Origin: a virus
Taxonomy: Duplodnaviria; Heunggongvirae; Uroviricota; Caudoviricetes
Strand: one strand, 5' to 3'
IMG/VR virus record: IMGVR_UViG_3300042430_003153
DNA: 64,000 bases
Positions 1 to 64,000 of this stretch are shown here, piece by piece (within the stretch, counting starts at the first letter, position 1; every line of letters starts with the position of its first letter). Made by a program: the position numbers and the translations under genes. The notes beneath the pieces were generated by a model. It had not been told where the DNA came from, did no database searches, and saw only the letters and a list, made by a program, of their open reading frames with translations.

Positions 1-5
1 GTAAT

Positions 6-932
6 ATGAAGAATATTGGATACTGTTGCATTCCACTTGGTTGTAATCAAGGTAAAAAAAAGAAAGAACAAATCTTAGTAAATAGAAGTATGGTCAGAAA
101 GACTTTTGACGCAAAAGGTCTTCCTTATGTTTCTGAATTAATAATTCTTAACTTAATTGATACAATTAAAGTATTGGACTGGAACTTACAAAACGATATC
201 TACATTTATCGTATGTCTTCTGATTCATTTCCTTGGATGTCTGAATATATGTTTGATGATCTACCAGATTTTGAGACAATCAAAAACTTACTTAAAAGAA
301 TTGGTGATAAAGCAAAAGAAAATGATATAAGACTATCATATCATCCTGGGCCTTTCAACGTTTTGGCATCAGAAAGACAAGATGTCATTTATCGAGCAAT
401 ATCTGAATTAGACCAACATGCTTATATTATGGATTTAATGGGTCTTGAACAATCTAACTTTTATCCTATCAATATACACGTAGGAACTACAAAACCAACT
501 ACATTTGAAGCTGCTAAGAAATTCTGTGAGAGTTTTCAACTACTTACAGACTCTTGTAAAAAGAGATTGACTATTGAGAACGATGATTCACCAAATCAGT
601 TTTCTGTTAAAATGTTGTATGATTGGATTCATAAAGAGATTGGAATTCCTATTGTGTTTGACCAACACCACTTCAATTATGGTCCACAAGATCAGACTAT
701 GGAAGAAGCACTTAAACTTGCTTGCTCTACCTGGGGTGATGTTCGACCACTGACTCATATGAGCTCACCTAAAACAATAGAAGACTTCACTGGTAGACAA
801 ACCGCACATGCTGACTATATTTATGAAGAAATTAAAACATTTGGTCTTGACTTTGATACAGAAATTGAGGCGAAAGCAAAAGACCTCGCAGTTATTAAAT
901 ACAGACAACAATTTAAAGTTCTCAAAGGGTGA
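6..932 (+). CDS. uvdE: UV DNA damage endonuclease (UvdE/UvsE family)
   Basis: 308 aa, full length for the family. N-terminal IGYCCI motif and conserved WNLxNxIYxYRxSSxxxP block typical of UvdE TIM-barrel endonucleases. Confidence 0.8.
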   Translation: MKNIGYCCIPLGCNQGKKKKEQILVNRSMVRKTFDAKGLPYVSELIILNLIDTIKVLDWNLQNDIYIYRMSSDSFPWMSEYMFDDLPDFETIKNLLKRIGDKAKENDIRLSYHPGPFNVLASERQDVIYRAISELDQHAYIMDLMGLEQSNFYPINIHVGTTKPTTFEAAKKFCESFQLLTDSCKKRLTIENDDSPNQFSVKMLYDWIHKEIGIPIVFDQHHFNYGPQDQTMEEALKLACSTWGDVRPLTHMSSPKTIEDFTGRQTAHADYIYEEIKTFGLDFDTEIEAKAKDLAVIKYRQQFKVLKG

Positions 933-1134
933 TATTGTTAGAATATTTCCTGAGTCTGATGGTATCTGGTCGGTTTCATTCACTGGTAAAATAATCGACT
1001 ATGAATCTGGATTAAAAGAACCAATTTACATAGTTGAGACTTATTCATCTAATCTTAGATTTCCAGAATCTACTCTAAAACATATAGATAAAGATGATGA
1101 AAGAGATTGGAAAATTAAACAAGTATTGAAATGA
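808..1134 (+). CDS. hypothetical small protein (SH3/KOW-like), paralog of 1131..1499; start uncertain
   Basis: Only in-frame starts lie within the uvdE 3' end (>100 nt overlap). KGDxVxIFxE...GKxxD core resembles the next ORF. Confidence 0.4.
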   Translation: MLTIFMKKLKHLVLTLIQKLRRKQKTSQLLNTDNNLKFSKGDIVRIFPESDGIWSVSFTGKIIDYESGLKEPIYIVETYSSNLRFPESTLKHIDKDDERDWKIKQVLK

Positions 1135-1499
1135 GAGATTTAACACCGTGGAGATATAAATTAACTTCACTACAATATTACTTTGATATAGTTAAAAGAA
1201 TTTTTATAAGAAATAAAGATGATAAGTATGGTTATATAAAATTTAAAAAAGGTGATGAAGTTAAGGTAACTATCTTTTCTGAAATACCTGAGTTTTGGTA
1301 TAAAGGTAAAGTATTAGATATTAATGCAAGATATGTTATATCTTCGATTGAAGAAAGTTGGACAGTAGAATATTATGTTGTTTTTATTAATAGTATGAAT
1401 GACAAAGTGACCGAATGGTTCTCAGAATCACAGTTGAGGAAATACTCTTTACAAGAAGAACGTAACTCACGAATAGAACAGATATTAAATGAAAATTAG
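1131..1499 (+). CDS. hypothetical protein, paralog of 808..1134
   Basis: 122 aa. Shares F-KGD-V...W..GK..D...Y-V...F-ES-L pattern with the preceding ORF. Start overlaps the upstream stop (ATGA). Confidence 0.55.
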   Translation: MRDLTPWRYKLTSLQYYFDIVKRIFIRNKDDKYGYIKFKKGDEVKVTIFSEIPEFWYKGKVLDINARYVISSIEESWTVEYYVVFINSMNDKVTEWFSESQLRKYSLQEERNSRIEQILNEN

Positions 1500-1532
1500 A
1501 AAACTTAGGTATATAATTATAATATAAATATT

Positions 1533-2021
1533 ATGGAATTAGTAACAACAAAAATTTGCATGGCATTAGACTTAGGGGTTCATGGTAATCTCTTTGGTGG
1601 AAATATGATGTCTTTTTTAGATGAAGCAGCGGCTGCTTATGCTTGTCAAATCTGTGACTCGGCTAAAATGGTAACAAAGAAAATTGAAGAAGTTGTCTTT
1701 GAAAGTCCGGTTAGAGTTGGTAATCTAATAAAGATTTATGCTTCGGTTCACAAATTCGGAACCACTTCAATTACTATTAATCTTGAAGCTAGAAAACACA
1801 ATGTTCACACTGGTAAACAAGATTTGGTGTGTTCTAACAAAATGGTATTTGTTAAGTTAGACGAAGAAGGATCCCCTATTCCAATTTCTGACAGAGTTAA
1901 AACAAGATACTCTGAAAGATTTAAAAAATATGGAAGAGGTTTACTTCATCCAGAAGAAATGGAAAAAGAGTTGAAAGAAAAGAAGGAAATTAAGACCACC
2001 TCACACTCTATTCATATGTAA
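1533..2021 (+). CDS. hotdog-fold acyl-CoA thioesterase (YciA-like)
   Basis: 162 aa. GxHGNLFGGxxMxxxDEAA N-terminal block and central helix/beta pattern typical of 4HBT/hotdog thioesterases. Confidence 0.65.
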   Translation: MELVTTKICMALDLGVHGNLFGGNMMSFLDEAAAAYACQICDSAKMVTKKIEEVVFESPVRVGNLIKIYASVHKFGTTSITINLEARKHNVHTGKQDLVCSNKMVFVKLDEEGSPIPISDRVKTRYSERFKKYGRGLLHPEEMEKELKEKKEIKTTSHSIHM

Positions 2022-2030
2022 ATAAAAAAA

Positions 2031-2059
2031 GAGAGTCAATTGACTCTCTTTTATTTTAT
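2031..2059. terminator. bidirectional rho-independent terminator
   Basis: Perfect palindrome GAGAGTCAATTGACTCTC preceded by an A-run and followed by a T-run, between convergent genes. Confidence 0.6.
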
Positions 2060-2743
2060 AAGATAATAATTAAAACTGATTGGAATTGGCATCCAACTTA
2101 CTTCTACTTCTAATTTGGCGTCTGGTCTAAATCTATTTTCTTCTATGGTGATTACATGAGTTCCACTTGATAGTTTAGAAAAAACAGAGTGTATTAATTC
2201 TTGAGACATAAGAGCGTCATTCATAAAGACATGAGTAGCATCTGATAAATCGCAGTTCAAAACATCATCATTTATAAACTCTACATTATCAATCTCATTT
2301 ATTTGATTTAGTATATTTAAACAGTATTTAAATCTAATAGTGTCTAATTCAATGCCAACTAATTTTCTAAAATTAGAAATTAATCCAAAATGCATAATCA
2401 TTTTTCCGTGACCAGAACCGATATCATAAAATACATCAGTTTCTTTTATACCTGTGTTTGATTTTATCCATTTATAAATATCTTCAGATCCTTTTTTAGT
2501 TATTTCACCATATGCGAATTTTTCAGAACCATTATAGTTTTTTAACTTGTCATAGTATTCTTCTAAATTACCATTTAATAAACTATCAGCTGTTGTTTGA
2601 TTTTCTAATTTCCATTGTTCTTCTGTTGATAAACTATACCATTCTCCTAAGTGTTGTAAAATTGACTTTAATGTAAAAAGTTTGTTTTGATAAATTGTAT
2701 TTATCGAGTCGAAATTAGTTATAGTTTTTAAAAAGTCTTCCAT
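2051..2743 (-). CDS. class I SAM-dependent methyltransferase
   Basis: 230 aa. YDIGSGHGKMIMHF glycine-rich motif I followed by an acidic residue after beta-2 (IELD). Confidence 0.55.
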   Translation of the reverse strand: MEDFLKTITNFDSINTIYQNKLFTLKSILQHLGEWYSLSTEEQWKLENQTTADSLLNGNLEEYYDKLKNYNGSEKFAYGEITKKGSEDIYKWIKSNTGIKETDVFYDIGSGHGKMIMHFGLISNFRKLVGIELDTIRFKYCLNILNQINEIDNVEFINDDVLNCDLSDATHVFMNDALMSQELIHSVFSKLSSGTHVITIEENRFRPDAKLEVEVSWMPIPISFNYYLIK

Positions 2744-3363
2744 TAGTATTTAACTATTTCTAATCCAGCATTTTTAAGGAATTCTAAACCAGATAAATCT
2801 TTATAATCTTCCATATAAACTAATTTTGAGATTCCTGATTGTAATATTAATTTAGAACAATCTTTACAAGGTGAGTGTGTTAAATAAAGTGTAGAACCCT
2901 GACAAGATTGACCGTGTTTAGCACATTTTAAAATGGCATTTGCTTCTCCATGAATTACAAACCAATGAGTTTCATTTTCTTCTGTTTCACAAGAATTCTC
3001 AAATCCGGTCGGTGTTCCGTTAAATCCATCAGATATAATCATTCCATTTTTAACAATAAGAGCACCTACTTGTTTCCTACTACAGTGTGAAAGTTTAGCC
3101 CACTCTAAAGCCATATTCAAATAAGTTTTGTCATACTTTTGTTGTTTGTATCTTGATTTAATCTCATCTATGAAATTTGTGATATTATCTTCACCATCAA
3201 TTGATTTTTCTTTACCAGATTTATCTTTGATTATCATTCTTGTAGCATTTTTATCTGAATTATTAATCACTTCCATGTCAATAATCATAGGACTCATATC
3301 ATCATAAAGATAACCTTGTGATTCAATCATATCTCTTGTAATACCTTCTAAATATTTACTCAT
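2743..3363 (-). CDS. dCMP deaminase
   Basis: HGEANAI and SPCKDC zinc-binding cytidine/dCMP deaminase motifs. Start taken as the ATG (plus cat at 3361-3363) one codon inside the track's TTG start. Confidence 0.8.
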   Translation of the reverse strand: MSKYLEGITRDMIESQGYLYDDMSPMIIDMEVINNSDKNATRMIIKDKSGKEKSIDGEDNITNFIDEIKSRYKQQKYDKTYLNMALEWAKLSHCSRKQVGALIVKNGMIISDGFNGTPTGFENSCETEENETHWFVIHGEANAILKCAKHGQSCQGSTLYLTHSPCKDCSKLILQSGISKLVYMEDYKDLSGLEFLKNAGLEIVKY

Positions 3364-3508
3364 CAAATAATTTATTTATTTTCTTCTTTCTTATAAGTTT
3401 TCTCACATCATTTTTAAATACTCTCTTAAAGGCTTCTTCTGGATATATTCTACCATTATTATGTTTACCGAATGTTTGTAGAACACCTTCTAGAATTATC
3501 TTACTCAT
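3356..3508 (-). CDS. small basic hypothetical ORF (50 aa)
   Basis: ATG start, lysine-rich, fills the gap between the dCMP deaminase and nusG-like genes. Below ORF-track size cutoff; hand-translated. Confidence 0.25.
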   Translation of the reverse strand: MSKIILEGVLQTFGKHNNGRIYPEEAFKRVFKNDVRKLIRKKKINKLFDE

Positions 3509-3644
3509 TGAATATTCTTTTGATTCTTTCTTTTCTTAAAGATTTTTTAGTCATATTTAAAATATTTTTTAAAATCCAATCTTTACTTAATTGGTAATTT
3601 CCAGTGATAATTAATTCCTTCATTAAATCAATTTTATCTTTCAT
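3501..3644 (-). CDS. small hypothetical ORF (47 aa)
   Basis: ATG start. Its stop overlaps the start of the downstream small ORF (ATGAGTAA), suggesting translational coupling. Confidence 0.25.
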   Translation of the reverse strand: MKDKIDLMKELIITGNYQLSKDWILKNILNMTKKSLRKERIKRIFNE

Positions 3645-3732
3645 AAACTAAAAATTCTTTTGATTTTAGATATTCTATAAACTGCTATAAATGTCCTTTT
3701 TGATTCCGAGTTTAAGACTACATAATTAGCAG

Positions 3733-3770
3733 AGCCTCTCAAAGAAGATTGATGTATCTTTTGAGAGGCT
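3733..3770. repeat. 12-bp perfect inverted repeat (AGCCTCTCAAAG / CTTTGAGAGGCT) with 14-nt loop
   Basis: Seen directly, just downstream of the nusG-like gene. No strong U-tract on either side. Confidence 0.45.
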
Positions 3771-3794
3771 TGTAATAATTTATCAACTAAACTT

Positions 3795-4355
3795 TTATTG
3801 ATCATTGTGCTTTTCAATCTGAAGAGCGCTTAACTCAACAAGATTTTTTCTACCAAAAATCATAACCTCGACTTTGACTTTTTGGTCTTTAATACTTTCT
3901 ACTGTTCCTGTAAATCCTGTAAATGGACCTTCAAGAACTTTAACTGATTCACCAGAAATAAAATGGTCGAATTGTTCAGCTACTTCTTCTTTTTGTTTTT
4001 GAATACCTAACATCCTATCTACTTCTCCTTGTGTTAAAGATTGAATAACACCAGTTCTATTTGTTAAAAATCCAGTGGCACCATTAACTGCTTTAAGATA
4101 GTATTTTAATTCACCTACAGCATTAGTCTCAACAAAGATATATCCTGGAAACATTACCTTTTCACGTTGAACTTTTTTACCGTTTTTAAGGTGAAATGAT
4201 TTTTCAGTTGGAACGACTACTCGACCAATTTTACCAATCAGTTCTCCTTTTTCTCCATCTTTTATAATTCTTTCAGATACAGACTTTTCACGGTTTGATT
4301 GTGCTCTTACAATATACCAGTTCATTGTTGTTTTTTCAATTTCAGTTGTCATCAT
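3795..4355 (-). CDS. nusG: NusG-like transcription elongation/antitermination factor (NGN + KOW)
   Basis: 186 aa. WYIVRAQSNRE NGN opening and C-terminal KOW-like GxxVxVxxGPFxGxxGxV block. Confidence 0.7.
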   Translation of the reverse strand: MMTTEIEKTTMNWYIVRAQSNREKSVSERIIKDGEKGELIGKIGRVVVPTEKSFHLKNGKKVQREKVMFPGYIFVETNAVGELKYYLKAVNGATGFLTNRTGVIQSLTQGEVDRMLGIQKQKEEVAEQFDHFISGESVKVLEGPFTGFTGTVESIKDQKVKVEVMIFGRKNLVELSALQIEKHNDQ

Positions 4356-4367
4356 ATTATATTTAAT

Positions 4368-4766
4368 TTATTGTTTTTCTAATTTTTTAAAATAGTTTAA
4401 CTCTTCTTTTATAAAATCAAAGTGATTTTCAATTAAGTAATCTAAGTCAATATCTTTAATCTTTAGTTTACTAAGAAGTAATTTATAATCAGAATCACCG
4501 ACTGGTCCTTTTTCTTTTTCACTTTTAGACCAAATCCAACTTGGGTATGGTTTGTCTTTCATAAAGTGATACCATAAGTCAAGACCTGATACTTTATCTA
4601 TTGATTTAAGATTTAAAAGTTGAGCTTTTTCTGGAAATCTTTTAGCCAGAAGTCGGTTAATGATAAAGAAGAAATCATTTTTCTGCTCATCACTAACCCA
4701 ATTCCAATTTTTCTTATCCTTAAACATCGCATTTGTTACAGCGAGTAAGTTATTTTCTATTATCAT
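4368..4766 (-). CDS. hypothetical protein
   Basis: 132 aa ORF with coding-like composition. No recognisable motif. Confidence 0.5.
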   Translation of the reverse strand: MIIENNLLAVTNAMFKDKKNWNWVSDEQKNDFFFIINRLLAKRFPEKAQLLNLKSIDKVSGLDLWYHFMKDKPYPSWIWSKSEKEKGPVGDSDYKLLLSKLKIKDIDLDYLIENHFDFIKEELNYFKKLEKQ

Positions 4767-5731
4767 TTACTGTATTTAGATTCCATTTTCTCAATAATTT
4801 CATCTGGTAAATTTTGTAATCGTAAATCAATTAGTTTTACATTACTGTTAATGTTCTCAACAATTGATTCAATTTGAGTCTTGCTCAATTTCTTTTTTTC
4901 ACAAATCAAATCCGCTATGTTTTCGAAAAGATCTGGATCTTCTAAATTTATTTCACCAAATTCAACCAAATAATTGTCATAAATTGTTTTAGCGCCTTTA
5001 GTTCCAATTCCTCTTTTCTTACCATTCTTAATTTGAGACCAAACCGAACCAATGTTATCTGATTGGTCACCAGAGATTATTTTTATAACTAAAGACTCCA
5101 TAGGATCAATTTCTACTATTTCATACTTAGTTAAAAATCTATCTAATAGTCCTAAAAATTCAACATTGTCATTCAAATTAAAAATATCATTGTTAGGTAG
5201 GTTTCTAACATTTGAGATAAAAATCTGATAGTTTTTTGGCATAAAAAGTTTTTCTTTGTTATACATCTCATTCGTCATGATATTTATGTAAAGAGGATTT
5301 AAATTCCAATTAACAATTTGTTTGATATCATAATCATTCGAAACGATAATGGTAGAACGCCCTTCTAAGTTTGCCTTTGTGGTTAAAAAAGAAATCCAAT
5401 CATCTCCTTCAACGTGAGGTGCTTCTAAAATTGTAACCAAATCCGACATTGATTGTTTAAATTCATCATAAGCGTTATAAACAAAAGGCCAATCAATATC
5501 AGAATCTTTTTTTCTATTAGCTTTATAAGCTTTAGTAAGTTGTTTTCTCCAAGATTTTTCTTTGGAGTCAGAGACAAGATAAACATTAGCAAACGGATAC
5601 CACTTTCTATAGTTGTTAATCGCGTTTTCTAATGATTTGTGTAATGCGCCATACAATAGGTTGTTTTTGTGAAGTGTGAAAACCAATCTACTCAAGATAT
5701 AATTTCCATCTATTACTAAATCACATATCAT
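4763..5731 (-). CDS. 5'-3' exonuclease / flap endonuclease (T4 RNase H-like)
   Basis: N-terminal LVIDGNYILSR PIN-like motif with acidic clusters. Helix-hairpin-helix GIGTKGAKTI typical of the FEN H3TH domain. Confidence 0.55.
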   Translation of the reverse strand: MICDLVIDGNYILSRLVFTLHKNNLLYGALHKSLENAINNYRKWYPFANVYLVSDSKEKSWRKQLTKAYKANRKKDSDIDWPFVYNAYDEFKQSMSDLVTILEAPHVEGDDWISFLTTKANLEGRSTIIVSNDYDIKQIVNWNLNPLYINIMTNEMYNKEKLFMPKNYQIFISNVRNLPNNDIFNLNDNVEFLGLLDRFLTKYEIVEIDPMESLVIKIISGDQSDNIGSVWSQIKNGKKRGIGTKGAKTIYDNYLVEFGEINLEDPDLFENIADLICEKKKLSKTQIESIVENINSNVKLIDLRLQNLPDEIIEKMESKYSK

Positions 5732-5772
5732 TAAAATATTATTATTTTTTATTTATAGTGATTTAAAAAAGT

Positions 5773-6108
5773 TTAGTTTATAATATTATCTATCTTTTTA
5801 TCTCTTTCCAGAATGGTAATTCTTTTTTCAATGAATTGTTCCATTTCATGTGGAAATATGACACCATTTTTTTTGAGTTCATCCCAGAATGGTTTTCCTA
5901 ACACATTTATAGTTGAAATAGCAACTGCTATATGACCATCGATATATCCAGTGTGTTCATATACTTCACCTAATATATTGAATTTATTTTTAGAGTGTCC
6001 GCTTGATCCACTAACATAACTTATTGTTCCTGATGAGGTGCTAGTAATTCCTATTGATGAACTTGGTCGCGCATGATGGTTGATTCCAATTGAAATATTT
6101 TTACTCAT
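5773..6108 (-). CDS. hypothetical protein
   Basis: 111 aa ORF, Ser/Gly-rich N-terminal half. Confidence 0.45.
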   Translation of the reverse strand: MSKNISIGINHHARPSSSIGITSTSSGTISYVSGSSGHSKNKFNILGEVYEHTGYIDGHIAVAISTINVLGKPFWDELKKNGVIFPHEMEQFIEKRITILERDKKIDNIIN

Positions 6109-6898
6109 TTAAAATTTTATTGATAACTGTGTTTAGTTCTCCTTTAGAGATTGATCGTGGACCTACAGTTAAATCGGTCCAGTTTTGTTTTTGAAGAGCA
6201 TTTATGACTTCTCCTATCTTATTTTTATTATCTAAAATAATAAAGTAATGAGACTGTTCTGACTTATCTAAATCTCTAAAAGCCTTTCCAGCATAAACAC
6301 CTACTCTTCTTACGGCGAAGTCTGCTAAATTTTTATCTTTTGTGTATGAGTAACCAGAACTTTCAGTTGATTTTATTTTATCTCTTTTGATATCAGATTT
6401 TTTCCAAATCTGAAATACACACTTTACGCTATAACTTTCACCATCAAGTAAATAAGAATCATCTGGTAAAACTTCTTCATACTCTAAATGAAAATATTCA
6501 GGTATCTTATTTTTCATACTTGGTTTAGCAAAACTTAGTGGTAGTATAAAAGCAATAGTATCAGAGAATTCAGAACTTCTTTTAATAAAATTCATTGCTA
6601 AAGAACCTTGTTTACCAAACGGTGGATTTGAAATCACAATAACTTTATCTCTTTGAGTGGTTATTTGAGAGTAGTTCCAAGTTAAGAAGTCATGAGTAAT
6701 AACACCTTCTAAGTGTGGTAAAATATCAATTCCTATTTTATTATTATGATTAATTTGAGAATAGAAAGCTCCATCACCACAGCAAGGATCTACAACTAAA
6801 TCAAAATTAGAAAAGTCAACATTTGATATTAACTTTTGAACTAAATCTCTTTTTGTGTAAAATTTATCTAAATCAGATTTAAGAATTCTTCTCATCAA
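6101..6898 (-). CDS. DNA N6-adenine (amino) methyltransferase, gamma class
   Basis: DPCCGDGAF (motif I, FxGxG-like) followed later by NPPF (motif IV). The I-then-IV order matches gamma-class amino-MTases. Confidence 0.65.
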   Translation of the reverse strand: MMRRILKSDLDKFYTKRDLVQKLISNVDFSNFDLVVDPCCGDGAFYSQINHNNKIGIDILPHLEGVITHDFLTWNYSQITTQRDKVIVISNPPFGKQGSLAMNFIKRSSEFSDTIAFILPLSFAKPSMKNKIPEYFHLEYEEVLPDDSYLLDGESYSVKCVFQIWKKSDIKRDKIKSTESSGYSYTKDKNLADFAVRRVGVYAGKAFRDLDKSEQSHYFIILDNKNKIGEVINALQKQNWTDLTVGPRSISKGELNTVINKILNE

Positions 6899-6926
6899 AT
6901 ATTTTATTAAAAATTATTAGTAAAGT

Positions 6927-8057
6927 TTAATAAATTTTAATATGTGGATTCTGAAGTATCTTAGTTTTGAAGTCATTAAAAGATATAGCAGATTGTATTC
7001 TAAGTTGTCCTTTAGAATCTCTTTTGAATCTAAGTTTCACTGTACTACTTTCTGCTAACTTTCTATATTTAATTCTAAATTGAAGCCAAGCTTCTTCTTG
7101 TTCATCACTTCTTTCTCCTTTTAGTCTATGTGAACTTAGTTCTTTATACATTTGTTCAAACTCTGAAGTCTTACTCCATATATCTGGAAGATAAGATTCC
7201 CAAACTTTAACAGGCATCAATACTAGATATTCTTCAACAATATTCTTTTTATCAATACCATCGTGAAAACCAACTGCTAAAATAAAATATTCAGCAGTTG
7301 TTTCTCTAATTTTTAATCTATCACCTACCATCTCCAAACCAGCAATTCTTTTGAAATCACCCATTTCAACATCGGTTCCTATTTTCATACATTTGATACT
7401 CCAGTTTCTTGATTCTGAAAAAGAATCCGGGTAGTAATCAAATTTAACATCTCCTTCTTTTGGTGACCAGATTACCTCATCAACACCAGAAACAGGATCT
7501 TTTTCTAATAAACTATGATATTGAGACTTATCCCAAAGCTCTATTTTTTTACCACTATCTGCTCTCCAAGTTAGATAAGTCTTATCCATTCCACCTTCAG
7601 CATCCCACTTATGTGTTTTCCCAAATCTTTGAAGTCCATTATATCTTCTTACATCACCTTCATAAATAAATCCGTGTAATTGTCTTGCTCTATTAGCCTC
7701 ATTTGAATTTTTCTTGAAGATATAAAGAAATACTTCTTGTCCGTCGCTAGTGACAATTTTTGAATCTTCTGGCATATAACCCTGATGTTTTTTAATATCA
7801 GAGTCAAAGAAATTAACGTTTTTAATTCTTAACGCAGATTTTGGTAGATTTAAAAACTTTTCTCTTTCTAACGGTGTCTTTTTATCACTCACTAAAACAC
7901 AGTGAGCATATTCATCAAAGTCATACATTCTCATCCACTTTTTAATTTGAGATTTTTTATAAATTCTTCTTTCAATTAAATCGTAAACTTTAAATGTAGT
8001 GTGATAAATATACAATTTTGCTTCGTTAATGAATTGACTATATGATTTAATATTCAT
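6927..8057 (-). CDS. hypothetical protein with CTS-like N-terminus; C-terminal domain paralogous to 43848..44386
   Basis: N-terminus MNIKSYSQFINEA. Last ~110 aa align with ORF 43848..44386 (GDFKR, VGF, IVxEY, LRFKRDxKxQxRIQ). Confidence 0.55.
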   Translation of the reverse strand: MNIKSYSQFINEAKLYIYHTTFKVYDLIERRIYKKSQIKKWMRMYDFDEYAHCVLVSDKKTPLEREKFLNLPKSALRIKNVNFFDSDIKKHQGYMPEDSKIVTSDGQEVFLYIFKKNSNEANRARQLHGFIYEGDVRRYNGLQRFGKTHKWDAEGGMDKTYLTWRADSGKKIELWDKSQYHSLLEKDPVSGVDEVIWSPKEGDVKFDYYPDSFSESRNWSIKCMKIGTDVEMGDFKRIAGLEMVGDRLKIRETTAEYFILAVGFHDGIDKKNIVEEYLVLMPVKVWESYLPDIWSKTSEFEQMYKELSSHRLKGERSDEQEEAWLQFRIKYRKLAESSTVKLRFKRDSKGQLRIQSAISFNDFKTKILQNPHIKIY

Positions 8058-8079
8058 AAAACTATATATTAAATATGTT

Positions 8080-8610
8080 TTATAGAATATTATTTATTTG
8101 AATTTCACGCCATAAAGTTCTAAATTCCTCTCTTATTTCTTCTGAATAATCCCAAGTATCTTTTTTACTCCAGTAGTCATACCATTTTTTACCAACTTCT
8201 TTTTGAACTATTTTGAAGTTTAAGAGTAAAGTTTCAAAGTCACTAAACTCTTTAGTAAAATTTACTAAATTTTCGATAAAATCAAAATCAATCTTTTTAA
8301 TTGATTTATAAAATTTAGAATCAGCATAACATCTAAAACAATGTAAGGGAATTTTGTTGATATTAAATTCCTCACCTGGATTTGAAAACTCAGGGTGTGT
8401 AAAATAAAATTTTAAATTAGAGTTTTCTAAATGATGTATTAAGTCTACAACTTGTCTTTGTATTCTCAAATCAAGAAACACCCAAACAATTCCATCCTTA
8501 AAATAGCAGAGTGGAACATTATGTAATTTTTTGAAAAAAACATAATCTTTACCAACACTCCATTCACGGTTATGTCTTTGTTTTTTTGGTATTAATTTAT
8601 ATAAGTCCAT
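8080..8610 (-). CDS. hypothetical protein
   Basis: 176 aa ORF, no recognisable motif. Confidence 0.5.
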   Translation of the reverse strand: MDLYKLIPKKQRHNREWSVGKDYVFFKKLHNVPLCYFKDGIVWVFLDLRIQRQVVDLIHHLENSNLKFYFTHPEFSNPGEEFNINKIPLHCFRCYADSKFYKSIKKIDFDFIENLVNFTKEFSDFETLLLNFKIVQKEVGKKWYDYWSKKDTWDYSEEIREEFRTLWREIQINNIL

Positions 8611-8914
8611 TTTCTTTTAGAATAATTCTAAATACCTTTTTTTGATATTCTCTGGTTTCGTTGGTGTGATCTCTCCAGTAATTATAATTTTTATTTGGTG
8701 AGAATTTAACTTTATTTTTTGTATCGTGCTTTTCAGTGGTTAAAGTTTTTGCTATAAAATATTCTTTAGTTCCTAAGAAATCTATCATAGTGGATTCACC
8801 ACAATAAGACTTATTAACATTCTGAAAAGCCCACCAATTTGAATGCATATGTCTACTGAGTCGTTTTTTGACGACTATTTCATGTTTGAATCTTCTCCAG
8901 GCACGACCTCTCAT
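8597..8914 (-). CDS. hypothetical basic protein
   Basis: 105 aa, overlaps neighbours by a few codons. Confidence 0.45.
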   Translation of the reverse strand: MRGRAWRRFKHEIVVKKRLSRHMHSNWWAFQNVNKSYCGESTMIDFLGTKEYFIAKTLTTEKHDTKNKVKFSPNKNYNYWRDHTNETREYQKKVFRIILKENGLI

Positions 8915-8931
8915 AACCGCAAATATACAAA

Positions 8932-9174
8932 TTATTTTAGAATTTCTGAAATCTTTTCCTCTCTATCTAATTGAAATGTGTCAATTTCAAACATCGGTAA
9001 TCCATCAATTCTTGAAGGACTTAAGTATTTACCATATACTGATTTTCCTTCATATTTATCAGAATTAAATACCATGCCAAACACTACACTATCAATAACT
9101 TTTAACTCTGAAAAATCTAATTGAATTATCTGGTCTTTATGTTCTAACTTTTCTGATTTTATTGTAAATTTCAT
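8932..9174 (-). CDS. hypothetical protein
   Basis: 80 aa. Stop overlaps the start of the topoisomerase gene. Confidence 0.45.
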   Translation of the reverse strand: MKFTIKSEKLEHKDQIIQLDFSELKVIDSVVFGMVFNSDKYEGKSVYGKYLSPSRIDGLPMFEIDTFQLDREEKISEILK

Positions 9175-11015
9175 TTTAACAACTCTGTTTTTCTTAAATC
9201 AGAACTCTTACCAAACCAAATATCCAATGAACCTTTGGACATATCATCTTTAGTGATTAAAGTCATTCTTGGTGAATTGATTATATCTTTGTATTCATCA
9301 TCAACAAGAGCTGCTAAACCTTTTTTATATTTAACTTCCCATTGTTTTAAATCATTCTTAGATTCCCACTCTGACCACTCTGACTGTGAATAAAAGAGAA
9401 CTTTTTTCTTACCTTTTTGTTTTGGGATAGCAACAACAATTGGTGTTTCTACTTTATAAATCATTTTTCTTTCAAACATATCAGGCCAGTATTTGTAAAA
9501 AAAGTTAATCAATAAACCGGCAATTGAGTTACCATCGACATCAGCATCTACATAAAAAAGAACACGACCGTATCTTAAACTTTTAAGTTCAATCTCTTGT
9601 CCAAGTTTTAAACCAATTGACGCCATTAAATTTACTACCTCATCATTTGCAACCAATTTTTGATTAGTCATTTCTGATACATTTACAAATTTTCCTTTAA
9701 GTGCGAAAGCACCCATTGTTTCTGGAGTTCTATATTTTCTGAATGCTGAAATAGCAGAGTCACCTTCGAATAATCCAATTGAACATTTCCATCGGTCTTT
9801 ACCTTTAGCGTCAATTAGCTTTTCAACTTTAATCTTAGAAAGTTTTTTATTTAACTCTCTTTGTAGTTTTGAGTCTTCAGCTGACTTTTTTTGTTGAATC
9901 CAATCTAAAATAGAATTAACAATCTCAGATTTTAATATACTTTGAATAAGTTTATTTGATATTTCAAAAGTTGTTCCGAAATCTTTAATCTCTGTAATTA
10001 ATTTCTCTTTGGTTTGTGATGAGAAGGATGGATTAATTATGGTGGAGTCTAAAAATAAAAACATATGATTCTTTAATTCAGATGGCTTAACATCAACCTT
10101 ATGTTTCTTCATAAAGAACTCTCTTAATTGAGAAACGATTTGATTCATAATATAATCAACGTGTGTTCCACCATCATAAGTTTCTGTAGAGTTAGCAAAA
10201 CTAACTTGTTGAAATCCATTCTCGGAAAGTGAAATACTAACTGACCAAGATTTATCTTTTGAAGTTTCATAAAAATAATCTTTGACATAAAGTTTAACAT
10301 AGTCTTCAAATGTTCCGAAATTCAAAAGTTTATTATTGAAATGTATTTTAAGATGTGTGTTACAAGCAGCCAGGTCATAAACTCTTTTTTCAATCATTTT
10401 GAAATGATTTTGGTCAATATCGCTCAATCCAAACTTTTCAAAGTCTATTAGAAACGAAATTTCTGTATGATTTTTTGATGATTTTGTAATCTTTGGTTGA
10501 GTTCTTTCTCTCATATTATTTGAGAAGCTCTGAACAAATTGTTTTTTACCATCACAAGTTGAAATAGTAAATCTTGTTGAATAGATATTGGTCAATGTAG
10601 AACCAACACCATTAGTTCCTGCCCAACTTCTTGCTTCACTATCATCAAAGTTTGAACCTGCTTTAAGATTAGAAAATATCATTTCTGGAATCCATTCTTT
10701 GTGCTCTGAGTGTTGAACTACTGGAATTCCACCATTATCCCAAATGGTTATAGTATTTTTTTCTCTATCAATAGTTACTTTGATTGTGTTTAACTTTGAA
10801 CCTTTTCTCTTAGATTCATCAACTGAGTTAGTAATGATTTCGTCGAATATTTTTAGAAAACCTGGATTATATGTGGTTTCTTTTAATTCTACAGTATCTT
10901 CATTGATTAACCATTTATTAGATGTATGTGGTTTTATTGAACCGATATACATACCCGGTCTCAATATTACATGCTCAATATCATCTAACTTCTGGAACTT
11001 CTTATCTACGGACAT
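9171..11015 (-). CDS. type II DNA topoisomerase large subunit (GyrB-like ATPase + TOPRIM; T4 gp39+gp60 equivalent)
   Basis: EHVILRPGMYIGS and IFDEIITNSVDE GHKL-ATPase motifs, with a TOPRIM EGDSA motif. Single continuous 614-aa ORF. Confidence 0.9.
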   Translation of the reverse strand: MSVDKKFQKLDDIEHVILRPGMYIGSIKPHTSNKWLINEDTVELKETTYNPGFLKIFDEIITNSVDESKRKGSKLNTIKVTIDREKNTITIWDNGGIPVVQHSEHKEWIPEMIFSNLKAGSNFDDSEARSWAGTNGVGSTLTNIYSTRFTISTCDGKKQFVQSFSNNMRERTQPKITKSSKNHTEISFLIDFEKFGLSDIDQNHFKMIEKRVYDLAACNTHLKIHFNNKLLNFGTFEDYVKLYVKDYFYETSKDKSWSVSISLSENGFQQVSFANSTETYDGGTHVDYIMNQIVSQLREFFMKKHKVDVKPSELKNHMFLFLDSTIINPSFSSQTKEKLITEIKDFGTTFEISNKLIQSILKSEIVNSILDWIQQKKSAEDSKLQRELNKKLSKIKVEKLIDAKGKDRWKCSIGLFEGDSAISAFRKYRTPETMGAFALKGKFVNVSEMTNQKLVANDEVVNLMASIGLKLGQEIELKSLRYGRVLFYVDADVDGNSIAGLLINFFYKYWPDMFERKMIYKVETPIVVAIPKQKGKKKVLFYSQSEWSEWESKNDLKQWEVKYKKGLAALVDDEYKDIINSPRMTLITKDDMSKGSLDIWFGKSSDLRKTELLK

Positions 11016-11063
11016 TGAAATTTACAATTTTTTTAGATGTATATAGTAAAAAGTAAAATTTGT

Positions 11064-11756
11064 TTATTCTGGTATATCTGTGAATCTACTATCTGGCTTG
11101 AGTGGAATAAGTGGATTTACTTCAAATTTTTTATTTATGTAATCTTTTAGTTCATTCTCAATATAGTTTTCAGGAACTTCTTTATCTGGATCCTCTAAAC
11201 TCATTTTAAGAGAAAGTGAGTTTGAAAAACTCTGTATAACTTCAGGTCTAATTGCACTAACTAATTTATCAGATACTACAAAAGCTCTTGTGAATCTATC
11301 TTTAACCGGAATCTCACCTTCAGCTACTTTCATAGACCTGTCAATTAATTGTTTAAGAAAACCTTCATAAGTATCAGATGAGTCCTGTAGTATAGGAGCT
11401 AATATTTTATTAAAAGCTCTTGTAGAGCCAAGTATCATACCTAAAATAGCTGCTATAGGAAAAAACGGAGCTAAAGCCATTGGTATAACTCTATGAAGCG
11501 CTTTTACAATTCCAACTTTTAAGTCAGTTCTTTTCTTTGCAGTTTGAGCATCTTTAAAAAGAGCTAATAACATTCCGAATCTCATTTCGGTTCCTTGTGA
11601 TTTTAAGTAATCAGCCAAATGACCTCTATGTGCATTGTAAAGTTGACGATTGATTTCTTCTTCGTCAGTGATTCCCAATCTTTGTAATTCTGCTTTAAAA
11701 TTATCATCAAACTTCTCTAAAATTAGGAATTGACTATATCTCTTTAATTTACTCAT
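11064..11756 (-). CDS. hypothetical membrane-associated protein with CTS-like N-terminus
   Basis: N-terminus MSKLKRYSQFLILEKF. Internal hydrophobic stretch VIPMALAPFFPIAAILGMILG. Confidence 0.5.
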   Translation of the reverse strand: MSKLKRYSQFLILEKFDDNFKAELQRLGITDEEEINRQLYNAHRGHLADYLKSQGTEMRFGMLLALFKDAQTAKKRTDLKVGIVKALHRVIPMALAPFFPIAAILGMILGSTRAFNKILAPILQDSSDTYEGFLKQLIDRSMKVAEGEIPVKDRFTRAFVVSDKLVSAIRPEVIQSFSNSLSLKMSLEDPDKEVPENYIENELKDYINKKFEVNPLIPLKPDSRFTDIPE

Positions 11757-11876
11757 TATTGTATATATTAAAAACTTAATATTAACTTAATGTAATCATA
11801 ATTAATATATCTATAAAAAACCAGTTAATTTATCTAAATAGTTTATATCACGAAATACTGTGTTTATAAATAAATT

Positions 11877-12611
11877 ATGAAAATTAAAACACTTTTTATT
11901 TCTGACGTTCATTTAGGAACAAAAAAATGTCAAGCTGATAAACTCTTAGAAGTTATAAGAGATTACGAGTTTGAGAAACTAATTATTGTTGGTGACTTTA
12001 TTGACTTAACTTCACTTAAAAGAAAGTTTTATTGGCACCCTGACCACTCAACTGTTATTCAAAAGATACTTAGAGAATCAAGAAAAGGAGTTGAGATTAT
12101 TTATATTTTAGGAAATCATGATTTTTATTTAAGATCTTTAATTGTAGATGAAAACATTAATTTAGGTTCAATACTTATTTGTGATGAGTATTTCTATACA
12201 ACATCAGCAGGTGAAAAAATTTATATCTGTCATGGTGACCAGTTCGACGGATTTATTAGATTACATCCTTTTATTTACTCATTAGGTGACTGGGCTTATG
12301 AGTTAAGTTTTAAGATAAATAAGTGGTATAATAAAATTAGAAGATTATTTGGATTACAATATTGGTCTCTTTCTCAGTTCTTAAAATCAAAAGTTAAAAA
12401 CGCAATCTCATTTATAAATGATTTTAAAATACTTTCAATAAAAACAGTAAAGGAAAAAAACTGCGACTCAATTATGATAGGACATATTCACACACCAGCT
12501 ATTGAAAAAATAGAAAATTTCACTTACTACAATACCGGTGACTTTTGTGAAAGTTGTTCTTTTTTATATGAAGACCTTTCTGGACAAATTAACTTAGTAG
12601 TGATTGATTAG
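11877..12611 (+). CDS. metallophosphoesterase (calcineurin/LpxH-like)
   Basis: ISDVHLG, GDFIDL, GNHD and GHIH metal-binding motifs in canonical order. Confidence 0.7.
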   Translation: MKIKTLFISDVHLGTKKCQADKLLEVIRDYEFEKLIIVGDFIDLTSLKRKFYWHPDHSTVIQKILRESRKGVEIIYILGNHDFYLRSLIVDENINLGSILICDEYFYTTSAGEKIYICHGDQFDGFIRLHPFIYSLGDWAYELSFKINKWYNKIRRLFGLQYWSLSQFLKSKVKNAISFINDFKILSIKTVKEKNCDSIMIGHIHTPAIEKIENFTYYNTGDFCESCSFLYEDLSGQINLVVID

Positions 12612-12646
12612 GAAAAACAAAATAAAGTTTTTACTATATACGAATT

Positions 12647-13990
12647 ATGATGACAGAAAAAAGTATATCAGAGTTCTTATCAGACGAATATAAAGAGTTT
12701 GCAATGTATGTAATTGAAGGTAGAGCAATTCCTTCAGTCATTGATGGTTTCAAACCAACCCAAAGAAAAATCATTCATATTGCAAATCAAATCTGGAGAA
12801 CCGGAAATGAAAAAACCTTAAAAGTGTTTCAGTTAAGTGGTAAAGTCGCTTCAGATTGTTTCTATCACCACGGTGATATGTCACTTTCAAATGCTATAAT
12901 AACTATGGCTCAAAGATTTAAAAACAATGCTTCTCTTTTAGAAGAAGAAGGTCAGTTTGGTTCACTAAGATCACCTCAGGCGGGAGCTCCTCGATATATT
13001 GGAACAAAATTATCTGAAAACTTTAGATTAATTTATAAAGATTTTGACTTGTTGAAATTCAAAGAAGAAGAAGGTGAATCAATTGAACCTCATTATTTTT
13101 TACCGATTGTTCCAACAGTTTTACTTAATGGTTCATCAGGAATCGCTGTAGGTTTCGCTTCCAACATTTTAAATAGAGACATAAAGTCAATTATTGATGC
13201 TTGTTTAAAAGTTCTTAATGGTAAACAACCAGGTGAAATTAAACCATCATTAAATGGATTTACAGGAGATTATATTCAAGACACTGAAAATAATAAAAGA
13301 TGGATTATTCGTGGTAAATTTGTTAGAGCAAATACTTCTACTGTTAAGATTAGTGAGTTACCACCTTCAATGACTTATGAAAAATATGAAGACATTTTAG
13401 ATAAGTTAGTTGATGATAAAATTATTGTTTCTTATGATGATAATTGTAAAGATAATATTGATTATACTATTAAATTCACAAGATCTGATTTAGATAAATT
13501 AGATGATGAGAAATTGATTAAGTTATTGAAACTTGAAGAATCATCAACTGAAATATTTTCAACATTAGATGAAAGGGGTAAGTTAATGATATTTGATTAC
13601 ACTCAAGATATAATCAATTACTTTGTTAATTTCAGATTAAATTATTACCATAAAAGAAAAGAGCATCTACTTGAAAAGATGAACAGAGAGTTAAAAATAC
13701 TTTCTAACAGAGGTCGATTCATTAAAGCCATTTTAGATGAAAAGTTAAAAGTTAATAATGTTCCTAAAATTGAAATCATCAAAGGTGTTGAAGAAATGAA
13801 CTTAGATATGATAGATGGTTCATATGACTATCTCTTAAGAATGCCTATCTACTCGTTAACAAAAGAAGTTTTTGATAAACTAAAAGCTGATTTTATTGAA
13901 AAGAAAGCTGAAATTCAAAAGATGGAGCAAACTGATCCTAAAGATATGTATGTTGATGATTTGAATGAATTAAAAAAGAAATTCAAATAA
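12647..13990 (+). CDS. type II DNA topoisomerase medium subunit (GyrA-like; T4 gp52 equivalent)
   Basis: AIPSVIDGFKPTQRKI (GyrA N-terminal signature) and APRYIGTKL (active-site Tyr region). 447 aa. Confidence 0.85.
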   Translation: MMTEKSISEFLSDEYKEFAMYVIEGRAIPSVIDGFKPTQRKIIHIANQIWRTGNEKTLKVFQLSGKVASDCFYHHGDMSLSNAIITMAQRFKNNASLLEEEGQFGSLRSPQAGAPRYIGTKLSENFRLIYKDFDLLKFKEEEGESIEPHYFLPIVPTVLLNGSSGIAVGFASNILNRDIKSIIDACLKVLNGKQPGEIKPSLNGFTGDYIQDTENNKRWIIRGKFVRANTSTVKISELPPSMTYEKYEDILDKLVDDKIIVSYDDNCKDNIDYTIKFTRSDLDKLDDEKLIKLLKLEESSTEIFSTLDERGKLMIFDYTQDIINYFVNFRLNYYHKRKEHLLEKMNRELKILSNRGRFIKAILDEKLKVNNVPKIEIIKGVEEMNLDMIDGSYDYLLRMPIYSLTKEVFDKLKADFIEKKAEIQKMEQTDPKDMYVDDLNELKKKFK

Positions 13991-14017
13991 TTGTTTTTTC
14001 TTTTTAATATATAACTT

Positions 14018-14734
14018 ATGTCTAATAAAAAAGTTTTATCTTACGAAGAGTTTGTAAACGAAGAAATCAATCTTAAAAAAGCTTTAGCTGGAGCCGCTTT
14101 AGGTGCTGGTCTTATGTTTGGTAATCCAACTGATGCAAAAGCACAACAACCAGTTCAAACTGAAATATCACAAACATCAAATGCTGATTACTCAGAAGTT
14201 TTCGAAGTAGATAGTCTTCTTAAGAAATCAGATATTAAAACTAAGATTACCAGTCAAATTTATAATAGTCTTTCTGGAATTAGAATCCTTACAAATACTA
14301 CTGATAAAATAACTTGTTCTGTTACAATGAATGCTAAACCTGATAACTCAAATGGTGTTTGTTATGCAACTATGGATGTCTCATTTAAAGATGGTAAGTA
14401 TAAAGTTGAATTTTCAAATATTTACTTTGTTCATGTAGGAACTCAACCACAAACAGCTGGTCAACAGCTAGGACAGAATTTGAATAGACAATTAACAGGA
14501 GTGGCAACTAATGCGTTAACTGGAACTATCAGAAATCCTATATTAAGAAACATGACTCAACAAGCTGTAAATACTACAGTTAGAAATGTTCAAAATTCTA
14601 ACCAGACTAATTCTAATATTAATTACAAAAACTCGAATAATCAATCATTCGTAAATTCTGTTAATGCTGAAATAAGTAAAATTACAACCACTTTTCAATC
14701 AGCTTTCTCGACCAATACAGATAATGATTGGTGA
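14018..14734 (+). CDS. hypothetical protein with CTS-like N-terminus, hydrophobic segment and N/Q/T-rich tail
   Basis: N-terminus MSNKKVLSYEEFVNEE, then ALAGAALGAGLMFG, then a low-complexity N/Q/T-rich C-terminus. Confidence 0.5.
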   Translation: MSNKKVLSYEEFVNEEINLKKALAGAALGAGLMFGNPTDAKAQQPVQTEISQTSNADYSEVFEVDSLLKKSDIKTKITSQIYNSLSGIRILTNTTDKITCSVTMNAKPDNSNGVCYATMDVSFKDGKYKVEFSNIYFVHVGTQPQTAGQQLGQNLNRQLTGVATNALTGTIRNPILRNMTQQAVNTTVRNVQNSNQTNSNINYKNSNNQSFVNSVNAEISKITTTFQSAFSTNTDNDW

Positions 14735-14781
14735 TTTTTAATTTTTTTCATAAAAATAACTTATTTCTTAAATCTTATTAA

Positions 14782-14789
14782 TATATTTG
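14782..14789 (+). promoter_or_regulatory. Bacteroidetes-type -7 promoter element TATATTTG
   Basis: Matches TAnnTTTG, 22 nt upstream of the ATG at 14812. Confidence 0.4.
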
Positions 14790-14811
14790 CTGTAAAATAT
14801 AATATAATATA

Positions 14812-15180
14812 ATGGTGTTAAAAGAAATAAAAGAATTTGTTGTTTCACAGATGAAAGAATCTGATTGGGAATCCGATCATTCAAGAGATTTAATAAAATA
14901 CAACTCAAAACATATAGTAATTAGAATTCCCAATACTGGTAAAATGAACTTTAATATAAAAGTCCCGGGTGGATATTCTAATGATGATATCAATATTAAA
15001 AGAAAAGAATTAGGATTAAATCTTATACACTTTTGGATTCTAATGATATATGTAAAAAACTCTTCTAAAAATGTAGAAAAGAGAAAAAGAGAAAAAGAAA
15101 TCACTTATCAATGGAATAGATTTTTAGAAAGAAATAAAGATTTAAGAAGAAATAATAAGTTAAATAAAATACTAGACTAA
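14812..15180 (+). CDS. hypothetical protein
   Basis: 122 aa ORF, basic C-terminus. Stop overlaps the next start (TAATG). Confidence 0.45.
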   Translation: MVLKEIKEFVVSQMKESDWESDHSRDLIKYNSKHIVIRIPNTGKMNFNIKVPGGYSNDDINIKRKELGLNLIHFWILMIYVKNSSKNVEKRKREKEITYQWNRFLERNKDLRRNNKLNKILD

Positions 15181-16298
15181 TGAAACAAGAACTATTTAAT
15201 CTTATTGAACAAAAATCAACAGGTGCAAAACCGCTGTATCTTGTTATACGAGGTTCACATGCCTATGGAACTAATATTGAAACTTCCGATACTGATTATG
15301 CGGGAGTTTTTATACAATCATTAGATGATATCTTAGGTAATAATTACAAAGAACAAATTAATGATGATAAGAATGATACTGTAATTTATGAAGTTCGTAG
15401 ATTTCTTCAACTAATTGCTAGTAACAATCCAACTGTATTAGAATTACTCAACACACCAGAAGATTGTGTTATTTATAAAGACCCTGCTTTTGATATTATC
15501 TTAGAAAACCGTGAGAAGTTTATAACTAAAGTTTGTGCTAAATCTTTTGGTGGATACGCTAAACAACAAATCAGTAAAGCAAAAGGTCAGGATAAAAAAC
15601 AAAATTGGGAAAAAGATAAAGTCACTCGTAAAACTCCTTTAGATTTCTGTTATATTCACCGTGGTGAAAAATCTATTTCACTTGTGAATTTTATGGAAGA
15701 AAAAGGTATGGATCAAAGATTTTGTGGTTTATCTAATGTTCCACATAGTAGAGATACTTATGCTCTTTTCTATGACTTCAAAGAAGAAGAGACTAATGGC
15801 GAAATTAAAAATTTAGGATTTAAGGGAATTGCTTTTGAAGATTCTAATCAAGTTAGACTATCATCTATTCCGGTAGAAACACCTAAAAATTATTTTATTG
15901 GACATGTTTCTTATAACAAAGATGGTTACTCACAACATTGTAAAGATTATCTTTCTTACCAAGAGTGGTTAGAAAATCGAAACTTAGCACGTTGGGTGGA
16001 TGTTAAATCTCATGGTCAAAAAATTGACGGTAAGAATATGATGCATTGTAAGCGTCTAATGGAAATGGCAAAAGAGATTGGTGAAGGAAAAGGTATTATT
16101 GTAAGAAGACCAAATGCTGAAGAACTAATTGCTATTCGTAGAGGTGAAGTTGATTTACAAACTTTAATCGATTCGGTTGAGAAGGAAATTAAAGAGGTTG
16201 ATAGAATCTTTGAAGAGTCAAATCTTCCTGAAAAAGTTGATGAAAAATTCATCAATAAAATGATTGTTGAAATAAGAAAACAAATATATAAACTATGA
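15180..16298 (+). CDS. Pol-beta superfamily nucleotidyltransferase (COG3541/PF10127-like)
   Basis: LVIRGSHAYGTNIETSDTDYAGVF matches the hG[GS]x9-13D[hD] nucleotidyltransferase signature of this family. Confidence 0.55.
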   Translation: MKQELFNLIEQKSTGAKPLYLVIRGSHAYGTNIETSDTDYAGVFIQSLDDILGNNYKEQINDDKNDTVIYEVRRFLQLIASNNPTVLELLNTPEDCVIYKDPAFDIILENREKFITKVCAKSFGGYAKQQISKAKGQDKKQNWEKDKVTRKTPLDFCYIHRGEKSISLVNFMEEKGMDQRFCGLSNVPHSRDTYALFYDFKEEETNGEIKNLGFKGIAFEDSNQVRLSSIPVETPKNYFIGHVSYNKDGYSQHCKDYLSYQEWLENRNLARWVDVKSHGQKIDGKNMMHCKRLMEMAKEIGEGKGIIVRRPNAEELIAIRRGEVDLQTLIDSVEKEIKEVDRIFEESNLPEKVDEKFINKMIVEIRKQIYKL

Positions 16299-16933
16299 TG
16301 ATTGTTGCATTAATTTTCACTTTTGTTTTTGGTGTTTCTCTTGGAGGTTATCTTCAGAAAAGATTATTTGAGAGAGCACTTAGAATTGAAAAAGAAAAAG
16401 CTGATGAATTGAAAAAAAATCAATTTATTGAACTCAAGAAAAAAGTTAGAAACGGTAAATCAAAATTTAAAACTCGTGTAAATGATATGGTTTATCTTTC
16501 TGTGTCTCTTGAAGAGCATGGTGACGTGGACTTAATTTATCTATTAGATAAAGATGATATAGCTATTTTTCAAGAAACCAAATGTCTTTATACATCTGAT
16601 GGAATTGATAAGAGTTTAGTTGATGAAATAATATCAACGATATACAAAATTTACGGTAAAAAAATAAATGACGTAGTTGAAATTTTAGGATTTGTATTTT
16701 ATAGAGAGGAATTTGAAAATTCTTTTAATATTAAAGTTGAAGATTTGAAAAAGTCTAATCTTTTTTCAAATTTATCAAATGATATGGGTGAGATAGAAAA
16801 AATAAAAAGTGAAAATAAAAAAAGGTTTAATATAGATGAGATATTAGACAAAATTTCATCTTTTGGAATCGCATCTCTTACTATTGAAGAAAGATTGTTT
16901 TTAGATAATTATTCAAATGAAAAGAGAGATTAA
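16295..16933 (+). CDS. hypothetical protein, N-terminal TM helix; C-terminal IDEILDKI..GIxSLTxxExxFLD motif
   Basis: N-terminus MMIVALIFTFVFGVSLGGYL is hydrophobic. C-terminal ~25 aa shared with ORF 24591..25157. Confidence 0.5.
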   Translation: MMIVALIFTFVFGVSLGGYLQKRLFERALRIEKEKADELKKNQFIELKKKVRNGKSKFKTRVNDMVYLSVSLEEHGDVDLIYLLDKDDIAIFQETKCLYTSDGIDKSLVDEIISTIYKIYGKKINDVVEILGFVFYREEFENSFNIKVEDLKKSNLFSNLSNDMGEIEKIKSENKKRFNIDEILDKISSFGIASLTIEERLFLDNYSNEKRD

Positions 16934-17246
16934 CGTTAGTCCTTGGAAACACATCACCACGTCTCACAAAATTGACCATCATAGTTTAGATGAAATATTC
17001 ACCATTCTAATTGAAAAAGATGGTGAATATTATTTCATTGTTGAAGAATGTCAAAAAGTTTTTGATATATCACAAATGCCAAATTATATTAAAGAAGATT
17101 GGATAAAATACAATAAAAAATCCTTATCTTTGTCATTACTTAATGAACAGATTAAAAAACTCACAAATGATTTAGATCAATTTGAAGATGAGTTGAGTTT
17201 ATTAAAGTCATTAAGAAGAGATTTAATAATTAAAGGAATAATATGA
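16917..17246 (+). CDS. hypothetical protein
   Basis: 109 aa, predicted helical C-terminus. Confidence 0.45.
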   Translation: MKREINVSPWKHITTSHKIDHHSLDEIFTILIEKDGEYYFIVEECQKVFDISQMPNYIKEDWIKYNKKSLSLSLLNEQIKKLTNDLDQFEDELSLLKSLRRDLIIKGII

Positions 17247-17437
17247 AAGATTTATTTAAAAGAAAGCCTCGTAAAATAGAAGATGATTTTGCTCCTGTTG
17301 GAACAAAAGATTGTGAAATGAAGTGTGAACGTCGAGTTATAATGATGTCAAACGGTCCGGTTATTGTTTGTGAAGGTTGTAAAAGAATAGTAATGGATAA
17401 TAGAGATGAAGGCGGTAATTCAGATAGTTCTAATTAA
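17243..17437 (+). CDS. small zinc-ribbon protein
   Basis: 64 aa with CEMKC...CEGC pattern (two CxxC pairs). Confidence 0.4.
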   Translation: MKDLFKRKPRKIEDDFAPVGTKDCEMKCERRVIMMSNGPVIVCEGCKRIVMDNRDEGGNSDSSN

Positions 17438-17963
17438 TTTTATTGTTTACTCCGTTACATATTTAATGGAGATTAATGGATTATATCTAAATAATCTATT
17501 AGCTCTTTTTCCTTTAAATTCTGAACACTTTTCCATACATCAATTAGTTACACATATTTTTGCACATGCTGACTTTATGCATGTGATGTCTAATATGTTG
17601 ATACTTCTAATAGTGGGTCCTGATGTCGAGAGAATCTTAGGTAAGAAAGAATTTTGGAAGTATTTTATACTTTCTGGTATCTTTAGTTCTGGATTATATT
17701 TCCTAGCAAGTTCACATCCTATAATTGGAGCATCAGGTGCTGTTTTTTCGGTTGCATCAGCATCAATTATAATCAATTGGAAATTACAAAAAGAATCGTG
17801 GTCAATCAGATTGAGAAATACATTTTTTATTTTTTTAATAGCCTCTGAACTATTAGATGTTATTCTTAATAAAAATGATGATGTTGGTCATTTGGCTCAT
17901 GTTCTTGGGGCATCTTTTGGAATAATATACTTTTTTATTTTATCAAAAAAAAAGATACAGTAG
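17406..17963 (+). CDS. rhomboid-family intramembrane serine protease
   Basis: HxxxN TM2 motif (HIFAHADFMHVMSNM), catalytic GASGAV (GxSG) and TM6 AHVLGASFG (catalytic His). Several hydrophobic helices. Start may be the downstream ATG. Confidence 0.8.
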   Translation: MKAVIQIVLINFIVYSVTYLMEINGLYLNNLLALFPLNSEHFSIHQLVTHIFAHADFMHVMSNMLILLIVGPDVERILGKKEFWKYFILSGIFSSGLYFLASSHPIIGASGAVFSVASASIIINWKLQKESWSIRLRNTFFIFLIASELLDVILNKNDDVGHLAHVLGASFGIIYFFILSKKKIQ

Positions 17964-18004
17964 TAAATAATCTAATATATAATCAGTAAAAAAAATTATT
18001 ATAT

Positions 18005-19093
18005 ATGAAGAAATTATTATTATTTTTATTTCTTGCGGTTCAATTTATTAGTCTATCTCAGACACAATACCGTAATGACTTTGTTGAAACCTTCTCAACT
18101 GATTGGTCTGGAGAATGGTTCATACCAGCTGCTACCACTGGATACTTTAACAACGCATCTGTTAGCACAACATTAAGTGCTGCTATTTACGGTAGTGGTA
18201 ACTCTTCGATTGAACAAGACTGGTATTCATTTCCTAATATCACATTAAATCCATCAAATACATATAAGTTTAAATTCAGATTAGCTTCTTATGCTTTTAG
18301 TAACTCGACTGCTGCAACAAGAGGTTTGGATGCTGCTGATTACATAACTGTTCAAGTTTCAACTAACGGTGGTGTGACTTATGTTAATGAATTACGAATA
18401 ACTGGAAATAGTAACTCTCTTTGGAATTACAGTGCTACTGGTTCTATTACACACTTTGCAAATGGATCTTTCACTAACTTAGCTGCTCCTGCCGGTGACG
18501 TTTATCAAGCACCCAGTGGGACAAACCCTCAAACTTTTTTAAGTAATGGTCCTACTTCTATAACACTTGAATTAGCTCCAGGAATTGGTCAAGTAGCAAT
18601 TGATATCTATTGTAGAATTAATTCGGCTGGTGAAGAGTGGTGGATGGATAACTTTGAGTTGATAGAAACAGTTCCTGTATCTTTACCGGTTGAGTTAACA
18701 AAATTTGAAGCAAGAAGTTCTACCTATTATAATGTTATAAATTGGACAACAGTTTCAGAGTATAACTCTTTACATTATGATTTAGAAATGAGTTTAGATG
18801 GTGAAAATTGGAAATTAATCTCAAATCAAAAAGCGGCTGGATTTTCAAATGAAGAAATAAACTATTCTTTTACTGATTATAATCAAAATCAGTTGACTTA
18901 TTACAGACTTATTCAATATGATAATGATGGTAAATCAAAGGGGTATGGGCCAATAACAGCATTCAAGAAAAAATCTATTAAGAAAGTTGAAAAGTATGTA
19001 AATACAATTGGCCAAGAAATAAATCCTGATAATTACAGTGGTGTTTATTTTGAAATCTACGAAGATGGAACTTCTAATAGATTTTTTAAATAA
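18005..19093 (+). CDS. secreted protein: signal peptide + choice-of-anchor-J/MAM-like domain + T9SS C-terminal sorting domain
   Basis: Signal peptide MKKLLLFLFLAVQFISLSQ. EEWWMDNFELIE motif. C-terminal ~35 aa (VNTIGQEI...SGVYFEIYEDG...RFFK) resemble Por/T9SS CTDs. Confidence 0.5.
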   Translation: MKKLLLFLFLAVQFISLSQTQYRNDFVETFSTDWSGEWFIPAATTGYFNNASVSTTLSAAIYGSGNSSIEQDWYSFPNITLNPSNTYKFKFRLASYAFSNSTAATRGLDAADYITVQVSTNGGVTYVNELRITGNSNSLWNYSATGSITHFANGSFTNLAAPAGDVYQAPSGTNPQTFLSNGPTSITLELAPGIGQVAIDIYCRINSAGEEWWMDNFELIETVPVSLPVELTKFEARSSTYYNVINWTTVSEYNSLHYDLEMSLDGENWKLISNQKAAGFSNEEINYSFTDYNQNQLTYYRLIQYDNDGKSKGYGPITAFKKKSIKKVEKYVNTIGQEINPDNYSGVYFEIYEDGTSNRFFK

Positions 19094-19120
19094 TAATTTG
19101 TATTATCTTTATTTTTTCCA

Positions 19121-19128
19121 TATATTTG
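19121..19128 (+). promoter_or_regulatory. Bacteroidetes-type -7 promoter element TATATTTG
   Basis: Motif ends 4 nt before the ATG at 19133. Confidence 0.4.
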
Positions 19129-19132
19129 CAGT

Positions 19133-19492
19133 ATGGATATAAATAGAATTAACGATATGGTAGATAGAAAAGTAATCCAATCCTTTCAGGAGGGATTTTC
19201 TATCGGTGCTATTCAATCTGATTTAATGGTTAGAATGAAAAACTTCATGAAGACTATTGAAAAAGATGATAGTTCTAATTACCAGGAGTTATATAATTCT
19301 GAATTTAGTCAAATCTCAAATATCCGTCTTAGATATGGTATTACTTACATCAAACAATGTGAAAAAAGAATTAAAGATTTGAGTTGGATTTTTGATAAGA
19401 AAAAAAGATTTCCAGGTTATACCAATTCTCAAATTTTTAAGATGATACAATTCAAAGAAAAATTGTTAAAAAAAGAAGATTTAGTCGCTTAA
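19133..19492 (+). CDS. hypothetical protein
   Basis: 119 aa ORF. Confidence 0.45.
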   Translation: MDINRINDMVDRKVIQSFQEGFSIGAIQSDLMVRMKNFMKTIEKDDSSNYQELYNSEFSQISNIRLRYGITYIKQCEKRIKDLSWIFDKKKRFPGYTNSQIFKMIQFKEKLLKKEDLVA

Positions 19493-19519
19493 TTCCTTTG
19501 CTGTTATTGATATTCTCCT

Positions 19520-19527
19520 TATATTTG
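19520..19527 (+). promoter_or_regulatory. Bacteroidetes-type -7 promoter element within conserved 15-mer TCTCCTTATATTTGT
   Basis: Identical 15-mer also at 27267..27281. Motif ends 4 nt before the ATG at 19532. Confidence 0.45.
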
Positions 19528-19531
19528 TATT

Positions 19532-19753
19532 ATGAAAATCGATAAAGGAACACTCTGGAACATTCTTGAAAAATACGACACTAAAGAGTATGAAGCTCTT
19601 TGTGATGGGTTATCTAATATTATCAGAGAAAAAGAAGACATCAACGATTTTCTAAACATCTATACTTACTATGATAAGATTGACAATTCTGATAGAAAGT
19701 TAATCGAAGAGCAGGTTGGAAATAAAATCACCGGAGCGCTTTTCTCAATTTAG
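19532..19753 (+). CDS. hypothetical protein
   Basis: 73 aa ORF. Confidence 0.4.
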   Translation: MKIDKGTLWNILEKYDTKEYEALCDGLSNIIREKEDINDFLNIYTYYDKIDNSDRKLIEEQVGNKITGALFSI

Positions 19754-19787
19754 ATTTATATTACTTTTGATGGGTAATATATAACCT

Positions 19788-20660
19788 ATGAAACCACTAC
19801 TAACTTTATTATTCTCCTTCTTTATTTCATTTTTTTATTGTCAAGTATCACAAGACACGGTAAGTCTTTCCCCACAAGAGTTATTTGAATTTAACTCAAG
19901 ATGGAACAATTTAGGTGTATCACAAATTTATGTAGACTTTTCAAAAGATGTTTTATCGACTTCCGACTTATCATTTGGAGTTGTTGGTAAAAGAGTATCT
20001 ACTACACTTAATCTATCATATAATATCCAGTCTAAAAATGGCAAATGGAGTAATATGATATTAAGTTCAATTAATCCACTCTGGAAATATTATGGAATTG
20101 GTTATGGATTATCTATGACTACTGATAAAAGAAATACTACACTACAAACTATGTTGTCAAGTGATTTTAATTTTCAAAATAATATAAATATATCAATAAT
20201 AGATGTCTATAAAACTAAAAAGTTAGGTAAATTTGGATGGAGTTTAACTGCATCAAAAACATACTGGGGTGAATGGGAAGGCCCCTGGGAAGGACAATAC
20301 ATAGTAGATTCACTTGGAAATTGGGTTTCTAATGTTTACCCTATGAATCCACCATCTAATCAATTAACAACGAGAGCTATGGTGATGTATACTTACTCAA
20401 TTAAAACAAAAATTGTTGATATATCACCCCAGATTTTTGTAACTGGTGATATTTACAAAGTTTTTAAAAGTCCTGAATTAAATATTAGTTATTTTGACGA
20501 TTTTAATTTAGATATTTATTATGGTGTAAATATGAATTGGAAAATCACTAAGAAGTTTGTTTTAAATACCACAATAAGATTTAACAATACTTATGATAAG
20601 GTTGATTTAGGATTTAAAAAGAGTAATCCTATTCTATTTATGATAGGAACAAGTTTCTAA
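19788..20660 (+). CDS. secreted protein, possible outer-membrane beta-barrel
   Basis: Signal peptide MKPLLTLLFSFFISFFYCQ. Alternating amphipathic strands. C-terminal aromatic residue (..IGTSF). Confidence 0.5.
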   Translation: MKPLLTLLFSFFISFFYCQVSQDTVSLSPQELFEFNSRWNNLGVSQIYVDFSKDVLSTSDLSFGVVGKRVSTTLNLSYNIQSKNGKWSNMILSSINPLWKYYGIGYGLSMTTDKRNTTLQTMLSSDFNFQNNINISIIDVYKTKKLGKFGWSLTASKTYWGEWEGPWEGQYIVDSLGNWVSNVYPMNPPSNQLTTRAMVMYTYSIKTKIVDISPQIFVTGDIYKVFKSPELNISYFDDFNLDIYYGVNMNWKITKKFVLNTTIRFNNTYDKVDLGFKKSNPILFMIGTSF

Positions 20661-21349
20661 GACTTTGATATTTTAACTTTTATACCAACAGTCAATTTGT
20701 GAATCATACGTGTTTCACTATCACTTCTATAATTAATCAAATCCTGTATAGTTAAATTTACTTTATTCTTTGGAAATAAGACTAATTGATTGCTAGCGTT
20801 TATTATTTGATTATTGAAATCAGTCATACTGGGTTGAAAATAAACTTCGCTTATAAACTGAATCTTTTCTGTTGTCCATTTAATTCTTGTTCTTAATGAA
20901 TGTCTGAAATAATCTTTTTCTATTCCGTTTGCGAAAACTGTTTTTTGATACAAACCAGCATAGGATACTGATATTTTGAATTTATCTTTTTGTTCTTTTT
21001 TAATACCGCCTCCGATACCAATAAAGTTATCGTTATCAATTCCTCTAATAAAAGAGTAGTTGTATGTATGTGTTACGAAGGCGTCAAATTTAGAATTATT
21101 ATATCTAATATTTTGTCTACTTAAATATTCATTATTTGTAAGTTGTGGTGAATATTGAATTATATAAGATGGGTTATAATCAAATCCAAATTTTTTATAA
21201 TCCAACGAGTTAATACCACCTAAGGTAAGAGTGAGTTGATTACCTGTTTTAGTTGTTCCATAAACACCGGTTAAGGTATTATCAAAAGACCATTTTAACT
21301 GACCGAGACTAAGCAAAGGCAATAAGCAAAATAAAAGTAAAAGTTTCAT
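20657..21349 (-). CDS. secreted protein, possible outer-membrane beta-barrel
   Basis: Signal peptide MKLLLLFCLLPLLSLGQ. Gly/Tyr/Asn-rich beta-strand-like repeats. Confidence 0.5.
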   Translation of the reverse strand: MKLLLLFCLLPLLSLGQLKWSFDNTLTGVYGTTKTGNQLTLTLGGINSLDYKKFGFDYNPSYIIQYSPQLTNNEYLSRQNIRYNNSKFDAFVTHTYNYSFIRGIDNDNFIGIGGGIKKEQKDKFKISVSYAGLYQKTVFANGIEKDYFRHSLRTRIKWTTEKIQFISEVYFQPSMTDFNNQIINASNQLVLFPKNKVNLTIQDLINYRSDSETRMIHKLTVGIKVKISKS

Positions 21350-21352
21350 AGT

Positions 21353-22093
21353 TTATTTTTTAATCCATTCTTTAAATCTAATAATAGATTCTTGTAGACT
21401 TTCTACAAAATTGAAATCCTTAAGAAATTCACCAAATTCAGCGACGTATTCTTCTTTGGATTCATCATTGGCATTTTTTAAATATTGCCAATTAAATGAT
21501 AATTGATTAGGAGTTTTAAAACCAAAGAATTCTAAAACTTCTTTTTCTAATTTTACAGCTTCTGATCCATTCCAGTTATGTCCAACAGCAATTACACCAG
21601 CCTCTTTATTTTTAAGTAGATTAGATTCACCAAGTGTTGTGTGTCTATTTTCTAACCAAGTCAGTCTTTCAATTAAAGAAGTATAGATAGCATTCATCTT
21701 ACCCCATCTAATTGAACCAAAGAATATTACAATATCTGCATCAAAAATTGCATTTGCAACTTTATACATTTCATCTGATTTGTTATTTAGTGATGCCCAG
21801 CATCTGATTTGACCAGTAGGATTCTTTTCTTTATCACCAAGTTTAGCATCTTTTAAACCACAAGTGTTTCCTCTTTTGGTAGAAACGTTTCCTTCACAAG
21901 GAAATATCTTTAACTTTGCAACATTCATTACTTGACATCTATCACTTCCTAATTTCTTCATAAGTTCTTCAGCAATGATAGAAGACTTTGGTAATTCTTT
22001 ATCACCACTCCATCTATTTGAAGTTGTTAAGAAAAGAATTTTCTTTTTATTATTCTTCTTTAAATAGTTATAAAGTCTTTTTAATTCGGTCAT
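21353..22093 (-). CDS. flavodoxin-fold NAD(P)H-dependent FMN reductase-like protein
   Basis: KILFLTTSNR N-terminal beta-strand/phosphate-loop-like region and DIVIFFGSIRWG second nucleotide-binding loop. Weak assignment. Confidence 0.4.
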   Translation of the reverse strand: MTELKRLYNYLKKNNKKKILFLTTSNRWSGDKELPKSSIIAEELMKKLGSDRCQVMNVAKLKIFPCEGNVSTKRGNTCGLKDAKLGDKEKNPTGQIRCWASLNNKSDEMYKVANAIFDADIVIFFGSIRWGKMNAIYTSLIERLTWLENRHTTLGESNLLKNKEAGVIAVGHNWNGSEAVKLEKEVLEFFGFKTPNQLSFNWQYLKNANDESKEEYVAEFGEFLKDFNFVESLQESIIRFKEWIKK

Positions 22094-22124
22094 AATTTAT
22101 ATATTAAATATCTAACACAATTTA

Positions 22125-23054
22125 TTACAAACCGAATTCTCTTTTTAACTCTTCACTTATTGTTTCAGGAATTGCTGATGGTGGAATTGATTCTCTTTTT
22201 AGTTTCCAATGAAGTCCTTCCCAATTTTTAATTTCCTGTTCAAGTTTCATTAGAGAAGACTCTTCTAAATTAACTTCTTCTATTTTCATTAGTAAATACT
22301 TTTTGACTTCTTCAATGTCTGATTCTAATTGTAAAAGTCTTTCTTCTCTTCTTTTTAGTTCACCCGATTTAGATTCGATATCTCTTTCTTTTTCGGAAAG
22401 AGCTCTTATATCTCTGTCAATTTTTAATTGTAACTCGGAATATTTGATATCTAAATCTTTTGATGATTCTAATAAACTTCTATCTAAGTTTCTTTCTTTT
22501 TCGTTAAGAGATTGAATTTTATCTTCTAAATCGATTTGTCTTTCAGTCAATTCTCTTGATCTCGTTCTTAAATCATCTTCTTTTTTATCTAATCCTTGAA
22601 GTTCGTTTTTGTAATCAACTTCTCTTTTTTCAACTCTCTTTAATCGAATATCAATTTCATCTTCTTTATCTTTTATTCTACGTTCTCTATTATTTAAATC
22701 TTTTTCTTTCCATTCAATCTCTCTGATTTTAGATTCATCGAATGTTGATACAGGTGTATTATTCTGTTGAATAGATGAAAGAACCATATCTTCAATAAAT
22801 GGAACAAGTTTTTTGTGAAACTGAGAAGGAGTTGGAAACTTCTGAGTTTTCATATATGAAAGCATTTCAGCCTTCCAATCAATGTTATCAAAAAGTTGAG
22901 GATTAGCTTCAACTATATCTCTATCAATTGGAATATTCTCACCTTTTAATTTATATTGATATTCCTCTATTATAGTTCCAGATTTTATTAGAAATATCTT
23001 TTTATCAGGGGTGATATATTGGTAGTCGGAAAGAAGTTTGTGTTTAATTTTCAT
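22125..23054 (-). CDS. coiled-coil protein with charged repeats
   Basis: C-terminal 200 aa are heptad-like E/K/R/D repeats (ERRIKDKEDEIDIRLKRVEKRE...). Confidence 0.5.
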   Translation of the reverse strand: MKIKHKLLSDYQYITPDKKIFLIKSGTIIEEYQYKLKGENIPIDRDIVEANPQLFDNIDWKAEMLSYMKTQKFPTPSQFHKKLVPFIEDMVLSSIQQNNTPVSTFDESKIREIEWKEKDLNNRERRIKDKEDEIDIRLKRVEKREVDYKNELQGLDKKEDDLRTRSRELTERQIDLEDKIQSLNEKERNLDRSLLESSKDLDIKYSELQLKIDRDIRALSEKERDIESKSGELKRREERLLQLESDIEEVKKYLLMKIEEVNLEESSLMKLEQEIKNWEGLHWKLKRESIPPSAIPETISEELKREFGL

Positions 23055-23111
23055 TTCAAAAATTATATTTTCATTATATATAAAAATCCACTTTTTTTGT
23101 TTTATTTTTAA

Positions 23112-23119
23112 TATATTTG
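23112..23119 (+). promoter_or_regulatory. Bacteroidetes-type -7 promoter element TATATTTG
   Basis: 7 nt upstream of the ATG at 23127. Divergent intergenic region. Confidence 0.4.
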
Positions 23120-23126
23120 TAGTTAA

Positions 23127-23579
23127 ATGGAGGATAAAAATTTAAATAAGTTAATAAATCTGTTAAGTTTCAATCTTAACTTATCAAGATATTGTGATGT
23201 TGGACCTTTGGTTAATCAATCACCTGATTATATTTTAGAAAAATATAATCATTGGATAGGAGTTTATGCAATAACGGATTATCCAAATTACACACCTGAT
23301 GATTTAACTACTTTCTTTAATCAATATCACAAAATATGGAAAAGTGATATTTATTATGTTAAGAGACATCTTCTTTATTTACAAGAAACCGAGAGTCTAG
23401 AAATGACAACGATGGTTGATTCTTTTGAAAGATATTTTGGACCAATTGAAATGATAAGTGATGTTATAAAACCTGGGTTGCATTTCAAACTTGAAGACTT
23501 TAAAAAAGATATATTAATCGGAAATAAAAAAAATATACAAATTATCCTCAGAGATATGAGATTAAAAGAATTATTATAA
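23127..23579 (+). CDS. hypothetical protein
   Basis: 150 aa ORF. Confidence 0.5.
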   Translation: MEDKNLNKLINLLSFNLNLSRYCDVGPLVNQSPDYILEKYNHWIGVYAITDYPNYTPDDLTTFFNQYHKIWKSDIYYVKRHLLYLQETESLEMTTMVDSFERYFGPIEMISDVIKPGLHFKLEDFKKDILIGNKKNIQIILRDMRLKELL

Positions 23580-23580
23580 C

Positions 23581-23952
23581 ATGAAATATAAAGATAAAGG
23601 ATTTTTAAAGTATCAAGAAAAACAACGAGACGGTGAATTTGATGATTGGTCACGCAAATCTGATAGACAAATTCGTAGAGAATCAGAACATCGATTTTCC
23701 ACATTCTATCAAAAGTTTTTGATAGGAAGAATTGATAAGTATTGGTGGAAACACTTAAAAGATAGTGATAAAGAAAAAGTCATGTCACTTTATTCTCTTC
23801 AATTAGATGCCATTTCGACTAAAGATGTTGATAGATGGTATTCAGATCCGGTATTCGAAACCTGGACCGAATGGCATGATTATATAATGACAACTTTTAA
23901 ACCAAATAGAATATCATTAAGAGAGGATAAACTCAAAGTTTTAGGTATATAA
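23581..23952 (+). CDS. hypothetical protein
   Basis: 123 aa, Trp-rich. Confidence 0.5.
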   Translation: MKYKDKGFLKYQEKQRDGEFDDWSRKSDRQIRRESEHRFSTFYQKFLIGRIDKYWWKHLKDSDKEKVMSLYSLQLDAISTKDVDRWYSDPVFETWTEWHDYIMTTFKPNRISLREDKLKVLGI

Positions 23953-23967
23953 AAAATAGTTTTTATT

Positions 23968-24180
23968 ATGAGAAAAGGTGACAAACTTATTTGTAAAAAA
24001 GATATAAAAAATATATTCGGCTGGATTCTATTTGAAAAAGGTAAAGTATATGAAGTTCTTTATATTGATAATGAGAAACCAGAGATTATGGTAGTTCTTA
24101 ATCACAAAATGTATGCTAATGAATATAATGAATATTCACTTGAATGGATAAACGAAAATTTTAAATATGGTAAAGGATAA
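23968..24180 (+). CDS. hypothetical protein
   Basis: 70 aa ORF. Confidence 0.4.
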   Translation: MRKGDKLICKKDIKNIFGWILFEKGKVYEVLYIDNEKPEIMVVLNHKMYANEYNEYSLEWINENFKYGKG

Positions 24181-24586
24181 AATAGCATTAGTAATTGAAA
24201 CTTTGATTTCTACAACACAGTCAGGTAATTTGATTTGGGATGAAGATAGTTCTTCATATGATAGAAGATACAAGCGAAAAATGATATCAGTGGGAGAAGA
24301 TACTTCTCTTTATGAATTGGAGATAGAGTATAAACTCAATAATGAAAAATTCATACTGGATAAAAATCCATCACTTTGGATTAGAAATCCAAAATTACCA
24401 AACGGTATGTTCTATATTTATGGAGGTAATTATGATTTAACAAAATTACGAGATATGATAATGGTTAAATTCTTACCTGACTTCCAACCAACATTAGGTG
24501 ACTTAGAAGATACACTTGATGAAATTGCCAAAGGTATTAGTGTGTCTGAATTCAGAGACGGTAAAATAAATAAAATTTTAAATTAA
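24167..24586 (+). CDS. hypothetical protein
   Basis: 139 aa ORF, overlaps the upstream stop. Confidence 0.45.
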   Translation: MVKDKIALVIETLISTTQSGNLIWDEDSSSYDRRYKRKMISVGEDTSLYELEIEYKLNNEKFILDKNPSLWIRNPKLPNGMFYIYGGNYDLTKLRDMIMVKFLPDFQPTLGDLEDTLDEIAKGISVSEFRDGKINKILN

Positions 24587-24590
24587 TAAT

Positions 24591-25157
24591 ATGTATATCA
24601 TTAACACAAACCTAGAAGAAGTATTGAAAGAATTTCAATTCGTAGAAAGTTGGATGGATACCATCTGTCAAAATATTCTACATAAAGATAGAGAGGATTG
24701 TAAGACTACTTTATTTTATAATTATGGATACTTTGTTCCGAAAGGAAAAGGTGCAAATCCAGAACAGTATGACATGATGTTTAGTGATAGACTCGAATAT
24801 GAGTTATCAAAAGTAAGAGTGAATGTTACCATCAAAATTGATGAATTTATGATGACTAATCGACTTAAAAGAGGTATGATGCCGGAACTGGTTAAGTCTA
24901 TGGTAACTGAAATCACAAAATATAAAATGAGCATTGAGTGTGAGTTTCATCAAAATCAAGAAGTAAAAGATTCAATTCCAGATTTTGATGAAAGTGTAGT
25001 ATCTATCGAAGTTATTAGAAAAGAAATTGGAGAAGATAAAATCGAAGAAGAGTATTTTGATATTGATGATATTTTAGATAAGATTGCTAGAAGTGGAATA
25101 GACTCACTTACTGAAGGTGAGAAAGATTTTCTTGATAAAAAAAGTAAAGAAATGTAA
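24591..25157 (+). CDS. hypothetical protein with C-terminal DIDDILDKI..GIDSLTEGEKDFLD motif
   Basis: C-terminal ~25 aa shared with ORF 16295..16933. Confidence 0.5.
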   Translation: MYIINTNLEEVLKEFQFVESWMDTICQNILHKDREDCKTTLFYNYGYFVPKGKGANPEQYDMMFSDRLEYELSKVRVNVTIKIDEFMMTNRLKRGMMPELVKSMVTEITKYKMSIECEFHQNQEVKDSIPDFDESVVSIEVIRKEIGEDKIEEEYFDIDDILDKIARSGIDSLTEGEKDFLDKKSKEM

Positions 25158-25957
25158 TGGATATAAACCAGATATACAGAGGTGACTCATTAGAGTTATT
25201 AAAACAATTACCAGACAACTCAGTTGATTTGGTGATAACGTCACCTCCGTATGCTGATTTAAAGGTATACATCGATAATCCAGGAATTTTAGCTGATAAC
25301 TATGTAGAGTGGTTTCTACCAATATGTAATGAAATCTGTCGAGTTATTAAACCGACAGGTTCTTTTATTTTAAATATCAATGATAAAGTCGAAGGTGGAT
25401 TTAGACATCCTTATGTTTTTGATTTGATATCAGAAATTCATAAAAGAACTGAATTGAAAATGTTTGAAAGACTTTTCTGGAATAAAATGAAAGGTCTTCC
25501 TAATAGAAGTAGATTTGGAGATAGAGTTGAATATCTATTCTGGTTTGCTAAAGAAAAGGGTTTCAAATTCAACATTGATGAAATGAGAACTGAGTATTCA
25601 GAGAAGTCAATTCAGAGAATGAAAAAACCTCTTAAAAAAAGATTTGCTAGAACAGAAAATGATTCTGATGAATATAAAGACTGGTCACCAAATCCACTTG
25701 GTGCTCTTCCAACAACATTAGTAAATATTTCATCTGAGTCTAAAAAGATTGCTGATAATCACGTTGCTGTTTATCCAGTTGAGTTAGTTGATTACTTTAT
25801 TAAAGGTTCAACTTTAGAAGGTGATTTAGTTTTAGATCCGTTTATGGGAACTGGAACAACTGGAGTTTCTGCTAAAAAATTAGGTAGAAACTTTATAGGA
25901 TTTGAAAAACAATTAGAATATATCGAAATTGCTAATAGGAGGATTGAACAATGTTAA
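25157..25957 (+). CDS. DNA N6-adenine/N4-cytosine methyltransferase, beta class (PF01555-like)
   Basis: DLVITSPPY (motif IV) near the N-terminus and LDPFMGTGTTG (motif I) near the C-terminus. Confidence 0.8.
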   Translation: MDINQIYRGDSLELLKQLPDNSVDLVITSPPYADLKVYIDNPGILADNYVEWFLPICNEICRVIKPTGSFILNINDKVEGGFRHPYVFDLISEIHKRTELKMFERLFWNKMKGLPNRSRFGDRVEYLFWFAKEKGFKFNIDEMRTEYSEKSIQRMKKPLKKRFARTENDSDEYKDWSPNPLGALPTTLVNISSESKKIADNHVAVYPVELVDYFIKGSTLEGDLVLDPFMGTGTTGVSAKKLGRNFIGFEKQLEYIEIANRRIEQC

Positions 25958-26253
25958 GAATATCTAAAAATACTAACAAGATTTCTTCTATAAATTGGTA
26001 TACTAAAGAAGAGGTAGATTCTAATTACAATGGTAATGAAATAGATAGTTTTGTTATTATACCTGGTGTTACTCAATATCAACATATCTATACAAAAGGA
26101 AAATGGATAGTGTTTGATGGTAAATCAAGTTATATAGGTGTAGAGTTTACATCGGACAGTGACTTGGAAAGATTCTTCGTTCAGCTAATGAGAGAAATTA
26201 AACTTAATCAAATCACAAATGTAAATGTTGATGTTGATACAAAAAGTAAATAA
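25951..26253 (+). CDS. hypothetical protein
   Basis: 100 aa. Start overlaps the MTase stop. Confidence 0.45.
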   Translation: MLRISKNTNKISSINWYTKEEVDSNYNGNEIDSFVIIPGVTQYQHIYTKGKWIVFDGKSSYIGVEFTSDSDLERFFVQLMREIKLNQITNVNVDVDTKSK

Positions 26254-26258
26254 TATGA

Positions 26259-26495
26259 GTGGAGATATATTGCAAACGAACAATGTTTAACACAGATGAA
26301 AAAATAGTAATTTGTTCTAAAGGTAAGATTTATAAAACCCATCCACCAACTGACTTCGAAGACCAATGTGGAATTTGTCTATGGGTAGAGAGTGATTTAC
26401 CAGAAAGAGTTCCTATAACTGTAAAGATTTTCGATAAGTTCTTTACAACATTAGACGAGATTAGAGATATTAAATTAAACGAGATATTAAAATGA
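26259..26495 (+). CDS. hypothetical protein
   Basis: 78 aa ORF. Confidence 0.4.
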   Translation: MEIYCKRTMFNTDEKIVICSKGKIYKTHPPTDFEDQCGICLWVESDLPERVPITVKIFDKFFTTLDEIRDIKLNEILK

Positions 26496-27247
26496 AAAAA
26501 TATTTATCAGATAGTGAAATAATGAATTGGAATGACCGATTGAGTTCAACTTCATATTTTGTAATACCAAAATATCATACTCACCTTTCTTTTCCGATGA
26601 TAGTTTTTAAACAAAGAATAAAAACTGGATTAGGATCTTTTGGTATGGATCCGGAAGCCGAGGTTGTTACAATGGATCCACATATGAAATTTAATTTTTC
26701 ATTCTCTGTTGCTAAAAATAGAGTAGATAACTTTTTTCATATTTTTGATAAATGGTTTACAAATAAAATAGAGACAAAAACACTCTTCGAAGATAAGACT
26801 AATAGAGAAAAGATTGGTGATATCGAGGTATCTGGATCGATTATCAAATCAAAGACACAAACTGAACACAAAGTAAAAGAAAAAGAATACACTAAATTTA
26901 CTTATGAGTTTGAAGGACACTTATCATCAATAATGGCTTATGTTATGTTTTTAGAAGACACAATTGAAATCTTTTCTAAAATCTGGGGTTATGATGAAGA
27001 TGGCAGTGAACACACTTTAACCAAATTCGCAATTGGAGATATTGTAACCAAGACAGGAGACCAATCAGAAGACTATTTAGTATTAGATTTTTCACCAACT
27101 AAGTCAGATAATAAATTCAACATAAATTATGAGATTTGCAAGATGATCACAAAAGGACAAATCATTCAGTATGGTCAGGTTGAATATGTGAATATATCTG
27201 ATATAACTTGGTCTAGAAATAATCGAATTGATGATATTTTGAATTAA
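26492..27247 (+). CDS. hypothetical protein
   Basis: 251 aa ORF. Confidence 0.5.
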   Translation: MKKYLSDSEIMNWNDRLSSTSYFVIPKYHTHLSFPMIVFKQRIKTGLGSFGMDPEAEVVTMDPHMKFNFSFSVAKNRVDNFFHIFDKWFTNKIETKTLFEDKTNREKIGDIEVSGSIIKSKTQTEHKVKEKEYTKFTYEFEGHLSSIMAYVMFLEDTIEIFSKIWGYDEDGSEHTLTKFAIGDIVTKTGDQSEDYLVLDFSPTKSDNKFNINYEICKMITKGQIIQYGQVEYVNISDITWSRNNRIDDILN

Positions 27248-27273
27248 TTGTTTGGTTATTTATAATTTCTCCT

Positions 27274-27281
27274 TATATTTG
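27274..27281 (+). promoter_or_regulatory. Bacteroidetes-type -7 promoter element within conserved 15-mer TCTCCTTATATTTGT
   Basis: Same 15-mer as at 19513..19527. Motif ends 4 nt before the ATG at 27286. Confidence 0.45.
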
Positions 27282-27285
27282 TGAG

Positions 27286-27411
27286 ATGAACGATAAAATA
27301 ACAAATAAAACATTGGTACAGATAGCACTTATCACAGGTGTTGTCGTTTTGGCATCATTGGGTGTCAATGGTTGGGGTTGGTTAATATTTTTGCTTTTTA
27401 TTACTTCTTAA
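27286..27411 (+). CDS. small hydrophobic peptide (41 aa, one TM helix)
   Basis: MNDKITNKTLVQIALITGVVVLASLGVNGWGWLIFLLFITS. ATG 4 nt after the promoter motif. Below ORF-track size cutoff. Confidence 0.3.
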   Translation: MNDKITNKTLVQIALITGVVVLASLGVNGWGWLIFLLFITS

Positions 27412-27415
27412 TTTA

Positions 27416-27925
27416 ATGAATACTTGGATAGATAAACAATTTTCTGACTTTCTTGAAGAAGAAAGAAAGAATTGTTATTGGTTTTGGTTTAAAGGTAAGA
27501 TTACACAGAAAAGAAAACTATCTGGTGAGATATATGAACAAAACTTATCAGGAACTTTGGAGTGGAATGGAATTAGATTTCAGAATGGATTTAATCATTG
27601 TTTTAATATTCTAACAAATAGTTATATGAGAGGATTAAAAGAAGGAAAATACAACGGTCAAACTAAATCAGAGTTTGATAAGAATAAAATACGGGTTAGT
27701 GATATTTGGATTAAATCAGATGGTGATGTGGATAAAGCAATCACACTTGCAAAAACACAAGCTAATCGAATTACAGACGAGTGGAAAGCCCTAAATAGAG
27801 CGATGTGTGCTAAACAAATGGGTTATGAAGAAATATTTGAGACTTTCTTTCAACGTGCTTATGAGTTAGGTTCAGTCTCTAAACAAGAATACAGAGAATA
27901 TAAATTAGAAAAATTAGGAATATAA
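27416..27925 (+). CDS. hypothetical protein
   Basis: 169 aa ORF. Confidence 0.5.
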   Translation: MNTWIDKQFSDFLEEERKNCYWFWFKGKITQKRKLSGEIYEQNLSGTLEWNGIRFQNGFNHCFNILTNSYMRGLKEGKYNGQTKSEFDKNKIRVSDIWIKSDGDVDKAITLAKTQANRITDEWKALNRAMCAKQMGYEEIFETFFQRAYELGSVSKQEYREYKLEKLGI

Positions 27926-27936
27926 AAAATAAAAAT

Positions 27937-28350
27937 ATGCACGACGAAAACACTGACAAATCAAATAAGAATATTAATGTCTCAAATGAGTTTGTTGATA
28001 TTTTTAAAAACTTCAATGTTATTAATAAGGTTGAAGAAATGAAAGCGCTTTCTAAAAAAGAACTATACTTACTATTGACTCTTTGTTTAGATAAACACGA
28101 TGATGGACAACCAACTGTTGTTTATAATTTTCAACCGTTTAGAGAGCAAGTGATGGAGTTATTTGAAATACAGGATGACAAAGAAACTCTCAATCCGATT
28201 CTACAAGAACTTATTGAAGAAAGTGGTGACAAATATATTGAAACTGACAATATTGTTGATGTGGATGGAAACAAACTTCCAGAACCTTTAACTAAAGAAG
28301 AAGTTAGAGATGCTAAAATTAATATCATTAATAGTGATATTTCGGAATAA
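27937..28350 (+). CDS. hypothetical acidic protein
   Basis: 137 aa, strongly acidic. Confidence 0.5.
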   Translation: MHDENTDKSNKNINVSNEFVDIFKNFNVINKVEEMKALSKKELYLLLTLCLDKHDDGQPTVVYNFQPFREQVMELFEIQDDKETLNPILQELIEESGDKYIETDNIVDVDGNKLPEPLTKEEVRDAKINIINSDISE

Positions 28351-28355
28351 TTTAC

Positions 28356-28363
28356 TAAATTTG
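28356..28363 (+). promoter_or_regulatory. -7-like promoter element TAAATTTG in conserved context ACTAAATTTGTAAAAAAATAATTATG
   Basis: Near-identical to the element upstream of 30725 (ACTATATTTGTAAAAAATAATTA). ATG at 28377. Confidence 0.4.
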
Positions 28364-28376
28364 TAAAAAAATAATT

Positions 28377-30158
28377 ATGCAAGAAGATATTCAAAATCAA
28401 GAAACAGAAGAAGTAAGAAAAGAACCACTTATTGGTGAGTTCAAACCAAAACGTAAATTCCTAAACTTTGTTTCTGCTGTTAATGGAGCTCGTATTCGTT
28501 TCATCCGTGACGTTGCCTTTCTCAAAGGTGAGAAACTATCCGGAGTTTTAGAAGGAGCTATTTTTAAAATCACTATCTGTGATGAAGGAACAATCAATAT
28601 CGAAGAACAAGAAGGAACAAATCTTTCTGATAAAGCCATGCTTCAACGATTACTTAACGAAATCGATGAAATGGATGTTACAGGATACGCTCAGAAATTT
28701 ATTGTTGGTAGTTTAGAATTCGCTGATGTAAAAGGTGACCGTTGCTATTTAGAAGTAGAACATCAAAAACCAATTGATAAATTAAAGTCTTTGTTTGATG
28801 AAGATGAAAAAGTAGAAGTATCTGAAAAGAGTTTAAGTTTACTTGATGATTTATTTGGTAGTAATGATGAGGATGAATTTGACGAAGACCACGCACTTTC
28901 AGAAGTGATGAATTCTATGTTAGACGATCTTTCGGAAGAGGATATCAAAACTATTGTAGAAGAAGTAGAAAACCCGTCTGAACCTAATGACAAACTAAAA
29001 GTTGCAGCTGAGTCTTATATGGAACAACAATTCCGTAAGATGAATGAAGCAAAAATCATTGAGTTGGAATATCGTATTGAAGAAACTCAAAAAGAAATCA
29101 TTCGATATAAAAATGAGGCTAAACAAGCAGAACAAAAAGCTGAAGAGAAAAAAGAATCACTTGGTATTTTAGAAACTCGACTTGAAACAATGAAACCGGT
29201 TGATGAACCAAATGGTTATGTCTTTTTTGTATCTGAAGAAATGAAAGATATGGAAGAGTTGGATGAAACCGAGTCTAAAGTAGCGGCTAAGATTGCTGAC
29301 ATTATGAAGTTAAAAACTGATGTCTTAATGAAGATGCTTACTGAAGGTTACTACAAAATCAAAATTGCTAAGTCAGATGATATTACAAATCAAGACTTTG
29401 AATTAGAAAAAGAAGTTTATCAAAAGATTGCTACTTTGGATATCGAAGGTAAGATGAAACTTACTGAAGAAGGATTTGAGTATCGTGGTAAATTAAACTG
29501 GCATCAACTTGTTTCTAAAATGATTAAATCTGGATTTACTCAAGATGAAGAGTTTGATAAACTATGTAATTCAAACTCTTATGAAAGTAAAGAAGAAGAG
29601 AAAGTTGAAGAGAAAGAAGTTGAAACAGTAGAAGTTGAAACAACTACTTCAACTGAAATCAAGTCAAAAGACCTAAGAACATACAATGAAGAAACTACAT
29701 TAGTAGTTGTTGGAACTATTGACCACAATGATAATCGTGATGTTGAAATCACTGATGATTACACTTCATTTGGAGTTTATGTTGGTGATAAAAAAGTTAA
29801 AGGTTTTTATGATTCTGATGGATTTATCTCAATTATGACTTTACCAGAGTTTAAGATTTGGCAAACACAATACCCAGATGCTATGACTGATGGTGGTGGT
29901 ATAGGTTCATTCTTACTACCCCACTTCAAAGGAACTATTGGTATAACTGCTATGGTTGATGGTGAGGGTTATTATTCTACAAAAGTTTTCACATCTGATT
30001 TCGACTTGAGTGATTACATTCAACATCAAGATGAAATGGAAGACGCTGAAGTGTTTTTAACACTTCCTGAAGGAACTGAGATTATGAAGATGGATGATTA
30101 TCATAAAGTTCCAGTTGCCTCAATGAGAGATATTAAAATTGATAAAATTGTTGAATAA
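28377..30158 (+). CDS. large acidic protein with central coiled-coil
   Basis: 593 aa with long E/K-rich helical segments. Confidence 0.55.
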   Translation: MQEDIQNQETEEVRKEPLIGEFKPKRKFLNFVSAVNGARIRFIRDVAFLKGEKLSGVLEGAIFKITICDEGTINIEEQEGTNLSDKAMLQRLLNEIDEMDVTGYAQKFIVGSLEFADVKGDRCYLEVEHQKPIDKLKSLFDEDEKVEVSEKSLSLLDDLFGSNDEDEFDEDHALSEVMNSMLDDLSEEDIKTIVEEVENPSEPNDKLKVAAESYMEQQFRKMNEAKIIELEYRIEETQKEIIRYKNEAKQAEQKAEEKKESLGILETRLETMKPVDEPNGYVFFVSEEMKDMEELDETESKVAAKIADIMKLKTDVLMKMLTEGYYKIKIAKSDDITNQDFELEKEVYQKIATLDIEGKMKLTEEGFEYRGKLNWHQLVSKMIKSGFTQDEEFDKLCNSNSYESKEEEKVEEKEVETVEVETTTSTEIKSKDLRTYNEETTLVVVGTIDHNDNRDVEITDDYTSFGVYVGDKKVKGFYDSDGFISIMTLPEFKIWQTQYPDAMTDGGGIGSFLLPHFKGTIGITAMVDGEGYYSTKVFTSDFDLSDYIQHQDEMEDAEVFLTLPEGTEIMKMDDYHKVPVASMRDIKIDKIVE

Positions 30159-30216
30159 ACAAACATTCAATTGATAAAAAGTATAATTAGAAATAATAAT
30201 TTAAATAAAATTTTAT

Positions 30217-30675
30217 ATGAAAAAAACACCCTTTAAAGCCAAGTTAACTAGAGCAAAAAGAATTTTCAGAATTATCTATCTGAAAGCTATTAGAAGTTTC
30301 AAAAATAGTAAAGTAAAGAAACCGTCTAAATTGAGTGATGCTGAGTCGACAGCTTGTGAGATTTTCTTGACTATTCTACATAATAAAGATAGCAAGTTAT
30401 ATTATGATATTCAAACACAGGAGTGTTATATTAGTTCAGGTGACAAAACTCTTTTTGTTTTCTTAGAGGCAAATAATGTAAAAATTATAAACTCTGTTTT
30501 CGGATATGATGTTCATGTCAAAGCAGAACTTGAATCTTACTTACTTGAAAAGTTCATAACAGAAATGGGTAAAAGAAGAAATGCTTTTAAAAATGAAGTA
30601 CTTTCTAAAATCAATCACTCATTAGATAGCACACTTACAAGAATTAAAGATTCTGATTTAAAATATAAGTCTTAA
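30217..30675 (+). CDS. hypothetical basic protein
   Basis: 152 aa ORF. Confidence 0.45.
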   Translation: MKKTPFKAKLTRAKRIFRIIYLKAIRSFKNSKVKKPSKLSDAESTACEIFLTILHNKDSKLYYDIQTQECYISSGDKTLFVFLEANNVKIINSVFGYDVHVKAELESYLLEKFITEMGKRRNAFKNEVLSKINHSLDSTLTRIKDSDLKYKS

Positions 30676-30699
30676 GTTGTATTATCAAATAATAAATAC

Positions 30700-30707
30700 T
30701 ATATTTG
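30700..30707 (+). promoter_or_regulatory. Bacteroidetes-type -7 promoter element TATATTTG
   Basis: 18 nt upstream of the ATG at 30725. Context conserved with 28356..28363. Confidence 0.4.
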
Positions 30708-30724
30708 TAAAAAATAATTAACAA

Positions 30725-32185
30725 ATGATAATTAAGAACATTCACGAAAAATTACTCAACGGTATTCAAACAATGTTGATTGACACTAAAATCAACTTGC
30801 CTTACTACGGTGAGTTCAACCTACACGTCAGTTTCCACGAGCAAGATTCAATTGGAACTTGTGCTGTAAATGTTACCTCAAAAGGTATGAACTTTTACTA
30901 CTCTCCAAAGTTTTTGGAAAATATGTCACAAAAAGAAGTTAACTTTATTACTCTTCACGAGGACTTTCACCTTCTTTTTAACCACCCTCGTAGAACAATC
31001 ACTGGTCAGTATGACCACAAATTGTCTAACATCGCTCAAGATATGATTATCAATCACGTTATCTGGGAAGATATTCCACACGCTTTTGTAGAAATTCCAA
31101 AGTCTCCAGATGGTAAGAATATGGCTCTGTTTGTTCCAAAAGAATATACAGGGAAACTTATCTTTGAAGAGCTTTATGAGTGGTTGAAAGATGAGAAAGA
31201 AAAATGGCAAAAAGAGCAAAAACAGAACTCTGAGTGTCAGTCTTGTAAAGGATCTGGTAAAAAAGACCAATCACAGAAAGGTGACCAACCTGGTGAAGGA
31301 CAACAACCTGGTGAAGGTAAAGGTGAGAAAAAAGATGGTGAAGGAGAAGGTCAGGGAGAGTCTTGTCCAGATTGTCAGGGAACTGGTAACGAAGGAGGTA
31401 ATGACTCTAGTGGAAAACCATCTTATGGGCCTTACGGTAAAAACCCATCAAAAGATGGTGATTCATTAGACACTTGGTCTAAAGAGCAAATCTTCCAAGA
31501 TATGGAAAACGGTAACGGTGAGTATCTTGACAAACACATCGGTGATGATGTTCCTGAGGAACTGAGAGATGCGATGGTGAAAGATGTGATGGAAAGACTT
31601 GCGGCTCGTGGACTATCAGCGGGTAATGTTGAGCAAACACTTAACAAACTTCGTAAGAAACGTAAAGATTATCTTCGTGAAATCAAAAGAGCGGTTTCTA
31701 ATATGATTTTTGGAACTGTTAAAGAAAGAACTATCGTTAAACCTAATCGTAAGGGTATCTCTGGTTTGAAAGGAGCTCGTAAAGTGAAAACTAAGATTAA
31801 TGTTGGTCTTGATACTTCTGGTTCAATGGGTGGTCAGGGAACGTTTGAAAGAGTTCTCTCATATGTTTACAGAAACGATATTGAAATCAATTTCATGGAA
31901 AGTGATACTCAAGTAAACTGGGTAGAGAACATCAAAAGTAAAAGACAACTTGAAAGTATTCCGATTAAAGGATTAGGTGGAACCTGTTTACAACCAATGA
32001 TTGACTACATTGTAGAACATCACAACGATTGTAATAGTGTCTTATTGACAGATGGTTACACCGATACTCTTGATTTTTCAAAAGTAAGAGGTAGAGTTTT
32101 GATTATCTCGGTTGGTGTTAAGTGTCCAATTTCAAGAACCAATGGTAAGGTGAAACAAATTACCATTGAGGGTAATGAAAAGTAA
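30725..32185 (+). CDS. metallopeptidase-domain + VWA-domain protein (DUF2201/PF13203-PF09967-like) with Gly-rich linker containing two CxxCxGxG zinc knuckles
   Basis: LHEDFHLLFNH (HExxH), C-terminal MIDAS-like DTSGSMGG, and linker CQSCKGSG / CPDCQGTG. Confidence 0.7.
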   Translation: MIIKNIHEKLLNGIQTMLIDTKINLPYYGEFNLHVSFHEQDSIGTCAVNVTSKGMNFYYSPKFLENMSQKEVNFITLHEDFHLLFNHPRRTITGQYDHKLSNIAQDMIINHVIWEDIPHAFVEIPKSPDGKNMALFVPKEYTGKLIFEELYEWLKDEKEKWQKEQKQNSECQSCKGSGKKDQSQKGDQPGEGQQPGEGKGEKKDGEGEGQGESCPDCQGTGNEGGNDSSGKPSYGPYGKNPSKDGDSLDTWSKEQIFQDMENGNGEYLDKHIGDDVPEELRDAMVKDVMERLAARGLSAGNVEQTLNKLRKKRKDYLREIKRAVSNMIFGTVKERTIVKPNRKGISGLKGARKVKTKINVGLDTSGSMGGQGTFERVLSYVYRNDIEINFMESDTQVNWVENIKSKRQLESIPIKGLGGTCLQPMIDYIVEHHNDCNSVLLTDGYTDTLDFSKVRGRVLIISVGVKCPISRTNGKVKQITIEGNEK

Positions 32186-32190
32186 AAAAA

Positions 32191-32216
32191 GTCTCAGAGA
32201 AATCTGAGACTTTTTT
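32191..32216 (+). terminator. rho-independent terminator
   Basis: Stem GTCTCAGAGAAATCTGAGAC followed by TTTTTTATTT. Confidence 0.6.
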
Positions 32217-32249
32217 ATTTTTGACCAAAATTATTTAATATATAGTCAT

Positions 32250-33944
32250 ATGAAATTGTTCAAATATGACGAATTTATCACTGAGTCTCAGTTACACTTC
32301 TTATTGGAAGCTAATGTGAATTTTACAAAAGAATTTATATCTATTTTGGGTAGAGTTGATTCTCCTATTTCTAAAAAACTTATTGATATTGAAGGTAGAG
32401 AGATTGATATAAATCAAAATTATATTGGTATAAATAAAGAAAAAACAGACACGATTTTCTTTAAACCAGATGATAAAGTTGGTAAAGTTGCTAAAGTAGT
32501 TAGTCAAAATGGAATTTATCCACAAATCACATATCAACTTAGTAAAATTGAAGGCAGTGGAGTTGATAAGTATGAAGAGTCTGACTTTGTAAATCCTGAA
32601 AACGATACAGTTGGTCAAGTTGTAAAAGAATATTCTTTAGAAGAAATAAGTAATTTTCTTCCTGACTATAGATCAAACTTACAGTATATGTTTATTACTG
32701 AAAATCCACTTGTTCTTTTTCAATGGATTAAAGATAGGAAAAAATATCAAATTTTAATCAATAAAAATTCCATCAACACTGGACCAGAAGCTGTTCGTAG
32801 TTCAGAGATAGCTGTTGGTAGATTTGTTAGAGCTATACTTACAAAGGCTGGTCATAAATTCACAGATGCTGAAATTGAACAATTTGTTTACAAGTATAGA
32901 GCTGAAGTAGAAAAAGAAAAGAATGTATTAGATTTAAGATTTAAAGTTGTTGAAGGAAGTGATATTAAAAAATACTATCATAAAAGTATGTATGAGAGTG
33001 AATCTGGAAGTTTAGGAAGTTCGTGTATGCGTTATGATAGATGTCAGAGCTATTTAAGTATTTATACAGATAATAGTCAATGTAAACTTTTATTATTAAT
33101 GTCAGAAACAGAACCTGATAAAATTTGTGGAAGAGCTATACTTTGGGAGATGGAACCTTATGAACTATCTACAAAAGTTATGGAAAGAATTTATAGTACT
33201 AGAACCGCAGATGAACAGTTGTTCAAAGAGTGGGCTATTAAAAATGGATACTGGTTTAAATCAAAACAAGACTTTAGTGAATATACTGAATTTGAATTTC
33301 ATAAAGAAGATGGAACTGTTGAGAAAAGACAGGGTGAGTTCTCTGTCAAATTAGACAATAAAGGTGAATATTCATATTATCCTTATATGGATTCATTTAA
33401 GTATTATGATCCATATAAAGGTGTTCTTTATAACTCATCAAACTTTGATTATGAATATGAACTAACTGATACAGAAGGTGGAAATGGTTCTTGTTCTGAG
33501 TGTGGTGGTAGTGGTAGAGTTGAGTGTGGTGATTGTGATGGTGATGGAACCAAAGAATGTTACGAATGTGATGGAAATGGTTCTGTTAGTTGTGAAGACT
33601 GTGATGGAGGGGGTAAAGAAGACTGTAATGTCTGTGATGGTGAAGGTGAAATTGAATGTTCAACCTGTGATGGAAATGGTCAAGATGATTGTGATGATTG
33701 TGGTGGTGATGGTGAAATCGATGGTGAGGAATGTGAAAGTTGTTCAGGAAGTGGAAAACAAGATTGTTCAGATTGTTCTGGTGAAGGTAAAAAAGAATGC
33801 TACAAATGTGATGGTGATGGAAACTACGAATGTAAAAACTGTGACGGTGAAGGTAGTTTAGAATGTGATGATTGTGATGGATCAGGTGAAAAAGAGTGTT
33901 ACAATTGTGATGGTAATGGTAGACACAGTTGTCCAGAATGTTAA
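32250..33944 (+). CDS. CTS-bearing protein with C-terminal array of 13 DnaJ-type CxxCxGxG zinc-knuckle repeats
   Basis: N-terminus MKLFKYDEFITES. Last ~155 aa are CxxCxGxGxxE repeats with 11-aa period, ending CPEC. Confidence 0.6.
   Translation: MKLFKYDEFITESQLHFLLEANVNFTKEFISILGRVDSPISKKLIDIEGREIDINQNYIGINKEKTDTIFFKPDDKVGKVAKVVSQNGIYPQITYQLSKIEGSGVDKYEESDFVNPENDTVGQVVKEYSLEEISNFLPDYRSNLQYMFITENPLVLFQWIKDRKKYQILINKNSINTGPEAVRSSEIAVGRFVRAILTKAGHKFTDAEIEQFVYKYRAEVEKEKNVLDLRFKVVEGSDIKKYYHKSMYESESGSLGSSCMRYDRCQSYLSIYTDNSQCKLLLLMSETEPDKICGRAILWEMEPYELSTKVMERIYSTRTADEQLFKEWAIKNGYWFKSKQDFSEYTEFEFHKEDGTVEKRQGEFSVKLDNKGEYSYYPYMDSFKYYDPYKGVLYNSSNFDYEYELTDTEGGNGSCSECGGSGRVECGDCDGDGTKECYECDGNGSVSCEDCDGGGKEDCNVCDGEGEIECSTCDGNGQDDCDDCGGDGEIDGEECESCSGSGKQDCSDCSGEGKKECYKCDGDGNYECKNCDGEGSLECDDCDGSGEKECYNCDGNGRHSCPEC
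33478..33944 (+). repeat. degenerate 33-bp tandem repeat (coding for CxxCxGxG units)
   Basis: tgtgatggtgatgg-type units recur every 33 nt. They also create a spurious alternate-frame ORF (33478..33861). Confidence 0.7.
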
Positions 33945-33946
33945 TT

Positions 33947-34471
33947 TCAATTCTTATAAAATGCTAAAACTAATTTTTGAGCTTTAAATATATTAGGATC
34001 TTTGGATCCTAGTTTAGCCGTATTGAGTGGAATGTTTTCTTTTATCTTATCAAGGTCTTCAAAGTACATATAACTCCAGTGATAATTAACATAGATATAA
34101 TTTGGAATTAAATCATAATTATCAAATAAATAATCTTTTAACATTTCATAAGCTTCTGATGTTTCGTCTATATTATATGTATGTAGTTCTGACGTATTAA
34201 ATTCTATTGTTAATGAATTACCAGTTCTTGATTTAGTGTATTTATCAATATCACCAGAGTTTAAACATTTTGAGCCACCTGTTTTATCATCATTGAACAA
34301 ATTCCAATCAATTACAACAGAGGATCCAACTTTGATGTCATAATCTAAACCCATTTGTTCAAAGTCAATTAATATATGTTCTAATTCTACTAAATCAATT
34401 TCAGATTCTAACAAACTCTTCTTGACACCGCGTAAGTTTTCAAATACTCTAAAATTTTTAATAAACTTCAT
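33947..34471 (-). CDS. hypothetical protein with CTS-like N-terminus
   Basis: N-terminus MKFIKNFRVFENLRG. 174 aa. Confidence 0.5.
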   Translation of the reverse strand: MKFIKNFRVFENLRGVKKSLLESEIDLVELEHILIDFEQMGLDYDIKVGSSVVIDWNLFNDDKTGGSKCLNSGDIDKYTKSRTGNSLTIEFNTSELHTYNIDETSEAYEMLKDYLFDNYDLIPNYIYVNYHWSYMYFEDLDKIKENIPLNTAKLGSKDPNIFKAQKLVLAFYKN

Positions 34472-34504
34472 AAACTATATATAAAATAATAGATATTAAA
34501 AGAG

Positions 34505-34512
34505 TATATTTG
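34505..34512 (+). promoter_or_regulatory. Bacteroidetes-type -7 promoter element TATATTTG (context TATATTTGTATTATG shared with 19520)
   Basis: Motif ends 4 nt before the ATG at 34517. Confidence 0.45.
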
Positions 34513-34516
34513 TATT

Positions 34517-35083
34517 ATGAAAGTAATGTTTTTAGATTTTGATGGTGTAATGTGTCTTTCTGAGCAGTGGGGTGGTCGTGCTAAAAAAATGCTAAAATTT
34601 AAAAAAGAATTTCCTGGTTCATCTGAAGATGATATGCCAGCTTGGATTAAGTTAGACAACTTTGATTTTAAATCAACTAAAGTTCTTAATTCAATCTTAC
34701 TTCATTATGATGTTGAAATAGTTGTTAGTTCAGATTGGAAGTTGTTCGCTACTTTAGAAGAACTTCAAGATATGTTTGATAAATACGGTGTTATCAAATC
34801 ACCAATTGATGTTACTCCTACTCTTGTTAAGTATGAGTCTAAATCTCAATTCACACAATCTGAACTTGAGCAGTGGAGAGTTAAAGAAATCAAAATGTGG
34901 TTGGATCAACATCCAGAAGTAACCAATTGGGTTGCTATTGATGATATGGATTTAGGTGAAAAGTTTGGACCAGTTTCTGGTAATTCAAATGGTGGTTTAT
35001 CTAATTTTGTTGTCACTAAACAATATATTGGAATTAAACAATCTGGAATAAAAGAAAAAATCATTAAATTTTTAAATGATTAA
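34517..35083 (+). CDS. HAD-superfamily hydrolase-like protein (possible nucleotidase/3'-phosphatase)
   Basis: N-terminal FLDFDGV motif resembles HAD motif I (DxDGT/V). Rest is weakly supportive. Confidence 0.45.
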   Translation: MKVMFLDFDGVMCLSEQWGGRAKKMLKFKKEFPGSSEDDMPAWIKLDNFDFKSTKVLNSILLHYDVEIVVSSDWKLFATLEELQDMFDKYGVIKSPIDVTPTLVKYESKSQFTQSELEQWRVKEIKMWLDQHPEVTNWVAIDDMDLGEKFGPVSGNSNGGLSNFVVTKQYIGIKQSGIKEKIIKFLND

Positions 35084-35573
35084 TGTTTTAGAAATGGATA
35101 TGAGTATTGAATACAAGCTCGCGTGGAATGTAGCCGCTCGATCTTGTTATCAAATATTCTATAGTCTTCCAGACTGTATGTTACTTTATAGACACCAGAT
35201 ATCAGAACCATATGTCTGGACTAAATTTGGTTGTAATCATCCTGATAAAATAAAATTAGAAAAACTTGATGGTAGAAATCTAATGTTATTTCATGTTGAT
35301 GTTTATAAAGAAGATACTAATAAATTTAAAGACCTAATTGATTACTGTCAATCTAATAACATTGATATGTGGATACCTTTTCCTCTAAAAAATCTTTGGA
35401 GAAATGAAGAACCACATCTCCAAATAATGAAAGATATATTGGGTGGTTATCAATGCAACACTTATGATTTAACTGGTATGAATTACAGAAGTGAAAATGA
35501 AATAAATGGTTTAATAATAGAAAAAACGAAACCTATATTCAGAGATATTAAATTGAGAAATTTATTTGATTAG
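35076..35573 (+). CDS. hypothetical protein
   Basis: 165 aa ORF. Confidence 0.45.
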   Translation: MINVLEMDMSIEYKLAWNVAARSCYQIFYSLPDCMLLYRHQISEPYVWTKFGCNHPDKIKLEKLDGRNLMLFHVDVYKEDTNKFKDLIDYCQSNNIDMWIPFPLKNLWRNEEPHLQIMKDILGGYQCNTYDLTGMNYRSENEINGLIIEKTKPIFRDIKLRNLFD

Positions 35574-35824
35574 TATTCTATTTTCTCAACATCATCCAAA
35601 TCAACATAGTATTCTCCACCATCAATTTCAACGGTAATTAAACCATCTTCATCTATATCAATCGGTGTGATTGGATCTTTAGGATCATTATCGGGATATT
35701 CTTTTACAATAGTTGAATAGATAACACCTCTTTCTTTAATACAGTTGATAATATCATCAATTGTAATTAGAGTTCCTTCTTCGTTATTTTGCTTGAAATC
35801 TTCAAATAATTTTATCCATTTCAT
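35570..35824 (-). CDS. hypothetical acidic protein with CTS-like N-terminus
   Basis: N-terminus MKWIKLFEDFKQNNEE. D/E-rich 84 aa. Confidence 0.45.
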   Translation of the reverse strand: MKWIKLFEDFKQNNEEGTLITIDDIINCIKERGVIYSTIVKEYPDNDPKDPITPIDIDEDGLITVEIDGGEYYVDLDDVEKIEY

Positions 35825-35857
35825 AATTCTATATATAAAAAATAATATATAAGAAGT

Positions 35858-36748
35858 ATGAAATATATCAAAAAATTCAACGAAGAGTTATATCCTAAGA
35901 CTTATAGAAGTGCTGGTAGTAAATTAGATTATTATAATAAGTCAAAAAATGCAGCAAAACTATTTGATTTTGCTGATGAAAAGGAGTTTGGTTTTTATAA
36001 TATGAATTGGGCAAATAATAATCCAAGCATTACAATAAAAGATTCATCTTTTACTGAACCTAGATTGACTGGTATTTATTATGCTTCAACTCCAACAAAA
36101 TACAAAGATGAATTTAAAGGTTTTAATGGAATGTCATATGGAAAAGATGCAGAAACGTTAGCAGAAGATTTAGTTGAAAGGTGGAAATTGGGTCAGGATG
36201 GACTTAATATAAGTTTTGAGTTTTCATTTAAGGCTACAAGAGAAACTGTTGAAAAAAGTGGTAGAAGCACAAATTTTTGTTGGAATGCTAATAATCCTAC
36301 TGCTAAAGAAGTAAAAGCCTTTAACTTACAAATAGACTTAAGTGAATGGTATAATGGAATTGATGATTGGGATGCTGATGCTAGATGGGATGCTGAATAC
36401 GATGGTGTAGAATTTACTCCAACTACTTTGATAGAATTTTATAATTGGTCTGCATGTTATAATGTGATGATAAAAAACCCTAATGATAGTCAATATGGTA
36501 TTTTCAGTGATAGAAAGTCAGCAATTAAATTTAAAAACTGGTTATTAACTAATCACTTAGATGATATCAAAGATGCTATTATGAATGTTTTAAGAGTTGT
36601 TGGTGGTACATCTGAAAATATTGAAAAAGCGGTTGATGCTTTTACAAAAATGAAAATTCAAGGTCTTTATGATGATGATTTACCAACTCGTGGTGGATCT
36701 GGTGATTGGATTCGTAGTAGATGGTATGAAAAAGATATAAGTATATGA
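35858..36748 (+). CDS. paralog family member 1 (CTS-like N-terminus, conserved C-terminal FxxRxxAxKFKNxL motif)
   Basis: MKYIKKFNEELYPKTYRSAGSKL ... FSDRKSAIKFKNWLL. Confidence 0.6.
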   Translation: MKYIKKFNEELYPKTYRSAGSKLDYYNKSKNAAKLFDFADEKEFGFYNMNWANNNPSITIKDSSFTEPRLTGIYYASTPTKYKDEFKGFNGMSYGKDAETLAEDLVERWKLGQDGLNISFEFSFKATRETVEKSGRSTNFCWNANNPTAKEVKAFNLQIDLSEWYNGIDDWDADARWDAEYDGVEFTPTTLIEFYNWSACYNVMIKNPNDSQYGIFSDRKSAIKFKNWLLTNHLDDIKDAIMNVLRVVGGTSENIEKAVDAFTKMKIQGLYDDDLPTRGGSGDWIRSRWYEKDISI

Positions 36749-37470
36749 AATATTTAAAGAGATTTAACGAAGAATTAAGACCACAGACTTATATGTCTGC
36801 TGCTAGAAAACTTGACAAATTAGGTCATCATGATAGAGCAAATGCCCTAAAAGACTGGGCTAAAGAAACTGAGAAAAAAGAAGAAATGATTAAGTGGCAA
36901 GACCACATTCAAGATTATGCTCAGTTTGGAACATTTAAGATGACTATAAAAAATCCAGAAACTAACGAGACTTTGACAGGTGACTTTCACTTAGATGTTA
37001 ACTTTGATGATTTGGCATTTGGTGATGAACCAGAAAGTGGTATTACTTTTTTTATAGGTTTAATTCCAACATCTGAAGATTTAATCTATCAGTATATGGA
37101 ACTTTGTCCAGATTATGATTTTGGAAACGGTTTCTTCTGGGGCAAGATATTTACTTTAGGATATGAATTAGAAGATACGGTTAAATTTACTAAATGGAAT
37201 ATGTGGGACTATGATGATGAAATGAACGGTAAAGTCAATTTTGCTGATAGAGCATCTGCTAATAAGTTTAAGAATTTACTTATTCAAATATTTAGTAACC
37301 CGCAATTAGGTTACCCATCTGGACACACGGATGCTGATGACTTATATGAAAAATTAACAAATTGTATCCTAGCTGAGAATTCATTTTCTTCTGATTATGG
37401 ATTTAGATTAGAGGATGCTGCTGAATACATAAGAACAATATCACCAAATTTACTTTCTTCTACACTATGA
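36745..37470 (+). CDS. paralog family member 2
   Basis: MKYLKRFNEELRPQTYMSAARKLDKLGH ... FADRASANKFKNLLI. Start overlaps the upstream stop. Confidence 0.6.
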   Translation: MKYLKRFNEELRPQTYMSAARKLDKLGHHDRANALKDWAKETEKKEEMIKWQDHIQDYAQFGTFKMTIKNPETNETLTGDFHLDVNFDDLAFGDEPESGITFFIGLIPTSEDLIYQYMELCPDYDFGNGFFWGKIFTLGYELEDTVKFTKWNMWDYDDEMNGKVNFADRASANKFKNLLIQIFSNPQLGYPSGHTDADDLYEKLTNCILAENSFSSDYGFRLEDAAEYIRTISPNLLSSTL

Positions 37471-38327
37471 GATATTTAAAAAGATTTAATGAAGAGTTAA
37501 AAGCATCTACTTACAAAAAAGCAGGTGAAAAATTTACTCAGATGGGTCACAAAAGAAGAGGTGCTGAATTATTAGATTATGCAACTCAAGTTGAATTAAG
37601 AGAAAAATCTGATAAACTTTTACAAGCTCAAAATGTAAATAAAGAGTTTGGTTTATTTGATATTACAGTGGCAAGAGGTTATGGGTCAAATAAGAAAGAT
37701 ATATTTTCTGGTCAATTTTATCTACAGATGTGTTTAGAATCTGATTGGTTTAAAGACCAGTTACATGATTGGTTAGGTGAAGGTATGACTTGGTCAATGG
37801 GAATTGCTATGGAATTTGCCATTATACCAGCTGATGATGAGACACTTAAAATGTTTGAAACAAGCGAAGATTCCGATATTATATATTTTAGAAATAACTC
37901 TATGTGGAGTGATGACTATAGATACTGGACTAATAGATTATGGCTTAATCTTTTTGGTAAAGGTGGGGTTCCTTCTTATACATGTGGATCTGGTGGATTT
38001 GAAGATAGAGATGGATTTACGTTTCACTTTAATTCTAGATCAGAGGCTATGAAATTTAAAAACTTGTTATCTAATACATTAGAAGGAAAATCAAATTGGG
38101 GTGCTTGGAATGAAAGAACAATTGCTGACCAATTAAAATCAACGCTTAGTTTAGATGAAGAGTTGTGGAGAAAAAAACTGATGGATCATTACTTAAATGG
38201 TAGAGAAGATGAATATGATTTAACAGATCCAGATACCTGGCCAAAAAATCCTTTTGGAGAAGATACCTATAAAGGTGCTGTTGATGCTGCTAAGAGAATG
38301 TCAGTAAATGGTTTATATAGAGATTAA
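37467..38327 (+). CDS. paralog family member 3
   Basis: MRYLKRFNEELKASTYKKAGEKFTQMGH ... FNSRSEAMKFKNLLS. Start overlaps the upstream stop. Confidence 0.6.
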   Translation: MRYLKRFNEELKASTYKKAGEKFTQMGHKRRGAELLDYATQVELREKSDKLLQAQNVNKEFGLFDITVARGYGSNKKDIFSGQFYLQMCLESDWFKDQLHDWLGEGMTWSMGIAMEFAIIPADDETLKMFETSEDSDIIYFRNNSMWSDDYRYWTNRLWLNLFGKGGVPSYTCGSGGFEDRDGFTFHFNSRSEAMKFKNLLSNTLEGKSNWGAWNERTIADQLKSTLSLDEELWRKKLMDHYLNGREDEYDLTDPDTWPKNPFGEDTYKGAVDAAKRMSVNGLYRD

Positions 38328-38330
38328 AAG

Positions 38331-39596
38331 ATGAAGTATTTAAAAAGATATGAAGAAGCTGTCGGTGTTAGATTGAAATCAGAATTGAAATCAACTGTCG
38401 AAGACTTGCTTATTGAATTAAGAGATGAAGAGTTCGATACAAAAGTGTCTGAAATAGATTATCATTCACAAAAAGAAAGAGTTAAAGTTTCTGTGAGTAG
38501 GAATAAAGAATTCACATATAGTGATATAAAAATACCAATTGAATCTATTTGGTCTTATTTAAGTGGAGAAGGATTTGAAATAGAACACTTTACTTGTGTA
38601 GAAGATGAAAACTTTGAAGAATCAGAAGATGGATTCACAATTAACCAGAAAATTAAAGGTTATCATTGGACAACAGATCCTGAAACATTTGGTGTTAAGT
38701 CTATTGAAAAAGAATACCAAAGAAGACCTCAAATTGCAAAATCAGAAGTATATAATCCGATTAATTTTGATAGAATTAATAGCTGGTTATTTGAGATTTC
38801 ATTCACTAAGGATAAAATTGAGATAGATAGAAGTAGAGGTCTTTCAACAAATGAAGATCTTGACCCAAGAACATACATAAGTGCGGCTGATAAATTAAAA
38901 AGTTTAGGTCATATTAAAAGACCTGAACAACTAAGAGCTTGGGCAGAGGTTGTTAGACAAAGAGAAAGAGATGCTAAACATAAGATGACGCTTGAACAAG
39001 CAAAAAAATTAGGTCAATTTCAACTAAGATTTGTTAAGGGAAGTGAAATAAGATTTGTAAATTGTTATATACAATTGTATTTTAATTCTGACTATTACCT
39101 AAGTGAGATGTTACCAGAATGGTTAGATGATGAGAGAAATAGTCTTTGGCCACAGTTTATGTTTGGAGTTCATCCAGTAAGTGAAGAAGATTTAGAAGTT
39201 TTAGATTGGTATGTCGGTGGTGATATTAAAGGTTATACAAACTCAGATGGTATAATTTGGTTACAAGATGTTTATATCAATCTGACAAATCAAAGATGCA
39301 AAGATCACCATGGTGTAAAATTACCTATGGTGTCTACAGGAGCTGTATCAATTGAATGTTCTGAATTTTCTGAAGTTTATTTTTCAAACAGAAGAGAAGC
39401 TATTAAGTTTAGAAATTTATTAGTTGGTCTTTTTGAAGGAGATATAGATTACATACAACCGAATGGTAAAGACTTTAAAGAAGATATAATCGAAACTTGG
39501 TGTGAACATGAAGAAAGACCAGTTGAATTGTCAGAGTTGGAAGATTTTATTGATAAACTTAGAGTGGTGAGATTAAATTCATTATATAGAGATTAA
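38331..39596 (+). CDS. paralog family member 4 (extra N-terminal domain plus internal copy of the family N-module)
   Basis: MKYLKRYEE at the N-terminus. Internal NEDLDPRTYISAADKLKSLGH. C-terminal FSNRREAIKFRNLLV. Confidence 0.6.
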   Translation: MKYLKRYEEAVGVRLKSELKSTVEDLLIELRDEEFDTKVSEIDYHSQKERVKVSVSRNKEFTYSDIKIPIESIWSYLSGEGFEIEHFTCVEDENFEESEDGFTINQKIKGYHWTTDPETFGVKSIEKEYQRRPQIAKSEVYNPINFDRINSWLFEISFTKDKIEIDRSRGLSTNEDLDPRTYISAADKLKSLGHIKRPEQLRAWAEVVRQRERDAKHKMTLEQAKKLGQFQLRFVKGSEIRFVNCYIQLYFNSDYYLSEMLPEWLDDERNSLWPQFMFGVHPVSEEDLEVLDWYVGGDIKGYTNSDGIIWLQDVYINLTNQRCKDHHGVKLPMVSTGAVSIECSEFSEVYFSNRREAIKFRNLLVGLFEGDIDYIQPNGKDFKEDIIETWCEHEERPVELSELEDFIDKLRVVRLNSLYRD

Positions 39597-39612
39597 TTAT
39601 TATATTTACAAA

Positions 39613-40785
39613 ATGAAAATTAAAAAATATCAACAGTTTTTAGAATCACAAAGTTCAGATATGTGGAATATAATTCCACAATCGGTTAAAGAATTGCAAT
39701 TACTTTTCAAATCAAAAGGAAAAAAATTGTATGTCGTCGGAGGTGCCGTTAGAGACTTCCTCACTGGAGATAAACCAAAAGACTTTGACTTAGCAACTGA
39801 TGCTCTCCCAGATGAGGTATTAGAAATCATCGGAAAAGATTATAAGACTAACTTACAGGGTAAAGCATTTGGAGTTGTAGTTGTATTCACCGATGATCAA
39901 CCAGAGGGAATGGAAATTGCTACATTCAGAGAAGATGTTAGTAAAGGAAGAAACCCTGAAGTTAAATTAGGAGTTACTATTGAAGATGATGTTAAAAGAA
40001 GAGATTTGACTTATAACGCACTTTTCTATGACTTAGATAATAAAGAGATTGTTGATTTGACTGGAGGTCGTGAGCATTTGAAAAATGGTATAACTCAAAT
40101 GGTTGGTGATCCAACTGAAAGATTTGATGAAGATTCTTTAAGAATTCTTAGAGCTTTCAGATTTGCTTCTCGTTATGGACACCCTCTTCATAAAGATACT
40201 GAAGTGGCAATTGAAAAAAGAAAACAATTAGAAAATATAGAACCTGAAACCGGTGAAATGAAAAGAATTTCTCAAGAAAGAGTTTGGGAAGAAATGAAAA
40301 AAGCTTGGAAACAAGCAAGAGATTATAGAAACTATCTTAACTTCTTTACTAAGTTTGATATGTGGTCTGAAGTTTTTCCTGGTTCTGAAATCAACACTGA
40401 CTTAGTTGATTCGAAAGACTTTGTAGTTGTTATTTCTAACTTATTTAAATTGGAAAATCCAGATGGATTAGAAAAAAGATTAGTTCAAGATTATAAAATC
40501 GAATCAGAAGTAGCAACTAAAATTGTTTTCTTATTAAGATTATTAAAACTAACTCCAGAACTTGCTTTCGATATGTATAAATCAAAACTTCAATGTCATA
40601 TTGAAGATAAAACTATTTTAGAATGGTTTAGAGTGTTGGGTATAAATGATCCTATTAAGATAAAATTTGTTGAATATAAACCAACTACATCAGCTCAGGA
40701 CTTAATGGCTAATGGATTCAAAGGAAAACAATTAGGTGATGAAATCAAAAGAATTGAAATTGAAAATTTCAAAAGTATGTTATAA
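39613..40785 (+). CDS. cca: tRNA nucleotidyltransferase (CCA-adding enzyme) head domain with CTS-like N-terminal extension
   Basis: YVVGGAVRDFLTGDKPKDFDLAT and RRDLTYNALFYD (PolyA_pol head motifs). Preceded by a ~30-aa extension MKIKKYQQFLESQ. Confidence 0.8.
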   Translation: MKIKKYQQFLESQSSDMWNIIPQSVKELQLLFKSKGKKLYVVGGAVRDFLTGDKPKDFDLATDALPDEVLEIIGKDYKTNLQGKAFGVVVVFTDDQPEGMEIATFREDVSKGRNPEVKLGVTIEDDVKRRDLTYNALFYDLDNKEIVDLTGGREHLKNGITQMVGDPTERFDEDSLRILRAFRFASRYGHPLHKDTEVAIEKRKQLENIEPETGEMKRISQERVWEEMKKAWKQARDYRNYLNFFTKFDMWSEVFPGSEINTDLVDSKDFVVVISNLFKLENPDGLEKRLVQDYKIESEVATKIVFLLRLLKLTPELAFDMYKSKLQCHIEDKTILEWFRVLGINDPIKIKFVEYKPTTSAQDLMANGFKGKQLGDEIKRIEIENFKSML

Positions 40786-40816
40786 TTTGTATTTTAAAAA
40801 TTGATATATAGTCATT

Positions 40817-41284
40817 ATGGTTTACTATGTTTCTTATTTAAAAGACCGTGTCGGTAATAATTATCTTGGTTTAAATATACCTTTTGATATAGTAGAGCCT
40901 TATCTAAACGAACTTGAAAGTATTTTAGGTGAAGAAGAATTTAAAATCTATACAAAAAACCAAGCTGATAGAGATTCTGGTAAACATCATTTAACATTGA
41001 TTAATGTTTCTGACTATAACCGATTGATTACAGAAGTTGGAATGGACAAATTCATCAATTCATTGGAATTAATTTTTAATTATGAAGTAGATGATTTAGA
41101 AATGCCTGGAATCGGAATGGCTACTAAATCAGACAACACTTCATATTTTATAGTTTGTGAATCTAATAAATTAGATGCGATAAGAACAAGATATGATTTA
41201 CCAAAATTTGACTTTCACATAACTTTAGGTTTCAAGTGGAAAGATGTTCACGGAGTTCCGAAAAATAAAATCATAGAAAAGTAA
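40817..41284 (+). CDS. 2H phosphoesterase superfamily protein (LigT/cyclic phosphodiesterase-like)
   Basis: Two H-x-T-x motifs (HHLTLI and HITLGF) spaced ~90 aa apart. Confidence 0.6.
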   Translation: MVYYVSYLKDRVGNNYLGLNIPFDIVEPYLNELESILGEEEFKIYTKNQADRDSGKHHLTLINVSDYNRLITEVGMDKFINSLELIFNYEVDDLEMPGIGMATKSDNTSYFIVCESNKLDAIRTRYDLPKFDFHITLGFKWKDVHGVPKNKIIEK

Positions 41285-41334
41285 ACTTTTTAACTAAATA
41301 TAAATATTAAAATCTATATTAAAAAAATAATTTT

Positions 41335-41610
41335 ATGGAGAAAATGGAACTTTATGATTATTACAATCTTTGTGAATGTGTTGACAGAAAAAAAGTAATT
41401 AATGTTTTAAAGAAATTAAAGAAGGAAGGAAAGATTAGTTACTCAATAGATGGCGACACTTTAAAAGTTGAAGATTTAGATCTTGACGAGTCAGATGTTG
41501 AATATTTATCTGATTTGTTTGACGAGAACGATGTCTTTCCTGAGGTTGATAGAGAAGATGATGATGATGATTATTATGACGACTTCGGAGATTACGATGA
41601 TGATTATTAA
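41335..41610 (+). CDS. small acidic protein with poly-D/Y tail
   Basis: C-terminus DREDDDDDYYDDFGDYDDDY. Confidence 0.45.
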   Translation: MEKMELYDYYNLCECVDRKKVINVLKKLKKEGKISYSIDGDTLKVEDLDLDESDVEYLSDLFDENDVFPEVDREDDDDDYYDDFGDYDDDY

Positions 41611-41616
41611 AAAAAA

Positions 41617-41645
41617 GAGTTAGACTAAATCTAACTCTTTTTTCT
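41617..41645. terminator. bidirectional terminator hairpin
   Basis: AGAGTTAGACTAAATCTAACTCT flanked by an A-run and a T-run, between convergent genes. Confidence 0.55.
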
Positions 41646-42521
41646 TTCTTTCTTTTTCTTACGATTCCAAAAATAAATAAATATTGGAATTATAATAGTT
41701 GTCATAAGCCACTGCCAATACTTTTCAAAAAATCCACCAACCGCTACGGTTACATTCTTTTTGATTTTAATATTTTTGTTAAAAACAACTATATCTTTAT
41801 TCAAGTCTTTAACTCTTATAATCAATTTTAAAGGACTATCACCACTCTTCTTAGGTGTAACAATCCATTCCCATTCTGTGTAACTCTCATTGTCTATATT
41901 TTGAACAGGAGTCGATAAGGCTTTTATATCAAAAGCGCCAGCATCAGCTCTTAATTCAGCAGACATCTCACCAGATACTTTAACATCTTCGATAGTTGCA
42001 ACACTTGGTAGTGATGGATTGTTTATAGCATCTGAACTTCCTAAAATCAAATGGGCTTTTGTTTGGCTTCCTGACTTTTTTGAAATTCTTACTTTTACTG
42101 AATATGTTTTTGCAACTTTCATTTCTTCAGGAACTGAATAAGCAATCCAACCTGAAGTTGTATCGTTTTCTTTTAACTGAGAAGTAGCATCAACAACTTT
42201 TAAATTTGTTTTTCTTTCGTGTTTTTCAATTTGTTTGATGACATCTCTTTCATCTATATTTTTTCTTATCTGTTCTTTTTCAACTATCATATAGTTGACT
42301 TCTGGACAACCAAGTTCATTTGTTCCAAATATTTCTGGACACTCATCGTTTATATCTAAAACACCATCATCATCTTTATCTAAATCAACAACTAATAAAC
42401 TATCAATGATTGAATCATTTTTAACGATTTCGTTATCCATTTCAATATTGTTATTGATATCTTTAACATTATTGCAAGAAAATAAACAAATTAATATAAA
42501 TAAAAATAAAGTAACTCTCAT
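41631..42521 (-). CDS. lipoprotein with thrombospondin-type-3-like Ca-binding D-rich repeat and C-terminal TM/basic tail
   Basis: Signal peptide MRVTLFLFILICLFSCNN (lipobox). DKDDDGVLDINDECPE. C-terminal IIIPIFIYFW + KKKKERKKS. Confidence 0.5.
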   Translation of the reverse strand: MRVTLFLFILICLFSCNNVKDINNNIEMDNEIVKNDSIIDSLLVVDLDKDDDGVLDINDECPEIFGTNELGCPEVNYMIVEKEQIRKNIDERDVIKQIEKHERKTNLKVVDATSQLKENDTTSGWIAYSVPEEMKVAKTYSVKVRISKKSGSQTKAHLILGSSDAINNPSLPSVATIEDVKVSGEMSAELRADAGAFDIKALSTPVQNIDNESYTEWEWIVTPKKSGDSPLKLIIRVKDLNKDIVVFNKNIKIKKNVTVAVGGFFEKYWQWLMTTIIIPIFIYFWNRKKKKERKKS

Positions 42522-42579
42522 AGTTTTATATATTTAAATTTTTTATTAACTTTGTTTATTAGAACTATACTTTCAGAAA

Positions 42580-43845
42580 ATGAATATTAAAAATTTCTCT
42601 ATACCACAAACCGCTGGTTGCTATATCTTTAAAGATAGTAAGGGTCAAATCATTTATGTTGGTAAGTCAAAGTTTCTACCTAAACGAGTAAACAGTTACT
42701 TTCAAAAAAATCATAAAGATACCAAAACTGCTAAATTAGTAACTGAAATCAATAATGTAGATTTTATTTCAACTGAAAGTGAAAACGAAGCTCTTGTTTT
42801 AGAAGAAGATTTAATCAAGCTTTACAAACCTAAATTCAATATAAAAGGTAAAGATGATAGAACTATTCGTAGTAAATTGGTTTTAACCGGAGGTGAATGG
42901 AAAAAGTTAGAGTTATTCTACCCACACGAAGAGTTTGATGGTGAAGTTCTTTGTGAGTTTACCTCAGGTAAAGTTGCTCATGAAGTTTATGAAGCAATTT
43001 ATGATATCTTTCAACTAAGAAGTTGTAACTACTCAATAACCGAAGAAAACGTAGAAAAGGGTAAGTTTAAATCTTGTCTTGAATTCCATATGCAAAGATG
43101 TCAAGCTCCGTGTGTTGGTTTAGCAAAAAAAATTGATTACCTATTCACTGTTAAACTAATTAAAGATATTTTTCAATTTAATTTTTCAACATCACTTAAG
43201 TTTTTCAAAAGAAAAATGATATATCATTCGAGTGTTCAAGAGTATGAATTGGCACAAAAGTATAAAATAAAGATGCTAGTAATTAAAAAGATAGAAGGTC
43301 TTCTTAAACCAACTATGACTATTGGTAAACGTAATAGAGTTGAACAAATTCAAAAAGATTTAGGGTTGAAATTTTCACCTACCGTAATTGATGCTTTTGA
43401 TAACTCACATACATCAGGAACAGAAGCGGTTTGTGGGATGGTTAGATTCGCACTTTTAGAAGCTGATAAATCTGAGTGGAGAAAATTCATTATTAAATCA
43501 GGTGCTGGTGGAGATGATTATGGAAGTTTTGATGAAGTCTTAATCAGAAGATTTAAACGATTAGTCGAAGAGAAAACAAATCTACCAAATTTAGTTATAA
43601 TAGATGGTGCTCGTCCACAATTGAATGTTGCAATATCCGTTTTAAAATCATTAGATATTTATGATAAATTAGATGTGATAGCTATTTCGAAAGATGATAG
43701 GCACAGAGCAAACTTAATACACTTATCAAATGGAACTGATGTTTCAATTAAAGGTTATAATGAGTTTGCACATATACTAAACGAAGTTCATAGGTTTTCA
43801 CTTGATTTTCATAGAAAACGTATGTCTAAAAAAATGTTTAAATAA
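42580..43845 (+). CDS. uvrC: UvrC-like excinuclease (GIY-YIG + Cys-rich + RNase H-like endonuclease domain; no C-terminal HhH)
   Basis: GCYIFKDSKGQIIYVGKSKFLPKRVNSYF (GIY-YIG), CQAPCVG, and FDNSHTSGTEAVCGMVRF (UvrC endonuclease domain). 421 aa. Confidence 0.8.
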   Translation: MNIKNFSIPQTAGCYIFKDSKGQIIYVGKSKFLPKRVNSYFQKNHKDTKTAKLVTEINNVDFISTESENEALVLEEDLIKLYKPKFNIKGKDDRTIRSKLVLTGGEWKKLELFYPHEEFDGEVLCEFTSGKVAHEVYEAIYDIFQLRSCNYSITEENVEKGKFKSCLEFHMQRCQAPCVGLAKKIDYLFTVKLIKDIFQFNFSTSLKFFKRKMIYHSSVQEYELAQKYKIKMLVIKKIEGLLKPTMTIGKRNRVEQIQKDLGLKFSPTVIDAFDNSHTSGTEAVCGMVRFALLEADKSEWRKFIIKSGAGGDDYGSFDEVLIRRFKRLVEEKTNLPNLVIIDGARPQLNVAISVLKSLDIYDKLDVIAISKDDRHRANLIHLSNGTDVSIKGYNEFAHILNEVHRFSLDFHRKRMSKKMFK

Positions 43846-43847
43846 AA

Positions 43848-44386
43848 TGGCAGAAAGACAAGAACATGCTTTTGAATATGAAAGTAGAATTATTTTAGAA
43901 AATAATATTATTAAATCAGAAGGATATACCGATAAGTGGGATGCTTTTGAAAATGACATTCCTGTATCGGTAAAAAATATTAAACTAAATTCTGGTGTTG
44001 ATTTTGGTGACTTTAAAAGACAAACTCTTTTAAGCCAAGACTTTTATCTTTATGTTGGATTTTGGCAAACTGATAAAACTAATATTGTTAAAGAATATAA
44101 GATTTTAGTTAGTTTTGAAAACTGGAAGAAATACTTTGGTGATATTACAATTATTCAAGATATGATTGGTGAAATGAAGCAAATATCAAATGACCGTAGT
44201 GATGATGGTAAATGGAAAGAGTTTAGAAAAAAATGGAATCTACTTTACAAAAAGTTTAATAGTAATCCTGTAATCACACTTAGATTTAAAAGAGACCACA
44301 AAAAACAAAAACGAATTCAATGTGGTATATCATCAAGCAACTTTAAGAAACTAATTGATGAAAATCAAATTATTTGGCAGAGATAA
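43848..44386 (+). CDS. hypothetical protein paralogous to the C-terminal domain of ORF 6927..8057 (possible PD-(D/E)xK-like)
   Basis: Start at ATG 43848 avoids overlap with uvrC-like. Shares GDFKR, VGF, IVKEY and LRFKRDxKxQxRIQ with ORF 6927..8057. Confidence 0.5.
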
Positions 44387-44404
44387 TTAATATATATCCT
44401 TAAT

Positions 44405-45670
44405 ATGGATATTATTACTAAATTTTCTAAATTCTTAAATGAATTAAATGAAGCCAGAACAGTAGACTTACCAATTTTAGATGTTGTAATCGATGATGAT
44501 GGTTTAATCTATAATGGAGAACAAGCTGATTTAGTTAAAGGTAGAGTTCAAAGAGAACCTGGAAGAATCGTTACTAGAATTTTAGGAACTGATAATAAAG
44601 AATATCCTGCAGGAATTGACAAAAATGGAAATGTAGTTGCTTTACAAAAAGACACAGAAAACAGAGCACTTAACTCAGCTGGTCAACCAATACCGGTTCC
44701 ACAATTTATACAAAAGAAATATAAAATTGGTCACCAATTCTATTACGAAGATCCAGAGTTTGATTATTACTCTGTGATTCCAATTACACCAACTGGGTGG
44801 ATTAACGTAAAGATTGATATGGAAATTGTGAAAAGAGTTAAAAGATATGCTAAAACTCTTGGAACAAATAACAGAGGACACGAATCTTTTATTTCTAAGT
44901 TAATGGAATTTGAAAAACTATCAACTCAAAGTCGTTCACCACAATATATTTCAAGACTTAAAAGAAGCACTATTCAAAAAGAAATGTCTGCAATTCTTTT
45001 ACTTCACCATATAAATGAAATTAAAGACTTCTTTAATCCATCACAGGGTGGTTTTTTATTTGAATCATTTGTTGCTGGTTTGATTCCAGACGCAAGAGTA
45101 AAAGAAGATAACTCACCAGTTGATATAAAATCAGCAAGTGGTAGATATCAATTAAAATTAGTCGATTTTAAAACAGAATATATTGAAGTAACAAAAGATA
45201 ATGACCCAACCAAATCACCTTGGTTAGAACATTATATGATGGCTTTAAAATATGTCGATAGAATAGATATGTATATTGTTGATGGTAGAATTTTAGAAGA
45301 TAGATACAATAATGATACACTTGAAAATTTAATAACAAAAGGTGGTGCTAAATCTGGACCGAAATTTGCGGTAAAAAGATTAATAGCACTTAATGATCCT
45401 ACTTTAGTTAGAAAGTTCACAATCGAACTAACCGATATTGATGGTAGAATCAAAAACTTAGGTGATAGTCTAAAACAAAGTTTGAAAGAGTTATATGATG
45501 AGTTAAGTAGATTTCAATATAATGTTGAAACAATCATTACTGGAGTTAACGAAAAAGGAAAAGTTGTCAGAGACCAATACGAATTTGATGTTTATCATTT
45601 ATCAGCTGAAAAGAATATCATAAATTTATCACATCACCTAAAAAGGCTAGTATCAGATATAAACAAATAA
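44405..45670 (+). CDS. hypothetical protein with CTS-like N-terminus
   Basis: N-terminus MDIITKFSKFLNELNEA. 421 aa. Confidence 0.5.
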   Translation: MDIITKFSKFLNELNEARTVDLPILDVVIDDDGLIYNGEQADLVKGRVQREPGRIVTRILGTDNKEYPAGIDKNGNVVALQKDTENRALNSAGQPIPVPQFIQKKYKIGHQFYYEDPEFDYYSVIPITPTGWINVKIDMEIVKRVKRYAKTLGTNNRGHESFISKLMEFEKLSTQSRSPQYISRLKRSTIQKEMSAILLLHHINEIKDFFNPSQGGFLFESFVAGLIPDARVKEDNSPVDIKSASGRYQLKLVDFKTEYIEVTKDNDPTKSPWLEHYMMALKYVDRIDMYIVDGRILEDRYNNDTLENLITKGGAKSGPKFAVKRLIALNDPTLVRKFTIELTDIDGRIKNLGDSLKQSLKELYDELSRFQYNVETIITGVNEKGKVVRDQYEFDVYHLSAEKNIINLSHHLKRLVSDINK

Positions 45671-45672
45671 TC

Positions 45673-46185
45673 TTACCAATTATTAGAATAAGTATCAGTG
45701 TCTTCTTTAAAAAGAGATACTAAAGACCAAGCAATAATTGATACTATCGCTCCTATTATAAATAACAAACCACTACTTACTGCTAATCCTAAAAATGCAG
45801 CTACTGGTGCTCCAAAGCAAGCGATTAGTGTAATTGAAGCTCCTGAAATACGAGCTATTTTTTGTAACATTGTTTCAGTTTCTTCATCTTCAACTGATTC
45901 ATTAACAATAGGTTGAATTTGTAATGGATTTCCAACAAATGATTTAACCCAATTCCAAAGTTTCATTAATTCAGATTGATTTTGTTGTTTAAGTTTCTGT
46001 GTAGTTTCTTCCATTAATTCAGGATTTTCTTTAACCCAGTTCATTCCATATTCAGCTCCTTCTTTAACTTCACCTGTTAATTTAGAAATCCAACCTGATA
46101 ATTTTTCTTTAATCCAATTAAAAGCTTGTAAAAACCAATTTTCATTAACAACATTGAATTTTTCATAAGTCTTAATATATCTCAT
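45673..46185 (-). CDS. membrane protein with CTS-like N-terminus and C-terminal TM helices
   Basis: N-terminus MRYIKTYEKFNVVNEN. C-terminal hydrophobic helices (ASITLIACFGAPVAAFLGLAVSSGLLFIIGAIVSIIAW). Confidence 0.5.
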   Translation of the reverse strand: MRYIKTYEKFNVVNENWFLQAFNWIKEKLSGWISKLTGEVKEGAEYGMNWVKENPELMEETTQKLKQQNQSELMKLWNWVKSFVGNPLQIQPIVNESVEDEETETMLQKIARISGASITLIACFGAPVAAFLGLAVSSGLLFIIGAIVSIIAWSLVSLFKEDTDTYSNNW

Positions 46186-46273
46186 ATTAGTGAATAATTT
46201 TTATAGTTTATATATAAATTTTATAAATTTATTTTTTATAAAAACTTTTACTACAGACCTATTTATAATAAGT

Positions 46274-46930
46274 ATGGAATTATTTCACTTTGATATTGAG
46301 ACTGCTTGTAACTATCCAAACTGGAAAAACTTTCTTTCTGAAGATGAAAGAGGAGCTAAACTTTTTGAATCTAAATATCACCGTATGAATTGGGAAGAAA
46401 AGTATTCTTCAATCGAAGAGGCTTATTTAGAACAGGGTGGTATTATTTCAACATATGGTAGAATTGTTTGTATCTCTTTTGGATTTACTGATGATAGTGG
46501 TCAAATACAAATTCGTTCAATTTATGGTGAAGATGAAAAAGATATAGTTGAATCTTTTAATAATCTATTGAAAAAGATTGAAAAGAAATCGTTTAATTTA
46601 TCTGGATTCAGAATCCTACATTTCGATATTCCATATGTCTTACATAAACTACATAAGTATTCAATTACACCAGCTGATATCATCAAACCATATAACAAAA
46701 AACCTTGGGAAATGAGAATCGTTGATATGGCAGATGATTGGAGACAAAAATTTGCTTGGTCTTGGTCATTCGATGAAATGTGTTATGAATTAGATATAGA
46801 TTCTCCGAAAGATAAGATAAATGGAGGTGACGTTAATTCTTATTTCTGGTCTGGTAAATTAGAAGAGATTAAAGAGTATTGTGAAAAAGACGTTAAAGCT
46901 TGTATAGAAGCTTCAAAAAGAATTTATTAG
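46274..46930 (+). CDS. DEDDy-type 3'-5' exonuclease (DnaQ-like)
   Basis: HFDIETA (Exo I DxE), ILHFDIPYVL, and YCEKDV (Exo III YxxxD). Start taken at ATG 46274 rather than the upstream hydrophobic track start. Confidence 0.55.
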   Translation: MELFHFDIETACNYPNWKNFLSEDERGAKLFESKYHRMNWEEKYSSIEEAYLEQGGIISTYGRIVCISFGFTDDSGQIQIRSIYGEDEKDIVESFNNLLKKIEKKSFNLSGFRILHFDIPYVLHKLHKYSITPADIIKPYNKKPWEMRIVDMADDWRQKFAWSWSFDEMCYELDIDSPKDKINGGDVNSYFWSGKLEEIKEYCEKDVKACIEASKRIY

Positions 46931-46931
46931 A

Positions 46932-47771
46932 ATGGAAACCAATTTAGTAGTTGACTTATTAAATAGAATTATTGAAAATAAAATAGAAATATACGACAAG
47001 ATTACTAATGATATTGATGAATCCGATTTAGAATCCATAAAAGAAGAATTCTTATCTACTTATAAAAAACATGCTGATAGAGAAATCATTTCGTTAATAT
47101 TAGAACACACCGAAATTGTTTATAAGTGGATATTCAATCAGCTAAAAATTGAATATAAATTAAGAGTTTTAAACAGAAGTAACTTTATTGTAGCAAAATC
47201 TAAAACTCAAATTGGTTTGGATTTTGAATATCACCACTTTGACTTTGATGAAAAAGATATTTTAGATAGTATCATTACAAAAGCGAATCAAATAATTGAT
47301 GGTAATTACACATTGTCTTATAATCTTCTTTATCTTCTTCCATTTAAGAACGGTAAATACTTTAAGTTTGGTATATCAACACAAAAAGATTTATCTAGAG
47401 TAGACCACATCAATAATTTATATGATATTGACTTTAACAAATCTATAGTTTACTATGGGTTAAAAACAGATATTCAGTTAGTTGAAAACTATATTAAAAA
47501 GATTACACCAAGAATCTATAACAATCCATATCAAGGAAAAGATGGATTCAGTGAAGTAAGAGATTTTTCCTTCTTTGAAAATATACTCGATAAATGTGAT
47601 AATCAATTTCAAACAGATTTTTCATTTGTTAGATATGAACTGAAAAATTTAGAAATTAATAATTGGAAAAGCAATCTTAAAGTAAGACCGGTGGTTAAGA
47701 AAGATGATTTTAATAGTTTTGAATCAATTCCTGAATTAGAATATTTACCTGATGTTTTCTTTTTAGATTAA
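46932..47771 (+). CDS. hypothetical protein
   Basis: 279 aa ORF. Confidence 0.5.
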   Translation: METNLVVDLLNRIIENKIEIYDKITNDIDESDLESIKEEFLSTYKKHADREIISLILEHTEIVYKWIFNQLKIEYKLRVLNRSNFIVAKSKTQIGLDFEYHHFDFDEKDILDSIITKANQIIDGNYTLSYNLLYLLPFKNGKYFKFGISTQKDLSRVDHINNLYDIDFNKSIVYYGLKTDIQLVENYIKKITPRIYNNPYQGKDGFSEVRDFSFFENILDKCDNQFQTDFSFVRYELKNLEINNWKSNLKVRPVVKKDDFNSFESIPELEYLPDVFFLD

Positions 47772-47832
47772 ATTTATTTTCTAAAAAATATGAATACACG
47801 CTAAATCAATATATAAAAATAAAAAAAATTGA

Positions 47833-48792
47833 ATGGCAAAGTATAGAATATTATCACTTGATGGTGGTGGATTGAGAGGAGTCATCCCGGTATTAATCTT
47901 GAAAAAAATTGAAGAGATGACTGGGAAAAAAATCTGGGAATTATTCGATTGTATTGTTGGGACTTCTACAGGGGGAATTATTGCAGCTGGTGTAACCGTA
48001 ACTAAAAATGGCAAAACGCCACATTTAGATTTAGAAACACTTTATAAATTATATACTGAAGAAGGCTCTGTTATATTTCCACAGCCTAAAAATAAATTTC
48101 AAAAAATATTCAAAGATATTAATTCAGTTTTCAATCCTAAATATTCACCAGATGGTTTAGATAAACTCTTAACTCAATATTTTGGTGATCTAACACTTAA
48201 AAATACACTCAAGCCTATTATAGTAACTTCTTATGACTTAAAGTCAAATCAAATTATTATGTTCAAAACCAGGAATGCTCAATGGCATGACGAAAGATTC
48301 AACGTTAAATTGAAAGATGTTTGTAGAGCAACATCAGCAGCTCCGACATATTTACCTTCATATGAAATGAAGTTTGATGGTAAAGATAGAGTCTTAGTCG
48401 ATGGTGGTGTTTACATCAATAACCCAGTTTTAGCCGCTGTATCTGATGTAATTAAAAATTGTGATATCAAATTGTCTGATATCGAATGTCTTTCTATAGG
48501 AACAGGCATACATAGTGAGAGTCTTGGTGTAAAAACAGAAGGTTGGGGATTAATAAATTGGGTTAAACCTATCACAACAATCATGATGCAAGCATCATCA
48601 ATGTCTGTCGACTATCAAAGTGACCAATTGTTAAAAAAACATTTGAGACTTCAAATAAAAATTGAAGACCAATCAAAAACTGATATGGCTGATTCAAGAC
48701 CAGAAACCACTCAATATTTAGTAGATAAAGTTAAAAAAGAAATATTTGATGATGTTGAATTGATGAAAAAGTTACAAAGATTCTTTAAGTAA
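47833..48792 (+). CDS. patatin-like phospholipase
   Basis: LDGGGLRG (oxyanion hole), GTSTGG (GxSxG nucleophile) and VDGGVYINNP (catalytic DGG). Confidence 0.8.
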   Translation: MAKYRILSLDGGGLRGVIPVLILKKIEEMTGKKIWELFDCIVGTSTGGIIAAGVTVTKNGKTPHLDLETLYKLYTEEGSVIFPQPKNKFQKIFKDINSVFNPKYSPDGLDKLLTQYFGDLTLKNTLKPIIVTSYDLKSNQIIMFKTRNAQWHDERFNVKLKDVCRATSAAPTYLPSYEMKFDGKDRVLVDGGVYINNPVLAAVSDVIKNCDIKLSDIECLSIGTGIHSESLGVKTEGWGLINWVKPITTIMMQASSMSVDYQSDQLLKKHLRLQIKIEDQSKTDMADSRPETTQYLVDKVKKEIFDDVELMKKLQRFFK

Positions 48793-48795
48793 TTA

Positions 48796-49305
48796 ATGGG
48801 TAGAAAATCATCAATCAATAAAGTAAAACGAGATAACTCTAAATCAAAAAATATAGAATCGGCTTTAGTAATGTATCTTTATCAAAAGTCTCATTCACCA
48901 ATAACAACCAGATTTACTGGAATGGGTCTTCAAGAGTGTGACGTTATTTCTGTAAGTAAGTCTGATTACATTTATGAATATGAAATTAAAATAAGTCGTC
49001 AGGATTTTAAAAAAGATTTCATTAAAGAAAAACATTCACACATCTTAAACGAGAAATTCACTTATGTTAGAAAAGGTGAACAACTTTTCAGAGTTTGTAA
49101 TTACTTTAACTACGTTGTTCCAAAAGATTTGATTTCAGTTGAAGAAGTTCCTGAATACGCTGGTTTAATTTATATCAATGAAGATTTTACTTTTGAGATT
49201 GTTAAGAAACCAAAATTGTTACATAAGACTAAGGCTACACCTGGATTTATTAGACAATTAGCACATAACTTAAGTTGTAAATTAATATTTAATAAAATAG
49301 TTTAA
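48796..49305 (+). CDS. hypothetical protein, possible PD-(D/E)xK nuclease fold
   Basis: CDVISVSKSDYIYEYEIKISR has a D...ExK-like arrangement. Weak. Confidence 0.4.
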   Translation: MGRKSSINKVKRDNSKSKNIESALVMYLYQKSHSPITTRFTGMGLQECDVISVSKSDYIYEYEIKISRQDFKKDFIKEKHSHILNEKFTYVRKGEQLFRVCNYFNYVVPKDLISVEEVPEYAGLIYINEDFTFEIVKKPKLLHKTKATPGFIRQLAHNLSCKLIFNKIV

Positions 49306-49311
49306 TAAAAA

Positions 49312-49341
49312 AACCTCATTTTTAAGTGAGGTTTTTTTTAT
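49312..49341. terminator. bidirectional terminator hairpin
   Basis: AACCTCATTTTTAAGTGAGGTT flanked by an A-run and a T-run, between convergent genes. Confidence 0.6.
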
Positions 49342-49347
49342 AAGTTA

Positions 49348-49638
49348 TTAAGACATTGATGGATAAATACCCTCTAATGCTATATAAGTTTCTATAAAAA
49401 CTTTACCATTGTGTACCTCACCAACTCTTAGTTGGATAACATTTCCGTTTTCATCTTTTGGTCTTAAATCCGGTAAGCCAAATGTTTCAACACCATCACC
49501 ACCATAACTAGTTCCCAATAAATTGTATAACACATCATTCTCAGCGATAGATAATAACTGTCCGTGACAGTAAGCCCAACCAGCGGGGCAAAAATTGTAA
49601 GGAAATTGAGCTAACTCCCCAATAAATACTTCATCCAT
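49348..49638 (-). CDS. phage tail-collar-domain protein (PF07484-like)
   Basis: FPYNFCPAGWAYCHGQLLSI...LYNLLGTSYGGDGVETFGLPDLR matches the tail-collar/MdpB consensus. 96 aa. Confidence 0.65.
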   Translation of the reverse strand: MDEVFIGELAQFPYNFCPAGWAYCHGQLLSIAENDVLYNLLGTSYGGDGVETFGLPDLRPKDENGNVIQLRVGEVHNGKVFIETYIALEGIYPSMS

Positions 49639-49654
49639 AATTAAATTTTATTTT

Positions 49655-49945
49655 TTAGCTTCTTGAAGGATAAATTCCGTTTAATGCAATATAGTAATCC
49701 ATATAAGGTTTACCTTCATAAATATCACCAACTTGAAGTTGAATAACATTTCCGTTTTCATCTTTTGGTCTTAAATCAGGTAAGGCAAATGTGGTTCTAC
49801 CATCACCACCGAAAGTAATTCCTAATAGAGAAAACAAAGCAGTGTTTTGTTGTATAGACATGATTTGACCGTGACACGATGCCCAGTTTTTTGGTGCGAA
49901 ATTATAAGGATACTGACATATTTCTCCTACGAATGGTTCATACAT
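49655..49945 (-). CDS. phage tail-collar-domain protein, tandem paralog
   Basis: ~60% identical to 49348..49638. YPYNFAPKNWASCHGQ...GGDGRTTFALPDLR. Confidence 0.65.
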   Translation of the reverse strand: MYEPFVGEICQYPYNFAPKNWASCHGQIMSIQQNTALFSLLGITFGGDGRTTFALPDLRPKDENGNVIQLQVGDIYEGKPYMDYYIALNGIYPSRS

Positions 49946-50032
49946 AATTAATTTTTATTTTTATATATTGAATTGAAAGAGGTCCTTTTAAGACATACAC
50001 AAAATAATTAGTGATAAACAATAATGTAACAT

Positions 50033-50785
50033 TTGGTTTTTAATCCGTATCTTTACAAATCAATATATAATACAATGAGAATAACATTTTTATCAGACAC
50101 ACATACTAAACACAGATTAGTAAATTCTTTTTTACCGGGTGGTGATATATTAATTCATGCTGGTGATTTTATGTCAAGTGGATATAACCCATCAGAAGCC
50201 GAAAGCTTTTTTAGTTGGTATGATTCAATAGAGGGATATGAAACTAAAATTCTTATCTCTGGAAATCATGACCGAATTATGGAAAATGATCCAAGTTGGG
50301 CATCTGGTATACTAACCGGTTATAAAACAATTGAGTATTTACAGGATGATGGATTAACACTTTATTTTGATGGACCTAATGGAGATTTTCCAGAAGATAA
50401 TATTCATATATGGGGATCTCCGTGGCAACCTGAGTTTTGTAATTGGGCTTTTAATTTACCTCGAAATGGTGAAGAAATTAAAGGAAAATGGAATTTAATA
50501 CCACAAAATACCGATATACTAATAACACACGGACCTCCTTTCAGCAAATTAGACTTTGTTAATCGAGGAGGAAATGTTGGATGTGAAGGATTATTGAGTA
50601 GAGTTGGTGATGTAAAACCAAAAATACATGTATTTGGTCACATTCATGAAGGTGCTGGTTATGTATTTGATGGCACAACACACTTTTTTAACGCATCAGT
50701 TCTTAATGATAGATATGAGTTTCGAAATAAACCAATTACAATTGATTGGAACCCCGAAACAAATGAGATTGAATTTATTGATTAA
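50033..50785 (+). CDS. metallophosphoesterase (calcineurin-like); probable true start ATG 50075
   Basis: MRITFLSDTH, HAGDF, GNHD, THGPP and GHIHE motifs. Confidence 0.7.
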   Translation: MVFNPYLYKSIYNTMRITFLSDTHTKHRLVNSFLPGGDILIHAGDFMSSGYNPSEAESFFSWYDSIEGYETKILISGNHDRIMENDPSWASGILTGYKTIEYLQDDGLTLYFDGPNGDFPEDNIHIWGSPWQPEFCNWAFNLPRNGEEIKGKWNLIPQNTDILITHGPPFSKLDFVNRGGNVGCEGLLSRVGDVKPKIHVFGHIHEGAGYVFDGTTHFFNASVLNDRYEFRNKPITIDWNPETNEIEFID

Positions 50786-50855
50786 TAAATTTTTTAAGTA
50801 TTGTATCAACTTTAAAAAAGTTTTTGATATGACTCTTAAATAATAAATTACTTAC

Positions 50856-51740
50856 ATGAAAACACTCCTAACAATTTTACTCTTTACGACATTTACAACT
50901 TTTGGTCAATGGACTTACAAAACAATCTCTAACGGATTTGATGATCCTTTTAAGAAGGCATTTACTGCAACAAATAACAACGGATGGCTTGCTATGGAAG
51001 CAGGCGAATCTCAACCATTTATTGAATATCCAGATTCAATTACCAAAAAAATGTTGTCTATCACCGATGTTTTATTAATCAAAGATAGAATCACATCTAT
51101 ACCTTATATAAAATCTGATATTATTGCTTATCAAAGTAAAACAGCTTACATCAATAAAGTATCTGATAGCTCAAAAAATATTATTAACGATTTTGTTATC
51201 TCTCTGACTACATATAGAAATCCTAATTCTTATTTACTTTCTTATGAACTTCAGCAAAAAGAACCTACATATAAAATTGTAACTACATCAGGAACTTATT
51301 ACATTGGTGATACTGAATATTATACCACTGGATTTACACGTTCATATGAAGTAACTTATATGGGTTCTGGTTGGTCTGAACAAAATACTGGATTAATTAT
51401 AGAGTTGAAAAACTATATGAATAATTACGGAATTGAAAAAACTGTTAAATATCCTTTACTTTATTTATACGGGTCTTACTTTTGTGATGATGTAATTAAT
51501 TGCGATATTGTATTCACTGTTGGTGGTGTTGATAAAAAATATGTAGTTGAAGGTATGAAATCATCTGATAATACAATCCTTTTCTTTGATGAAGATTTAT
51601 TTTCAAATAAAGATTTTAAGTCTGATTTCTTAGCGTCTTCTAAAGTTAAAATTAGAGCTAGTGAAAGTTATTGTGATACTGAATACTTCACATTTACAAT
51701 GTCTGGATCTACCGCGGCTTATAACTTTGTTAATAAATAA
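50856..51740 (+). CDS. secreted hypothetical protein
   Basis: Signal peptide MKTLLTILLFTTFTTFGQ. Confidence 0.5.
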   Translation: MKTLLTILLFTTFTTFGQWTYKTISNGFDDPFKKAFTATNNNGWLAMEAGESQPFIEYPDSITKKMLSITDVLLIKDRITSIPYIKSDIIAYQSKTAYINKVSDSSKNIINDFVISLTTYRNPNSYLLSYELQQKEPTYKIVTTSGTYYIGDTEYYTTGFTRSYEVTYMGSGWSEQNTGLIIELKNYMNNYGIEKTVKYPLLYLYGSYFCDDVINCDIVFTVGGVDKKYVVEGMKSSDNTILFFDEDLFSNKDFKSDFLASSKVKIRASESYCDTEYFTFTMSGSTAAYNFVNK

Positions 51741-51747
51741 TAGAGAT

Positions 51748-51987
51748 ATGAAAAACTTATTATCTATTATATGTTTATTATTTATTATAACTTCATGTAA
51801 GACAAATTCTAATTGTGACGCTTACTCACAATTATTAAAAACAAAAACAGACTCTCTTGAAACCGAAGTTCAAAATAAAAAAGATTCTATTAATCTATTA
51901 AACAATTATATTATTTTCTTAGAAAATGAAACACAGTTTTTAGGTAGCGTTCTTGCAGAGAAAGAATTCGAAGACGGTATTGAATAA
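51748..51987 (+). CDS. small lipoprotein with coiled-coil (spanin-like?)
   Basis: MKNLLSIICLLFIITSCK lipobox, then a helical region. 79 aa. The ORF track's longer 51661 start overlaps the upstream gene. Confidence 0.4.
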   Translation: MKNLLSIICLLFIITSCKTNSNCDAYSQLLKTKTDSLETEVQNKKDSINLLNNYIIFLENETQFLGSVLAEKEFEDGIE

Positions 51988-51992
51988 AAAAA

Positions 51993-52020
51993 GAGAGTCA
52001 AATGACTCTCTTTTTTTTTA
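51993..52020 (+). terminator. rho-independent terminator, near-identical hairpin to 2031..2048
   Basis: GAGAGTCAAATGACTCTC followed by T9. Confidence 0.65.
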
Positions 52021-52050
52021 TGATTTCTTTGTCAATCTAAAATTAATCCG

Positions 52051-52058
52051 TATATTTG
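52051..52058 (+). promoter_or_regulatory. Bacteroidetes-type -7 promoter element TATATTTG
   Basis: In the 170-nt gap upstream of the codon-optimised gene at 52191. Implies a long 5' UTR if used. Confidence 0.35.
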
Positions 52059-52190
52059 TATTGTCTGATTGGGGCAACGATTTAGATACAACAATCAGAA
52101 AAAAAGATAAGGAAATATTTGGTGAACCCAGAAAAACTCCTTATCTTTGTTAAAAGAAATTAATCACTACAAATAAAAAACGAAAAAATT

Positions 52191-52814
52191 ATGGCAACTA
52201 ACTTATTTCAAAAGGCAAAGAAAGCAGCACCCGCTAAGACTACAGCATCAAAAGACAAAAAAGTTCGTCTTCAAGTAACTGACCCTACATTCTTCTCTAA
52301 AGTTGAGAAGTTGGAGCAACTAAACGACACTTTAAAATCAGCTAAAGCTCAAGCTGACATGATTTCTGACGAAATCAAAGACTTGGCTAAATCTGAGTGG
52401 GTTGATTACTACTCTCAAACTGGTAAAAACCCTGAGTCTGTTATGATTGTTCAAGAGGTAGCCGGAGACACTGCACAAGTTATGTTTATACCGACTGACA
52501 AGTATATCACAGTTACTGAGGCGAGAGCTGAAGAGTTACGTGAGACTTACGGTGAAGAAATCGTTGAAGAAGAAACTACTTTTTCTTTTGACTCTACAAT
52601 GATTGAGAAATACGGTGAAGTTCTTTCAATGCTTATCGAGAACTGTGCTGATATCACAGACGCTGACAAAGAGAAAATCATCAAAGCAACTACTAAATAC
52701 TCTGTTGCTAAAGGAACTATCGACAAATTGAACCAATACGGTGATGTTCAAGAAGTTATGGAAGCTGTGAAACCAGTTGTAGCACTTAAAAACGTTGAAG
52801 TTATCAAAGGGTAA
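52191..52814 (+). CDS. hypothetical acidic protein, probably highly expressed
   Basis: 207 aa. Visibly less AT-biased codon choice (gct/gac/gag/gtt-rich) than neighbours. Terminator upstream. Confidence 0.55.
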   Translation: MATNLFQKAKKAAPAKTTASKDKKVRLQVTDPTFFSKVEKLEQLNDTLKSAKAQADMISDEIKDLAKSEWVDYYSQTGKNPESVMIVQEVAGDTAQVMFIPTDKYITVTEARAEELRETYGEEIVEEETTFSFDSTMIEKYGEVLSMLIENCADITDADKEKIIKATTKYSVAKGTIDKLNQYGDVQEVMEAVKPVVALKNVEVIKG

Positions 52815-52847
52815 TCCTTTGATAATTTTTTTATATAAATTTTAACT

Positions 52848-52997
52848 ATGATAACACTTATTTTACTACCGATTGTTGTCGTTACCTCATTTTTAATTAG
52901 CAAATACTCTGAGCGTTTACAATGGAATAAACTTATTAAACTAGGTAGAATTCCACGACCAAGCAATTCTAAATTGGACCACAGTAAGTATTGGGTA
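52848..52997 (+). CDS. small single-TM peptide (49 aa)
   Basis: MITLILLPIVVVTSFLISKY... Below ORF-track size cutoff; hand-translated. Confidence 0.25.
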
Positions 52998-53251
52998 AAT
53001 CACTAACAATGAAGTGTAAACTATTCAGTCATAAGTGGAACTACTATAAAGAAGAAGTTGGACATACTGTTTCTTCACTTTTTAGTTATGGTTCATTTAC
53101 TACGATGGTTGATACCGAATTTAGAATATGTGAAAGATGTCAGTATAAACAAGTAAGAGAACATTTTACTGGTCGTGAATCTGATTGGTCAACATCCGAA
53201 TTAAGTAAAGAACAATTAAGAAATAAGAAACTAAAAGAATTAGGCATATGA
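52991..53251 (+). CDS. small Cys/His-containing protein
   Basis: C..H...C..C spacing (CKLFSHKW ... CERCQY). Start may be the internal M. Confidence 0.4.
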   Translation: MGKSLTMKCKLFSHKWNYYKEEVGHTVSSLFSYGSFTTMVDTEFRICERCQYKQVREHFTGRESDWSTSELSKEQLRNKKLKELGI

Positions 53252-53895
53252 GACTAAAAACATTTAATGACTTCCCACATATTGATGATTCAAATATCGA
53301 TAATATCCTTTACAATGCTAAGGTTTATATCTTAGAAAACAATCTAGTAGAGAACGATTACCATAACAATGAACATATGGTAAATGTTTTCAACAATGCT
53401 ATGATCCTTTTTAATCATTACAAAGATGAATATGAACTAACACCATATAATAAACTCAGTTTAGGTTTAGCAGCACTGTTTCACGACTTTAATCACTCTG
53501 GTGGTAAATTAAAAGATAGTGAAAATATCGAACTTGCCTTAGTATCCTTAAAAGAGTTTTTAGATACTATTACCGAGTTCACGAAGTTCACTAATAAGTC
53601 AGACTTATATTCTCAAATCGAGAACATTATAATCGCAACTGAGTTCCCACACTTAGATATCGATTTAGATATCCTACAAAAAATCATCAGAGACGCTGAT
53701 ACAATGGGTGGTATCATCGAAGGGTGGAAATCTGTTGTTACTAATTTAGCTAGTGAGTATAATAAGTCTCTAGAAGAATTCATTCCAACACAAATCAAAT
53801 TCTTAGATACTGTTAAATTCAATACAGATTATTGTAATGAGTTACTAAAGAATAATAAAGAAAAGATTATTGAAGAATTAAATAAAATGAAATAA
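53248..53895 (+). CDS. HD-domain phosphohydrolase-like protein
   Basis: H...(AALFHDFNH)...D (IRDADTMG) arrangement consistent with the HD motif. Confidence 0.5.
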   Translation: MRLKTFNDFPHIDDSNIDNILYNAKVYILENNLVENDYHNNEHMVNVFNNAMILFNHYKDEYELTPYNKLSLGLAALFHDFNHSGGKLKDSENIELALVSLKEFLDTITEFTKFTNKSDLYSQIENIIIATEFPHLDIDLDILQKIIRDADTMGGIIEGWKSVVTNLASEYNKSLEEFIPTQIKFLDTVKFNTDYCNELLKNNKEKIIEELNKMK

Positions 53896-53912
53896 TAACA
53901 AACTAACCGTAA

Positions 53913-54134
53913 ATGATAAACGCTAAAGTAAAGATATTTTATAGTGAATATTCAACTCGTCTCGAAGGTGAAATGAGTGAATTTCTACAGACAATTGATG
54001 TAAGACAGATAATTAAAACTGATTATTCAACTGCGGCTACTAGTAGTGCTTACAGATATACTGCTATTATCTATTATGTAGAACTAGCGGATGTAAGAGA
54101 CGCAAAGATTGAAAATGTATTGGAAATTAAATGA
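53913..54134 (+). CDS. hypothetical protein
   Basis: 73 aa ORF. Confidence 0.4.
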   Translation: MINAKVKIFYSEYSTRLEGEMSEFLQTIDVRQIIKTDYSTAATSSAYRYTAIIYYVELADVRDAKIENVLEIK

Positions 54135-54137
54135 TAA

Positions 54138-54326
54138 ATGATAGAAATGAAGTATTTTAAAGTATTCTTGATGTGGACAGCACTTATTGCTACAGCCACA
54201 TATTACGGCGAGTATGTCGTAAGTAGAGAAGTAAACGGGTTCATCCAACTTGTAGGTTTCGTTGGAATGGTTGGACTCTTAGCGTTAGTAGTAAACGAAA
54301 CCATTAAAGTTATAAATAAAAAATAA
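54138..54326 (+). CDS. small membrane protein (2 predicted TM helices)
   Basis: 62 aa: FLMWTALIATATYY ... GFVGMVGLLALVV. Confidence 0.4.
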   Translation: MIEMKYFKVFLMWTALIATATYYGEYVVSREVNGFIQLVGFVGMVGLLALVVNETIKVINKK

Positions 54327-54332
54327 AGAAAA

Positions 54333-55283
54333 ATGATTAGCACAGTAATTTTTGTAGTGTTTTTAATTGTGGCAGTCCTCACCGCACTAAAAACAAGAGG
54401 TAGTATGTTTGTGAAAGGCACAAATAGTTATGGAAATCAAGTTGAAAAATTTAGCGCATCGTGGCTAATTAAACCAATTGTTATTTTTATAGCCGGTATT
54501 GTAATCTCAATGTTTCAACCATTCGCAATTGAAAAAGTTGATGCCGGACACAAAGGATTAAAAATCAATTTAGTAGGTGACCAACGTGGTGTATCTTCTT
54601 ACCAATACAAAACAGGTTGGGTATTGTATAACACTTGGACTGAACAAGTATTGGAATTTCCAACATACCAACAACACATTGAGTATGAAGACCAAGGTGT
54701 AATCCTTAAAGGTGGTTTCTCAGCAACTATTAAACCAACATTCAACTATTCTTTGAGAGAAGATGCTATTGGTGATATGTTTGTTAACTTAAGACTTCCT
54801 ATCAATGAAGTAGAAAGAGGATGGTTGAAAAATGCAATTATCGGAGCCGTTAATGACGTTGCAAATACTTGGGAAGTTGATAGTATCTTTAATCACCGAC
54901 AAGCTTTTGAATCAGCGATTGTTGCAGAATGTAATGTTAGATTGTCTAAGTGGTTTAATGTATCGCAATTACGAACTAATATTACACCACCAGAAGCTTT
55001 ACAAGAATCAATTATTGCAAAAACAAAAGCAATTCAACAAGCTGAAGCGTCTGAACAACAAGCAATTGCTGCAATCTCTGAAGGAAGACGTAAGGTAGCT
55101 GTAGCAAGAGCAGATTCTGCAGAAACTGTGATTAACGCAAACGCAGCAGCAAAAGCTATTAAGATTAAACAAAGTGAACTATCTCCACTTTATATTGAGT
55201 ATTTGAAAGCTAACGCTTGGGATGGAAAACTTCCAACAACAGTTGCTGGTGGTTCAGGAATGTTCTTAAATATTAAACAATAA
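54333..55283 (+). CDS. SPFH/band-7 (prohibitin-like) domain membrane protein
   Basis: N-terminal TM helix, then central domain, then Ala/Gln/Glu-rich helical tail (QQAEASEQQAIAAISEGRRKVAVARADSAE...) typical of SPFH proteins. Confidence 0.55.
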   Translation: MISTVIFVVFLIVAVLTALKTRGSMFVKGTNSYGNQVEKFSASWLIKPIVIFIAGIVISMFQPFAIEKVDAGHKGLKINLVGDQRGVSSYQYKTGWVLYNTWTEQVLEFPTYQQHIEYEDQGVILKGGFSATIKPTFNYSLREDAIGDMFVNLRLPINEVERGWLKNAIIGAVNDVANTWEVDSIFNHRQAFESAIVAECNVRLSKWFNVSQLRTNITPPEALQESIIAKTKAIQQAEASEQQAIAAISEGRRKVAVARADSAETVINANAAAKAIKIKQSELSPLYIEYLKANAWDGKLPTTVAGGSGMFLNIKQ

Positions 55284-55291
55284 TATGAAAA

Positions 55292-55313
55292 TCGGGTGGT
55301 GATAATTCACCAC
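55292..55313 (+). terminator. hairpin terminator
   Basis: GGGTGGTGATAATTCACCACCC followed by a weak T-rich tract. Confidence 0.5.
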
Positions 55314-55329
55314 CCTTATTAAATTAAAA

Positions 55330-55545
55330 ATGGAACTAAAACTAATTGTTTTTATACTTTTTGTTATATCAGCCTTAATCACAAAGGCTTCTTATGAAGA
55401 AGTGTGGGTTGATAAGCGAAAATTTTTAGGTATTGAAATATCTGAAGGATTTGCTCCAAAAACTCGATGGTTTGTAATGGGGTATATCACCATGATGTTG
55501 CTTATTTTTTTAATTTACTTAAACGATAATCCAATTTATATATGA
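55330..55545 (+). CDS. small membrane protein (2 TM)
   Basis: 71 aa with two hydrophobic helices. Confidence 0.4.
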   Translation: MELKLIVFILFVISALITKASYEEVWVDKRKFLGIEISEGFAPKTRWFVMGYITMMLLIFLIYLNDNPIYI

Positions 55546-55742
55546 AAACTAAATTACTAATACTCCTATCACTCATTCTATTTAGTTGTAAATCAACTAA
55601 AGATTACGGATGTTATTCATCATTTGTTGAAAAAGACACCGTTACTGTTGTGACTGAGCATGTTAATTATGATGGAAAATGCCACGAATCTATTACGGTC
55701 AGTAATGTTGTTTCTGATACTGTATATATATTTTTAAAATAA
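55542..55742 (+). CDS. small lipoprotein, Cys-rich
   Basis: MKTKLLILLSLILFSCKS lipobox. 4 Cys in the mature part. Confidence 0.4.
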   Translation: MKTKLLILLSLILFSCKSTKDYGCYSSFVEKDTVTVVTEHVNYDGKCHESITVSNVVSDTVYIFLK

Positions 55743-55751
55743 AAAAAACAT

Positions 55752-56027
55752 ATGAGCACAAAAGACAAAATTAAACTAATTGAAGTAGTTATAATCTCAG
55801 GACTTATTCTACTATTTACAATGTTCTTTACTTCTTGTGAAGACAGAGGAGTAAGAGCCCCAGAAACAAAACGTATGGAGTTAGATAAAAACTCACAATA
55901 CTATGACCAAAACTATAAAGTTTATACTTTAGAAGGTTGTGAATACGTTGTAGTTGGATACGGAAACTCAAGATGGGGTTCTCATAAAGGTAACTGTAAA
56001 AATAATATTCACTATGAAAAGAAGTAG
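55752..56027 (+). CDS. small membrane/lipoprotein-like protein
   Basis: Hydrophobic N-terminal helix ending FFTSC. Confidence 0.4.
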   Translation: MSTKDKIKLIEVVIISGLILLFTMFFTSCEDRGVRAPETKRMELDKNSQYYDQNYKVYTLEGCEYVVVGYGNSRWGSHKGNCKNNIHYEKK

Positions 56028-56175
56028 AACTGATAAAGTAATCGCTGGTGTCTGTGGTGGCATTGGCAAAGCCACCGGAATTAATCCGTGGTTGTTTAGA
56101 ATATTATTTTTAATATTAGGTGGTGGATTTTGGATTTACCTTTTAATGTGGGTATTTATTGAAGAAGAATTTTAA
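56014..56175 (+). CDS. PspC-domain small membrane protein
   Basis: MKRSRTDKVIAGVCGGIGKATGINPWLFRILFLILGG matches the PspC-domain consensus. Start taken at ATG 56014. Confidence 0.55.
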   Translation: MKRSRTDKVIAGVCGGIGKATGINPWLFRILFLILGGGFWIYLLMWVFIEEEF

Positions 56176-56302
56176 TTATGGAAAATTGGAATCCTAATGA
56201 CTGGCAAGGTCGCCGTAAAGACCAATATGAATACTCAGCAAAAGTTGTATTTTATTGCCTAATTCTTTTTGCTGTAATTACCCTAACATCAATTTTCTTC
56301 CT

Positions 56303-56887
56303 ATGAGAATAGTAACACTTTTAATATCACTGCTTTTTTATTCACCAACTCACGATAGTAAATTAGTTGAAGTTAGAAAAAGTGAAGTTAAAAAAGAAGT
56401 TAAAAAAGTTTTGCCTCAAAAAAACATCATCATCGGTGACTCTCAATCACCATTTGTCGATTGGGGAAGTGCTGACTTCAATTTGATTTCAACTGTCGGT
56501 GGTCAAGGTTCTCTTTGGTTAGGTGGAAAGACCTTAGGTTGGTTGCTAGAAGCTGTTAAAGTTTACCCCGGTGATACTACAGTGACCGGTGTGGCAATCG
56601 TTGTTGGAACTAATGGTGGTTTTAATAAATCTGATAAGATATCTGAACTGGTAACTGAATGTAAATTAAAATTCCCTAACTCAAAATTCTATGTAGTTCA
56701 AGGTTCTTGGGGATGGGGTGGTGTGTCAAATAAAACTGAAAAACAAGTAAGAGATTATTATTTAAAGTTTGCTGAATTAGGAGTTCAAGTGGTTGAACCA
56801 CCAATTGGAAGGATTGAACCACACGGAAGAAAGCCAATTTATAAAATAATTGGAAAAAATTTAGATAGTTTGGTGAAAATAAATTAA
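56303..56887 (+). CDS. SGNH/GDSL-like hydrolase, secreted
   Basis: Hydrophobic N-terminus MRIVTLLISLLFYS. NIIIGDSQS (block I GDS) and GTNGG. Catalytic His region is uncertain. Confidence 0.45.
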   Translation: MRIVTLLISLLFYSPTHDSKLVEVRKSEVKKEVKKVLPQKNIIIGDSQSPFVDWGSADFNLISTVGGQGSLWLGGKTLGWLLEAVKVYPGDTTVTGVAIVVGTNGGFNKSDKISELVTECKLKFPNSKFYVVQGSWGWGGVSNKTEKQVRDYYLKFAELGVQVVEPPIGRIEPHGRKPIYKIIGKNLDSLVKIN

Positions 56888-56938
56888 ACAATATAACATA
56901 ATTCAAATAAAAGTGTTATCTTTGTTAAAGATTAAAAA

Positions 56939-57022
56939 GGTCGAGTGGTGGAATAGGTAGACACGCCGGACTTAAAATCCTGTGGGCATTTGCCCGTGCG
57001 GGTTCGACTCCCGCCTCGACTA
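56939..57022 (+). tRNA. tRNA-Leu(UAA): tRNA-Leu (anticodon UAA), type II with long variable arm
   Basis: Hand-folded: 7-bp acceptor (G1.U wobble), 3-bp D stem, anticodon loop CUUAAAA, variable stem-loop GGGC-AUUU-GCCC, T-arm GCGGG-UUCGACU-CCCGC. No encoded CCA. Confidence 0.75.
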
Positions 57023-57058
57023 CAAATAGGTAATCTTTGGAAAGCCTTATAAACAAAG

Positions 57059-57132
57059 GGTCCGCTAGCTCAGCTGGATAGAGCAACTGCCTTCTAAGCA
57101 GTAGGTCTCAGGTTCGAATCCTGAGCGGATCA
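57059..57132 (+). tRNA. tRNA-Arg(UCU): tRNA-Arg (anticodon UCU)
   Basis: Hand-folded cloverleaf: acceptor GGUCCGC/GCGGAUC, D stem GCUC/GAGC, anticodon stem ACUGC/GCAGU with loop CUUCUAA, T-arm UCAGG-UUCGAAU-CCUGA. Confidence 0.8.
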
Positions 57133-57140
57133 CAAAAAAA

Positions 57141-57168
57141 GAGACTCATATTTGAGTCTCTTTTTGTT
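57141..57168 (+). terminator. rho-independent terminator after tRNA pair
   Basis: GAGACTCATATTTGAGTCTC followed by TTTTTGTTTT. Confidence 0.6.
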
Positions 57169-57233
57169 TTAATATATATACTAAAAAGATTATTTATTTC
57201 AAAATAAAAAATAAAAAAATTTATATATATTCT

Positions 57234-57914
57234 ATGTCAAAATCATTAGAAGAAATTTGGGAAAAAATGCAACAGGAGTTGCAATCTAAGAAAGACGCAG
57301 AGACTGCTAAAGAAAATGAATTGTTTCAAATTGCAGAAAAGAAGAGAAGAGAATATGTTCAAAGAAATCGTATGTATGAATCCATATCTAATTCATCTTC
57401 GTTAACAGTTGGTTCCGGTGGTGGTTCAATAACTGACCAATACATTTCTATTATTAATACAATTTGGTTATACCCACAAGAAGATTTGGATTATGTAGTT
57501 GAGTCTGTTCCTGGTCTTACATTTAGTAAGTCTCATAATGTTTACTCTTTTCCAACTTTAAATAATTTGACTGACTTCTACGACCAAGTTTATTTAAGAA
57601 CCACAGTTACTAACCCAGGTCTTTCAGTCCCTCCGAATCCTGGCTACTCATTGGGTGTTGGAACGGTCACAAGTTCAAAAAGAAACCAGAAAATACTTTT
57701 TAAGTTAGATTCTGGTATAACAGTAGTTGAAATGAGACTCATGCAACAAATTACAAACCAATCTGATTTACCAGTCGGTGGTGATTCACCGGACGGAACT
57801 TTAGGATGGGGTTTAGTTTATTGTGATTGGGACTTAGATGGTGTTCAAGATCCAACAAGTGCTACACCTCCAGGTAGTTTCTGTGATCCATTAAGATTTC
57901 AACTTATTAGTTAA
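57234..57914 (+). CDS. hypothetical protein
   Basis: 226 aa ORF. Confidence 0.5.
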   Translation: MSKSLEEIWEKMQQELQSKKDAETAKENELFQIAEKKRREYVQRNRMYESISNSSSLTVGSGGGSITDQYISIINTIWLYPQEDLDYVVESVPGLTFSKSHNVYSFPTLNNLTDFYDQVYLRTTVTNPGLSVPPNPGYSLGVGTVTSSKRNQKILFKLDSGITVVEMRLMQQITNQSDLPVGGDSPDGTLGWGLVYCDWDLDGVQDPTSATPPGSFCDPLRFQLIS

Positions 57915-58053
57915 TTGATTTTATTTAAAAATATTTAAAATTTCTGAAAATAAATCCAGCCTTACTGGGTAAAGGATGTATCGAAATTTGACTAAAAATG
58001 TCACTTTTTTGATTATAAAACCCTGATATATAATAAAAAAATAAATTATTAAT

Positions 58054-58656
58054 ATGGCTGATATCACATCACAATTTTCTGGGCTTCCAATTGAAGACCT
58101 AATAGTTTCTCCTTTAGTTGGAATGGCAAAAGGACAAGCACAACTTAATGATGTAACTTGGAGATATATCTCTGAAGTAGCATTTGTAAAAGACGAAAAA
58201 ACAGGTAAGACAAGCGCTCGATCTTTAGATGTAGAGATGAACAGAGTTATGACTGACCCAGAAACTGGTAAGCAATCTTTACAAAAGATTTATACTCAAG
58301 TTCCTATGTTACCTTTAGTTCCACTTCCTTCATTAGCTATCACATCTGCTGATATCGAGTTTACAATGGAAGTTAAAACTTCTGAAGTTGATAAATCTTC
58401 TACAGATACTGAGGCTTCTTTTCAAGCTTCTGCTTCTGGTGGATTCTGGGGTATGAAATATTCTGTTTCTATGGCAGGTAAAGTTGCTACTCACAAAGAG
58501 AATACAAGATCAACTGATAATTCTGCTAAGTATAATGTAAAAGTTCACGCTGAACAATTACCAGCTACTGAAGGTATGATGAAATTATCTGACTATTTAA
58601 CACAAATGTTGGAGCCTTCATTAATTCCATTAACAGAAGACCCACAAAGTAAGTAA
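58054..58656 (+). CDS. hypothetical protein, probably highly expressed
   Basis: 200 aa. Less AT-biased codons. Followed by a strong terminator. Confidence 0.55.
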   Translation: MADITSQFSGLPIEDLIVSPLVGMAKGQAQLNDVTWRYISEVAFVKDEKTGKTSARSLDVEMNRVMTDPETGKQSLQKIYTQVPMLPLVPLPSLAITSADIEFTMEVKTSEVDKSSTDTEASFQASASGGFWGMKYSVSMAGKVATHKENTRSTDNSAKYNVKVHAEQLPATEGMMKLSDYLTQMLEPSLIPLTEDPQSK

Positions 58657-58677
58657 TAATAAAGTAAAAAATTAAAA

Positions 58678-58702
58678 GGAGACTTCGGTCTCCTTTTTTT
58701 TT
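58678..58702 (+). terminator. rho-independent terminator
   Basis: GGAGACTTCGGTCTCC (UUCG tetraloop) followed by T9. Confidence 0.7.
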
Positions 58703-58750
58703 AAACTTTAGTCTGGTTTTCATTATAATTAAAAAGATAAAAGATAAATA

Positions 58751-59239
58751 ATGTCAAAATTAAACGTAGAAGAACTTGTTAGTGGTCTTTTAGAAGCCGG
58801 AATGGTTGCTCAAAGGATATCTGAAAGACAGCATATCAGTAACATAGTTAACTACTTTAATGCTGACGGAACACCTAAAACTCAAACATTTAAGATAGGT
58901 GAAAAAGATATGCAAGTTCCGTTATTTATTTTAGCCGACCACTCATCAATTGGATTAGATGAATTAGATATTGAATTTGAAGCAAGACTTGTTTTTGGTG
59001 ATAGTAAAGCATCAGATCTTAAAAGAAGTTTGTTAGGTATATTCAAAAATAAAGACGGTAAAGTCAGTAAAGATGACCATCACAATATTAAATCGATTGA
59101 AGTTGATTCTGGTAAATCTGAAGATGGTTCTGGTATGGCAAAAATTAAAGTCAAATTTAAATCAGATACAAAACCTGAAATGATATCAAGATTAATTGAT
59201 TCATATATTCAAAGATTAGAAGACACATCAACAAATTAA
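58751..59239 (+). CDS. hypothetical protein, probably highly expressed
   Basis: 162 aa. Same codon style as 58054..58656. Confidence 0.55.
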   Translation: MSKLNVEELVSGLLEAGMVAQRISERQHISNIVNYFNADGTPKTQTFKIGEKDMQVPLFILADHSSIGLDELDIEFEARLVFGDSKASDLKRSLLGIFKNKDGKVSKDDHHNIKSIEVDSGKSEDGSGMAKIKVKFKSDTKPEMISRLIDSYIQRLEDTSTN

Positions 59240-59248
59240 TTATAACAT

Positions 59249-59458
59249 ATGCCAATGCCTTGTCCTTCTTGTAAAACAAACTTAGGTTTAGATTTACAAT
59301 TTATTATTAAAAATCCTATGTGTGTTTGTCCGGGATGTGGTGTTATTTTAGATTTCAGTGTTAATGATGAGATTAAAGAAAAATATTCAGACGCAATGAG
59401 AACTATAAATACTATAAAGAGTAAATATAAAGATATTGCAAAATTCGGAAGCAAATAA
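59249..59458 (+). CDS. small zinc-ribbon protein immediately upstream of sigma factor
   Basis: CPSCKTN ... CVCPGCG (two CxxC pairs). 69 aa. Confidence 0.45.
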   Translation: MPMPCPSCKTNLGLDLQFIIKNPMCVCPGCGVILDFSVNDEIKEKYSDAMRTINTIKSKYKDIAKFGSK

Positions 59459-59465
59459 TAAACAA

Positions 59466-60152
59466 ATGATAAGTCTAAATAAAGGTATAATTGTAACAGA
59501 AGTTGAATCTATAATCAAATACATTAATGAGATTAAAAATATACCGGTTCTTACTAAAGAACAAGAATTTGAGATTTGTCAAAGAATTAAGAGTGGTGAT
59601 GAAGAATCCATTACAAAGTTAGTTAAACACAATCTTAGATTTGTTGTTCACATTGCTAAGAAATACCAGAATTTAGGATTAACATTTGAAGACTTAATTT
59701 CTTTTGGAAACTTAGGTTTATATAAAGCAGTAAAGAAGTTCGATCCAGATAGAGGATTTAAATTTATCACATTTGCTATTTGGTATGTTAAGGCTGAAAT
59801 TACAACGTCTTTAAATGAGTTATCAACAACTGTTAGAATTCCAAACTCACAAAGTGATGAAGATTTCAGTTGCCATGGTTTAGAACACGACATCACATCA
59901 AATGATGTTGACCGTTTTGATAAGTCTGATTTAATGATTGAGTTAAAAATGATACTTAATTCACTTAATGAAATCGAGTATGATTCTATTACTAAATTTT
60001 ATGGATTTGGTTATGAATATGCTTGGCCAATGGATGATGTTGCTAAACATCTTAATGTTTCTAATGAAAGAGCAAGACAAATTGTAAAAAAAGCGGAAGC
60101 AAAACTCAAAAAACACCCTAATTTAGATATTTTAAGAAAATATTTAGATTAG
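59466..60152 (+). CDS. sigma-70 family RNA polymerase sigma factor
   Basis: Regions 1.2-2.4 (TKEQEFEICQRIKSGD, HNLRFVVHIAKKY, DLISFGNLGLYKAVKKFDPDRGFKFITFAIWYVK) and region 4.2 (LNVSNERARQIVKKAEAKLKK). Start taken at ATG 59466. Confidence 0.8.
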   Translation: MISLNKGIIVTEVESIIKYINEIKNIPVLTKEQEFEICQRIKSGDEESITKLVKHNLRFVVHIAKKYQNLGLTFEDLISFGNLGLYKAVKKFDPDRGFKFITFAIWYVKAEITTSLNELSTTVRIPNSQSDEDFSCHGLEHDITSNDVDRFDKSDLMIELKMILNSLNEIEYDSITKFYGFGYEYAWPMDDVAKHLNVSNERARQIVKKAEAKLKKHPNLDILRKYLD

Positions 60153-60171
60153 TAATCTAATAAATAAGAGT

Positions 60172-60888
60172 ATGAAATTAGAAGAACTTGTTACTATAGT
60201 AATACCTTGTAAAAATGAAAAAGAAATCATTTTAAAAACTTTAGACTTACTGAATTATCAGAAAGATATTTGGAGAGTAAAAGTTATAGTTTGTGACGCA
60301 TCAAATGATGGTGTTACAAAACCAGACTTAATTAATAGATTAGAAATGAATTCAGATTATTTTGATTTATATCTAATGGACGGTGGTCTACCATCAGTTG
60401 CTAGAAACAATGGTTTTAAATTAGTAAAAACTCCTTATGTTCTTTTTATGGATGCTGATGTTTTCTTATTAGATCCTAAGGTTCTTTTAAGATCAATACT
60501 TAAGATTAAAAAATATAATTTAGATTTAGTTACTGTTAAGTTTCGTTCAGACAACGGTAGATATAATTATGTTTATAAAGTTTTTGATTTTATTCAAATG
60601 CTTTCAAAGTGGTCGACTCCATTCTGTTTGGGTGGTTATATGTTAGTTAGATCAGAAACTTTTAAAGTGATTGGTGGTTTTGATGAAGAAATAAAAGTAG
60701 CAGAAGACTATATGTTTTCAAAACAGATAAAGCCAAAAAAGTTCGGAAGAATCAATAACATTGTTTATACACCGCCTAGAAGATTTGAAAACAAAGGTGT
60801 CTGGTATATGTTACAACTAATGTTATCATCATTCTTTAATAAGAATAACAAAGACTACTTTACTTCTGACCAAGGTTACTGGAAGTAA
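60172..60888 (+). CDS. family 2 glycosyltransferase (GT-A fold)
   Basis: TIVIPCKNE N-terminal signature and FMDADV DxD motif. Confidence 0.75.
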   Translation: MKLEELVTIVIPCKNEKEIILKTLDLLNYQKDIWRVKVIVCDASNDGVTKPDLINRLEMNSDYFDLYLMDGGLPSVARNNGFKLVKTPYVLFMDADVFLLDPKVLLRSILKIKKYNLDLVTVKFRSDNGRYNYVYKVFDFIQMLSKWSTPFCLGGYMLVRSETFKVIGGFDEEIKVAEDYMFSKQIKPKKFGRINNIVYTPPRRFENKGVWYMLQLMLSSFFNKNNKDYFTSDQGYWK

Positions 60889-61347
60889 TTATTCTTCAGA
60901 ATAGTGATTTATACACTTAATTACATGTGCTTTTAACCAAAATTCACAGTCTTTTAACTTATTTACAAATTTTAGTTCATATAAATAACATTCTAACTCT
61001 TCTTTAGGTTCAGTTAATTTAATACCTTTATTCAGTATGTAAAGATGGTGAGTTTCGTGTATAATTATACAAGCTAAATTATTAATTGAATTCAATCTAA
61101 TATCTTTTGTTGATATCATAACTGTTGATGAATCTGTTGTTGTAGAAAAATTACCTAACCAAAATGTGATGTGAGTGCAATAATTTTCGACTTCAGTCCA
61201 ATGTTCTGGACTTGTTCTTTTAATTAATAAAAGAGCAGAATCAACTTGAGACTTCCAACCATCACCTACATCATCTACTAATATTTGTGAGAATAAATTA
61301 GTTGTAAAAAGTAGAAAAACAAAAATTATGGCATTTTTGAAATACAT
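60889..61347 (-). CDS. small secreted HExxH protein (putative zinc metallopeptidase)
   Basis: Signal peptide MYFKNAIIFVFLLFTTNLFSQ. IIHETHHLYI (HExxH). Confidence 0.45.
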   Translation of the reverse strand: MYFKNAIIFVFLLFTTNLFSQILVDDVGDGWKSQVDSALLLIKRTSPEHWTEVENYCTHITFWLGNFSTTTDSSTVMISTKDIRLNSINNLACIIIHETHHLYILNKGIKLTEPKEELECYLYELKFVNKLKDCEFWLKAHVIKCINHYSEE

Positions 61348-61778
61348 TCGATGATAGCCTTTTTTATAGCTGAAGAAAGAACTGTTTGATTAAATGGAAT
61401 TGAACCTTCGACAAGTTCTATCATAACTGCTCTTACTTCTACTTCTGACTCACCAATACTTTCATAAGTCACACCTTTATAATACATTTTGACACCGACT
61501 TGAGTTTTCATATCTGTTTTCTCAACACCCAATATTCTAATTGTGGTTTTAGGAGTTCCGAAATAGTAAACTTCTAAATCTATATCATCACCTTCATCTG
61601 ATAAACAATATTTGTTAGATAGTTCATCTTCTGCTATTTGCTTTAGACCGAATCTAATATCTCTTCTATTTATTTCTTTTGCTTTACAAGTAGAGTAAAC
61701 TGAATCCACAGTTACGCAATTTTGGCCAAATAATAATGTTGGTAAGAAGATTAAAATTGAAATTAAAAGTGTTTTCAT
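61326..61778 (-). CDS. secreted hypothetical protein
   Basis: Signal peptide MKTLLISILIFLPTLLFGQ. Confidence 0.45.
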   Translation of the reverse strand: MKTLLISILIFLPTLLFGQNCVTVDSVYSTCKAKEINRRDIRFGLKQIAEDELSNKYCLSDEGDDIDLEVYYFGTPKTTIRILGVEKTDMKTQVGVKMYYKGVTYESIGESEVEVRAVMIELVEGSIPFNQTVLSSAIKKAIIECISKMP

Positions 61779-61795
61779 AGTGGTTGTTTTATTTT

Positions 61796-62968
61796 TTAAT
61801 TTGTGAATCCAGTTCTAACTAAATAGAATGTAGTTGACCCACCATTGACTGGCGTTATTATCATTGATTGAACACCTGGGTATGTTGATTTAAGATTAGT
61901 TGTTCCAACCTTAATAACATTCCATTGAGTTTGGTTAAATATTCTATAATTTGGTGAATTTAACCAAGTAGGAAATACACCTGATGCTTTACCATAAATA
62001 CACCAAGAATCTGCTACATTGACTCTACCATCATTATTAATATCCATTTGATAAAATAACTTTGAATTTAAAGTTGTTCCAGAATGACTTAATTGATTTG
62101 GATAGTTTGCTTCAGTTGGTGTAAAATTTGGCATTGTCAAACTTTCCAATCTAACTTCAAATTGATAAGATTGAGCATCTAAATTAGGAACCATTGTAAA
62201 ATAACCAGATGCGTTTGTCAAATAAGTTCCTTTTAAAGAAAATGTTGTTTCAGCCGCCGATGGTGTAAATCTAACAGAATAATTTGTGACATTCCATTGA
62301 GAAGCGTTTTTACCACCAACTGGAACGACATTAGTATTATTAGAGTTAACTAAACCAGCAGTAGCATTGTTAGCACCACATTGAGGTTTAGATTGATAGT
62401 TAATATCAATTATACCAGATGTTTCTTTTAGAACAAATTGAAAAGTGTGTAAATTTGTGTTACATCCATAGTGTGGAACAGCGTTAAAAGAAACTACTAA
62501 TTGTCTATTAGGTGCTACTCCGATAGTTGTGTATCTTATATTTGATGCTCCCGGAAAAAGATCTTCCCAGTCTGCTAATATAGTATTCATAGGAGAAGAA
62601 GCATTTGGAATATACTGAGCTACATATCCAGTAGTTTGTCCTGGACTAAATCCAATCCAACCGTTTGATCCTACATAAAACTGTGTGTAGTTATTACCAA
62701 AGAAATTAAAAGTAAATCCTATATTAAATGGACCGTGTGTTACATCATCCGATGATGGTATAACAGTTCCTGTTGTGTAAGAAGCAGCAGTTGAGTAAGC
62801 TGGATAAGTGATATCATATGGATCAGTTCTCCTACCCCAAAGAGTTACGGGAACATTAGAAAGTCCTTGTTCATTTGCTCCCTTTACCCAACCAGAGTAA
62901 GTAAATGGTTGAGCGTCTATTGCAAAGATATTGAAAATTACTAAAAGTGTTATAATTAAGTTTCTCAT
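61796..62968 (-). CDS. secreted hypothetical protein (Gly/Asn/Thr-rich beta-type)
   Basis: Signal peptide MRNLIITLLVIFNIFAIDAQ. 390 aa. Confidence 0.5.
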   Translation of the reverse strand: MRNLIITLLVIFNIFAIDAQPFTYSGWVKGANEQGLSNVPVTLWGRRTDPYDITYPAYSTAASYTTGTVIPSSDDVTHGPFNIGFTFNFFGNNYTQFYVGSNGWIGFSPGQTTGYVAQYIPNASSPMNTILADWEDLFPGASNIRYTTIGVAPNRQLVVSFNAVPHYGCNTNLHTFQFVLKETSGIIDINYQSKPQCGANNATAGLVNSNNTNVVPVGGKNASQWNVTNYSVRFTPSAAETTFSLKGTYLTNASGYFTMVPNLDAQSYQFEVRLESLTMPNFTPTEANYPNQLSHSGTTLNSKLFYQMDINNDGRVNVADSWCIYGKASGVFPTWLNSPNYRIFNQTQWNVIKVGTTNLKSTYPGVQSMIITPVNGGSTTFYLVRTGFTN

Positions 62969-64000
62969 ATTGCTAATCTTGTTCCAAACATCAAAGTGAA
63001 GTTCATTACGTTTTCATTTATCGCATAAGCTCCTCCGAAATTAACATTGAATTTGAATTTCTTTGTTATTCCGATATTAGTCCCGATAATTGGCATAATA
63101 ACATAAGGAGATTTAAGTAAAATATCATTATAGTAACTCACATAAGGAGCGTATATAAATAGATTCATTAGTTTAACATCAATTCTTTTAGAAACTTTCC
63201 AGTCATACATTCCACCAGCAATTGCTGCTGTTCCTAAAAATGTTTCACCATAAACATTTCCAAATGAACCAGTTGCCAAATAGATAGCTTTTAAATTTTT
63301 AACTTTAGGAAAACTCCACATTTGACCTAAAGCTAATGTTCCGTATTGAGAACCTCTACCGTAAAAACTAATAGTAGCGGTTACAGAAATTAAATCGATT
63401 CTTCTTTTTGCCATATTAGCCCAGAATCCTGTTACATTTGGTCCTCTAATAATAGATGTGTAATCTAAAAGAACTCCATAACTTCTTTTACCATCCCATC
63501 TCATAGAAGTGTATCCAGCGGTTCCTTTACCACCAAAACTTACTTCTTTATCTCTAAAGTTAAATCCAGCAAAATCAGAACTCAAAACAATTTGTGGTTT
63601 ATTACTTTCAGTAGATCTTTGAGTTGAGTTTACAGTTCCACCTAAAGAGTTAATCTTTTTTTCTTCTGTGGTTTCTGTTGCACTTTCAGAACCATTTGGT
63701 GGATTACCATTAGATTCTTGACTAGATCCTGAACCACCATTAGAACCATTAGAAGTTTGAGAACCAGTTTGATTAGAAGAACTGGTTTGTGTATTGGATG
63801 ATTCTGAAGAATTCTGAGATGTGTTTTCAGAGTTATTTAAATTTTGACCAGACTGTTGTTCAGAACTAGTAGAGTTTGAATTCTGGTTGTTTTGACCGGA
63901 CTGACCATTTTCGTTTTGAGTGTTCTCAGTTGTAGAATTTTGAGATGATTGATTATTTTGTGAATTGTTACCACCTTCATTCTGACCATTTTGTGTCGAT
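62965..64000 (-). CDS. OMP/beta-barrel-like protein with long N/Q/S/T/G-rich low-complexity region; N-terminus lies beyond the window
   Basis: The minus-strand frame stays open from 63585 to the window end with no ATG. The tracked M is a TTG. Upstream part is Q/N/S/G-rich. Confidence 0.5.
   Translation of the reverse strand, partial: STQNGQNEGGNNSQNNQSSQNSTTENTQNENGQSGQNNQNSNSTSSEQQSGQNLNNSENTSQNSSESSNTQTSSSNQTGSQTSNGSNGGSGSSQESNGNPPNGSESATETTEEKKINSLGGTVNSTQRSTESNKPQIVLSSDFAGFNFRDKEVSFGGKGTAGYTSMRWDGKRSYGVLLDYTSIIRGPNVTGFWANMAKRRIDLISVTATISFYGRGSQYGTLALGQMWSFPKVKNLKAIYLATGSFGNVYGETFLGTAAIAGGMYDWKVSKRIDVKLMNLFIYAPYVSYYNDILLKSPYVIMPIIGTNIGITKKFKFNVNFGGAYAINENVMNFTLMFGTRLAI

Follow-up and report, generated by a model that had tools for sequence, protein, structure and literature searches.

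The array g1-g4, at positions 35,858 to 39,596 of a 64,000-nucleotide stretch of phage DNA (the window), raises the question of why a phage should maintain four related genes side by side, whose products all open with a short peptide that recurs on unrelated proteins of the same genome. A sequence-only reading had taken the locus for a tandem paralog family with a CTS-like leader, and had seen in it a likely diversifying array of injected effectors. LR745206.1 and LR756502.1, "Mahaphage" genomes of 634-642 kb from a clade for which Bacteroidetes hosts are predicted (PMC7162821), are relatives of the window, and relatives sit on contigs of 175-520 kb. The source is an uncultured huge phage whose host is probably a member of the Bacteroidota. 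The features of the locus are as follows.

35830-35837: mirrored box TATATATA, 5 nt upstream of the divergent p84 gene
35843-35851, + strand: promoter-like box TAATATATA (putative function), 6 nt upstream of the g1 ATG
35858-36748, + strand: g1, ORF of 296 aa, the most divergent member of the family, allele type a
36745-37470, + strand: g2, ORF of 241 aa, the conserved member of the family
37467-38327, + strand: g3, ORF of 286 aa, allele type a
38331-39596, + strand: g4, ORF of 421 aa, composed of leader, extra alpha/beta domain, linker and family unit
g4 residues 1-9, + strand: leader
g4 residues 17-161 (approximately), nt 38379-38813, + strand: extra alpha/beta domain, unrelated to the family
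g4 residues 164-175, + strand: disordered linker
g4 residues 174-421, nt 38850-39593, + strand: complete family unit
39613-40785, + strand: CCA-adding enzyme (PolyA_pol head domain; Pfam PF01743, E 1.9e-30)
40817-41284, + strand: 2H-SAK phosphoesterase, RNA repair (Pfam PF22547, E 1e-18)
41611-41643, both strands: bidirectional intrinsic-terminator-like hairpin with a 14-bp stem, closing the + strand unit

The four-gene array and its protein family

Four consecutive + strand ORFs do occupy 35858-39596, as had been proposed. The start/stop overlaps ascribed to them hold for g1/g2 and g2/g3, which share ATGA, whereas g3 and g4 are separated by 3 nt. BLASTP relates g2 to g3 (1e-14), g3 to g4 (3e-16) and g2 to g4 (2e-10), while the similarity of g1 to its paralogs is limited to the first 43 aa (about 1e-9) and the C-terminal motif; the family HMM covers g1 from end to end (residues 1-273, E 2e-20). 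By these alignments, in which the similarity is far beyond chance, the four genes are true paralogs of one family, and the proposed tandem four-gene paralog family is supported by BLASTP and HMM alike. The common N-module and C-terminal motif were also recovered, the latter as F-x-x-R-x-x-A-x-K-F-[KR]-N-[LW]-L, with invariant columns in the four-paralog alignment at N8, E9, L11, T15, Y16, A19 and K22 of the N-module and at F216, R219, A222, K224, F225 and N227 of the C-motif. Mean pairwise identity among the paralogs is 77% in the leader (1-11), 37% in the N-module, 19% in the middle, 44% in the C-motif and 23% in the tail, and the middle regions are therefore as strongly diverged as had been described. 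Judged from such comparisons, g1-g4 are old copies of a single unannotated protein family.

Four elements recur in every protein, namely a leader of 11 residues, a hairpin of basic helices, an acidic alpha/beta core and a helix with the sequence FxxRxxAxKFKN. The family leader is a flexible N-terminal peptide of 9-11 residues, MK[YH][LI]K[KR][FY]NE; the hairpin corresponds to the N-module and has a pI of 9-10; the core (pI 4.1-4.8) exhibits no detectable known fold, and the conserved helix reads R-x-x-A-x-K-F-K-N-L-L. The whole proteins are acidic, with a pI of 4.6-5.3. The AF2 model of g2 (pLDDT 83.9, pTM 0.79) predicts a disordered leader (1-8), a helical hairpin (13-25 and 29-61), a beta-sheet core and C-terminal helices, and the leader pLDDT in the AF2 models, below 50, likewise predicts disorder.

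The additional N-terminal domain that had been noticed in g4 is indeed present, as an alpha/beta domain. The internal second copy of the N-module, from which duplication and fusion had been deduced, was not found: g4 contains a single N-module (residues 174-206), and its N-terminus has only the 7-residue leader MKYLKRY in common with the other paralogs. The extra domain is absent from the g4-position genes of more distant genomes, in L012 (259 aa) and L015 (262 aa). Since the N-module is single and the domain is missing in these distant genes, g4 is a family unit joined to an unrelated domain by fusion or insertion, and not the product of internal duplication.

A search with the family profile yielded 639 clusters (50% identity), all on phage or metagenome contigs only. 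For g2 there are 332 homologues (241-255 aa), for g4 129. Nothing informative matched g1-g4 in Pfam, PHROGs, NCBIfam or PADLOC; in Pfam at E <= 1 nothing appeared except two sub-threshold DUF matches for g2, and PF12699 was not found for any of the four. Sequence-profile searches of the PDB with two family alignments gave no match, and Foldseek against BFVD none with a usable TM-score. The defined SAK-type domains (HAD_SAK, 2H-SAK, kinase, ligase, nucleotidyltransferase) are lacking in g1-g4 and match only their neighbours. No relative of the family was found in 185,579 bacterial and archaeal genomes by a scan with one narrow motif pattern, which is not exhaustive, and tblastn of g2 against 50,697 phage records matched two uncultured huge phages only. 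A literature search for the leader sequence returned no paper, and a preprint on huge-phage folds does not mention the family. Three candidate affinities were dropped: a HEPN-like R-x6-H in the N-module, which only g2 has, R21 not being conserved in g1, g3 and g4; a SAP/HeH-like hairpin, which no profile or fold search supported; and a NADAR link, whose basis was a single protein, P0294, probably a chimera, in which a fragment matches NADAR below threshold.

Gene order, alleles and selection

The array had been read as a fast-diverging one. The order and number of g1-g2-g3-g4 are unchanged in at least 11 related contigs, where the array stands upstream of a CCA-adding enzyme, with the exceptions given below, and of a 2H-SAK phosphoesterase; copy number ranges from 1 to 4 per locus, being 3, 2 or 1 in more distant genomes. 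With its fixed order, 1:1 orthologues and strongly conserved g2, the array thus proves ancient and stable. The narrower claim, that its members diverge fast, is correct insofar as g1, g3 and g4 are far more variable than their neighbours, yet g2 is conserved and omega (dN/dS) lies below 1 for every gene: 0.28-0.35 for g1, 0.08-0.18 for g2, 0.20-0.31 for g3 and 0.26-0.31 for g4. The values for g1, g3 and g4 (0.20-0.35) are about three times those of the flanking DUF2201, HAD and p84 genes (0.03-0.13), and omega of the CCA gene reaches 0.33 in its mosaic pairs.

The variability takes the form of discrete types. Type a of g1 is 81-87% identical in L010, L023 and L024, while type b (269-272 aa) shows only 31-33% identity, although g2 in the genomes concerned is 85-93% identical. 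Type a of g3 is likewise 79-88% identical in L007, L008 and L021, and type b (264-265 aa; L003, L013, L023, L010) is only 34-36% identical to it. Overall, identity between types is 31-36% for g1 and g3 and 52-56% for g4, whose type always co-varies with that of g3 (79-84% versus 52-56% identity). All four combinations of g1 type with g3+g4 type exist, g2 meanwhile remaining 77-93% identical. From these identities, g1 and the g3+g4 pair each comprise two deep allele types, which reassort freely among near-identical phages. The neighbouring p165 and CCA genes are also mosaic, and the mosaicism is therefore partly a regional property. Balanced alleles that reassort, as those of g1 and g3-g4 do, suggest variable targets in hosts or competitors, and a constant role for g2.

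The transcription unit and a leader on unrelated proteins

The TAATATATA box is kept upstream of g1 in nine loci despite the hypervariable g1 coding sequence, and in the window it precedes most unit heads that bear a leader, at a distance of 5-9 nt. No + strand terminator-like site was found between g1 and 41611, and only one other strong + strand terminator (32185-32216) lies within 30-43 kb. Because no such site intervenes, the g1-g4 unit probably continues into the CCA gene, which starts 16 nt past g4 and encodes a leader of the same kind, MKIKKYQQFLES; the five genes would thus probably form one transcription unit beginning at the TAATATATA box. A variant box, GATATATAG, precedes the 2H-SAK gene, which may be transcribed from a promoter of its own. 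In L001-L003, L007, L008, L012-L015 and L021-L023 the CCA gene comes next after the array or is separated from it by one to three inserted genes; it is absent in L010/L024 and L017, which keep the array, and the single-copy contigs L018 and L019 have no CCA neighbour. L003 and L024 have an insertion at the same spot, an AbiEii-like nucleotidyltransferase. The surroundings are genes of RNA repair and tRNA maturation, not head genes: HAD_SAK_2 precedes the array, 2H-SAK follows it, and RlaP is encoded at another place in the window.

The family leader, MKYLKRFNEE, is one of many. About 15% of the ORFs in the window, on both strands, bear such a leader, the CCA-adding enzyme included and possibly an HD phosphohydrolase too; others read MKLFKYDEFITE, MNIKSYSQFINE and MKIKKYQQFLE. 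The same leader occurs on unrelated small proteins, and three divergent genomes have it on their CCA enzyme. At N-termini it is about 12-fold enriched relative to internal 16-residue windows. The description of the leader as CTS-like stands to the extent that it is the most conserved part of the proteins and resembles the T4 CTS, yet it is not specific to the family. Its codons are evenly used (Y3 TAT 18, TAC 17; N8 AAT 21, AAC 19; E10 GAA 18, GAG 14), whereas the same codon pairs stand at about 80:20 elsewhere in the same genes. To judge from codons that vary so freely, the leader is selected as a peptide and not as RNA. Its conservation as RNA or as a recombination linker was rejected because synonymous codons vary.

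Possible roles of g1-g4

The explanation preferred here, albeit tentatively and by analogy, is that the leader is a sorting tag to the prohead and that g1-g4 are packaged cargo released into the host. The leader would be a tag common to many unrelated phage proteins, and the assembling prohead its most likely destination, on the analogy of the T4 CTS (MKTYQEFIAE, cut after Glu) and of SPN3US gp53 and gp54, with their identical N-terminal propeptides. Prohead sorting would lead to the packaging of the four proteins and to their release at infection, when the g1 and g3-g4 members may meet variable host or competitor targets while the role of g2 would stay constant. Injection into the host is plausible on the same analogy.

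In T4, the CTS is the sole conserved part of otherwise diverse IPs, whose variable mature parts are tied to host defences (PMC3012670), and this 10-aa peptide is cut by gp21 (PMC10229621). The IP N-termini compared were MKTYQEFIAE (IPII and IPIII) and MKTFKEFTST (IPI). Like the T4 IPs, g1-g4 are best conserved in a short N-terminal peptide rich in Lys and aromatic residues and ending in Glu, with variable mature parts; the pattern M-K-x-x-K-x-F-x-E is similar, and several proteins of the window match Y-x-x-F-I-x-E exactly. Nevertheless, MKYLKRFNE is not the T4 sequence and its F-N-E is not exactly L/I-x-E; g1-g4 measure 241-421 aa and are acidic, against 95-193 aa and a basic character (pI 8.9-9.5) in the T4 IPs; and no homology beyond the leader pattern was detected by tblastn, PHROG or Pfam. 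Only a handful of T4 proteins are tagged, compared with about 15% of ORFs here, and the genes of this putative cargo form a fixed four-gene operon beside a CCA enzyme. The SPN3US/phiKZ paralog family A, in which an identical N-terminal 15-mer is found on 2 to 7 copies (PMC5694885), offers a second parallel: phiKZ gp93/94/95/162/163 and SPN3US gp53/gp54 (PF12699) are giant-phage paralogs with a (near-)identical N-terminal peptide and divergent remainders, and copy number varies among relatives (2-7 there versus 1-4 here). These phages, however, belong to another lineage and infect another host phylum, PF12699 has no match here, and their A/S-x-E cleavage motif (S/A/G-x-E in phiKZ), set in long propeptides, is not exactly fitted by F-N-E. 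Family A consists of head proteins, whereas a place in the head is conjectural for g1-g4. Packaging is opposed by a tag on far more ORFs, the CCA enzyme among them, than in any known capsid-targeted set, and also by the acidity of the proteins, the lack of T4 IP or PF12699 homology, the RNA-repair neighbourhood, the inexact cleavage-site fit and an omega below 1.

The same neighbourhood favours a somewhat doubtful alternative, in which g1-g4 would be cytoplasmic accessory factors of a phage tRNA/RNA-repair module, co-transcribed and translationally coupled with the CCA enzyme; their basic hairpin and R/K helix would bind tRNA or RNA, or bind and block host anticodon nucleases, and allelic versions would be matched to different host nucleases. 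The g1-g4-CCA(-2H-SAK) unit without an internal + strand terminator is consistent with this, as are the CCA gene that follows the array in most related genomes (g2 identity from 93% down to 38%), the shared insertion spot of the AbiEii-like nucleotidyltransferase, and the basic N-module with conserved K22, R169 and K174. The flanking genes recall the "Swiss Army Knife" neighbourhoods of jumbo phages (HAD_SAK_2, 2H-SAK, CCA/RlaP nucleotidyltransferases), in which the SAK-type HAD is an RNA-repair phosphatase (PMC7824862), and are probably co-transcribed with the array. Yet descriptions of these neighbourhoods do not include the family, it has no catalytic or RNA-binding signature, and its association with them is positional only; profile and fold searches found no RNA-binding or nuclease-inhibitor fold or motif, the synteny may reflect just a conserved genome backbone, some loci keep the array without a CCA gene, and the genome-wide leader is left unexplained. 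The fixed order and number, the ATGA coupling and the invariable co-variation of g3 with g4 could instead reflect stoichiometric co-assembly, the paralogs being subunits of one heteromeric complex, structural or regulatory, and not four independent effectors; the long helix (29-61) of the modelled hairpin, present in all members, could serve as the oligomerisation element. This is unlikely; copy number drops in more distant genomes, and free reassortment of g1 against g3/g4 alleles is hard to square with tight co-evolved interfaces; such a complex would in any case be compatible with either packaged cargo or accessory factors.

Very improbable is a leader that is no sorting signal at all but a side effect, either of translation initiation, in which near-leaderless mRNAs transcribed from the TAATATATA box would begin with AT-rich codons, or of genes being born through recombination at a conserved promoter-plus-start module. 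The box is merely 5-9 nt from the ATG, all leader residues (K, Y, F, I, L, N, E) have AT-rich codons, and box and leader are associated with an odds ratio of about 3.3 over all loci, which are non-independent samples, and of about 12 in the window alone. Against this, variation at synonymous sites of the leader equals or exceeds that elsewhere, with C- and G-ending codons over-represented; the box-less, operon-internal g2, g3, g4 and CCA genes retain the leader; and the pattern is positional (aromatics at i and i+3/4, then Glu), not merely compositional.

Extended beyond the array, the sorting-tag explanation becomes a bolder proposal, and a rather unlikely one: a genome-wide sorting system of huge Bacteroidota phages, in which about one ORF in seven has an N-terminal tag of 9-12 residues (MK[YH]LKx[FY]NE or K-[YF]-x-x-F-[ILV]-x-E) that would send its protein to a single destination, the prohead being the most plausible, to be injected together with the others. 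Tagged genes would tend to be expressed from a shared TAATATATA box next to the start codon, and the cargo would be very large and diverse, comprising tRNA-repair enzymes such as the CCA-adding enzyme together with the polymorphic g1-g4. If true, this would be a T4-CTS-like mechanism an order of magnitude larger. Were the tag a targeting signal, the packaged or co-localised proteome of uncultured huge phages could be listed from sequence only, and would include an unexpectedly large set of injected enzymes, those of tRNA repair among them.

The family is large (639 clusters) and has neither annotation nor recognisable fold, so that solving one structure or finding one phenotype by experiment would give hundreds of proteins an annotation. 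The allele pattern marks g1, g3 and g4 as likely contact points with variable host or competitor factors, and whatever the role of the tag, the array illustrates cleanly how, in nature, balanced gene cassettes reassort around a conserved core gene.

Paralogy and conservation of the g1-g4 array

The four genes share an N-module and a C-motif and are closely packed, with an ATGA overlap at both the g1/g2 and g2/g3 junctions, a gap of 3 nt between g3 and g4, and 16 nt from g4 to the next gene:

35858-36748, + strand, g1, 296-aa ORF
36745-37470, + strand, g2, 241-aa ORF
37467-38327, + strand, g3, 286-aa ORF
38331-39596, + strand, g4, 421-aa ORF

The sequence-only reading described tandem paralogs, and this is borne out by BLASTP (g2-g3, 1e-14; g3-g4, 3e-16; g2-g4, 2e-10). 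The BLASTP matches of g1 are limited to its first 43 residues and the C-motif, and the family HMM covers it at full length (E 2e-20). Identity among the four is 77% in the leader (residues 1-11), 37% in the N-module (12-43), 19% in the middle, 44% in the C-motif helix and 23% in the tail. The second N-module claimed within g4 proved to be wrong: the 7-residue leader of this protein is followed by an alpha/beta domain unrelated to the family (about 17-161), then by a disordered linker and a single complete family unit, g4 residues 174-418 aligning to full g2 or g3. The extra domain is absent from the g4-position genes of more distant genomes (259 aa in L012, 262 aa in L015). The family lacks annotation and a recognised fold, and a motif-pattern scan of bacterial and archaeal reference genomes gave no relative. 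In one 259-aa homologue, P0294, a NADAR-like fragment (E 4e-6, short of the Pfam cut-off) stands in for the leader and hairpin ahead of the family core; this protein may be a recombinant or chimeric assembly.

The window (G+C ~29%) matched only LR745206.1 (634 kb) and LR756502.1 (642 kb) among 50,697 phage records, both among the largest Mahaphage clade genomes, with hosts predicted to be Bacteroidetes (PMC7162821). Closer relatives are metagenomic contigs of 175-520 kb, some of which encode T9SS-type proteins (SprB/CHU_C, Por_Secre_tail), consistent with a Bacteroidota host. At least 11 related contigs show the divergent gene p84(-) followed by g1, g2, g3 and g4, with the genes for the CCA-adding enzyme and then the 2H-SAK phosphoesterase downstream. 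Each paralog has a separate orthologue series, and family copies drop with distance to three (LR745206.1, L012), two (LR756502.1) and one (L018, L019); the array does not undergo fast birth and death. In L012 (476 kb, 8767-13354) the three copies are interspersed with small unrelated genes of 115-310 aa, most of which start M[KR][YH]L[KE]x[FY] (shown for five); their first helix/strand pattern (..L.EL.D..F.V.I) is reminiscent of the g4 extra domain and the window ORFs p84 and p174; no significant sequence similarity was found. Other tandem paralog pairs in the window are two 96-aa phage tail-collar-domain proteins (49348-49638(-) and 49655-49945(-)) and two DUF2589 proteins (58054-58656(+) and 58751-59239(+)).

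The leader peptide and its promoter-like box

Among 145 Met-starting representatives of the 147 retrieved, the first 11 residues are nearly fixed as M-K-[YH]-[LI]-K-[KR]-[FY]-N-E-E-L. Their codons are mixed (Y3, TAT 18/TAC 17; N8, AAT 21/AAC 19; E10, GAA 18/GAG 14), against about 80:20 for the same codons elsewhere in the same genes, which shows that the leader is selected as a peptide. It also begins unrelated small proteins, and a looser form, K-[YF]-x-x-F-[ILV]-x-E, begins numerous further ORFs of the window, on either strand. The pattern K.?[YF]..F occurs within the first 16 residues of 10 of 88 window ORFs and in 0.9% of internal 16-residue windows, a ~12-fold enrichment; tagged ORFs reach ~15% once the family-type leader is counted. 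Carriers of the looser form or of MK[YFW][IL]Kx[FY] are mostly ORFans, with the CCA-adding enzyme also among them; its leader is retained in three divergent genomes. The T4-CTS-like tag is present in distant relatives as well (L012, L018, L019).

Tagged ORFs, examples: 6927-8057(-), 11064-11756(-), 14018-14734(+), 32250-33944(+), 33947-34471(-)
Further examples: 35570-35824(-), 39613-40785(+), 44405-45670(+), 45673-46185(-)
Promoter-like box, TAATATATA / TATATATA: 35830-35851
Box 5-9 nt upstream of ATGs at: 8057(-), 11756(-), 14018, 19788, 21353-22093(-), 32250, 34471(-), 35824(-), 44405, 57234

The g1 ATG is preceded at 6 nt by a TAATATATA box, and the divergent p84 gene at 5 nt by its mirrored form, TATATATA. 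The box is kept upstream of g1 in nine loci despite the hypervariable g1 coding sequence, and most of the leader-bearing genes that head a unit in the window have it too. The odds ratio of box-leader association is ~12 for the window and ~3.3 when all loci, which do not count as independent samples, are pooled. Since the box stands almost at the start codon, 5' ends would be very short or leaderless. Between 30 and 43 kb the only strong + strand terminator-like hairpins are at 32185-32216 and 41611-41643, so g1-g4 and the CCA gene are probably co-transcribed as one transcript; 2H-SAK is preceded by its own variant box.

Allelic mosaicism and genomic neighbours

Across the close clade g2 is 77-93% identical. 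Two types exist for g1 (a, 81-87% identical, 293-296 aa; b, 31-33%, 269-272 aa) and for g3 (a, 79-88%, 286 aa; b, 34-36%, 264-265 aa); g4 tracks the g3 type (79-84% versus 52-56% identity), and all four combinations are found.

Combinations of g1 type and g3-g4 type
a/a: window
b/a: L007, L008, L021
b/b: L003, L013
a/b: L010, L023, L024

Nucleotide identity profiles step sharply at gene borders, and steps also occur in the neighbouring p165 and CCA genes. Against L013 the CCA gene is 53-65% identical to about 40300 and 94-99% thereafter, which places a recombination breakpoint within CCA; p165 (35076-35573), with flanks ~90% identical, is likewise a divergent cassette. Omega within allele types amounts to 0.28-0.35 for g1, 0.20-0.31 for g3, 0.26-0.31 for g4 and 0.08-0.18 for g2, with 0.03-0.13 for the flanking DUF2201, HAD and p84 genes, and no gene showed gene-wide positive selection. 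All this marks g1, g3 and g4 as relaxed or diversified genes maintained as balanced cassettes, and g2 as constrained.

RNA-repair and tRNA-maturation genes are scattered in the window:

15180-16298, RlaP nucleotidyltransferase
34517-35083, HAD_SAK_2 phosphatase
39613-40785, CCA-adding enzyme
40817-41284, 2H-SAK phosphoesterase
56939-57133, tRNA-Leu(TAA) and tRNA-Arg(TCT)

Upstream of the array lie DUF2201, a Cys-rich 564-aa protein and HAD_SAK_2. The leader-bearing 564-aa ORF (32250-33944) ends in ~16 CxxCxGxG repeats (DnaJ/BSD2-type zinc-finger, 33480-33944), and the conserved GSSCM..C motif of its N-terminal part is common to a 467-aa protein of LR756502.1. In most related contigs CCA is adjacent to the array or separated by at most three inserted genes; it is missing in L010/L024 and L017. 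An AbiEii-like nucleotidyltransferase is inserted after g4 in L003 (10870-11844) and L024 (9835-10794), in the latter instead of the CCA enzyme. The presence of type II topoisomerase subunits, a UvrC-like GIY-YIG nuclease and a patatin-like phospholipase (9171-11015(-), 12647-13990(+), 42580-43845(+), 47833-48792(+)) shows this genome region to be non-structural.

Possible roles of the family

T4 and phiKZ-like phages offer precedents for tandem paralogs that combine an N-terminal tag with variable bodies. The window N-termini MKLFKYDEFITE, MNIKSYSQFINE and MKIKKYQQFLE directly resemble those of T4 IPII/IPIII (MKTYQEFIAE) and IPI (MKTFKEFTST), whose capsid-targeting sequence (CTS) is all that is conserved in an otherwise diverse set of internal proteins (PMC3012670) and is cleaved off by gp21 (PMC10229621). 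The ejection-protein paralogs gp53/gp54 of the giant phage SPN3US have the same N-terminal 15-mer, with A/S-x-E sites, and their family varies from two to seven copies among relatives (PMC5694885).

As a best single mechanism, the sequence-only reading of g1-g4 as capsid-targeted, diversifying, injected effectors may tentatively be retained, with modest confidence. Such a role would accord with a peptide-level tag common to unrelated proteins, for which capsid targeting is, to our knowledge, the only established phage precedent, with the 'identical N-terminus, divergent body' pattern shared with giant-phage ejection proteins, and with the way g1 and g3-g4 act like balanced, reassorting alleles. 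Weighing against it are the very wide spread of the tag, which is found even on enzymes, the acidity of the proteins, the lack of IP or PF12699 homology in g1-g4, omega below 1, and a context of RNA repair, not head assembly. The main rival, a cytoplasmic role coupled to CCA and the RNA-repair enzymes, we consider unlikely. That the four proteins form a heteromeric complex, an arrangement compatible with either injection or RNA repair, seems rather unlikely, and an origin of the leader at the level of RNA or translation, which the codon data disfavour, is very improbable. The most interesting by-product of the analysis is the genome-wide tag, together with its box.
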